Assembly (NCBI GenBank): GCA_030591685.1
Contig: JAUVAX010000004.1
Coordinates: 1 to 40,229 of the forward strand
Direction: 5' to 3'
DNA: 40,229 nt
Source: Pseudobdellovibrionaceae bacterium
GTDB lineage: Bacteria; Bdellovibrionota; Bdellovibrionia; Bdellovibrionales; UBA1609
Shown here: piece by piece, positions 1 through 40,229 of the stretch
How the letters are laid out: each line of letters opens with the position of its first letter
How positions within the stretch are numbered: the stretch's first letter is position 1
Position numbers and translations under genes: made by a program
Notes under the pieces: generated by a model
Seen by the model: only the letters and a program-made list of their open reading frames with translations
Told to the model about the DNA's origin: nothing
Database searches by the model: none

Positions 1-1100
1 AAAACGCCATCTGACTGAGGTATTAAGCCCTGTAGCTTATCAATGAATGAAACTTCTGAGTTTGAATACTCCCCTAAGGAATCACTCAGTAATCGAGCAC
101 ACTGATGATCAATGGCCTTTACCTGAGTTAAACTCTCATGGGTCAAGCTCTCTAAAGGCAACTCATTTATATGAGAAATAGCTGTAGGCGGCTCATTTAT
201 AAAACTTAAACCTGTGAACTGAGTGTCACTAAAGTTCAATACGGGTAATTTTGAGGTTTCTAAGTCTCTCCAAAACCTCACCGTAGGCACCCCGCCAATT
301 CTTATGACTCCATCAATTAAGTTTTTATTTTGCAACGCCTTTAATGAAACCTCGCCACCTTTTAACGAAAACTCTTTTAACGAATACACATTCGAATGAG
401 CCTCAACATATACAGGGATTTGAATTTGATTTAATGTGCCCTTTATTTTTTCAGCCTGGCGTTCACTTAGTGAAGATAAAATCACAATGGGTTTTTTAAC
501 CCTGTTTTTAAACCGTTCAAAGGTTTCTCTTACCTCAGCTGTGGACTCAACAAAGTCTAAATGTGCGGCCTTCCATTCGATGACAGGTTTTGAAAAGTTT
601 ATTTTCGCAACCTCTCCCTCAAGCAAAGGCTCAGAAAAGCATACATTCACATGAAGTGGGCTTTTAAGATTTTTTATCAAATCTAGTCCGGCCAAGCCCT
701 CATTAATATCAATATCTAAACAAGAGGCAAAGTGTGAAAACATACCCACTTGATTTGTACTTTGCGGGGCCCCGCTGCCCCTAAAATTTTTGGGGCGATC
801 GGCCGTTAGAACGATCAATGGATGCTCGCTATGGAAAGCCTCCATTACGGGCGGGAGCAGGTTTCCCCCTGCTGTCCCTGAGGTCGTTACAACACAAACC
901 GGACGACCCTGTTTTTTTATTCTCCCTAGAGCAAAAAAACCTGCCGAACCCTCTTCGAAAAAAGAATAACAACGAACTCCTTTGCTTTCAGATAGTGCTT
1001 TAATCAAGGGTGCGTTTCTAGCGCCAGCACAAAGCACGAACTCTTTAACGCCTAGGCGAACTAAGTTTTTTATGATCTCTAGGCTGAAATTTAAATTCAT
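1..1100 (-). CDS. menD: SEPHCHC synthase MenD (3' end runs off the window)
   Basis: Not in the ORF track because there is no stop in the window. Manual translation from ATG at 1100: MNLNFSLEIIKNLVRLGVKEFVLCAGARNAPL...FEEGSAGFFALG...VVTTSGTAGGNLLP...LTADRP...GSGAPQSTNQVGMF...PLHVNVCFSEPL. These are MenD motifs. ATGA overlap with the menF stop. Confidence 0.93.
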   Translation of the reverse strand, partial: MNLNFSLEIIKNLVRLGVKEFVLCAGARNAPLIKALSESKGVRCYSFFEEGSAGFFALGRIKKQGRPVCVVTTSGTAGGNLLPPVMEAFHSEHPLIVLTADRPKNFRGSGAPQSTNQVGMFSHFASCLDIDINEGLAGLDLIKNLKSPLHVNVCFSEPLLEGEVAKINFSKPVIEWKAAHLDFVESTAEVRETFERFKNRVKKPIVILSSLSERQAEKIKGTLNQIQIPVYVEAHSNVYSLKEFSLKGGEVSLKALQNKNLIDGVIRIGGVPTVRFWRDLETSKLPVLNFSDTQFTGLSFINEPPTAISHINELPLESLTHESLTQVKAIDHQCARLLSDSLGEYSNSEVSFIDKLQGLIPQSDGV

Positions 1101-2197
1101 AGTCCTAAACTTTTTTTAACAGCATCTCTTTTGTTTTGTAGCTCTTGCCACTCGTCTTCAAGTTGGCTTTGGGGCACAACGCCACTGCCTGAAAATAAGT
1201 ATGTGCTCTTATCAAACCACTGGATATTTCTAATGGCGACCAAGCAAAAATTAAGTTCATTTTTAATTTTAATGCCAAAAGGCGCGCCGAAACGCTTTCT
1301 TAATTTAGAGGACTCTTGGCCCATTAAAACCTTTAAAGCTAATTTTTGGGGCTCACCCCCCAGTGCCGGCGTGGGGTGCATAACACTCACGGCCTGTTCA
1401 AAAGTAATTGGGGATTTAAGGGGCACATGAATATCTGCTTTTAAATGTGTTAAATCTCCGATAACCCACTGTTTAGTTTCGCCTCTCTGCACATCACCAA
1501 ACTGCGAAAAGGTTTTTTGTAATCTGTCGGCGACGACTTCGTGTTCAAAAACCTGCTTTGGGTCATCAAGTAATGACGTTTTGTTAGAGCTCAGCTTTGT
1601 ACCTGCTAAAGCCATTGTGCTCAGCTGAGTAGAATTTAAATTAAATAAAACCTCAGGGGTCACCCCCATAATGCCTGACTGTTCAGACCAAAAACCATAG
1701 GGATATGAGTTTTCATGACTTGAAAGTAACCGGTGGGAGAACCTTCTTATTTGCTCCCCTGTGGGGGTCTCATCAGTTGACTCCCAAGCAAGAGGGACCA
1801 ATTTTTTAAGCTCTCCAGCTTTAAATAGTTCTTTTGTTTGCATAAAATCAGCTGTAAACAAGTTTTTATCAGCTGGGCTCCAACGCCAGTCGGCCACCTT
1901 GAGGCCCGAAAGGCCACCTGAGCCTAAACTCGCTAATTTTGCTATTTCTGAGAACGAACGCGCCTGGGGGTTGGCCTGAGTCTCTAGGATTTTTTGAAAC
2001 TGACCCGTTGTGTACACCGCGTTGTTTTCAAAAGACGCCCAGTTAGATTTATTTTCCTTAAAAAAATCAGGTACATAGAAGCCTATCTCGTCTTCACGCA
2101 TAGATTCTTTAGGCTCCAACAGGCCCCATGAGACCAACCATTGGTCCTCAGAAAACCTTACAAAAGCCCCTGATTTTACAAACTCATCACAATTCAT
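1097..2197 (-). CDS. menF: Isochorismate synthase (chorismate-binding enzyme)
   Basis: Motifs TPEVL, TMALAGT, K..FEHEVV, HPTPALGG, VAIRN, SGSGVV..S..EDEWQEL..K. Coupled to menD. Start placed at the ATG of MNCDEF (2197); the ORF track extends to 2254. Confidence 0.85.
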   Translation of the reverse strand: MNCDEFVKSGAFVRFSEDQWLVSWGLLEPKESMREDEIGFYVPDFFKENKSNWASFENNAVYTTGQFQKILETQANPQARSFSEIAKLASLGSGGLSGLKVADWRWSPADKNLFTADFMQTKELFKAGELKKLVPLAWESTDETPTGEQIRRFSHRLLSSHENSYPYGFWSEQSGIMGVTPEVLFNLNSTQLSTMALAGTKLSSNKTSLLDDPKQVFEHEVVADRLQKTFSQFGDVQRGETKQWVIGDLTHLKADIHVPLKSPITFEQAVSVMHPTPALGGEPQKLALKVLMGQESSKLRKRFGAPFGIKIKNELNFCLVAIRNIQWFDKSTYLFSGSGVVPQSQLEDEWQELQNKRDAVKKSLGL

Positions 2198-2312
2198 AGC
2201 TCTCACATATATAAACAGATAATAAAAAACATAAAAACAGTAGAGAATTACCAAACTTTACGTTAATTTCCCACTGATTTGTTTCAGTTCTTGTTTTAAT
2301 TTTGAGGTATCA

Positions 2313-3107
2313 ATGAAGACAACCCCTGTCAAAATTGCCAATATAACTATTGGTGGCCCCGAGTTTACGGTTATTGCCGGGCCCTGCTCTGTGGAGTCTC
2401 AGGAGCAGTTCTCCTCCACAGGCCTTGCGGTTAAAAAAAGTGGTGCCAGCCTTTTAAGGGGCGGGATTTTTAAGCTTCGTACACGGCCTGAGTCCTTTCA
2501 AGGGCTTGGATCCAGTGCTTTTAGCATGGCAAAGGAAATTAAAAGTCAGCTTGGCATGGGCTTTATTAGCGAAGTCACTGACCCCAGGCAAATTGGAGAT
2601 CTTGATGATGTTGTGGATGCCTTTCAGGTGGGCTCTAGAAACATGCACAACTATGAGCTGTTAAAAGAACTCGGCAAAACAGATAAGCCCATTGTTTTAA
2701 AAAGAGGCCTTTCAGGGCTGATTAAAGAGTGGCTCCATGCTGCTGAATATATTTTAAGTCAGGGAAACGAACAAATAGTTCTCTGCGAGCGCGGCATTCG
2801 CACCTTTGAAACCGCCACTAGAAACACCTTTGATCTCAACGCTGTTGCTTACATTAAAGAGAACACCCCCTTTCCGATCATTGCAGACCCCTCTCATGCC
2901 ACTGGTAAATCTAGCTTTGTTACACCACTGTCCTTAGCGGCTGCCGCTGCAGGGGCTGATGGATTAATGATCGAAGTGCACCCAAACCCTGCTGACGCCA
3001 AGTCGGACGGGCCTCAATCTCTTAATTTTAATGAGTTTAATTTATTAATGACTCAACTTGAAAGAGTCTTAGAAAGCCTCGATCGAAAGCTTGGTAAACT
3101 CATATGA
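2313..3107 (+). CDS. aroF: DAHP synthase, type I-beta, catalytic barrel only
   Basis: IAGPCSVE, LLRGGIFKLRT, QVGSRNM, LKRG, LCERGIRTFE, DPSHATG, IEVHP, SDG. 264 aa with no ACT or chorismate mutase extension. Confidence 0.92.
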   Translation: MKTTPVKIANITIGGPEFTVIAGPCSVESQEQFSSTGLAVKKSGASLLRGGIFKLRTRPESFQGLGSSAFSMAKEIKSQLGMGFISEVTDPRQIGDLDDVVDAFQVGSRNMHNYELLKELGKTDKPIVLKRGLSGLIKEWLHAAEYILSQGNEQIVLCERGIRTFETATRNTFDLNAVAYIKENTPFPIIADPSHATGKSSFVTPLSLAAAAAGADGLMIEVHPNPADAKSDGPQSLNFNEFNLLMTQLERVLESLDRKLGKLI

Positions 3108-3844
3108 GCCTCAACACAGAAAATACTTCAAAAAGCCAAAAAAAAGGGCCTAACCCAGAGGACATAAAAAACTTATTTAACTCTATCTCTAAAACCTACG
3201 ATAAAACCAACGATATAATTACAATGGGTTTTGTAAGGCCTTGGAGAAAAAAAATGATCTCTCACTCCGGGGCAAAATCGGGAGATAAGGTTTTAGACTG
3301 CGCCACTGGCACAGGTGACTTAGCCTTTGAATTTAAAAAGGTTGTTGGCCCCACGGGCACTGTTTTAGGCACTGATTTTTGTAAAGGGATGCTTGAAGAA
3401 GGCCCTAAAAAAGCGAAGCTTTTAAACTTAGATGTTCAATTTGAATTTGCCGATGCCACCTGCTTACAGTACGAAGATAACTCATTTGATATTACTTCCA
3501 TCGGATACGGCATTCGAAACGTCAGCGACCCGGTAAAAGCACTGTGCGAAATGGCCCGAGTTACAAAACCGGGTGGCACAGTGATTGTGCTTGAAACCGG
3601 CGACACTAAAAACCCTGTTCTTCAGCCCTTTATAAATATTTACTTTAAGCACATCGTCCCACGATTAGGGGGGTGGACAAGTGGTAATCGCCCCGCTTAT
3701 GAGTATTTAAATAAATCGTCTAACCACTTTCCGAGTAAAAATGATTTTTTAAATCTCATGAATCAGACAGGTCAGCTACAAGGCCTCTCCTGCAAAACAC
3801 TCATGGGCGGTGCTAGTTTTATTTACAAAGGGACGGTCAACTAA
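3104..3844 (+). CDS. menG: Demethylmenaquinone C-methyltransferase (UbiE/MenG)
   Basis: F.SI...YD..ND, VLDCATGTGD SAM motif, YGIRNV, AYEYL..S. ATGA overlap with aroF. Confidence 0.9.
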   Translation: MSLNTENTSKSQKKGPNPEDIKNLFNSISKTYDKTNDIITMGFVRPWRKKMISHSGAKSGDKVLDCATGTGDLAFEFKKVVGPTGTVLGTDFCKGMLEEGPKKAKLLNLDVQFEFADATCLQYEDNSFDITSIGYGIRNVSDPVKALCEMARVTKPGGTVIVLETGDTKNPVLQPFINIYFKHIVPRLGGWTSGNRPAYEYLNKSSNHFPSKNDFLNLMNQTGQLQGLSCKTLMGGASFIYKGTVN

Positions 3845-3849
3845 ACCTG

Positions 3850-3880
3850 CTGAGTTTTAAATACTTAAAAACTCAGTTTT
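3850..3880 (+). terminator. Probable intrinsic terminator of aroF-menG
   Basis: CTGAGTTTT...AAAACTCAG 9-bp inverted repeat followed by TTTT, between convergent genes. Confidence 0.55.
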
Positions 3881-4283
3881 ATAAACCACCGAGTTTTATA
3901 AGTATTTTAACCTTTAATTTTAGCACTTCTAGTCTCTTTACCTTGTCTTCAAAGCTGTCTTCTGAGCCAGTAATGCTTGCCGTCTCTTCATGCACAAGGG
4001 AGAGAATCTCATACTCCATAGACAGTAGTTTTAATTTTTTAGCGGCAAGATCCTGATACTTATCTGCACTAGCGTCCAAGCTTTCCATGCCCTCTGAAGC
4101 ACTCTCTTGAAAGGATCTTAGTTTTTCAGCTAAATATTTCTCTAATTTTTCTGCGGATTCTGAAACAGACGGTGAGCTCTCATTGTTACTCTCATCTAAC
4201 GTTTCTGCAGACACGCTAAGTGTATATGAAAACACTAAGCCAAGAGATAACATTGCATTTATTAAAGTCTTTTTTACTAACAC
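3879..4283 (-). CDS. Small secreted helical hypothetical protein (~134 aa)
   Basis: AAGGAG-6nt-GTG at 4283. Basic N-terminus, hydrophobic stretch and SVSA cleavage-like site; acidic helical body. Confidence 0.7.
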   Translation of the reverse strand: MLVKKTLINAMLSLGLVFSYTLSVSAETLDESNNESSPSVSESAEKLEKYLAEKLRSFQESASEGMESLDASADKYQDLAAKKLKLLSMEYEILSLVHEETASITGSEDSFEDKVKRLEVLKLKVKILIKLGGL

Positions 4284-4521
4284 TTTTTTCTCCTTAAGTT
4301 TTAGATGCGCCCTGAGAAAACTAACGGCGTAACAAAGCACCTTTAGATTTAATAGTAACGTCGATAAATTCAAAAGCACTGTACCATAGAAATAAGGCGG
4401 GAAATGATGATATGAAAAATCGTTAAAAAACGAGCTTTACTGAAAAAAATATAGGCCTCTTTATGCCTTTTAGCTCATATTCAAATCTTTTGTCTTTATG
4501 GGTCTGTAATAAATTTAGAGC

Positions 4522-5565
4522 TCAAGTACCCGTACACCTGCTTAGACGGTCTTTGAGGGTAAAATCAGCGAGAACAAGCCAGGTCATGGCCTCTAAAACA
4601 CTTATAGCTCTTGGTACTATACAGGGGTCATGGCGCCCTTTTTTGGCAACGTCTAAAACACTCGAAGTGGGCTTAAAGCTCACGCGCATTTGTAGGGTCT
4701 CACCGGTGGTGATGCCCCCACGAATGCCCCCGTAATTGCTGGCCTCACCGGAGTGAAACTCCGTGCCCTCAGCTTTGACAGCATCAAACCCTTGGCCCAA
4801 ATCTACACCATTTGTTGCACCAATGCTTAAGTAGGCTTGCGCTAAAACTGCTTTAATTTTATTAAACACTGGCTCACCTAAATTACTCGGCGGGTTTTTA
4901 ATAATTACCTGAGCGAGCCCCCCATAACTTTGCCCCTGAGCCTTTGCTTTTAACAGTAACTCTTCCACCTGCTTTGACTTATCTTTTATGGGGATGCGGA
5001 CAAGAGAGTTATAAATATCAGAAGGGGTCGCTTTATCAACGATACTCTCGACTTCTTTTTGAGATAATTTCAACTCACCCACCTGCGAGCAAAAACTTAA
5101 AACCGATATGTCGGGGTAAAGCTGTTTGACCATCATTTTTGCAACCGACCCAGCCATAACTCTCGAAACGGTCTCACGGCCTGAAGAGCGACCTCCCCCG
5201 CGGTAATCAGTGTGCAGGTATTTGCTCAACCAAACATCATCAGCATGGCCAGGGCGTGGGCTTTTTTTAATTTCATTATAATCTTCAGAGCGTTGGTCTT
5301 TGTTGTTTACAATAATCGCAATGGGTGTACCTAATGTTTTGCCCTCAAACACACCACTTAGTACCTGGGGGCTGTCGGGCTCGTTTCGCCCCGAGACGAC
5401 TTCACTTTGACCCGGTCGCCTTTGGCGTAAGTCCTTTTCAAGAAGGCTTATGTCAAAATTCACCCCACTGGGGCATCCGTCAATGACGGCCCCTAAAGAG
5501 GGGCCGTGGCTCTCACCAAAAGTCATAACACTGAATAAATCACCAAATACGTTGTTCATACTCAT
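4522..5565 (-). CDS. aroC: Chorismate synthase
   Basis: TFGESHG, RRPGQS, GTPI, RPGHAD, GGGRSSGRET, GGIRGGIT, FKPTSS, GRHDPC. Confidence 0.97.
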   Translation of the reverse strand: MSMNNVFGDLFSVMTFGESHGPSLGAVIDGCPSGVNFDISLLEKDLRQRRPGQSEVVSGRNEPDSPQVLSGVFEGKTLGTPIAIIVNNKDQRSEDYNEIKKSPRPGHADDVWLSKYLHTDYRGGGRSSGRETVSRVMAGSVAKMMVKQLYPDISVLSFCSQVGELKLSQKEVESIVDKATPSDIYNSLVRIPIKDKSKQVEELLLKAKAQGQSYGGLAQVIIKNPPSNLGEPVFNKIKAVLAQAYLSIGATNGVDLGQGFDAVKAEGTEFHSGEASNYGGIRGGITTGETLQMRVSFKPTSSVLDVAKKGRHDPCIVPRAISVLEAMTWLVLADFTLKDRLSRCTGT

Positions 5566-5594
5566 TTTTACCGCCTTAGAACACCTGGCGTCAA
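5565..5594 (-). promoter_or_regulatory. Possible sigma70 promoter of aroC (possibly leaderless at the second ATG, 5559)
   Basis: TTGACG-N18-TAAAAA abutting the start codons; no clear SD. Confidence 0.3.
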
Positions 5595-5730
5595 CCTCAG
5601 CCCCAGCAATCTCAACTTAATTTAGCCCTCAGAGCTTTTATTTTTTTAAATTCCCCCCTACATCAACGTTGAAAAACTTCAGGTTTACAAGTAAACATGT
5701 AGCTTAACTAAAAACACACAGGTCTACCCC

Positions 5731-8310
5731 ATGAGCGAATACAACCACACAAAAATTGAGAAAAAATGGCAACAAAAGTGGGAGCAGGACAAACCCTCAA
5801 AAGCCCTCAACCCAGGCGATGAGGGCTTTGATGACACAAAACCAAGCTACTATATTTTAGACATGTTCCCCTACCCCTCAGGGTCGGGCTTACACGTGGG
5901 GCACGCGAGCGGCTATATCGGTACTGACATTATTGCTCGAAAAAAACGAATGGAGGGCTTTAATGTACTGCACCCCATGGGCTGGGATGCTTTTGGTTTA
6001 CCCGCCGAGCAGTACGCTATACAAAAAGGTCAACACCCTCGAAAAACAACAGACCTGAACTCTGATAACTTTAGAAAGCAGCTTAAGCTTTTAGGCCTCT
6101 CCTATGACTGGGACCGTGAAATTGACACCTCAAAACCAGATTATTACAAATGGACTCAGTGGTTATTTTTAAAACTCTACGAAAAAGGCCTTGTTTATAA
6201 AAAAAATGTGCCCGTATGGTGGTGTGACGAATTGCGAACAGTACTGGCCAACGAAGAGGTTATTGATGGCCGCAGCGAACGAGGCAACCACCCCTGCGAA
6301 CGCCGACCCATGACTCAGTGGATTTTAAAAATCACCGCTTATGCTGAAAGACTCTTAGACGATCTTAAACACATTGATTGGCCCTACGGCATTAAAAAAC
6401 AGCAGCAAGACTGGATTGGTAAATCTATAGGCGCTGAGGTTGATTTTACTATTGAGGGCACAAAAGAAAAAATCAGAGTATTCACCACTCGCCCAGACAC
6501 GCTTTTTGGGGTCACAGCCCTTGTGCTTGCACCTGAAAACCCGCTCTCTAAAACCCTACCAACTACACCCCAAGCTCCCGAGTGCGAAGAGTATATTAAA
6601 GCGGCAATGAGTAAGTCTGAGCGGGACCGAAAGGCCGAAACCAAACAAATGACCGGCGCCTTTACCGGGGCCTATGTCACACACCCCTTACTTGATGAAA
6701 CAAGCCCTCACTACAAAATCCCTATTTACATTGCTGACTACGTCATTGCTGACTACGGCACTGGAGCTGTAATGAGTGTGCCGGCTCATGATGAGCGTGA
6801 TTTTTTATTTGCTAAAACTCTAAACCTACCCATTTTACCAGTTATAATACCTCGTGATGGTGAAGAGCCCGACTTAGACTCTTGTTTTACTGACGAAGGA
6901 GTACTTGTAAACTCAGGTAAGTACTCCATGTACCCCACTGAAAAAGCAAGAGTCGACATTACAAGTGAACTGGTTTTAAAAAATAGTGGTAACGCTAAAA
7001 CAACATATAAAATAAGAGACTGGGTTTTTAGTCGTCAAAGGTACTGGGGCGAGCCCTTTCCTTTATACTTAGATAAAAATGACAACATTATACCCGCAAA
7101 CCTCAAGGACTTACCTGTAGAGTTACCCCCTATGGAGGACTTTACACCGAGCGCTGACGGCTCAGCCCCTTTAAACCGAGCTCAAGACTGGATCAACCTT
7201 AAAGACAAACCTGAACTTAAAGATTTAAAAAGAGTCGCCGACACCATGCCTGGTTGGGCCGGGTCTTGTTGGTATTTTTTAAGGTTCATGGACCCACATA
7301 ATACTAAAGGGGCCTTCTCCAACACTGCCGTAAACTACTGGAAGCAAGTGGACCTATACGTGGGCGGCGCCTCCCATGCCGTCATGCATTTACTCTATGC
7401 GCGCTTTTGGCATAAGGTATTTTTTGATTTTGGTTTAGTGCCCGAGCCGGAGCCTTTTAAAAAACTATTTAACCAAGGCATGGTCACAGCCTTTGCGTTT
7501 AGGGATAAAACAAAACGCCTTGTGCCCAGTGATGATGTTGAAAAGTCTGGGCAAAACTATATTCAAAAATCCACCAAAGAGCCTGTGGAGCATTTTGTAA
7601 CTAAAATGGCTAAGTCTTTAAATAACGTTGTTAACCCAGATGATGTGATCAAAGACCACGGCTGCGACACCCTTAGGCTTTACGAAACCTTTATGGGGCC
7701 CCTTGATATTGATAAACCCTGGAGTGATGATGGCATTTCGGGCTGTGTTCGGTTTATAAAAAGATTTTGGCATTTATTTTACGACGACTCAGGGCAGATT
7801 TTAAAAAATCTCTCTAGCCCACCGCCTACTGAGTACAAAGGTGATGAGCTCACCATTGAGCGCGCGTTAAATGTTTGCCTCAAGCGCACCAATGAGTCTT
7901 TTGATGGATTTAATTTTAACACTGCTATTGCGGCCTTTATGGAGATGCTCAATGAGGTCTCTAAGCATAAAGCCTCAATAAACAGCTCACAGGCTCAGAG
8001 GCTTATAAAAGCCCTCTTCCCGTTTGCGCCTCATATAGCCAGTGAACTTTGGGAGTCCACGGGCAACACCACTCAACTTGATTTTGAACCCTGGCCTAAA
8101 CACATAGATAAGTACTTACAAAAAGACACCTATGAGCTTGTGATTTCGATTAACGGTAAGGTCAGAAAAAAACTACCCACTGCGATTAATACCCCTAAAG
8201 ATCAACTTGAGGCTCTCGCCAAAAGTGCACTTGAAGATAAACTTGAAGGAGTCACCATTAGAAAATGCATAGTGGTGCCCAATAAACTCGTTAACTTTGT
8301 GGTCTCTTAA
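5731..8310 (+). CDS. leuS: Leucine--tRNA ligase
   Basis: DMFPYPSGSGLHVGH (HIGH), MGWDAFGLPAEQYA, editing domain FTTRPDT and YGTGAVM.VPAHDERD, SRQRYWGEP, KMAKS, C-terminal VPNKLVNFVV. Confidence 0.98.
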   Translation: MSEYNHTKIEKKWQQKWEQDKPSKALNPGDEGFDDTKPSYYILDMFPYPSGSGLHVGHASGYIGTDIIARKKRMEGFNVLHPMGWDAFGLPAEQYAIQKGQHPRKTTDLNSDNFRKQLKLLGLSYDWDREIDTSKPDYYKWTQWLFLKLYEKGLVYKKNVPVWWCDELRTVLANEEVIDGRSERGNHPCERRPMTQWILKITAYAERLLDDLKHIDWPYGIKKQQQDWIGKSIGAEVDFTIEGTKEKIRVFTTRPDTLFGVTALVLAPENPLSKTLPTTPQAPECEEYIKAAMSKSERDRKAETKQMTGAFTGAYVTHPLLDETSPHYKIPIYIADYVIADYGTGAVMSVPAHDERDFLFAKTLNLPILPVIIPRDGEEPDLDSCFTDEGVLVNSGKYSMYPTEKARVDITSELVLKNSGNAKTTYKIRDWVFSRQRYWGEPFPLYLDKNDNIIPANLKDLPVELPPMEDFTPSADGSAPLNRAQDWINLKDKPELKDLKRVADTMPGWAGSCWYFLRFMDPHNTKGAFSNTAVNYWKQVDLYVGGASHAVMHLLYARFWHKVFFDFGLVPEPEPFKKLFNQGMVTAFAFRDKTKRLVPSDDVEKSGQNYIQKSTKEPVEHFVTKMAKSLNNVVNPDDVIKDHGCDTLRLYETFMGPLDIDKPWSDDGISGCVRFIKRFWHLFYDDSGQILKNLSSPPPTEYKGDELTIERALNVCLKRTNESFDGFNFNTAIAAFMEMLNEVSKHKASINSSQAQRLIKALFPFAPHIASELWESTGNTTQLDFEPWPKHIDKYLQKDTYELVISINGKVRKKLPTAINTPKDQLEALAKSALEDKLEGVTIRKCIVVPNKLVNFVVS

Positions 8311-8406
8311 AATCTGCACTTATTTGTACATGTTTTATGATCTATAAATAAATTAGACACTAAATATGATCTTTTAAAGATTCTCAATTTAGCCTAGACT
8401 TTAGGC

Positions 8407-8434
8407 TATAGTTTTTTTTAAAACCTGTCGAAAC
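8407..8434 (+). promoter_or_regulatory. Possible sigma28 (FliA)-like promoter
   Basis: TATAG-N15-GTCGAAAC, same register as the stronger match at 15204-15231. Preceded by inverted repeat TAGCCTA-N5-TAGGCTA (8390-8408). Confidence 0.4.
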
Positions 8435-8462
8435 CCCCTTATACAAAGCATTTGGGGGTTTT

Positions 8463-10466
8463 TTGAGAGTATCAATAAAGCAACTTATAGCTCTAACGTT
8501 AAGTCTTTTATGTTTTAATCTAAAGGCCAATGCCATAGATTTTAAGCATTTTACAGTCAATCAAAAGCGTCTTGAAAATTATAAAACACCAGCAGCTCAA
8601 CCCAACTCTCAACAAAATTCTAAATACTATTCTAAAGCCTCAGCGCCCACAGCTGATATGTCCACCGAGAGCCCTTTAATGAATGAGGTGAGGGAGTACT
8701 TAAATCAAAACCACTCGAGTATTAAAGCCGAGCAGCTGGAACACCTTTATCAAAATAAAAGATCATTTAACTTAGGCCTAAAAAATCATAATGGTCTATC
8801 GTGGCAAAAACTGGTGGGTGATTTTACACTTATTACTGACCGGGTTATAGAACCCAATCAGTATGTGGGGGGTAAAAAGTGGGTTGTATCTGATGTGCTC
8901 ATAATAAGCATTGATGCTAAAACCTATCTCACTCAACTAAAAGGCGATGGTGTTATTACCATTGGAGAAAGTGAGCTCGGGGCTTTTGCAGGGCTCACTT
9001 TTAGACGTATTTACACTCACAAGTACTATACTGATAATTATGATAAATCCTTAGAGGGTAATTTTGATAAACTTCTTTTAAGTTTTTTGCTTTTTGAAAA
9101 GGCCGACATTAGCCGTTTAATGCCAAGCTCAGTAGTAACTAAAGAGGATGTCTTGGGTTTTAAGGCCGGTGGCTTACTTAACGCCCCTCTACAGTACGGC
9201 CTATCACTCTCGGCAGGGTTTCTGATAAAAACCGAAAAAACAAAAAGCCTTACCATCACTAGCTCCTCTGAAGCTGATATAATTAAAACTAATCAATTTC
9301 TAACTATTGATTACGAAACTTCAAAACAATTAACGGCAGGTGCTGAATTGAGCTTAAAGCTTGATTTTTTTAACCTTTTAAAACTCACGTTATTAAAGTT
9401 TGAATACTTGCTTGTAAAAACTGAGTCTAAAAACACACGCCTTGCGTTTAGCACCGATGACGTTCATCACTTCATCTCTTCTTCAAAAGAAAACGTAGCC
9501 ATAAAAAAACTTCTTAAATTTAAAGGGCTATCAAAGCACTCACTCACACCCTTTATTCAAACTGAGTATCAAAAAAAGAGTCGAGATCGAACCTTAAAAA
9601 TGACTTTTTTAAATGTCGGAAGTGCTTCGCAAACATCCTCCGAACAAGTCATAGCTTCAAGAGCAAACCACAAGGGTCATTTTATCAAACACCAACACTC
9701 TGAGTTTAAATACAAAAAAGGGTGGAAGGATGCCCTATACTCCATGGCCCTACAAAGCCTTATAAACTTTGATCTCTTTCAAAAGTACCTACGAAGTTCA
9801 AAAAAATCAGTGTCATTTGAATATCAAAAGGGCTCCTCAGACCATTTTACGCTAGAGCTTCGTCAAGAGCGTATGGTGGCAAAAACTCACCGAAGTAAGT
9901 ACAAAAAATACAAATACGAGATGATCCATTTTATTAATAACTTTACTCTCCTGCCCCCTGAGATCAGTGAGTATATTCAACAAAAAAAGCTCATAGGCCC
10001 CATTAAAGTAAAGGCTTATGTAGATGTTAGCCTCAAGGCGATTAATTATTTTAACCACCTCTCCCCACGCGAACTAAACCTTAAAATTGAGAATATCTGC
10101 GATCTTAACCCCTATACAAACCGTCGCTCCTACTCAAGGGGGCACAGTACTCTTAATAGATGTGTGCGTAATTTTAATTACTTAGTTTACAAGTACAAAA
10201 AAAAGCGCTCTCTCGAAAAAAAGTTATGGGTGTTTAAAGCTCTATTGAACTTAGTCAATAAGTACTCGCGCTCTTACCAAGATCAAATTTCTTTTTTTGG
10301 TGAGGACTTTGTAGAGTTACGCGGAGTTATCGAAGCACGCACCCCCTCAAAAACTACTTTTAAGTATTACTACAACTCTCAAAGAAGGTCGCGGCACTCA
10401 CCCCTTGAGAGTTTCTTATCACAAGGGTTAGACAAAAGGCCTACATTAGTTTTTCATCAAAATTAA
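8463..10466 (+). CDS. Large secreted hypothetical protein (667 aa, basic, beta-strand rich)
   Basis: Long ORF, TTG start after GGGGG, signal peptide ending KANA. No recognised domain. Confidence 0.8.
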   Translation: MRVSIKQLIALTLSLLCFNLKANAIDFKHFTVNQKRLENYKTPAAQPNSQQNSKYYSKASAPTADMSTESPLMNEVREYLNQNHSSIKAEQLEHLYQNKRSFNLGLKNHNGLSWQKLVGDFTLITDRVIEPNQYVGGKKWVVSDVLIISIDAKTYLTQLKGDGVITIGESELGAFAGLTFRRIYTHKYYTDNYDKSLEGNFDKLLLSFLLFEKADISRLMPSSVVTKEDVLGFKAGGLLNAPLQYGLSLSAGFLIKTEKTKSLTITSSSEADIIKTNQFLTIDYETSKQLTAGAELSLKLDFFNLLKLTLLKFEYLLVKTESKNTRLAFSTDDVHHFISSSKENVAIKKLLKFKGLSKHSLTPFIQTEYQKKSRDRTLKMTFLNVGSASQTSSEQVIASRANHKGHFIKHQHSEFKYKKGWKDALYSMALQSLINFDLFQKYLRSSKKSVSFEYQKGSSDHFTLELRQERMVAKTHRSKYKKYKYEMIHFINNFTLLPPEISEYIQQKKLIGPIKVKAYVDVSLKAINYFNHLSPRELNLKIENICDLNPYTNRRSYSRGHSTLNRCVRNFNYLVYKYKKKRSLEKKLWVFKALLNLVNKYSRSYQDQISFFGEDFVELRGVIEARTPSKTTFKYYYNSQRRSRHSPLESFLSQGLDKRPTLVFHQN

Positions 10467-10668
10467 ACCACTAATAGGCGACAATTTACAATAAGTAGTG
10501 CTGCTTGAATCTGTGAAAAGATAAAGGGCTAGCCTTGTATAAAACAGTCTGTTTTTTTAACACAGATCCTGGATCGAACAGGCGCAAGACACGAGCTTTA
10601 TGTCTAGGCTTTTTTATGTTTGAATATTATTTCATTTTTCTACAATTAATTACTATATAATATAAATT

Positions 10669-12252
10669 ATGAAAACCTATCAAATACTACTGTTAATTAT
10701 CGGCCTTTGTTACTCTACATCAGGCTTTTCTGAACAAAAAAAATACTGTGATGACCTACATAGACTGGCCTGTGCTCCCGGCCACAATGATGATGGCACA
10801 GGGGCCTCCTTATCGAATACTGAGATTAAAGCTCTAGAATCAAAAATTTTTAAGGATTTTAGTACAAAGGCGGATGCTGAAATTAAAAAACTATTAGCCG
10901 ATAAAAAAAATGCCTACTTCATAAGTATGGCCATTCCAGCATTCGGCTTGGATGCAAACCCCAAATGCAAAATGTCCAATAAACAGGATAAGAAAGCTTG
11001 TTTTATGGCACTATCTGATGGCCTTAAAGATTTGCTTGAGAAGAGCATGCTAAATATCTCAAGATCACAAAACACAAGAGGCTATGATTTAGACGATATT
11101 TCATGGATTATTAATCACCACAGTTATGTCACTCTGAGTAGTAAAGTAAGGAAAACCTTGAATATTAATGCTCTTTTTTTAAGTCAAAGAAAGAAGGCCA
11201 GAGAGAACGTTTTTCCTAAAGTACAGGCTCAAATTATTGCCCTACTTGACAGGATGGAAATAGAACCAAAAGAAAAGAAACGATTAAAAGAAAAAATCGG
11301 CGCTATTGATATGTCTAAAAGCGACTGTGAAACAGACGGATCTCTTGATGGGGACTCAGTCCCCTTGTTGATGGAATCAGATGCTTATTACTTGCCCCTT
11401 AAAGACAGAATTAATATATGCAGTGGTATGTTTTTAAAATCCACCAGTGAATTTCAAATGGTATTTACTATAGCCCATGAGTTAGCTCATAGTATTGACC
11501 CTTGTAACGTATCAAAAGGGCCTGATGGTTTTGCTTTCAAATACCCAGATCTTATGGATTTACCTGATAAGGATAACCTATACCCCATTAAAAACCTAAT
11601 ATCTTGCCTAAGGGATAAAGATTCAATCGGGGCCAAAAATTTTGAATACACAAGACTTCTAGACGATATTAAGGCCCTTTCAAATAACGGCGAACACCCA
11701 ACATATATATCTGGATCACCGTATAACCCTAACGGAAGGCAACAAGATTATACGTTTATGTCAGCCAACGGACCTGATAACATTGAAATCAAGATAAATC
11801 CAGCAGGTGAAGGGCTTGAGCAGGCCAGCCCTAGTTCAAATATAGCTAAAGATGCGTTAAAAAATGACTTATTAAAATTAGATCACTGTTCGGAGGATCA
11901 AATAGGCGAATCATTTTCAGATTGGGTGTTTGCCGAAATCGCGCCAAAGTATATGAAGGCAAATCATAATCTAACTGAAGACCAATATATATTCGGTTAC
12001 TCTAACGTAATGAAGTCATTGTGCTCCTCAACAAGTCGCACATCTGAGCCATACATGTATTCCGATAATAATGTTCATCCGGACATTAGCCTTCGAATAA
12101 ATAATTTGTTATTGCAAAACCCAAAAATAAGAAAGCAAATGGGCTGCCCTGCTAAGGGAAAGCACAAATACTGTGAAGGAAAAGTGACTTCAGCAGGCCC
12201 TGAAGCAAACACCAGATCTATATTCACCGAAATCAATGGAGGTGTTAAATGA
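10669..12252 (+). CDS. Secreted Zn metallopeptidase, M13 (neprilysin)-like
   Basis: Signal peptide. YCDDLHRLAC resembles the M13 N-terminal PCxDFYxxAC. DAYY...DRINIC, HELAHSID (HEXXH), GESFSD (cf. ENIAD), HP...LRI. Many Cys. Confidence 0.75.
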   Translation: MKTYQILLLIIGLCYSTSGFSEQKKYCDDLHRLACAPGHNDDGTGASLSNTEIKALESKIFKDFSTKADAEIKKLLADKKNAYFISMAIPAFGLDANPKCKMSNKQDKKACFMALSDGLKDLLEKSMLNISRSQNTRGYDLDDISWIINHHSYVTLSSKVRKTLNINALFLSQRKKARENVFPKVQAQIIALLDRMEIEPKEKKRLKEKIGAIDMSKSDCETDGSLDGDSVPLLMESDAYYLPLKDRINICSGMFLKSTSEFQMVFTIAHELAHSIDPCNVSKGPDGFAFKYPDLMDLPDKDNLYPIKNLISCLRDKDSIGAKNFEYTRLLDDIKALSNNGEHPTYISGSPYNPNGRQQDYTFMSANGPDNIEIKINPAGEGLEQASPSSNIAKDALKNDLLKLDHCSEDQIGESFSDWVFAEIAPKYMKANHNLTEDQYIFGYSNVMKSLCSSTSRTSEPYMYSDNNVHPDISLRINNLLLQNPKIRKQMGCPAKGKHKYCEGKVTSAGPEANTRSIFTEINGGVK

Positions 12253-12632
12253 GCAGTAAGTTTTTTTTAAGTTTTCTCGGTGTGATTTTGTTTTCATGTA
12301 TAGGCGCATCAAAAGGGCTTGTGAATTTTGAGGTTGTTCATGGCGACCTAGTCTCAAAAATTACTATTGATAAAAACAAAGGTTCACAACATATAATATT
12401 TCAAAATAACCGAGGGGCATACGTTAAAAATGAAATGTCTAAAAAAAATTACAACTATATTATAAAATCAATTAATGAGCTCAAGGGCACCCCAAATGAT
12501 GTTAAATTTTGCCATAGATTTCATGTAGAGGTTAAGTATGCCGGCAAAAAAAGAATCGGATGCATTGGCTCAAAAAGTAAATTTGCACGAGAACTCACTC
12601 AACTTTTAAGATTGATTAATATTTTAATTTAA
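12249..12632 (+). CDS. Small putative lipoprotein/exported protein coupled to the peptidase
   Basis: ATGA overlap with the peptidase stop. Hydrophobic N-terminus with ILFSC lipobox-like motif; one further Cys pair. Confidence 0.7.
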   Translation: MSSKFFLSFLGVILFSCIGASKGLVNFEVVHGDLVSKITIDKNKGSQHIIFQNNRGAYVKNEMSKKNYNYIIKSINELKGTPNDVKFCHRFHVEVKYAGKKRIGCIGSKSKFARELTQLLRLINILI

Positions 12633-12750
12633 ATCTTTTTTAAACGCTGAGTGAGCTTACTATTAAATACTGACTGCACACTTTTATAATCACGAGGATT
12701 TTCATTCCCAGCAGAGTTAGAAATTTATAACTGCAGACCAATTATATTGG

Positions 12751-13728
12751 TTAATAGACGACACAATCATCCCAATGAATAACGTTATAGTACTCATCAT
12801 ACCCATATTTTATAAAATTCATCATCTCCACTAATTTTGCAAACCTTTCTCTTTCACCATAAATATCCGGGCCCATGCCTGATTTCGCTAAATTCGATAT
12901 ATCCTGGTAGCTAAAATCACCGACTCCCCTAGATAAACCCAGTTTCAGCGCAAATGCGGCCACTGCTGCTGCAAATTTAAAATCATCACTCACCCCCGGC
13001 TGTGCCCCATCCCTATACTGTGCTGTTGATTTAACCGTATGTATTGATTTCGAAGAAGGGTCACTATAACTTATTGATAAATCAAATAAGTCACCCTGCC
13101 TCAACAGGGGCACCACCTCATAGAGCACTGTTAGCCTTTCACCAGAATACAAATCACCCATGCCCTTACCATTATCAAAAAACGGCTCCGCAGCAGACAG
13201 CCCGCTCCCATATCCAATTAATCGGTAGGAGTGGACAGAGCTTAAATCAAACACAACCCTTACTTTAACGTCTTTTGCTACAATAGTAGATGGGCCGAGT
13301 GCATCCTTGGTGCTCATGCTTATTTTTACTAATTTATTTTTTTTAGTCCAAGGGGACTCGCCCACCTCTATATCTACATGGAGAGGCCGTTTGCCCTTAG
13401 GTGATTTATAGCTATATTTAAAGAAGTTAATAAACCCCTCTGCCTTTATAGTGTATATCGGTGGATAGACGCCCCATTGTATATAGTCGCGTGCCGCTAC
13501 ATATGAGGTCGCATCATAAATATTTGAAAACTCGCTTTCAGGCCTTTTAGAGGCCAAGACAAAAGAGGCCTGACTATAATAATACCCATCGGTATAAGGG
13601 GGGGATGTTCTTTGCTCTTCTGTCCCTTGGCTAACTGTGGCGTAGTAGCATGTAGGGCTCTGATCATTATCTGAATCACATGCCATTAGGGCTATGCTGA
13701 TAAAACATAAACAAAAGTATTTACTCAT
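12751..13728 (-). CDS. YfbK-like lipoprotein (vWF_A N-segment + DUF3520) lacking the central VWA domain
   Basis: Lipobox LMAC. PESEFSNIYDATSYVAAR...PP...IKAEGFINFFKYSY...SPW, then TIVAKDVKVRVVF...YRLIGY...TVLYEV...DFKFAAAVAAF...SY..I..LA...G.D..GER.RF..LV. Confidence 0.8.
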   Translation of the reverse strand: MSKYFCLCFISIALMACDSDNDQSPTCYYATVSQGTEEQRTSPPYTDGYYYSQASFVLASKRPESEFSNIYDATSYVAARDYIQWGVYPPIYTIKAEGFINFFKYSYKSPKGKRPLHVDIEVGESPWTKKNKLVKISMSTKDALGPSTIVAKDVKVRVVFDLSSVHSYRLIGYGSGLSAAEPFFDNGKGMGDLYSGERLTVLYEVVPLLRQGDLFDLSISYSDPSSKSIHTVKSTAQYRDGAQPGVSDDFKFAAAVAAFALKLGLSRGVGDFSYQDISNLAKSGMGPDIYGERERFAKLVEMMNFIKYGYDEYYNVIHWDDCVVY

Positions 13729-13830
13729 AACTAAACTCCCTTATGAATTCTGGATTAATAATTTCTTACTTTTAGGATCGCATAGTTTTAGAAAAAAATA
13801 AGAAATTTCAGCCCCAGAGGCTGTAATAAC

Positions 13831-13848
13831 GTATTCAAGTAGAATACA
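13831..13848. promoter_or_regulatory. Palindrome GTATTC-N5-GAATAC, candidate operator
   Basis: Perfect 6-bp inverted repeat in intergenic DNA; related element at 15248-15265. Confidence 0.35.
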
Positions 13849-13860
13849 TTAGATTTATTT

Positions 13861-14328
13861 TTAAGGGTTTTTTATAAAAGAGCTCTTGCATGATTCTGAA
13901 TAAATCCCTGGGAGTTTTTTAAACGGGCTATTACTTTCTGACTGATAAGAATCCTGAACCTTTTTATCATCACAAGAGAGCGCCTCTAGATTAATTAGAC
14001 AGGCCTGGGAGTCCTCAGCATTCACTCTTAGCTCTCCCATATCCTCTGCATTGACCACATCAGACAAATACCTATAGTCAGAGGTCTTTAACCCAAATGC
14101 TGGAGTTAGCTTCTTAATCGTAAATATAGAGCTCATGCACTCAGCGGTACTTAAGTTAAGATGACAACGACTTAACTTAATGCAAGTATTTGAAGCCACT
14201 TGAGCTGAGAAGAGCCTCGGTTGACCATCCTGGTTACTATTATCGGTAGCAGCACTTGGGTTGCCAGTGTCTGTGCCACAGCCTGACAGAGCGAACATAA
14301 GTATAGTAAAAAAATAAAATCTACTCAC
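13861..14328 (-). CDS. Cys-rich lipoprotein co-transcribed with the TIGR02147 gene
   Basis: GTG start after AGAGGGGG, overlapping the upstream stop by 8 nt. Lipobox LSGC followed by GTDTGNP; six further Cys. Confidence 0.8.
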   Translation of the reverse strand: MSRFYFFTILMFALSGCGTDTGNPSAATDNSNQDGQPRLFSAQVASNTCIKLSRCHLNLSTAECMSSIFTIKKLTPAFGLKTSDYRYLSDVVNAEDMGELRVNAEDSQACLINLEALSCDDKKVQDSYQSESNSPFKKLPGIYSESCKSSFIKNP

Positions 14329-15196
14329 TGGCCCCCCTCTCTTTTTTTGCCGCGAGCTGACCGGCTAGAGGGAATAGCTGAAAGTTTAACTGATAAACAA
14401 CAGTTGCGTCTTTTGAGTCATCAGTAATAGATAGAATTTCATTTCTAAATTCTTTCATAAGGGTTTTAATTTTTTCTACAGTTTCCCTTGAACATGATAT
14501 GCATGTACCTGAAATCTCTCTATCCATATGGTGAATATCATCTATAGAGTCTTTTGCTTTACTAATCATGTCCTTGTGGTATTGAGAAATGAGCGTTGAC
14601 ACCACGCTATCTCCTGGTCGAACATTTTTATAGGTTTGCTTGAGAAGACCCTCTTTATCTCTAAAAATAAACCCGATGCTTATTAGATCCCGTAAGGCCT
14701 GCTCGACTTCACTTGGGCTTACAGCATGGTCAAACTGTTCAGAAATCCAACCAGAATCTTCTTGAAAGTCCTTTGTCGCAACTAACTCACGAAGCGGTAT
14801 ATAGTACCACCTAGCATAGTACTTCATTTCAGTTTGCCTAATAGGATGTATTTTTTTAAAGGTTCTAGATTTTAAAATTCGTTTAGCATTTAGCGTTTTT
14901 TCAGTGGCGTTTTTTGATTGACAAAACTGAACCAAATTTTTAAAAAACTCAGACTCTAGTTTCTCTAATTTTAAGGCTTCACTAAACCTCTCTATGCTTT
15001 CGTCTGATATGTTTCGCTTTCCCTCAATAACAAGTTTCAAAAAATTAGGCGATGCAAAACCCGCTCTTCTTGAAAAGTATCGATATGAGAAATAATTCGT
15101 TGTACCTTTATAGTATTCATACAGGTCCCCTAAGAACACTCGATAATCATCGTATTCAAAAATACTGGGTTTAGTTAAATCGAACTTAAGGGCCAT
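14321..15196 (-). CDS. TIGR02147/DUF4423 family protein (putative HTH regulator)
   Basis: SIFEYDDYRVFL, FSYRYFSRRAGFASPNFLKLVIEGKRNIS, YYARWYYIPLREL, YHKDMI..A..SI, REISG, VYQLNFQLFPL. Confidence 0.9.
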   Translation of the reverse strand: MALKFDLTKPSIFEYDDYRVFLGDLYEYYKGTTNYFSYRYFSRRAGFASPNFLKLVIEGKRNISDESIERFSEALKLEKLESEFFKNLVQFCQSKNATEKTLNAKRILKSRTFKKIHPIRQTEMKYYARWYYIPLRELVATKDFQEDSGWISEQFDHAVSPSEVEQALRDLISIGFIFRDKEGLLKQTYKNVRPGDSVVSTLISQYHKDMISKAKDSIDDIHHMDREISGTCISCSRETVEKIKTLMKEFRNEILSITDDSKDATVVYQLNFQLFPLAGQLAAKKERGASE

Positions 15197-15203
15197 AGCA
15201 TAT

Positions 15204-15231
15204 CTATCGGATATTTCAGGGAAAATCTTAA
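15204..15231 (-). promoter_or_regulatory. sigma28 (FliA)-type promoter, probably giving a leaderless mRNA
   Basis: TTAAG-N15-TCCGATAG, then 7 nt to the ATG at 15196; no SD. Confidence 0.65.
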
Positions 15232-15247
15232 ATTATGCCTATCTTAC

Positions 15248-15265
15248 TGTATTCCGTAGGTATTC
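15248..15265. promoter_or_regulatory. Direct repeat TGTATTC-N5-GTATTC upstream of the FliA promoter, candidate operator
   Basis: Same hexamer and 11-bp spacing as 13831-13848. Confidence 0.35.
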
Positions 15266-15292
15266 AAGCCCCTCTGAGTCGGGACTAAGGCC

Positions 15293-15314
15293 TGAGCGGC
15301 CCCCTCGCCGCTTA
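15293..15314. other. GC-rich intergenic hairpin
   Basis: TGAGCGGC-CCCCTC-GCCGCTTA; no U-tract on either side. Confidence 0.4.
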
Positions 15315-15385
15315 ATGGACTAATCGTCAACTTCTGATAGACCGACTATTTACGTGTGTAAAAAAATTATAGAGGTGCAAACTCA

Positions 15386-15946
15386 TCATTTACCCTTAAT
15401 TGCAGGTTTAAATGTGCCCTCAATAGAAATTGTCTTTGATTCATCAAATGGGACTATAAATTTACCTAGGTGTTTAAGGAGCCGGCTCTTTGATGTTATT
15501 TCACTAGTTCCTTGATTACAGTAAATGACAATTCCAACTAGTTCTCCGCCTAAGTCATGAGCCTCAAGAAAAATGGTATTCACATACCATGACATCTCAG
15601 ATAGTTCATATGAAGTACTCAATGCGGGTATAGTTCTTAAGCTCCCGCTCTTATACTTTGAAGGCATGTGCCCTTGAGAGAAGGTAATCGCACAAAAATC
15701 TATGAGTTCTTGAGACTGATTTGTTATGTTTTTACCTTCAAAAAAATAATTCCAACTTTCATTAATAATTTTACCATTACGGCCCCTTGTTGGCTGCAGA
15801 TCAATGTCCTTTATCACAGAAAACCTATTACGCTCTGCAAGTCCTGGATAATCTAAACACCCTTTGTTACAGCTTTCACTTGTCTTCGACCAGCCCAGCG
15901 AACTATAAATTAATATAAACAAAGTATAAAAAAATAAATTTTTCAT
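15386..15946 (-). CDS. Secreted hypothetical protein (186 aa)
   Basis: SD AAGGGAAG, signal peptide MKNLFFYTLFILIYSSLGWS, four Cys. Confidence 0.75.
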   Translation of the reverse strand: MKNLFFYTLFILIYSSLGWSKTSESCNKGCLDYPGLAERNRFSVIKDIDLQPTRGRNGKIINESWNYFFEGKNITNQSQELIDFCAITFSQGHMPSKYKSGSLRTIPALSTSYELSEMSWYVNTIFLEAHDLGGELVGIVIYCNQGTSEITSKSRLLKHLGKFIVPFDESKTISIEGTFKPAIKGK

Positions 15947-16098
15947 AATAACTTCCCTTTTTGATTTTAAAATTAGTTGTAACGCTTTTTAATTTTTTTC
16001 ATTGTCTCTTGAGATTTTCTGTATAACGACTCAATCTTAGAAATATTAAGTTCTAATCGTTTAATATTTTTCTTCAATGGATTTATAGCTCCCGGCAA

Positions 16099-17361
16099 TC
16101 ATGGGTAAACTCTAAAATCAAATGGCAGCATTTTTTCAAAGGCTGATTTACTCTCGTCATCTGAGCTGTTATCTACAAAGTATTGTTTAGTTAAGATCTC
16201 AACTCCTTCATATTCCTTCAGGTATACTTCATAAACAGCATAATCTTGGCAAAAATAAGGCCACTGGGTCATCGCAATACTCATTTCATAGCCTCTTTTA
16301 AAACTTTGGGCACCTAAAATAGGCAGGTCATCGACAGCTATTCCCCGAGATGTTAAAGCAAATACTTCACCTTTTACGGATTCTATATCTCGGCAAATAT
16401 TCGTTATATCATCTAGAGTCACATGGCCCTTTTTTTCAGCTGCAGATATATACTTATCTAATGATTCTATCTGTCGCCTAAATGCTGTAATTAACTCATT
16501 TTTAGATTTGCCAATTAAGTTTTTGTCCTGAAGAAACCCCTTTAACCTCTCTATCAAACTATTTCTTTTGGCCTTCATGGCCATTAACTTGTCAATAGGG
16601 CGATATTGCTCAGGAATATTTGCGTACTCACGGCTTTGGTTAACTGAGCCTTTCAACCTAACGAGGCTTTTATTGAGCCGATATAAAATTCCCTCAATAT
16701 CTCCCCCTGCGAGTAAATCATTTATTGTGTTCGGCCCGATAAAGTTCCACATAGCAATTTCAATAGCTCTTGCCTCCTCTTCATTGCCCCCGACTTCGTG
16801 AACATATTCATGTACAATTAAACCTACAAGTGCTGGGTCAACATCTAAAGAATTTAATTTTTCTTCTAACCTGTTTGCACTTATACAAATTTTACCATCA
16901 GCCTCTATTCCATTGCCGGCATCTTTGGCTCCGTGGTTAGTGGGGCAGGCTCCCTTAAACTTTACATCTATAAAGGCTGAGTCTTTCTCTATGATATCAA
17001 AAATATACCTTGGGTTATTTTCAGGAAACAGTTTATTCATAGCGCTTTGAATGTTCTCTATTAGTGCAAGCTTTTCTTTATTTGTATAATTATAAAGTGA
17101 ACCGGCATCATCCTGATCAATATCATCAGAGTTTAAATAATCATCAAAGCTTATATGTTTTTTATGGAACTCAACTACGTTTAGTATAAATCCAAGAATT
17201 TGATGTATCTGTGGCGCGCGGTGAGCAATATATGCCTGTGTCGCACTAGGGATCTCTGAGTTTGTCCCGCCATAGTCGCCGGGGCCAGAAATAGCAAGCA
17301 TGGGGGCACTCAGCAAAGCGAGCACCAGTAAAATGTGGGACCAAGTTAGTTTTTTCATCAT
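16099..17361 (-). CDS. Secreted protein with HEXXH motif (possible zincin)
   Basis: SD AAGGAG, signal peptide then Gly-rich GPGDYGG. KICIS...LVGLIVHEYVHEVGGNEEEA; helical C-terminal half. Confidence 0.75.
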   Translation of the reverse strand: MMKKLTWSHILLVLALLSAPMLAISGPGDYGGTNSEIPSATQAYIAHRAPQIHQILGFILNVVEFHKKHISFDDYLNSDDIDQDDAGSLYNYTNKEKLALIENIQSAMNKLFPENNPRYIFDIIEKDSAFIDVKFKGACPTNHGAKDAGNGIEADGKICISANRLEEKLNSLDVDPALVGLIVHEYVHEVGGNEEEARAIEIAMWNFIGPNTINDLLAGGDIEGILYRLNKSLVRLKGSVNQSREYANIPEQYRPIDKLMAMKAKRNSLIERLKGFLQDKNLIGKSKNELITAFRRQIESLDKYISAAEKKGHVTLDDITNICRDIESVKGEVFALTSRGIAVDDLPILGAQSFKRGYEMSIAMTQWPYFCQDYAVYEVYLKEYEGVEILTKQYFVDNSSDDESKSAFEKMLPFDFRVYP

Positions 17362-17377
17362 ATCTCCTTATTGTTAA

Positions 17378-17394
17378 AGCAATTACGAGACCAA
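17378..17394 (-). promoter_or_regulatory. Possible sigma54 -24/-12 promoter for the 16099-17361 gene
   Basis: TTGGTCTCGTAATTGCT = GG-N10-GC with TTGC. Very close to the SD. Confidence 0.45.
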
Positions 17395-17500
17395 AGTACT
17401 TGAAAGCCACTTTTGATTCCACATCATGTTTGCAAATTATTAACTATTTAATTAAATTTTTACTATTTTCTAATTACAACTATCTGTTATTATTAGATTA

Positions 17501-18309
17501 ATGGATCTATATAGCTTTAGTAATTACAAAGAGTTCACCTTAAAGTGGATTAAATCTCAGCCTAAAAAGGGCTATGGGCAGCTCCGAAAACTAGCACAAC
17601 ACTTAGACATTAATGCCGTAATTGTCACTCAGGTCTTCAACGGCCCCCGTAACCTGTCTGTTGAGCAGGCCTTTGATGCCACATCATTTTTTGGCCTCAA
17701 TGAGTTAGAGTCCGATTACTACTTACTACTCGTTCAACATGAAAGGGCCGGCAATTATCGCCTGCAAGATAATTTTGCAAAAAAAATTAAGGAGCTAAAA
17801 ACTAAAGCTACTAAAATAAAGTCTCGACTCCCCAAAAATAAGCAAGAGCTCTCGTTTGAAACAAAGGCCCTTTTTTACTCTGACTGGTTCTATAGTGGCA
17901 TTCGATTGATAACAGCAATTGATGGTTTTAACTCCCCTGAGGCCATTGCAAATTATTTTTACCTACCTGTAAGAAAAGTTCGAGAGGTTTTAGATTTTTT
18001 AACTGAAAACAACCTCTGTATTGAGAAAAAAACAAATACTCCATCTTAAACAACTCAACGCATGTTGATGCAAGGTCGCCTCTTGTTTCAAGGCACCATA
18101 AAAATTGGCGACAAAAATCTTCAGAAAAATCAGAGGCCCAAGATCAAAATGACTTATTTTTTACAGGCCCCATGGTCATCGACCAAAAAACTATGGAGGA
18201 TATTAAAGCTAACATATTGTTGCTCATCCAAGAATCTACAAAAAAATCCTCCAAAGCCCCTTGTCAAATGTTGGCTTGCTTAAATATAGATTTTTTTAGC
18301 GTAAAATAA
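17501..18309 (+). pseudogene. DUF4423/TIGR02147-like regulator with a 1-nt frameshift in an A7 run (18026-18032)
   Basis: Frame 1 (YKEF...PKKGYGQLRKLA...FYSDWFYSGIRL) stops at 18049. The -1 frame continues NKYSILNNSTHVDARSPLVSRHHKNWRQ...LFFTGPMVID...LACLNIDFFSVK* (TAA at 18307-18309), a typical DUF4423 C-terminus. A8 restores a 269-aa ORF. Confidence 0.85.
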
Positions 18310-18440
18310 TATGTAGCTGGTCAATCAGTTTATAAAAACAACCTCAGTAAGAAAAGGTGGTTAGTTAAGGGTGACGGGGTTAGCTCAGCACCCTATTTGA
18401 AACCGCTAAGTAAAAACTTTCACAGCACTGAGCCAACTTT

Positions 18441-20234
18441 CTAAAACGAATTAAGTTTTAAGTAGTACTCTTGTTGGGCTGTGGCTTGGGTTTCAAACAT
18501 TTTAAGGCCTGAGGTGTAATGAGCCTTTGTTTTTTGGGCGTACTCTATCCCAGGTGAGTCGGCTGTATAATTGAGGTCAATGACCTTACTTGGGCGCCAG
18601 TTCTCAGGGGGCCAGTGACAGCCGCTCATTTGAGATCGCCCTATGGCCCAAATAATTATATCGGGGCTAAACGTGGGGGCGTTTTGTGCACCACCTCTTA
18701 ATTGCCCCGTTCGGGCCGAATAGGCGCACGCTTGTGGTAGCTCCCCTAAAATAGCGGACAAAGTACCCCCGCCACCCCAAACCGCCACAGAGCGACCCTT
18801 CGCTCCTGAGAGCAAAACCTTAAGCCCCTCTACATCTGTGTTTGTAGCAAAGCTACCAGTCCTTGTAAATACAGCGGTGTTTACTGACTTTAACTTTTTA
18901 CTCACAGGTGTTAAGCCACATCCGGCCTCTGATAAAAGGTCGTACATTTTATTTTTTAAAGGCGAGGTGACGGCTAAAAAACTTAAACCCATTTCTTTTA
19001 ATTCGCTTAAGAGATCAATACTTAATTCGTCCTTTGCACACTGAATGGCAACAACAGAAGTATCGCGATTTTCAAAAAATATTTTATGCTCAATAGGAGT
19101 ACGACTGTGAAAAATAGGGTCCCCAATCACGGCACCAAAAGAAAAGTGATTGGGTTTAAAGTTAATAATATCAAAAAATGTGGGCTGATCTAAAGCTGAG
19201 CCTTGACCCTCGCGCATGTAATTTAAGGGCATTTTCATAGAGAATATTTTACGATACCAATTAAAGCGCCCCTCTTGACTGCGGGGGAGAAAACTTCGAC
19301 TCTCCCTCTCTTTAAACCACCATTTGTGCCAAAAAAGCAACGAACTTAAGTTCTCTAAAAGTAACGAGAGCTTTATTTGAAACCCCTTTTTCTCAAACCG
19401 CTCTAATTTTTTAATTAACTGCTCCGGGGTCAGATCGTCAAGCTTATGAAGGGACAAGAAACCCTTTTTCTTAAAAGGCGGCTCTCCTAGCTCAAGGGCC
19501 CAGTCATATTTATAACCCTGTTTATTAATTAACTCGCATAAAAATGAGTTTTCTTTTCGCACACTAAGCAGCACACTCTCTTTTGGTATTTTTTTAAGGC
19601 AGTCTTCTATTTGCCCCCTAGTGAGTAAGTCATCGCGCAGCTCAAAATATTTTATATTTAAATCTAAGTACACCTTAAAGCGGTCAAAGTTTTTACTTTT
19701 TAACATTTCAGGCAACACAGTTATACTAAAGCTGGCATCGGTGTGTGTTTTTTTAAGCCCTAAATTATAAATCAACAGTGGGGCAAAGTTGTAATCGCTC
19801 TCAGGTAATGTGATTTGAAGGTCTGAGGTGTTCTTATACCTTAACTCTCTTTCGTTAAAACGAGACTGGTACTCCTCTAGGGCTGAGACGTTTGGGTTCA
19901 AGCGGGGTCTGTTTAAAAATATTCGACCCATTTTATCTGTCGGCCTTCTTACCCAAATAACAATAAAGTCGTCAGGTATTTCAGTCTGAAACCCAGCACC
20001 ACAAGATATTATTATGTTTTCACGGCCCACCGCCAAGCCGTGAAAGGCCTCGCTTTCTAGTTTTCTAAACTCTGCCTCTCCTGAGTTTAGAAAAATGTCT
20101 TCTATTTTTATATTATTTATGCTTTCAATTTCAGCGTCTAAGTCAAAACAAGTAAAACCTTCAAGTTCACTTTTTAATTGATTTACAAGAGTTGTTTTAC
20201 CCACCCCCCTATGGCCAATCAAAGCTAGTTTCAT
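18441..20234 (-). CDS. Trifunctional shikimate kinase / type I 3-dehydroquinase / shikimate dehydrogenase (AroK-AroD-AroE)
   Basis: AroK: GHRGVGKTT, DLDAEIE, GEAEFRKLE, RPRL. AroD-I-like: FELRDD, LSVR, YDW, LSLH, IKL, SALDQ. AroE: VIGDPIFHSRTP..H, VTSPLK, SVNT, NTDVEG, GGGGT, DLNY, GLKMFETQA..Q. Confidence 0.85.
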   Translation of the reverse strand: MKLALIGHRGVGKTTLVNQLKSELEGFTCFDLDAEIESINNIKIEDIFLNSGEAEFRKLESEAFHGLAVGRENIIISCGAGFQTEIPDDFIVIWVRRPTDKMGRIFLNRPRLNPNVSALEEYQSRFNERELRYKNTSDLQITLPESDYNFAPLLIYNLGLKKTHTDASFSITVLPEMLKSKNFDRFKVYLDLNIKYFELRDDLLTRGQIEDCLKKIPKESVLLSVRKENSFLCELINKQGYKYDWALELGEPPFKKKGFLSLHKLDDLTPEQLIKKLERFEKKGFQIKLSLLLENLSSLLFWHKWWFKERESRSFLPRSQEGRFNWYRKIFSMKMPLNYMREGQGSALDQPTFFDIINFKPNHFSFGAVIGDPIFHSRTPIEHKIFFENRDTSVVAIQCAKDELSIDLLSELKEMGLSFLAVTSPLKNKMYDLLSEAGCGLTPVSKKLKSVNTAVFTRTGSFATNTDVEGLKVLLSGAKGRSVAVWGGGGTLSAILGELPQACAYSARTGQLRGGAQNAPTFSPDIIIWAIGRSQMSGCHWPPENWRPSKVIDLNYTADSPGIEYAQKTKAHYTSGLKMFETQATAQQEYYLKLNSF

Positions 20235-21427
20235 ACACTAACACCAATGGATTGGAAAAACTCAGGGAAGCTTTTGTTAACCACCTCAGGGTCCACGAGA
20301 TCAATTCGAACTCCGCCAGTCATTAGTAACCCCGCCGCCATCGCTAGGCGGTGATCCTCATCAGGGTCAAATTTAAAAGTATCTGTTGAAAATTGCGTGG
20401 GGCCTTGGATTTCCATACCGTCGTCTAAAATTTTGATATTAGCCCCTGCTAGCCTGAGAAGTTCTGCTGTTTTTTTTATTCGATCCGACTCTTTATGTTT
20501 TAAATGAGCGGCCCCGTAAAGGCGACTTCTGCCATGAGCAAAACAACAAAGACTCGCTAGCACTGGGAACAAATCTGGTGAGTCATTTAAATCCACCTCA
20601 ACGGCCTTAAGTTCGCCTGATTTTTTAACAGTTAACTTTTGACTTGAGGTACTCACACCTACCCCCATCCTTGTTAAAATATTAACAAACACACTGTCGG
20701 GCTGTAGGCTTTTTTCAGGGATGCCTAGTAAAATAGCCTCACCAGAAATGGCCGCCACACTCGCCACTGCAAAAGCACTACTCATATCGGGCTCAATAGA
20801 GATTTTATGAGTATTGATCTGCTGCTTAGGGGGGACATATATTTCATTTTCTCGCCAAGTCAAATTCATACCCAGCTGTTTTAATAGCTTTACAGTCATT
20901 TTCAAATAAGACTTAGAGTTTAAATCAGCAGGCAATGACATATAAATTTCAAAGGGCAAACTCCATGCACTTAAAAGTACGCCCGAGGCAAATTGACTAG
21001 AAACATTAGAGGTCAAGTGCAGGGCATCGCCCATAAGGTGCCAACCATCTGTTTTAATAATGAGCCGGTCCTCTTTAAGTTCACAAATAGACCCCAACTG
21101 CCCCAGAACTGTAATTAATGGCCCCTGGGGCCTAGAAAAAAGTCGACGACTGCCCTTAAGAACAAACACGCCCTTTTCTTTAGCCAAACGAGGGGCTAAG
21201 AACCTTAGTACCGTCCCTGCGTGGCCACAGTCAAATTCAGCCTCCAACAAAGGGGCTCCCTGAGCTTTTTTAAAATTTAAACCTTTAACGTTTTTTTCCA
21301 TTAAAACAACATCGTCACACTGGGACTTACCGTCGACCTCTAACTCAGGAAAGTGGCTTTGAACAATCAAAGCCCTGTTCATTAACGACTTACTTGCCGG
21401 AAGACGTCCCATAAAAGAAAAACTCAT
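20231..21427 (-). CDS. aroA: EPSP synthase
   Basis: ASKS..NRALI, GHAGT..RF, SSQFASG, EPDMSSA, KESDR, DHRLAMA, KSFPEF. The ATG at 21427 forms an ATGA overlap with the aroB stop. Confidence 0.95.
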   Translation of the reverse strand: MSFSFMGRLPASKSLMNRALIVQSHFPELEVDGKSQCDDVVLMEKNVKGLNFKKAQGAPLLEAEFDCGHAGTVLRFLAPRLAKEKGVFVLKGSRRLFSRPQGPLITVLGQLGSICELKEDRLIIKTDGWHLMGDALHLTSNVSSQFASGVLLSAWSLPFEIYMSLPADLNSKSYLKMTVKLLKQLGMNLTWRENEIYVPPKQQINTHKISIEPDMSSAFAVASVAAISGEAILLGIPEKSLQPDSVFVNILTRMGVGVSTSSQKLTVKKSGELKAVEVDLNDSPDLFPVLASLCCFAHGRSRLYGAAHLKHKESDRIKKTAELLRLAGANIKILDDGMEIQGPTQFSTDTFKFDPDEDHRLAMAAGLLMTGGVRIDLVDPEVVNKSFPEFFQSIGVSV

Positions 21428-22476
21428 TTTTTGACCCACTTTGTTTTTTGAGCCGCCGCCAATATTGACTTAAAGCTCACTGGCTTCACCAACACTTGCC
21501 CAGGCGATTTTAACAAAACAAAATTGACCCTTGTTTTAGAGGTCACTTTTTTGTCCGTCTTTATAATTTTTAAAAACTCTGCCGCAGGCATTTTAGATTT
21601 ACCCATAAATGTTAAATTAAATTTAGAGCTCATAAAGTCGACTATGTTTTTATAACTTTTTTGACTGAGCACCCCTTCGCGATTAGACACCTCAAGAGCC
21701 ACCATTAACCCCTGCATAACGGCCTCACCGTGGGGGCAGCGATAATAACTTTCAATGACATGCCCTACTGTGTGCCCTAAATTTAAAACCTCACGGAGGC
21801 CTTTTAGCTCATAGGGGTCCTTTAAAACAACTTTATATTTAATATCTATGGCCTGTGGTAAGAACTTCCACAGTTGCTTTTCACCAGACAATGAACTTTT
21901 ACTTACCGCCTCAAATAATTTTTTATTTAACAAACAATATTTAGAAAACTCACCCATAGCCGATTGGGCTAATGCTTTGGGCTGAGTCTGTAATAAGCTT
22001 TTAACAATAAATACTTTTTTTGCTGGATAAAAAGTACCCACCTGATTTTTATGTCCGGTTAGGTTTAATGCACTTTTACCGCCGTGAGCAGAGTCTAAAG
22101 CCGCCAGCCATGTCGAGGGGATATGTATTAACCCAACGCCTCTTTTATAAATGCTTGCTAAAAACCCCGCAAAGTCACCTGTGCTACCTCCACCAATGGC
22201 GACAAAACAAATATTCTTTCTTGAGACTGGTGGTAGTAACTTTGAAATTTTACAAAGCTCAGCCTCGGCCGAAGAAAATGACTTTAAACCCTCGCCCGCT
22301 TTTAATTTAATTGTAAATTCATACCTTTTAAGCCATGTATTAAAAAACTCGTGTTTGTTTAAAACAGAATCATACAATAATACTGGGGTTTTAAAGCCTG
22401 TGAGTTTTAGTAGGTCACTTTTAGAGGGTAATTTGTTTTTATACTCAACTTGAGATGAAAAATGAACTAAAGCCAT
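21424..22476 (-). CDS. aroB: 3-dehydroquinate synthase
   Basis: GEGLKS, GGGSTGDFAGF..SIYKRGV, IPSTWLA.LDS..GGK, KNQVGTF, LNLGHTVGHVIE, HGEAV, DKK. Confidence 0.95.
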   Translation of the reverse strand: MALVHFSSQVEYKNKLPSKSDLLKLTGFKTPVLLYDSVLNKHEFFNTWLKRYEFTIKLKAGEGLKSFSSAEAELCKISKLLPPVSRKNICFVAIGGGSTGDFAGFLASIYKRGVGLIHIPSTWLAALDSAHGGKSALNLTGHKNQVGTFYPAKKVFIVKSLLQTQPKALAQSAMGEFSKYCLLNKKLFEAVSKSSLSGEKQLWKFLPQAIDIKYKVVLKDPYELKGLREVLNLGHTVGHVIESYYRCPHGEAVMQGLMVALEVSNREGVLSQKSYKNIVDFMSSKFNLTFMGKSKMPAAEFLKIIKTDKKVTSKTRVNFVLLKSPGQVLVKPVSFKSILAAAQKTKWVKK

Positions 22477-22483
22477 AAAATTT

Positions 22484-23338
22484 TTACCTTAGCTTTGGAT
22501 CTAATATATCCCTCAACCCATCGCCTAATATATTAAACGTTAACACAGCAATTAGTATACACACGCCAGGCATTGTAACAAGCCAGGGCGCGGTTTCTAT
22601 ATAAGACCGAGCATCGGCAAGCATGGTCCCCCACTCAGAGGTGGGCGCCTGGGCCCCAAGGCCTAAAAACCCCAGTGCTGCAATATTTAATATACCGTCA
22701 CTAAACCCCAGGGTGGCCTGTACAATAATGGGGGCTGCAACGTTTGGTAAAATATTAATAAACACTTGTCTTAAGTGACTGGCCCCAAAGTTTTGGCCGG
22801 CGACGACATAAAGAGCATGTTTTTCAGCCATAACACTCGCCCTAACAATTCTAATAAATGCAGGCAATGCCATAACACTCACCGCAATCACCCCGTTTAT
22901 TAGACTTGGGCCTAATATTGAAACAATCACAATAGCTAACAAAATACTCGGCATGGACATTAATACGTCCACTATACGCATTATTAATGAGTCCACCCAG
23001 CCCCCTGCATAGCCAGAGATCACCCCCAAAACAAGCCCAACACTTAAAGCTAAAATAACAACAAGCGCCCCTACCCCTAAAGACACACGAGCCCCGTAAA
23101 TAAGCCGAGATAATTGATCTCGACCTAAATCGTCAGTGCCTAGTAAAAATTTAAACTCACCGCCGTCTAACCAAAAAGGTGGGAGTTTTAATTGCCCATC
23201 AAAAATTTGTGTTGGGTCAAAAGGCGCAATAAATGGAGCAAAGAGGGCAAAAAAACATAATACACCCAGAAGGGCTAAACTAATTTTAGCGCCAGTGTTT
23301 CGTTTTAATTTTTTTAAGAACTCTTTATACTGGGTCAT
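22484..23338 (-). CDS. dppC: Dipeptide ABC transporter permease DppC
   Basis: LLGTDDLGRD.LSRLIYGARVSL, ILPNV.APIIVQAT, GFLGLGAQAPTSEWG, GDGLRD.LDPK. Confidence 0.92.
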   Translation of the reverse strand: MTQYKEFLKKLKRNTGAKISLALLGVLCFFALFAPFIAPFDPTQIFDGQLKLPPFWLDGGEFKFLLGTDDLGRDQLSRLIYGARVSLGVGALVVILALSVGLVLGVISGYAGGWVDSLIMRIVDVLMSMPSILLAIVIVSILGPSLINGVIAVSVMALPAFIRIVRASVMAEKHALYVVAGQNFGASHLRQVFINILPNVAAPIIVQATLGFSDGILNIAALGFLGLGAQAPTSEWGTMLADARSYIETAPWLVTMPGVCILIAVLTFNILGDGLRDILDPKLR

Positions 23339-23341
23339 TAA

Positions 23342-24352
23342 CTATGAGTCCCTCAACTTTGGGTCAATCCATACATATAATAAATCAACAATCATGTTCA
23401 CAAAAATAACTACAAAGGCAATCAACATGACCCCACCCTGAATCACCGGGTAATCCCTAGAGGTTACAGAGGCCACAATCCAGCGCCCTATACCCGGCCA
23501 GGCAAAAATAGTTTCAGTTAAAATAGCACCGGTTAAAATAGTCCCAAACATTAAACCAATCACGGTAACAACGGGTATTAATGCGTTTCTAAAAGCATGC
23601 TTAATCACAATGGTGTAAAAGCTTAAACCCTTAGCCTTAGCCGTTCTAATGTAATCTTTTTTTAAAACCTCTAATAAACCAGATCTTGTCATTCGAGCAA
23701 TGGCCGCCATGGGGATGGTCCCCAATACAACCGAGGGCAAAATGAGGTGTTTCAGCGAACTCACAAAAGCCCCCCACCCTTCAGGGCTTTTTAAACTATC
23801 AATCAACATAAAGCCCGTAACAGGGTCCACATCAAAAAAAGGGCTAATTCGACCAGAGACAGGGGTCCACCCTAGGCCCACTGAAAAAACCAATATAAGC
23901 ATTAAGCCCCACCAAAAAATAGGCATTGAATAACCCACAAGAGCCCCACTCATAAGAAAATAGTCAAAAAATGTTTTTCTTTTAATTGCCGCAACAACAC
24001 CCAATGGGATGCCTATGATAATAGACCAAAACATAGCTAAAAACCCAAGTTCAACAGTGGCCGGAAAGCGGCTTATAAACTCATCAAAAACAGGTTTTTT
24101 AGAAACTATCGACACCCCAAAGTCACCCTTTGCAGCATTAGATAAAAAATAAAAATACTGCTCTATAACGGGCTTATCGAGACCTAATTTTTGTTGAATA
24201 TCAATATACATTTCTTTTGAAACACCCCGTTCACCAAGTAAGAGCAAAATAGGGTCACCAGGCACTAAGCGAATTAATGAAAAAGCTAATATGGACACCC
24301 CAATAAGAGTTGGGATGGCTATTAGAATTCTTTGCGCCACTATTTTAAACAC
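23342..24352 (-). CDS. dppB: Dipeptide ABC transporter permease DppB
   Basis: PGDP, RFPATVEL, SMPIFWWG, DYIRTAKAKGL, HAFRNALIP, RDYPVIQG. Confidence 0.93.
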   Translation of the reverse strand: MFKIVAQRILIAIPTLIGVSILAFSLIRLVPGDPILLLLGERGVSKEMYIDIQQKLGLDKPVIEQYFYFLSNAAKGDFGVSIVSKKPVFDEFISRFPATVELGFLAMFWSIIIGIPLGVVAAIKRKTFFDYFLMSGALVGYSMPIFWWGLMLILVFSVGLGWTPVSGRISPFFDVDPVTGFMLIDSLKSPEGWGAFVSSLKHLILPSVVLGTIPMAAIARMTRSGLLEVLKKDYIRTAKAKGLSFYTIVIKHAFRNALIPVVTVIGLMFGTILTGAILTETIFAWPGIGRWIVASVTSRDYPVIQGGVMLIAFVVIFVNMIVDLLYVWIDPKLRDS

Positions 24353-24354
24353 TT

Positions 24355-25944
24355 TTATTTAAACTCTATGGGGTAAAAGTTCTCTGTCCCCAGAGGCGAT
24401 TGTATATAACCATATACATTGCTTCTCATCGCCTTAAAAGTAATAGAGTGGGCAATGGGTACCCAAGGCAACTCCCTTTTAAAAATGACCTGAAGCTCTT
24501 TGTAAATTTTAGATCTTTGACCCACGTTAGAGACCTGCTTTGCTTTTATAATTAAAGCTGAAAATTTATTATTACACCATCTGGCTGCATTAGAGCCTGG
24601 CTCAACAGCGGCACAAGAGAGCAGAACACCTAAAAAATTATCGGGGTCACCATTGTCGCCCGTCCAACCCAACTGAACTAAATCATGCTCACCTTTATTG
24701 ATTTTAGCTAAATATGTAGGCCAATCATAAGTTACAAGGTTTACCTTTATACCCACTCTTGCTAAATCTGACTGCATGAGTTCGCCCATTTTTTTACCAT
24801 TAGGGTTGTAGGGCCTCGTTATTGGCAAAGTCCAAAGCGTTGTTTCAAAGCCCTTTGGGTAGCCGGCTTTTTTAAGCAAAGCTTTTGCTTTTTTTATATT
24901 ATACTCATACTTTCGTAAACCCGAATGATACCCCCAAATAACCGGAGGCAGTGGGCTTTCAGCAACACTCGCATAACCAAGATATATGGCCTCTATATAG
25001 GACTTTCTATTAAGGGCATGGTAAATGGCCCTTCTCACAAGTAGTTTTTTAAATGGTATTTTTTGTGTGTTAAAGGCCAAATAGCCCACATTCATACCTG
25101 GTCTTTGTAGCAACTTAATTTTTTTATGAGCCCTCATGCCCTCTAAATCAGTGGGCGACGTTTGGCCTACAAAATGACATTCACCTGTTTTTAGCTTTTG
25201 AAACCTCACGTTGGCGTCTGGGGTGATTGCAAAAACCAATTTTTTAATTTTAGATGGACCTTCAAAATAGTTTTTATGACTTTCATAGCGAACAAGGGTG
25301 TCTTTAATATACCTTTTAAAAACAAAAGGCCCCGTCCCTATAGGCTCGTTATCAATTTTGTCTTTAGAGCCGGAAGCCTCTAACTGATCGGCGTATTCTT
25401 TAGAGAGTATGCTAGCAAAATCCATGGCAAGGTTAGCAATAAAAGGGGCTTCCTTTCTAGATAAAATAAACTTAACAGTGTAGTTATCGACCTTAATTAT
25501 ATCTTTAATTATTTTGTCCATCTCCATGGACTTAAAGTATTCATAAGTCCCACCACTAACTAAATGATAAGGGTGCGCCTCATCCCGTTGACGATTAAAG
25601 GTAAATAAAACATCATCTGCATTAAACTCCCTTGAAGGGGTAAAGTCTTTTGTTTGGTGAAACTTCACCCCACGGCGCAAGTAAAAGGAGTACTCTAAAC
25701 CATCATCAGAAATATCCCAGCTTTCAGCTAAAGAGGGCTTAACCTCAGTGGTGCCGGGCTTAAAGGCGATAAGACGGTTGTAAATAGGCTGTGAGCTGGC
25801 GTTAAAAGTAGCTCCATCGGTGGCCAGTTGAGGGTTAAATATACTAGGGCTTCCCTCAGCACAAAAAACAAAGGTCCCCTTGTTTTTTGCAGGGGTGCAG
25901 GCGGCCAAAACACAAAGAGTAATAATCCCAAAAAAATACTTCAA
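24355..25944 (-). CDS. dppA: Dipeptide ABC transporter substrate-binding lipoprotein DppA
   Basis: AGGAG SD, TTG start, lipobox LAAC. FCAEGSP..FNPQL, PIGTGPF, RPYNPN, GWTGDNGDPDNF. Confidence 0.93.
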   Translation of the reverse strand: MKYFFGIITLCVLAACTPAKNKGTFVFCAEGSPSIFNPQLATDGATFNASSQPIYNRLIAFKPGTTEVKPSLAESWDISDDGLEYSFYLRRGVKFHQTKDFTPSREFNADDVLFTFNRQRDEAHPYHLVSGGTYEYFKSMEMDKIIKDIIKVDNYTVKFILSRKEAPFIANLAMDFASILSKEYADQLEASGSKDKIDNEPIGTGPFVFKRYIKDTLVRYESHKNYFEGPSKIKKLVFAITPDANVRFQKLKTGECHFVGQTSPTDLEGMRAHKKIKLLQRPGMNVGYLAFNTQKIPFKKLLVRRAIYHALNRKSYIEAIYLGYASVAESPLPPVIWGYHSGLRKYEYNIKKAKALLKKAGYPKGFETTLWTLPITRPYNPNGKKMGELMQSDLARVGIKVNLVTYDWPTYLAKINKGEHDLVQLGWTGDNGDPDNFLGVLLSCAAVEPGSNAARWCNNKFSALIIKAKQVSNVGQRSKIYKELQVIFKRELPWVPIAHSITFKAMRSNVYGYIQSPLGTENFYPIEFK

Positions 25945-26060
25945 CTAACGTCTCCTTACTTAATATCTCATAATAAAACTAATCTGACATTTTTACTCGT
26001 TTTTGAGCTCAGAAACACGCTGCATATAGACGGCTAATGGAGGGCCTTAGAGCTTGAAAT

Positions 26061-26186
26061 AGACCTGAGGCCTTCTCATTTTGAGACACTAGGCCTGGCC
26101 CCAGAGACACAGGCTAACTATCTAATACTACTAAGTAAATATATAATTTAATTAATAACTGCAACCTTTACAGGCACTCATTTAGT
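26061..26186 (+). promoter_or_regulatory. Phased direct repeats, AT-rich tract and sigma54-like element upstream of the HPF-like gene
   Basis: AGACCTGAGGC (26061), AGACACTAGGC (26084), AGACACAGGC (26105); palindrome TCTCA-TTT-TGAGA (26074-26086); AGGCACTCATTTAGT (26172-26186, GG-N10-GT). Confidence 0.35.
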
Positions 26187-26225
26187 ACACATGTTAAAAT
26201 AGGATATGTACCAAAGGAGGAGATT

Positions 26226-26573
26226 ATGAGCACAAATACAGATTCAGAAATTGTCACTTCGATCGCCTCTGACCCAGAGGTTCGAGCGTTTATCAACCAG
26301 CAGGTCCAAAAATTAAAGCCCTATTTAATACAGTCCGGGACCTGTGGGGTTAAAATTGACGTCTCAAAGGACTCCCCATCTAAGAAAATGGTCAGTTTTT
26401 ATTACACCGTAGATAACGAAGTGATCAAAGCCCAGGCCGAGCATGAGGATGTGTTTCAAGCCACCATCCAGGCTCGTAAAAATATGCAAGAGGGGTTAAA
26501 TAAGCTCATCAACTCGGTAGATGATATCGCAGCTTATACTCATCGAAAAAAACCGACAAGCAACTCACACTAA
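26226..26573 (+). CDS. HPF/RaiA-like (ribosome hibernation fold) protein, divergent
   Basis: SD AAGGAGG. VRAFINQQVQKLKPYL...IKAQAEHEDVFQATIQARKNMQEGL matches the HPF pattern LREY..KKL.KL...AEA...DMYAAID. Confidence 0.6.
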   Translation: MSTNTDSEIVTSIASDPEVRAFINQQVQKLKPYLIQSGTCGVKIDVSKDSPSKKMVSFYYTVDNEVIKAQAEHEDVFQATIQARKNMQEGLNKLINSVDDIAAYTHRKKPTSNSH

Positions 26574-26669
26574 GCATAACACTTCATTGAATGCACAATT
26601 AAGAGCAAATAAATGAAGGCCGCTTGTTTTATATTGATCGGGAGCCACCTTATTTAGTTTTATTAAAAC

Positions 26670-28793
26670 TCACTTGGGCCGATTGGCCCTTGTGTTTTTT
26701 TTGTTTCTTTTTTTGGATTTAGTTTTTGATGGGCCCGATGATTTATCATGACGATTTTCGTATTTTTTTTTGTTTTTAGATTTTTTATTTCGTTTCTTTT
26801 TTGAAAAAGCAGCCTTTGGCCTTTCTTCTTCTGGCACACTGCTTTTAACTCTTCTTTTTTCACCATCTGCTAAACAGAAATCAATTTTACCTTGATCAAT
26901 ATCGCAGCGGGCAATCACTATTTTTAACTCATCACCGACTGAGTATTTCATCCCACTTTTACGGCCCACAAGCTGGAGGTTTTCCTCATCGTACTTAAGG
27001 GACTCCGAAGACAACTCCTCAATGCGAACTAAACCATCGACGTTGTACATTCTTAAAGAAACAAACACACCAAACTTAGTTACAGATGATATGATGCCAT
27101 CAAACTCTTCACCAATATGCTTTTGCATAAATCGAGCTTTTTTAATGGCATCAATAAACCGCTCGGCCTTTACTGATCGCTGCTCACAAGCGCTTAGTAC
27201 AGTACCGGCCGTTTCTAGGTCGTCTAAACTCATTTTGGCATAACCCTTTTTCGAGTACAGAACTGACTTAATAAGCCGGTGAATGATTAAATCGGGATAA
27301 CGACGTATGGGTGACGTAAAATGTGAATAATCATCAAACCCCAATCCAAAATGACCCACGTTATGTGGCGAATACTTCGCCTGACTCATAGAACGGAGGG
27401 TAAGAATATTTAAAATTGTCGCCTGAGGCTTACCCTCAAAGCTTTGAAGGGCCGAAGTGAGCCTCTTTTGCAACAGGCCCCCTCGCGGCATAAAAACACC
27501 CTGAGCTGACAGATAATTTTTTAACACCTCAATAGCAACTTCATTAGGCTCGTCATGAATTCTAAATAAGGCCGGAACATCTTTGCCCGTCAAATACTTA
27601 GCAACAGCTACGTTGGCCATTAACATCATTTCTTCAATTAATCTGTGAGCGAAGAGGCGCTCTGACTTAATAATATCTACGGGCTCACCGGCTTCATCTA
27701 ACTCTACTATAGTTTCAGGCACATTCAGCTCTAAAGAGCCGTTTTTAAAGCGATGTGCTAATAATATTTTAGATAAATCTTTAGCTAATAAAATTTTGTC
27801 TTTAACAGAGTCATGTTTTTTAACTTCATTACCATCGATAATCTCTTGGGCCTCACCGTAAGTAACCCTTGCATGGCTGTTTATAACGGCTTCAAAAAAT
27901 TCAAACCCCTGTAGGTCCCCTGTAAAACCTATATTCATTTTAGCCACAAAGGCTAATCGATCTACATTTGGTTTTAAAGAGCACAGTTCATTACTTAAAG
28001 CCTCTGGCAACATGGGAGAGACAAAATTAGGGAAATATGTACTCGTACCCCTTATATAAGCCTCTTTGTCTATGTGGCTTCCGGGCTTAACATAATGGCT
28101 CACATCTGCAATCGCCACAAAAAGTGTAAAACCAGATTTTGTTGACTCAACTAAAATAGCGTCGTCGAAATCTTTAGCCGTTTGCCCATCGATAGTAATA
28201 AAGGGCTTACTGGTTAAATCAACTCGCCCTTTTTTGTCCGACTCACTAACTGTGCTGGGCAAATCTTTGGCTTGCTTTTCGGTCTCATAGGTAAATTCAT
28301 GGGGGATATTTCGCAACACCAACACTCTCTTGTTATCGGTCTGGGGGTCTACAGCGTCGCCAATATGAGCCAGCACTTTACCGGTAAAACCCTTTTTTGA
28401 CTCAGGGTAGTTGGTGATTTCTACCTCCACCCAGTCACCCTCTGTGATTTTACCCTCCACAGAGTGCTCTACAATAAGGTCAGCACCCCAAGCTAGGGAT
28501 TCATCTCGTAAAATACTTAAATTTTCGTTGAGTCTGTAGATTCGGCCGACTATTTTTTTTGTGCCACGCTCTAAAAGTTTTTCAATACTTCCTCTAAACC
28601 GAAGCCCGCCAGGCTCAGGTGTAATGCGAACCTCAACACGGTCAAGACTCATTACAGATCTCATATGTTTTTTAGGTATATAAACATCTGGGACATGAGA
28701 ATTGTCGGGGATAAAAAAGCCAAACCCATCAGGGTGTCTTTTAATTACACCCTGTTGGATGGGGTCAAATGCCTCGGGCCTCTTATTTGCCAT
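26670..28793 (-). CDS. rnr: Ribonuclease R
   Basis: HPDGFGF cold-shock domain, TIDGQTAKDFDDA, VAIADVSHYV, HFTSPIRRYPD, S1 domain, Lys-rich tail. Confidence 0.96.
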   Translation of the reverse strand: MANKRPEAFDPIQQGVIKRHPDGFGFFIPDNSHVPDVYIPKKHMRSVMSLDRVEVRITPEPGGLRFRGSIEKLLERGTKKIVGRIYRLNENLSILRDESLAWGADLIVEHSVEGKITEGDWVEVEITNYPESKKGFTGKVLAHIGDAVDPQTDNKRVLVLRNIPHEFTYETEKQAKDLPSTVSESDKKGRVDLTSKPFITIDGQTAKDFDDAILVESTKSGFTLFVAIADVSHYVKPGSHIDKEAYIRGTSTYFPNFVSPMLPEALSNELCSLKPNVDRLAFVAKMNIGFTGDLQGFEFFEAVINSHARVTYGEAQEIIDGNEVKKHDSVKDKILLAKDLSKILLAHRFKNGSLELNVPETIVELDEAGEPVDIIKSERLFAHRLIEEMMLMANVAVAKYLTGKDVPALFRIHDEPNEVAIEVLKNYLSAQGVFMPRGGLLQKRLTSALQSFEGKPQATILNILTLRSMSQAKYSPHNVGHFGLGFDDYSHFTSPIRRYPDLIIHRLIKSVLYSKKGYAKMSLDDLETAGTVLSACEQRSVKAERFIDAIKKARFMQKHIGEEFDGIISSVTKFGVFVSLRMYNVDGLVRIEELSSESLKYDEENLQLVGRKSGMKYSVGDELKIVIARCDIDQGKIDFCLADGEKRRVKSSVPEEERPKAAFSKKKRNKKSKNKKKYENRHDKSSGPSKTKSKKRNKKNTRANRPK

Positions 28794-28801
28794 TTAAACT
28801 C

Positions 28802-29509
28802 TTAGAAATAATATGTGTACCCCACCGACCCCATAATACCCGAGAGGCTAACGCCGACATCACTATTGTTGATTTCATATTCACCATTTAAAGCCGTGCC
28901 CGTATGAATGGCCGCTGGGGCCCCAGTCACTGCATCTACTGTTGTTCGTTCAATAGGTAAATACCTTAAGTTACCTTCAACTGTCATGCAGTGACTTGTG
29001 CCAGCAAAGCAAAACTCAGCCCCTAAGCCAGCAAGACTGCCCATTGCGTTACCGGAATATTCTACTTTAACAGCGGCCTCTGTAACCGTGCCATTCACAA
29101 AACCCCAACCAACGCCAGCGTTAACGAAAAACTTAAATATCTTACTCTCTAAGACATTAAACCTTAAGACTGGAAAGATAGTAAAACCTGAAACCTCGTA
29201 ATTATAAGGGTTGCTCGCCCCGTCGGACCCTGTCTCAGAAAATGAAAAGTAAGAAGGCCTTAACTGAAGCGCCACCATACTTCCTGAAAACCGATAACTC
29301 CAAAAACCCGAATACTCAAGGCCACTACTCATTTTTGAGGTTGAAATGCCTCCGACACGGGTGTTTGCATCTGAAATTAATGTGATAATGTCTGTTTGGT
29401 CCCCTGTTGAAGTGAGCCCCAAAACAACACCTATCGAAAACCCACCCTTGCCTTTTGCAAAACAAACGGGTGTAGCTATGAGTGTTAAAATTAATACTAA
29501 AGTCTTCAT
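28802..29509 (-). CDS. Outer-membrane beta-barrel protein (small, OmpW/OmpA-like)
   Basis: Signal peptide, alternating strands (FFVNAGVGWG, GLGAEF), terminal VGYTYYF beta-signal. 8 nt upstream of rnr. Confidence 0.75.
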   Translation of the reverse strand: MKTLVLILTLIATPVCFAKGKGGFSIGVVLGLTSTGDQTDIITLISDANTRVGGISTSKMSSGLEYSGFWSYRFSGSMVALQLRPSYFSFSETGSDGASNPYNYEVSGFTIFPVLRFNVLESKIFKFFVNAGVGWGFVNGTVTEAAVKVEYSGNAMGSLAGLGAEFCFAGTSHCMTVEGNLRYLPIERTTVDAVTGAPAAIHTGTALNGEYEINNSDVGVSLSGIMGSVGYTYYF

Positions 29510-29643
29510 TTAATCCCCTTTTATTATCTAATCATTATTACTATAATAGTCTCCCATAGAAGAAGAAATTTTCAATGAAATTATGGGGCACAGATAAATA
29601 AAACTCATTAAAGTATCTGACAAACTAAGCTACACTCACAGTC

Positions 29644-30441
29644 ATGACTTTAAAAAAAATATTAATGGCGAGCCTAGATAGCTTTTACAACTACTACCCC
29701 CAACCAAAGCCTGACATTAATACTCTGGCCAAGGCCCAACTCATTGCACACAGGGGCAATCACCTGCAGTTTACTGAAAACACTATCGAGGCCTTTCAGT
29801 CCTGTTTAGACTCTGGTGTTTTTGGTATTGAATTTGATGTCCGCTGGACTAAAGACCACGAACCTATAGTATTGCATGACCCTACGCTCTCCAGAGTTTT
29901 CAAACGAAATGATTTTTGCCCTTCAAAAGTGACCGTTAAGGAGCTCAAAAGCAAAGAGCCCCGCATACCCACCCTTAAAGAGGTTCTTGAGCTATTTTCA
30001 AAAAAAATTCACCTCATGATCGAACTGAAAACCCCTGTGGATAACTATGCTGAGTTGAGCACTAAACAGCAACGGCTAGAGAACCTCTTACAAACCCTAA
30101 CACCCGGGGCAGACTTTCATATCATGTCTCTTGACCCTAAAAATTTTGACCTTGTGCCCTCTATACAAAAATCAGCCCTTTTAAGTATTGCCGAAACAAA
30201 TACTAAAAGTGTTCTTAAATGGACTCATGAGCTGTCTCTAGGTGGGTACACGGGCCACTATGCTTTAATCAACGAGAGCTTACTTAAAAAACTAAAGGAT
30301 TTAAATTTTAAAACTGGTACTGGATTTATAAATAGTAAAAATCTTTTATTTAGAGAACTCCATAGAGAAGTGGATTACTTGTTCTCAAATAATCCACTTC
30401 TTGTCCAAAAAATAATCCAAGAGGCTAAACAGAGCCTCTAG
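29644..30441 (+). CDS. Glycerophosphodiester phosphodiesterase family protein
   Basis: IAHRG, ENTIEAF, IEFDVRWTKD..PIVLHD, IPTLKEVL, IELK. Confidence 0.9.
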   Translation: MTLKKILMASLDSFYNYYPQPKPDINTLAKAQLIAHRGNHLQFTENTIEAFQSCLDSGVFGIEFDVRWTKDHEPIVLHDPTLSRVFKRNDFCPSKVTVKELKSKEPRIPTLKEVLELFSKKIHLMIELKTPVDNYAELSTKQQRLENLLQTLTPGADFHIMSLDPKNFDLVPSIQKSALLSIAETNTKSVLKWTHELSLGGYTGHYALINESLLKKLKDLNFKTGTGFINSKNLLFRELHREVDYLFSNNPLLVQKIIQEAKQSL

Positions 30442-30608
30442 AAAAAAATCTACAAAAGTCGCTTAGTTTGATAAAAGAAATGGGCAAAAGGGGTCAATAC
30501 GCCTCGTCAAAAACCTTTTGCAAACTCGACTAGGGTGATTTTTACAAAAAACGGCCATACCTAACCCTGTAAATGCTTACAAATTGAGAGCCCTTACCCC
30601 CCTAAAAC

Positions 30609-30636
30609 TTGAAATTAAATATCATACGCTTATAGT
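30609..30636 (+). promoter_or_regulatory. sigma70-type promoter
   Basis: TTGAAA-N16-TATAGT, 36 nt before the ATG at 30673. Confidence 0.45.
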
Positions 30637-30672
30637 TTGTTCTCAATTATTAAATAACGAAAGGCCCCAAAA

Positions 30673-31617
30673 ATGAGCTTTAAATATGATCGAGTCCCAG
30701 AGCTGAGCCTAAACCAATATATTGAAGGTAATGACATCGATCGAGCTCATTTCTGCAAACAACTTTACGATGGCTTTCAATATTTTGGATTTATTATTCT
30801 AAAAGATCACCCCGTCTCCACCGAACTTCTTGATAAGGCCTATGAGCAAAACAAGGCCCTCTTTGACCTAGATGATCACTTAAAATTAAAATATAACGCT
30901 CAGTTTGGTGGGCAGCGGGGCTACACGCCTTTTGGTAAAGAGTCAGCAAAGGGTTGTGACTTTCCGGACCTAAAAGAGTTTTGGCACCTCGGGCGAGAGC
31001 TCACCTCAAATAGCCCCTACTTTAAAGTCACACCTCAAAACGTATGGCCCGATGAGCTCAATGAATTTAAAACTACATTTCAAACTCTGTTTACGGCACT
31101 TGAAAAAACCGGCGATATCATGCTCGAAGCTTTAACTCCTGGGCTTGATGTACCTAAAGACTATTTTCGCAACATGACTCACGAAGGAGACACTAAGCTT
31201 CGCCTTCTTCATTACCCTCCTATAGATAAAAATGCCGATCCAAATTGCGTACGAGCCGCTGCCCATGAGGACATAAACCTAATCACAGTCCTCGTTGCAG
31301 CCACGCAAACAGGCCTTGAGCTACTCGACCGCGAGGGCCAGTGGTTACCTGTTGAGACTGATAAAAATAATCTTATTGTAGATGCCGGAGATATGCTCGC
31401 CCGAATTACAAACGACGTTGTACCAGCAACAACACACAGGGTTGTTAACCCTAAAGGTGAAAACGAAAGTCGCTACTCAATGCCGTTTTTTATTCATCCT
31501 AAAACAGATGCCCCGTTGAAATGCATTCCCTCTTGCTTAGGTAAGGGCTCTAAGTACCCTGAAGTGTCTGCCGGTGACTTTTTACTCGAACGCCTTAAAG
31601 AACTGGGGCTTATGTAA
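30673..31617 (+). CDS. 2-oxoglutarate/Fe(II) oxygenase, isopenicillin N synthase family
   Basis: GQRGYTPFG.E.AK, DLKEFW, LRLLHYPP, AAHEDIN (HxD), THRV, RYSMPFF. Confidence 0.92.
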   Translation: MSFKYDRVPELSLNQYIEGNDIDRAHFCKQLYDGFQYFGFIILKDHPVSTELLDKAYEQNKALFDLDDHLKLKYNAQFGGQRGYTPFGKESAKGCDFPDLKEFWHLGRELTSNSPYFKVTPQNVWPDELNEFKTTFQTLFTALEKTGDIMLEALTPGLDVPKDYFRNMTHEGDTKLRLLHYPPIDKNADPNCVRAAAHEDINLITVLVAATQTGLELLDREGQWLPVETDKNNLIVDAGDMLARITNDVVPATTHRVVNPKGENESRYSMPFFIHPKTDAPLKCIPSCLGKGSKYPEVSAGDFLLERLKELGLM

Positions 31618-31748
31618 AGACCTATTGGCTTTATATAAACTTTTTACTGCGTAATATTTTAAAAATCACTGCTTTGAGGGCTTGCTTTTAAAAGCTCACA
31701 AAACTGTATTTTTTTAAAAAACGCTTAGGTCAACTCCACTAACAAAAG

Positions 31749-34439
31749 TTAAGATTTAAGCCTTTGCAGAGCCTCTCTCATTGAGGCAATGCGGATTTTA
31801 TAATCTTCAAGCTGTTTACGACCCAGCTCAACGACGTCCTCAGGGGCCTTACTTAAGAATTTTTCATTTGAAAGCCTTGAAGACAATTGAGATTGCTCTT
31901 TTTCTAATTTTTCAACTGACTTTTGTATGCGCTTTACCTCGTCATTAATATCAACAATACCAGAGAGTGGGATAACCACATCGACCTCCACGTCCCCAAA
32001 CCGAACCGTGGTCACAGCACATTGAGATAAGCTTTCAGGCTTTGACACCTCACACTCACCAAGCCCTGCAATTGAGACAATATAGGTTTTGTTTTCCCCT
32101 AATATTTTTTGAGATTTATCATCTTTTGGGTCAAGTATAGCTTTAAGCTTAATGCCTGGTTTAATACGGTTTTCACCCCGAATGTTACGAACGGCTGTAA
32201 TCACCTCACGAACTAAATCTAAATCAAAAGCCACCTCAGCACTGCCAGACTCTAACCACGATTTATCCTCTTTAACTGTTGGGTAAGAGTCTACGATAAT
32301 GGCCTCGCCTTTGAGGGGTAATTTTTGATACAGCTCTTCGGTTATAAATGGTGCAAAGGGGTGTAGCATCCTAAGTAAGCGGTTTAGAGTTTGAAGCATC
32401 ACCGTTCTTGTGGCTTGTTTTTCATTTAGGTTCTCACCATATAAAATGGGTTTTGAAAACTCTAAGTACCAATCACAAAACTCATGCCATGCAAAAGAGT
32501 AAATGGCATTTGCAGCGTCAGTAAAGCGATTTTGTGAGAGCGCCTCTTCTATTTTCTTTTCACACTCACCACACTTTTGAATCACCCACTGATCGGCATA
32601 CGAAAGGTCTGATTTATTTGCTATGGCCTCTGTGCCTCCGGCTGGAACCTCGTATCCCTCTAGATTAGAAAGCGTAAAGCGGGCCGCATTCCAAATTTTG
32701 TTCATAAAATTTCTATTACCCTCAAGCCTTTGCATTGAAAACTTAATATCCCGGCCCGAGCCGATCTGAGACATCAAAGTGAACCTTAAGGCATCGGCCC
32801 CGTATTGATCTATTAATTCTACAGGGTCAACAGCGTTATTTAATGACTTTGATAATTTGCGTCCTTGAGCATCTCTGACAAGCCCATGAATGTAGACCGT
32901 TCTAAATGGCACATCACCGACGAACTCTAAGCCCAACATCATCATGCGAGCGACCCAGAAAAATATAATATCCTGGCCCGTAACGAGTACACTTGTGGGG
33001 TAAAAAGTTTTTAAGCTCTCTGTTTCTTCGGGCCAACCTAAAGTTGAAAAGGGCCAAAGTGCTGACGAAAACCAAGTGTCTAAAACGTCATCTTCTTGCT
33101 TTAAGTTTTCAGATTTACACTCTTCACACTCTACAGGGTCCTTTTCACTGACTGTGATAAACTCGCAGTCTTGACAATACCATGCCGGTATTTGATGTCC
33201 CCACCAAAGCTGTCTCGAAATACACCAGTCCTGTATGTTGTTCATCCAGTGCAGATAAGTTTTAATCCATTTTTCAGGTTCAAAAACCGTCGTACCGCTT
33301 TCAACCACTCTTTTTGCGGGGATGGAGATTTCTTTTGTGTTCACAAACCATTGCTCTGACAAAAACGGCTCCACAACACAGCCCGAGCGCCCACAATGCC
33401 CTACTGAGTGCTCGTGAGGTTCTGTTTTAACCAAAAGCTCTAAAGCCTCTAAATCTTTTACGACCTGCTCTCGGGCTTGTTTAACTGTTAAACCCTCGTA
33501 GGCTTCGCCTGCGTTTTCGTTAAGCTTACCGTCTCGCGTGAGCAGGTTAATAGACTCTAAATCGTGTCGCTTACCAATTTCGTAATCGTTAAAGTCATGC
33601 GCGGGTGTTATTTTTACCACTCCCGAACCAAAACTCTTATCAACGTATTCGTCTGCAATAATTTTAATTTTTCGACCCACTAATGGTAACTCAATAAACT
33701 TTCCGATAAAACTTTTATAGCGGTCATCATCGGGATGTACGCAAACAGCTGTATCCCCAAGCATTGTTTCAGGGCGTGTTGTGGCTACAACCACCTCTCC
33801 TGAACCGTCGGCCAAGGGGTACTTAATATGCCACAGCTGCCCTTTGGTGTTTTTATGCTCCACTTCTAAATCTGAAATAGCCGACCCTAAAGCCGGCGAC
33901 CAATTAATTAAACGATTGCCGCGATAAATGGACCCTTTTTTATAAAGATTTACAAAGACCTTTCTTACCGCCTTAGAAACCCCGTCGTCTAAAGTAAATG
34001 TGTGTCGTTCCCAATCACAACTATCACCAAGGCGTTTCATTTGTTCAATGATTTGGTTTCCGTACTGCTCCTTCCACTCCCAAGTGCGCTTTACAAAGGA
34101 CTCCCTACCAAGCTCTTGACGAGTGAGCCCCTCTTTTTTCAACTGTTTCTCAACGACACTTTGTGTGGCAATACCCGCATGATCAGAACCCGGCAGCCAA
34201 AGGGTATTAAAACCCATCATCCTTTTATAACGAATCAAAACATCCTGAATGGTATGATCTAAAGCATGCCCCATATGCAGCTGACCCGTTATGTTCGGTG
34301 GGGGCAAAATAATACAAAAAGGAGGCTTAGTGGAAGTCTCTTCACACTTGAAATAGCCCTTTTCCTCCCACCATTTATACCACTTAACCTCTACGCTAGA
34401 AGGGTCATAACGGTCATTAATCTGAGTAATTTCAGCCAT
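31749..34439 (-). CDS. valS: Valine--tRNA ligase
   Basis: PPPNITGQLHMGH, DHAGIATQ, DWCISRQLWWGH, DVLDTWFSS, KLSKS, C-terminal coiled coil with NEKFLSKAP. Confidence 0.98.
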   Translation of the reverse strand: MAEITQINDRYDPSSVEVKWYKWWEEKGYFKCEETSTKPPFCIILPPPNITGQLHMGHALDHTIQDVLIRYKRMMGFNTLWLPGSDHAGIATQSVVEKQLKKEGLTRQELGRESFVKRTWEWKEQYGNQIIEQMKRLGDSCDWERHTFTLDDGVSKAVRKVFVNLYKKGSIYRGNRLINWSPALGSAISDLEVEHKNTKGQLWHIKYPLADGSGEVVVATTRPETMLGDTAVCVHPDDDRYKSFIGKFIELPLVGRKIKIIADEYVDKSFGSGVVKITPAHDFNDYEIGKRHDLESINLLTRDGKLNENAGEAYEGLTVKQAREQVVKDLEALELLVKTEPHEHSVGHCGRSGCVVEPFLSEQWFVNTKEISIPAKRVVESGTTVFEPEKWIKTYLHWMNNIQDWCISRQLWWGHQIPAWYCQDCEFITVSEKDPVECEECKSENLKQEDDVLDTWFSSALWPFSTLGWPEETESLKTFYPTSVLVTGQDIIFFWVARMMMLGLEFVGDVPFRTVYIHGLVRDAQGRKLSKSLNNAVDPVELIDQYGADALRFTLMSQIGSGRDIKFSMQRLEGNRNFMNKIWNAARFTLSNLEGYEVPAGGTEAIANKSDLSYADQWVIQKCGECEKKIEEALSQNRFTDAANAIYSFAWHEFCDWYLEFSKPILYGENLNEKQATRTVMLQTLNRLLRMLHPFAPFITEELYQKLPLKGEAIIVDSYPTVKEDKSWLESGSAEVAFDLDLVREVITAVRNIRGENRIKPGIKLKAILDPKDDKSQKILGENKTYIVSIAGLGECEVSKPESLSQCAVTTVRFGDVEVDVVIPLSGIVDINDEVKRIQKSVEKLEKEQSQLSSRLSNEKFLSKAPEDVVELGRKQLEDYKIRIASMREALQRLKS

Positions 34440-34469
34440 TTACATGGTGCTCCTTGATGAATTTTACTC

Positions 34470-34498
34470 ACTTTAAACTATTTAGAACTCACTGACAA
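34470..34498 (-). promoter_or_regulatory. sigma70-type promoter of valS
   Basis: TTGTCA-N17-TAAAGT upstream of the AAGGAG SD. Confidence 0.45.
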
Positions 34499-34658
34499 GC
34501 CTGGCCCTAAATATCACCCATGGATCCCAATCTAGGCCCCTATATGCCCGGACAAATTAAGTGGCAAAATGCCCTCGAAGAATCATAAAAGGCAAATAAA
34601 CAAATGCTCTCGATAAGTATGCAATAGCTACTTGTAAAATCCAGTCCACTACCTAGTG

Positions 34659-34994
34659 CTAAGGAGTGTTTATTTTTAATAAGTATTTTTCTAAACCCTT
34701 AGGCCCACCTAAAACAAAATGAACATTTAACCTATTTTTTTTGAGAAGTTTTTTACAATAAAACTTCGCCACCCAATCCCAATGATGCAATAAAATTATT
34801 GGTTCAGACAGGTTTTCAACACGCCCCTGAATGTACTTTGTGAGGCCTAGTGGACGCACTTGAGTCGCTGAAGTTAAGGCCGAGCAAAGTGCTTTTGAAT
34901 CCTTTTTAATTTGATGCCCTCGGCGCATATCTATAAACACAAAAGGTATACGATTGTTCGTTAAGTTAACTACCTGGTATGGCTCTACTTCCAT
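34659..34994 (-). CDS. Rhodanese-like protein without catalytic Cys
   Basis: FIDMR, PIILL, NVHFVLGG fit the rhodanese pattern. Starts 1 nt after the MFS stop. Confidence 0.55.
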   Translation of the reverse strand: MEVEPYQVVNLTNNRIPFVFIDMRRGHQIKKDSKALCSALTSATQVRPLGLTKYIQGRVENLSEPIILLHHWDWVAKFYCKKLLKKNRLNVHFVLGGPKGLEKYLLKINTP

Positions 34995-34995
34995 A

Positions 34996-36222
34996 TCAAC
35001 TCTCTAAAGCTTTCATTGGGATTTTTTGATAATTCATGACGGCCATAACCAAAGTCAAAGCAACAAAACCTCCGCCAACAAAAAAGGGGGTTTCTGGGTG
35101 GTAGTATTTATATAAAAAACTCCCCATAAGGGGGCCCAGTATTCGACCCATTGATGAAAGGCTTTGTGAGATCCCCATCATTTGCCCCTGCTCTTTTGCT
35201 GAGGAGAGTAAACTGATGCTCCCCGCAAGAGAGGGGTTTGTTAACCCAATACCTATGCCCATAAATGTGATGGCCACCCCTAACATCCATATTTGTGAAC
35301 TTAAACCCACTCCGATTAAGCACACACTGTATAGAACACTACCTATAATTAAAGTTTTTCTCTCGCCTAGTTTCGGCATCAACTTGCGAACTAAGAACCC
35401 CTGAGTGAGGGCCATGATAAGTCCCATGTATGCAAAGCCAAGGCTGGCTTGGTCAAAGCTCCAACCAAATTTGTCATCAACATAGAGAAACATAGCCACC
35501 TCCATATGCCCCATGGCAATGGCTGCAAATAAGTACATCCACAGTAAAAAACCCTTTTCGGAACTCCACAACAACCCTGTAAGACTTGCCAGCCTTTGAT
35601 ACACACTTTGCCTTTTAGGAGTTAAAGCGCGTTTTGATTTTGGCAAACTCTCCCCTAAAGACCGGTAAGCCCATATAAAATTACCAAAACAAATTAACGA
35701 AGCCACTACGGCCCCTAGACTCATTCCAAAAGGGGGGGCTGTGCCCATCTGAAGACCTAGTCGGCCAAAAACGCCCCCAATAAAAGGACCCATTACAAAC
35801 CCTAAGCCAATAGCGGCCCCCACCATGCCCATAGTTTGAGACCTTTTATTTTCAGGAGTTATATCCGCCACGTAAGCCATTGCGGTTGAAATATTGGCCC
35901 CAAACAAGCCTGCAAACATTCGAGCTATAAACAACAATAAATAACTGTTCGCAAAGGCAAAGCCCATATGAGCGACTGCCGCCCCCAACAAGCTCATAAG
36001 TAAAATAGGTCTCCGGCCATAGCGATCACTTATCTGCCCCCAAAAGGGTGCAAATAAAAACTGCATAAGTGAGTAAATCGACATTAATAAGCCCACTTGA
36101 AAAGGATCAGCCCCAAACTGCCTAGATAAATAGGAGTGAAGGGGGATAACAATTCCAAACCCAACTAAATCTATAAAAACAATTAAAAAAATTAAAATTA
36201 AGGGCTTCTTTTCTGGTCTCAT
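34996..36222 (-). CDS. MFS transporter, TetA/DHA1 family
   Basis: FIDLVGFGIVIP, GQISDRYGRRP motif A, AYVADIT, GLGFVMGPFIGG motif C; about 12 TM segments. Confidence 0.92.
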   Translation of the reverse strand: MRPEKKPLILIFLIVFIDLVGFGIVIPLHSYLSRQFGADPFQVGLLMSIYSLMQFLFAPFWGQISDRYGRRPILLMSLLGAAVAHMGFAFANSYLLLFIARMFAGLFGANISTAMAYVADITPENKRSQTMGMVGAAIGLGFVMGPFIGGVFGRLGLQMGTAPPFGMSLGAVVASLICFGNFIWAYRSLGESLPKSKRALTPKRQSVYQRLASLTGLLWSSEKGFLLWMYLFAAIAMGHMEVAMFLYVDDKFGWSFDQASLGFAYMGLIMALTQGFLVRKLMPKLGERKTLIIGSVLYSVCLIGVGLSSQIWMLGVAITFMGIGIGLTNPSLAGSISLLSSAKEQGQMMGISQSLSSMGRILGPLMGSFLYKYYHPETPFFVGGGFVALTLVMAVMNYQKIPMKALES

Positions 36223-36282
36223 GACGGGTAAAGTAGCAAGTAACCGTAAGCGTTGCTACGAATTCAACGACTTGAAAGGAAA

Positions 36283-37308
36283 ATGATGCGCTGTCTCCCC
36301 GCTTTGTTTAAACTGCTTTTAGTTCTTCTTTACATAGGCCCTGCAGAAGCTCAAGTTTTGAGATACCGAGAGGGGCAGATGAGTTTTTTCACTCGCTTTG
36401 AAGTCTTTAGTACCGACTCTAACTTTGATCCCTCTGGTGGAAGTTTCACAAAGCTCCCCGCAGGGCAAAGCTATGACCTCTCTCTTATAAAAACTCGTAT
36501 GCAGTATGACTACACCAATGACTTTGCCTTTTATGGTGGAGTTAATTTTGCCATTGCAAAAAGTAATGACGGGTTATTTACAAGAAATAACTCTACCCTC
36601 ACCGGCTTTGAGGGGGGATTACAATATAAAGCCATGAAAAAACCCTTCTTAATTGTGCCACAAATTCATGTTATTTTACCTTTTGAAACCATATCTAATA
36701 ACACAGATCAGGTGATAAGCAGTGAATCCGCCGTAGAAGTAGAGGTTGGAGTTTGGCTACAAAAAAAACTATGGCGATTATATAACTATGCCTACTTTGG
36801 CTTTGACTACAGAGACGGTGGTCGATCGGCACTGGGGAAATATAAACTAGGCACCTATGCTCGAATTAAAAATTTTTACATGGGCCTTGACGCCAATGGG
36901 TACCAGTCCATTAGTGACGATGAAAACACGAACACCCCTTTTGTTCGTACTGTAATTACAAACCAAGTGAACGGAAGTAGCTTGAAGTACTACTCCATCA
37001 ACCCTGATAATTTAAGCGTCGACTTGTGGGCCGGAATGATTGCTTTTGAAAACTACCTTTTTAAGGTGGGGTACGCACAGGACGTAAATGGGTCAAACTC
37101 GGCTAAAGGAAGTACTGTTTATGTGGGCCTTGATATCCGAAACTTTTACCTTAAAAGCAAAAAGGTCAGAAGCCAAAGGGCTCGAAGAAAAAGAATAAAC
37201 AACTTAAATGATCAATTTCAGCCTGAAGAGGACACCCTAGATGACGGTGAACTTGATGAAGACAAAATTGAAAAAGATCTTGAGGTTAAGGTGCTTAATA
37301 AAAATTAG
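36283..37308 (+). CDS. Putative outer-membrane beta-barrel protein with charged C-terminal tail
   Basis: AAGGA SD before the ATG at 36283. Signal peptide ending AEA; aromatic-rich alternating strands. Confidence 0.65.
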
Positions 37309-37784
37309 CCGCAGCATTTTTTATGCTTTTTACCGCTACCACAAGAGCAAGGGTCGTTGCGACCAATTTTTTTATCCTGCCGCACAAAGGTTTCAATATC
37401 AGGGGTCTTACTGGTTGAAAAAAACCACTTATTTTTATGTTTTACAAATGTACTCAGCTCATGATGCGTTTCAGATTTACCATTAAGTATGTAGCGCACT
37501 TTAAACTCAACAGTGCCGGATTTATCGTCCCCCTCACCCTCAACGCAATTAATAATTTCAAGACCCAACCACTCACTTTTCTGAGACCATGACTCTGTGG
37601 AGTTACGATCAAATTCATTTATTGTTCGAGGATCATGCGTTTTTTCAATATAATCAATATTACCTAATGTGTAGGCTACATACCGAGAGCGCATCAATTG
37701 TTCTGCTGTTTTCGGGGGGGCACCCTTTAAATATAAATCACAACAGTTATCAAAATTAAGCTCCGAACCACATGGACAGCTCAC
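37305..37784 (-). CDS. ychJ: YchJ family SEC-C metal-binding protein
   Basis: CPCGS...[24 protein letters not shown]...[19 protein letters not shown]. Confidence 0.93.
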
Positions 37785-37877
37785 GTTCCCTCCTAGCTTT
37801 GCGTTTTAACAAACACAGAGGCTAACATACAAGCTCTCAAAGGGCAGTTGTTTTTTTAAGATCAACTTTATAATTAT

Positions 37878-40229
37878 TTAATAATGAAATTCGAGGTTTA
37901 ATCTCTCTTTTGCAGAACCGTCCTGTTCTGGCGAGCCCTCCATCTCCTTGGGCGCATCATTTTTAGATTTATCGCTCTTAGGATTTTCTGGGTCCGTTTT
38001 ATGATATTTCAAATAGAAATCTTTTTTAAATCTATTTAGTTTTTTAAAATTAGATTTTGTTTTTACTACTTTTCGAATCTCATCTGTAAAATATTTCTCG
38101 ATGTCCTTCATTCTGGTTTTACCTGCGTCTACAAAATCTATATTAATTTTGTTATACTCCTCATGCAGCTCTCGAACCAAGTTTGACTCTTGTGAGATAA
38201 ATGGAACAATAGATTCGTCACTTAATTTTAATTTTTCTACAAAAAATTCATTTAACTGAATAATCCACTCTTCCCTATATTTTATATCTAATTCGTTTTT
38301 AACATAACTCTCTGTATATAAAACTCGATCGGTATATGATTTATGGTACTCACTCACCTTATCAGGGTTAAACGTCGGCTTGTTGGCCTTGACTTCAGCT
38401 ACCTTTTCAGCATATATATCAGTAACAGCCTTTGACTCACTGGCGACCTCTCTGAGGGTGGTCTCTGCTTGTTCTAAGACATCTGAGCCATAAATCACAG
38501 AAACCGCGATTACTACACTGGCCACACCCGATCTGATCCAAAAATTTCTTGTTTTTTTATGCTGCTCATGGGGGTCAACCTGTAAGTAGGCCGCTAAGTC
38601 AGATTCATCATAATCAATATTTAAAAGTACCTTCTCTGAAATTTTATTAATTTCATATTTTATGTCCTCTATAGAGCCCGCATCATTAGGTTTCGACAAA
38701 TGCTTTTTTAAATTTGACACTAGAGCTGCATTTAACTCTCTCACGAGAACCCTTCTGTCTGACTGCAACTTATCTGAAGACTCATGAACTTGGCTTGATA
38801 TTTCTGACTCAATTTGTTTCATTTGCCTAAGTCGCAGTGATGACATTTCAGTTTCTAAGTCTTTTTTTCGCTTATCAAATGTATCCTCAAGCTCCTCAAT
38901 TCTCTCTGCGTGCCCCGAGGTAAATTTATCTTTTACTTTCTTTTGCTCTAACTTTAAATCTTTAATTAATATCTCTGATCGATCATTCACGGCACGTAAA
39001 ATCTCGTCAGCATCTAATTGAGCCTTAGACTTAATCGAGTCAGCTTCATTTAAAAGAGCCTCTCTTTCTTTTTGAATCTCAGCTTTCAGCCCATCCGTAG
39101 AGTCGATAAGTTGCTTATGCTCATCAAGAGAGTGCTCCTTTACGGCCTGCACATCAGCTAAAATCTCCTTTTCCTCGCCCTTTGCCCTCTCAACTATTTG
39201 GCGAGCCTCATCTTCAGCCTTTTTGACAAATTCCTCGGCCTGCTTCGTTGAGGAGGCAATGCGCTCATCAATTTTTTCATACGCAACTCTTGTTTGCTCT
39301 TCTCGATCCTGGAGTGCTTTTTTATCTTTATCCATCATAACGGTTTGAGCATTTGCTATGATGTCCTCGGCACGCTTCTCAGCATCCTCTTTGATTTTCT
39401 TAGCATCCTTTAAGTATAAATCTCTTTCTTTTTCAAATATTTCAATTTCATCTTTTTTGGCTCTGCTAAAATTTTCCAAACTTTTTTCAATGGATTCTTG
39501 CCTTTTGTATAATTTATCTAATCGACGCTGCGCCTTTTCTGCGTTTTCTGCCACCTCTAAATGCTCAGCCTTATAGCCTGTAATCTCGTCTTTTAACGAG
39601 GCGCTCTCTTTTTTTAATTCTTCATTTTGCTCCAAAAGTTGCTCATGGCTGTTTTTTCCCTTAATTAACTCTTCGTGTAAGGCTTGATGATCTTCCTTCA
39701 CTGATGAAAAGTTATTTTCAATTGTAAAAATCTGGCCTTCCAGGTGAGCTTTTCTGGACTCAAAGGACTCCTCCTCACTCTTTAAAAGGCCTTGGACTTT
39801 ATTTCTTTGATTTTCAGCAGCTTTCTGTTCATTTTGAACGCTTTTTTTATCTGTGTCTAATTTTTCTAAATCAGTCTTTATAGATGAGATCACTTCTACA
39901 AGCTTTGTCCTCTCATTTTTAGTTTCCTTAAGCTCCTCACGAGCTTTCGCCTGCAATATATGGCCTTCTTTTTCAATATTTTCCTTCTTGTTCTCAGCGT
40001 CTAATATGATTTTTTTGGCATGACCGTAGCTTTCAGAAATCTCACTCTCTGCTTTGAGTTTTATTTTTTCAGCATCCCCACGACTTATCTCTATTAATTT
40101 TTCAGCTTCAACTTTAGCGCTTTCAATTTTTTTCGCACCATCTTCATTTGCTTTGATAATAATACTTTTGTACTTAGAACGCGCGTTTTTGATGCTCTCC
40201 TCGGCGTCCACAAATATCTGTGCTGACTG
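37878..40229 (-). CDS. Long coiled-coil membrane-anchored protein (5' partial)
   Basis: Frame open to the window edge. E/K/A-rich coiled coil, single TM (FWIRSGVASVVIAVSVIYG), ~200-aa C-terminal domain. Confidence 0.85.
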   Translation of the reverse strand, partial: QSAQIFVDAEESIKNARSKYKSIIIKANEDGAKKIESAKVEAEKLIEISRGDAEKIKLKAESEISESYGHAKKIILDAENKKENIEKEGHILQAKAREELKETKNERTKLVEVISSIKTDLEKLDTDKKSVQNEQKAAENQRNKVQGLLKSEEESFESRKAHLEGQIFTIENNFSSVKEDHQALHEELIKGKNSHEQLLEQNEELKKESASLKDEITGYKAEHLEVAENAEKAQRRLDKLYKRQESIEKSLENFSRAKKDEIEIFEKERDLYLKDAKKIKEDAEKRAEDIIANAQTVMMDKDKKALQDREEQTRVAYEKIDERIASSTKQAEEFVKKAEDEARQIVERAKGEEKEILADVQAVKEHSLDEHKQLIDSTDGLKAEIQKEREALLNEADSIKSKAQLDADEILRAVNDRSEILIKDLKLEQKKVKDKFTSGHAERIEELEDTFDKRKKDLETEMSSLRLRQMKQIESEISSQVHESSDKLQSDRRVLVRELNAALVSNLKKHLSKPNDAGSIEDIKYEINKISEKVLLNIDYDESDLAAYLQVDPHEQHKKTRNFWIRSGVASVVIAVSVIYGSDVLEQAETTLREVASESKAVTDIYAEKVAEVKANKPTFNPDKVSEYHKSYTDRVLYTESYVKNELDIKYREEWIIQLNEFFVEKLKLSDESIVPFISQESNLVRELHEEYNKINIDFVDAGKTRMKDIEKYFTDEIRKVVKTKSNFKKLNRFKKDFYLKYHKTDPENPKSDKSKNDAPKEMEGSPEQDGSAKERLNLEFHY

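Follow-up and report, generated by a model that had tools for sequence, protein, structure and literature searches.

A likely coupled aroB-aroA-aroKDE operon of Bdellovibrionia, probably a repeatedly fusing parallel of eukaryotic AROM and not its source

The window analysed here is a stretch of 40,229 nucleotides from a Pseudobdellovibrionaceae bacterium (contig JAUVAX010000004.1). Three of its genes, aroB, aroA and a fusion of aroK, aroD and aroE, lie on the minus strand in the domain order of AROM and are joined by two ATGA overlaps (Table 1), as the original prediction had read from the letters. The length of AroA is counted from its ATG; the ORF finder calls a longer GTG start at 21439. 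The proposal that one inserted base per junction would yield a single frame of about 1345 residues also holds, since the three lengths sum to 1345 and a single base added ahead of each ATG brings the frames into register. As they stand, the five activities do not share one polypeptide, because three ORFs are present with a stop at both junctions.

Table 1. Features of the aro operon and of its chorismate and menaquinone context in the window
Feature	Position	Strand	Evidence
aroB, 3-dehydroquinate synthase, 350 aa	21424..22476	-	PF01761 E=1e-27; PF24621 E=1e-26
ATGA overlap, aroB stop/aroA start	21424..21427	-	sequence; relatives (see text)
aroA, EPSP synthase, 398 aa	20231..21427	-	PF00275 E=1e-62
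ATGA overlap, aroA stop/aroK-D-E start	20231..20234	-	sequence; relatives (see text)
aroK-aroD-aroE triple fusion, 597 aa	18441..20234	-	single ORF
Shikimate kinase domain, residues 1-160, P-loop GHRGVGKT	19755..20234	-	PF01202 E=1e-15; Z 19.1 to 4y0a
Predicted divergent type I 3-dehydroquinate dehydratase domain, residues about 162-358	19161..19751	-	invariant columns; 2ocz alignment; fold search
Shikimate dehydrogenase domain, residues about 359-597	18444..19160	-	PF08501; TIGR00507 E=1e-19; Z 20.5 to AroE 1nyt
aroC, chorismate synthase (step 7), 13 kb from the operon	4522..5565	-	TIGR00033 over cut-off
MenG/UbiE-type methyltransferase	3104..3844	+	TIGR01934 over cut-off
DAHP synthase (step 1)	2313..3107	+	TIGR01361 over cut-off
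Isochorismate-synthase-like protein (MenF-like)	1097..2254	-	TIGR00543 E=2e-44, under cut-off

The ATGA overlaps by themselves are nothing unusual in the source genome, where, of 705 close co-directional ORF pairs, 104 overlap in frame by ATGA and 151 by NTGA. Among 53 related loci, which come from related genomes and are thus not independent, the aroA-aroK junction is an NTGA overlap in 43 and the aroB-aroA junction in 20. The split into three genes is kept in 34 of the 53 loci and is therefore no assembly error. A -1 frameshift at the end of aroB, where AAAAAA precedes the TGA, could carry translation into aroA, but we rejected it as a conserved mechanism, as the run occurs at just 1 of 61 aroB stops. 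Promoter and terminator scans gave nothing above chance level, and the dppABC genes upstream of the operon are not conserved there (2 of 36 related loci).

The identities of the domains and their order follow from Pfam and structural matches, in agreement with the original prediction. AroB scores 229 bits against TIGR01357, under the cut-off of 305, and carries the lineage-specific motif DSAHGGK, whose AROM counterpart is DSSIGGK. In AroA, Lys-13, Arg-18, Arg-99, Gln-145, Asp-285, Lys-312, Glu-313, Arg-316, His-359, Arg-360 and Lys-385 are invariant across 41 family members. The K-D-E protein has 780 homologues at E<=0.001, the best 120 of which are of similar length and, where named, mostly from Bdellovibrionales; its AlphaFold2 model has a mean pLDDT of 95.1. 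Pfam places SKI on residues 9-142 and Shikimate_dh_N on residues 369-453. The dehydrogenase domain has the invariant residues Ser-377, Thr-423, Lys-427, Asn-452, Asp-467, Tyr-556 and Gln-583.

For the middle domain of the K-D-E protein there was no match to Pfam DHQase (PF01487) over cut-off, and PF01487 likewise found nothing in five of five genomes of the sister clade in the Myxococcota phylum. Nevertheless, a profile built from 43 relatives matches the type I DHQase 2ocz (E=0.0011), and when the middle-domain model was compared with 48,161 chains, the top 11 were all type I DHQases (Z 11.8-14.9), with the first other fold at Z 11.6. The domain contains the invariant residues Glu-198, Arg-200, Asp-202, Arg-226, Ser-261, His-263, Lys-288, Arg-328 and Gln-350. 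His-263 and Lys-288 are invariant in 120 sequences and line up with the corresponding motifs of 2ocz; a catalytic His/Lys dyad is described in PMC9074039. In the source genome, rated 100% complete, no other type I or type II DHQase was found over cut-off. The middle domain is thus a predicted type I dehydroquinase, which bears out the assignment originally made for the fourth domain. In the model, the D-E part superimposes on Arabidopsis DHQ-SDH with an r.m.s.d. of 3.6-3.8 Å over 406-412 residues.

Based on these assignments, the three overlapping genes probably code for all five middle shikimate-pathway enzymes and are likely translated as a coupled operon. AroB would form dehydroquinate, which the barrel domain, by analogy with type I DHQases, may dehydrate via a Schiff base on Lys-288 with His-263 as the base. 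Reduction of the product to shikimate would fall to the adjoining dehydrogenase, whose predicted packing on the barrel is that of plant DHQ-SDH; the N-terminal kinase would then phosphorylate shikimate, and AroA would produce EPSP, to be passed to AroC. The gene aroC lies inside 30 of 36 long related loci. The window also holds DAHP synthase and the MenG/UbiE-type and MenF-like genes, and menB is present elsewhere in the genome. Prephenate dehydratase and TrpA were looked for and neither was found; a prephenate dehydrogenase-like match exists, so that tyrosine may be another outlet. The chorismate produced by the operon is likely used chiefly for menaquinone.

The survey of synteny proposed at the outset did reveal further fusions. 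The layout B/A/KDE (slashes separate genes) was found in 34 of 53 genome loci of Bdellovibrionia and in 18 of 21 metagenome loci, and is the norm in this class. The A-K junction is fused, giving A-K-D-E, in 8 genomes through short linkers of 8-15 residues, and at least four changes are needed on the tree; in at least 6 of the 53 loci aroA and the K-D-E gene are separated. In the phylum of a Labilithrix MAG, to which the sister clade belongs, 10 of 121 genomes contain a B-A fusion. The K-D-E fusion is also present in 4 of 5 such genomes tested, and in 4 of 4 it sits at a distance from B-A or on another contig. A group of Acidobacteriota shows the B/A/KDE layout with an identity to AROM above that of the window-operon family in four domains; none of the 20 loci fetched there carries an A-K or B-A fusion. 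Shikimate gene order is labile across prokaryotes: we found B-A-K-E-D in a Bacteroidia MAG, B-D-E-K-A in Dehalococcoidales, and B, D-E, A, K in a Woesearchaeote, and E-K and D-E fusions are common.

A fusion of all five domains was not seen in the window-operon family. Each of the 9 matches of 1146-3270 residues was a fungal AROM, as judged by its name, its cluster or its sequence, and no such fusion occurred in 4 long AroB matches, in the 150 listed of 367 AroA places, or in 21 metagenome loci; we regard this as weak evidence that the fusion is absent. A 1366-residue frame in one genome and frames of 1100-1436 residues in Acidobacteriota proved to be artefacts of long open frames in GC-rich DNA, where aroB or aroA is read in a different frame. 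A scan of viral contigs for the compact AROM P0280 gave no match.

We consider it probable that the locus is a coupled B/A/KDE chorismate operon, likely serving menaquinone, which undergoes repeated fusion and relates to AROM as a cousin or a parallel rather than as its source. The operon would belong to a fast-evolving family common to Bdellovibrionia and the Myxococcota-phylum clade, which group together in all five domain trees, and overlapping neighbours would have fused again and again, A-K-D-E at least four times and B-A in the sister clade. Since several prokaryotic lineages have the order B-A-K-D-E and overlapping neighbours fuse repeatedly, AROM-like products are likely parallel outcomes. 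An origin of AROM from Bdellovibrionia alone is rejected (AU p=1e-10). In B+A trees AROM is nested among Planctomycetes, Fibrobacter, Woesearchaeota, Nitrospinota and Desulfobulbaceae (SH-aLRT 97-98), and the window-operon family falls outside this group. The trees contain no plant sequences, and we set aside a profile-profile alignment between the family and fungal AROM, in which the barrel was out of register.

A possible, though unlikely, alternative is a single bacterial origin of the K-D-E fusion or of the entire B-A-K-D-E operon, with AROM, the Acidobacteriota operon and that of Bdellovibrionia and Myxococcota as its descendants. The SK-DHQase-SDH half of AROM, perhaps its whole order, would then go back to a bacterial operon still present in Acidobacteriota and, strongly accelerated and with remodelled D-E packing, in Bdellovibrionia and the Myxococcota-phylum clade. 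This would explain why two other phyla and AROM share the order and the triple fusion. Forcing all K-D-E fusions into one clade costs 0.43 log-likelihood units (AU p=0.47), and a tree uniting AROM and Acidobacteriota K-D-E lies 9.4 log-likelihood units above the free quick tree. The careful K-D-E tree places AROM beside an Acidobacteriota and Desulfobulbaceae pair (support 35/43), and the K tree groups the kinases of AROM, the Woesearchaeote and Acidobacteriota, with the window-operon family adjacent. However, every one of these groupings is low in support, the B tree and the quick A tree put Acidobacteriota, AROM and the window-operon family in three separate places, and both the labile gene order and the frequent E-K or D-E fusions speak against a single origin. 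The G-x-R-G P-loop, common to the kinases of the family and of most AROMs, is present in unfused kinases too. If this account were true, living bacteria would display all steps toward AROM (B/A/KDE, B/AKDE, BA/KDE), and the triple fusion would be a bacterial and not a eukaryotic invention.

It is distinctly unlikely that AroB, AroA and the K-D-E protein associate stably, without covalent links, into an AROM-like 1:1:1 complex. The widely kept aroA-aroK overlap and the repeated A-K fusion through short linkers would suit such a complex, whereas the loci in which aroA has moved away, and the separation of B-A from K-D-E in the Myxococcota-phylum genomes, argue against it. The predicted D-E packing is also unlike that of AROM: the K-D-E model, a predicted monomer, differs by an r.m.s.d. 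of 18-19 Å from AROM, which is itself flexible. The authors of the Candida Aro1 structure describe its domains as flexible and largely autonomous (PMC9074039). A complex prediction for K-D-E with AroA returned a score of 0.00, "no answer", which is neutral either way.

That eukaryotic AROM has, for each of its five domains, the stem lineage of the Bdellovibrionia and Myxococcota family as its specific donor or sister is, in our judgement, very unlikely. Sisterhood is rejected by no domain's AU test (B 0.50, A 0.08, K 0.45, E 0.37; B+A 0.08; five-domain concatenation under LG+G4 0.43). The two are adjacent in the D tree, with weak support (76/51), in two quick K-D-E trees (92 and 84) and in 47% of 200 K-D-E bootstrap trees, and each AROM junction is fused somewhere in the family. 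However, the adjacency runs through very long stems, for which the tool warns of long branches meeting, and the B+A likelihood favours a different placement by 31 log-likelihood units. Moreover, among the prokaryotic sets sampled, the family resembles AROM least in B, D and E, ranks near the bottom in A and equals the rest in K; it has derived features that AROM does not share (DSAHGGK and a shortened barrel), and its five-domain fusion was not found in the matches examined. The original prediction is borne out in part, for the domain identities, the order and the DHQase type, while its relative of the operon that founded AROM is at most a possibility. The outcome named as refuting ancestry, domains far from AROM in all five trees, was not observed (AU p 0.08-0.50 for sisterhood with the wider clade, D tree adjacent), but Acidobacteriota are closer in four domains.

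These results fill an annotation gap, in that the seeming lack of dehydroquinase in a class of predatory bacteria is explained by a predicted domain concealed in a protein labelled shikimate kinase or dehydrogenase. They also offer a natural fusion series (B/A/KDE; B/AKDE at least four times; BA/KDE) for testing how overlapping genes give rise to multifunctional enzymes. Named prokaryotic candidates now make the origin of AROM testable, its K-D-E half being undecided in the present trees. Our literature search, whose coverage left out most subscription journals, found no paper on these bacterial operons.

Compared with AroD-type DHQases (PF01487; PDB 2egz, 2ocz, 1sfj), the window barrel has the same fold (Z 14.9 to 2egz) and aligns the E-x-R-x-D, R, S-x-H and K motifs, but is about 195 residues long, is 13-20% identical and has no Pfam match. 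The bifunctional DHQ-SDH of plants (Arabidopsis; PDB 2gpt, 2o7s, 6bmb) and bacterial AroD-AroE fusions share the D-E order and predicted interdomain geometry of the K-D-E protein; relative to the plant enzyme (about 19% identity), the window protein adds an N-terminal kinase and has a barrel too divergent for PF01487. The Acidobacteriota operon (locus L079 and relatives) has the same three-gene layout and triple fusion, with canonical, Pfam-detectable domains in a K-D-E frame of 765-770 residues and identities to AROM of 39/35/27/22/29% for B/A/K/D/E, and is never sister to the window-operon family in any free tree. The best Foldseek E-values for the window protein are to AROM/Aro1 of fungi and protists (PDB 6hqv, 7u5s, 7tbv, 5swv), whose domain order DHQS-EPSPS-SK-DHQD-SD, as given in PMC6851490, is that of the window operon. 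Both have a type I DHQase, predicted in the window operon, as the fourth domain, K-D-E in one chain and a G-x-R-G P-loop. On the other hand, the window operon comprises three genes instead of one, its mean identity to seven AROMs is 27/29/26/15/21% for B/A/K/D/E, its K-D-E part spans 597 residues compared with about 700 in AROM, the lid motif is DQP in place of GQL, and the barrel of its family is shortened, a derived state without the GG loop that follows the third strand in AROM.

The three minus-strand ORFs of the shikimate operon, their lengths and their two ATGA overlaps, all as originally predicted, are borne out in the sequence. ORF 1 encodes DHQ synthase (B), ORF 2 EPSP synthase (A), and ORF 3 an N-terminal shikimate kinase (K) and a C-terminal shikimate dehydrogenase (E). 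The operon is genuine and found across the lineage; its genes follow the AROM order, it has a predicted hidden type I dehydroquinase (D), and its relatives form a natural fusion series. Below, slashes separate genes and hyphens join fused domains.

The middle domain of the 597-aa protein has no Pfam match, and six-frame searches of the window genome (100% complete, 0.72% contaminated) detected neither a type I DHQase nor a type II enzyme over the cut-off. A profile of 43 middle domains gave the type I DHQase 2ocz as its first match (E = 0.0011), and the alignment keeps the His and Lys motifs in register; PMC9074039 describes this His/Lys dyad. Across 120 homologues E198, R328, S261, H263, K288, D349 and Q350 do not vary; R200, D202 and R226 are conserved at 90% or more. 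The AlphaFold2 model of the domain alone reaches a pLDDT of 93.5, and type I DHQases occupy the top 11 places among 48,161 chains. Sequence and model argue strongly that the middle domain is a type I DHQase, presumably an active one.

The K-D-E fusion has 780 homologues among 8000 scored candidates (those named are mostly Bdellovibrionales) and was matched in 17/18 same-family genomes and in 35/35 of the order's largest family. The 53 non-duplicate genome loci comprise 34 B/A/K-D-E, 8 B/A-K-D-E, 6 B/K-D-E and 5 others, a non-random set in which the 8 B/A-K-D-E loci were chosen for long frames; 18 of the 21 scorable metagenome loci (31 returned) are B/A/K-D-E. Linkers in the A-K fusions are short, with 8–15 residues between matched stretches, and on the K-D-E FastTree these fusions need at least four changes, i.e. 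at least four independent origins. B-A fusions carrying the DSAHGGK motif of the window family came from a search for long AroB relatives and occur in 10/121 genomes of the phylum of the Labilithrix MAG, which we take to be Myxococcota (loci L305-L321; proteins P0335-P0337; 732–781-aa frames). The same divergent K-D-E fusion is also present in 4/5 B-A-fusion genomes tested. Across the B-A loci it lies elsewhere or, in L309, directly downstream of B-A. Because A-K, B-A and K-D-E fusions were all found, every AROM junction is fused somewhere in the window family and this sister clade taken together. No five-domain frame of the window family occurred among the long AroB, AroA and K-D-E relatives and the genome and metagenome loci examined.

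Features, loci and coordinates
Feature	Locus	Coordinates	Remark
DAHP synthase, chorismate synthase, MenF-like gene, menG	window	1097-5565	
Long ORFs without Pfam match	window	8463-12632 and 36253-40211	667, 527, 351, 777 aa
First DUF4423 protein	window	14321-15196	
Unannotated ORFs	window	15386-17361	flanked by the DUF4423 pair
Second DUF4423 protein	window	17501-18049	short (182 aa), weak match
aroB 3' end	window	21424-21435	
dppA-dppB-dppC, peptide ABC transporter	window	22484-25944	aroB's strand; ends 7 bases before aroB
A-K-D-E fusions	L032, L033, L034, L035, L052, L053, L054, L055		aroB immediately upstream every time
Acidobacteriota group with B/A/K-D-E	L079 (Acidobacteria MAG)	5622-10381	canonical domains
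Same group	L285-L294, L296-L298, L303, L304		
Near-complete aro clusters	L097, L131, L094		Woesearchaeote, Bacteroidia MAG, Dehalococcoidales
Fibrobacter type I DHQase	L234	1211-4255	C-terminal end of 1014-aa frame

The original prediction placed each of the two junctions one base from fusion; since ATGA overlaps are common in the window genome (104/705 close co-directional ORF pairs, by a crude ORF count), the same holds for many operons. The striking feature is the overlap frequency at the junction of A and K rather than ATGA overlaps as such: an NTGA overlap occurs there in 43/53 related loci, which are kin and not independent, versus 20/53 between B and A. At the aroB end (GTC AAA AAA TGA), a ribosome slipping by -1 on the stop codon would continue into aroA; we rejected this as a conserved mechanism, the run being present in just 1/61 aroB stops.

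Beyond the pathway genes in the window, menB lies elsewhere in the genome, where a prephenate dehydrogenase-like match is present and searches found neither prephenate dehydratase nor TrpA. Of 36 long related loci, 30 carry aroC, 12 menG, 10 DAHP synthase and 8 the MenF-like gene. We infer that menaquinone may be the main sink of chorismate. No ATPase subunit lies between dppABC and aroB, and dppABC is near the operon in only 2/36 related loci.

The operon layout is not unique to the window. A set of 37 diverse AROMs served as queries against 185,579 species genomes; among the best 80 of ~600 matches, one Acidobacteria MAG carries B/A/K-D-E. Within its order 15/20 loci picked by hand share this layout, and none has fused further. 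The same best 80 include B, A, K, E, D (Bacteroidia MAG), B, D, E, K, A (Dehalococcoidales MAG) and B, D-E, A, K (Woesearchaeote), the highest AroA scores against the AROM profile being 453 bits (Woesearchaeote) and 429 bits (Bacteroidia MAG). In other Acidobacteriota (L239-L258, L299-L302), D-E is followed by ~300 extra residues unmatched by aro profiles, in frames of ~830–880 aa. Compact five-domain AROMs (P0279, P0280, P0338, P0246, P0266; 1406–1525 aa), which branch with AROM, are called as single genes on metagenome contigs of up to 290 kb; P0279, P0280 and P0338 have a high content of Asn, Ile and Lys. Their host, at a guess, is a protist or giant virus; the viral scan gave no match for P0280 on viral contigs, and the literature searched contained no paper on these proteins.

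Could this operon be a relative of AROM's source, as originally suggested? Unrooted trees were built per domain with FastTree (75–132 rows) and IQ-TREE LG+C20 (44–49 hand-picked rows). AROM rows, mostly unnamed, were assumed eukaryotic, and AROMs on the longest branches (P0230, P0237, P0294, P0299 and P0338 among them) were left out. Prokaryotic rows, except for B, were taken from 50 of the 80 genomes of the scan, supplemented by samples from two phyla. Plants were not represented, nor was any row named Alphaproteobacteria or Actinomycetia. Both programs unite the window family with the Myxococcota-phylum clade as one long-stemmed group. AROM with Bdellovibrionia to the exclusion of the sister clade was rejected (p=1e-10; 34 rows, 1386-column concatenation, LG+G4), whereas sisterhood with the whole clade never was: AU p was 0.50 (B), 0.08 (A), 0.45 (K), 0.37 (E) and 0.08 (B+A), the five-domain concatenation gave p=0.43 (LG+G4), and the D tree sets the two side by side (support 76/51).

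We regard parallel fusion as the best reading, and a reasonably probable one. In B+A trees AROM falls among Planctomycetes, Fibrobacter, Bacteroidia, Woesearchaeota, Nitrospinota and Desulfobulbaceae (support 97–98), with the window family outside, and for this half the trees lean against kinship. That the K-D-E half, AROM's included, goes back to one bacterial ancestor seems to us rather unlikely. Constraining every K-D-E fusion to a single origin was not rejected (p=0.47), and the tree joining AROM to the Acidobacteriota group lies 9.4 log-likelihood units above the free quick K-D-E tree. The window family and the majority of AROM kinases have a G-x-R-G P-loop in common, but this loop also occurs in kinases of Planctomycetes, Woesearchaeota, Nitrospinota and Desulfobulbaceae that are not fused. 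Two quick K-D-E trees joined the window family to AROM (92 and 84, with a long-branch warning), the better, careful tree put AROM beside Acidobacteriota and Desulfobulbaceae, unsupported, and the pairing with the window family appeared in 47% of 200 bootstrap trees. Direct descent of AROM from Bdellovibrionia is excluded by the trees.

Richards and colleagues reportedly saw in the arom fusion what may be an ancient innovation of eukaryotes. Richards et al. 2006 is cited in PMC6851490 and PMC3018139. We found no description of bacterial B/A/K-D-E operons in the literature searched, drawn mostly from outside subscription journals.

Compared with seven AROMs, the window has mean identities of 27/29/26/15/21% (domains B/A/K/D/E), the Acidobacteria MAG 39/35/27/22/29% and a planctomycete 39/41/25/23/28%; in four domains the Acidobacteriota B/A/K-D-E group is nearer to AROM than the window is. 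Low similarity alone is compatible with kinship because the window family is fast-evolving. As a candidate source of the K-D-E half of AROM, Acidobacteriota are at least as good as the window lineage. Ranked by E-value, the first matches of the K-D-E model (pLDDT 95.1, pTM 0.92) are AROM chains, on which it superposes at 18–19 Å. Its predicted D-E geometry would argue against an AROM-like assembly of the window proteins, a comparison weakened by the flexibility of Aro1 described in PMC9074039. Model residues 165–596 superpose on Arabidopsis DHQ-SDH at 3.6–3.8 Å over 406–412 residues, the predicted D-E packing being like that of the Arabidopsis protein and unlike that of AROM.
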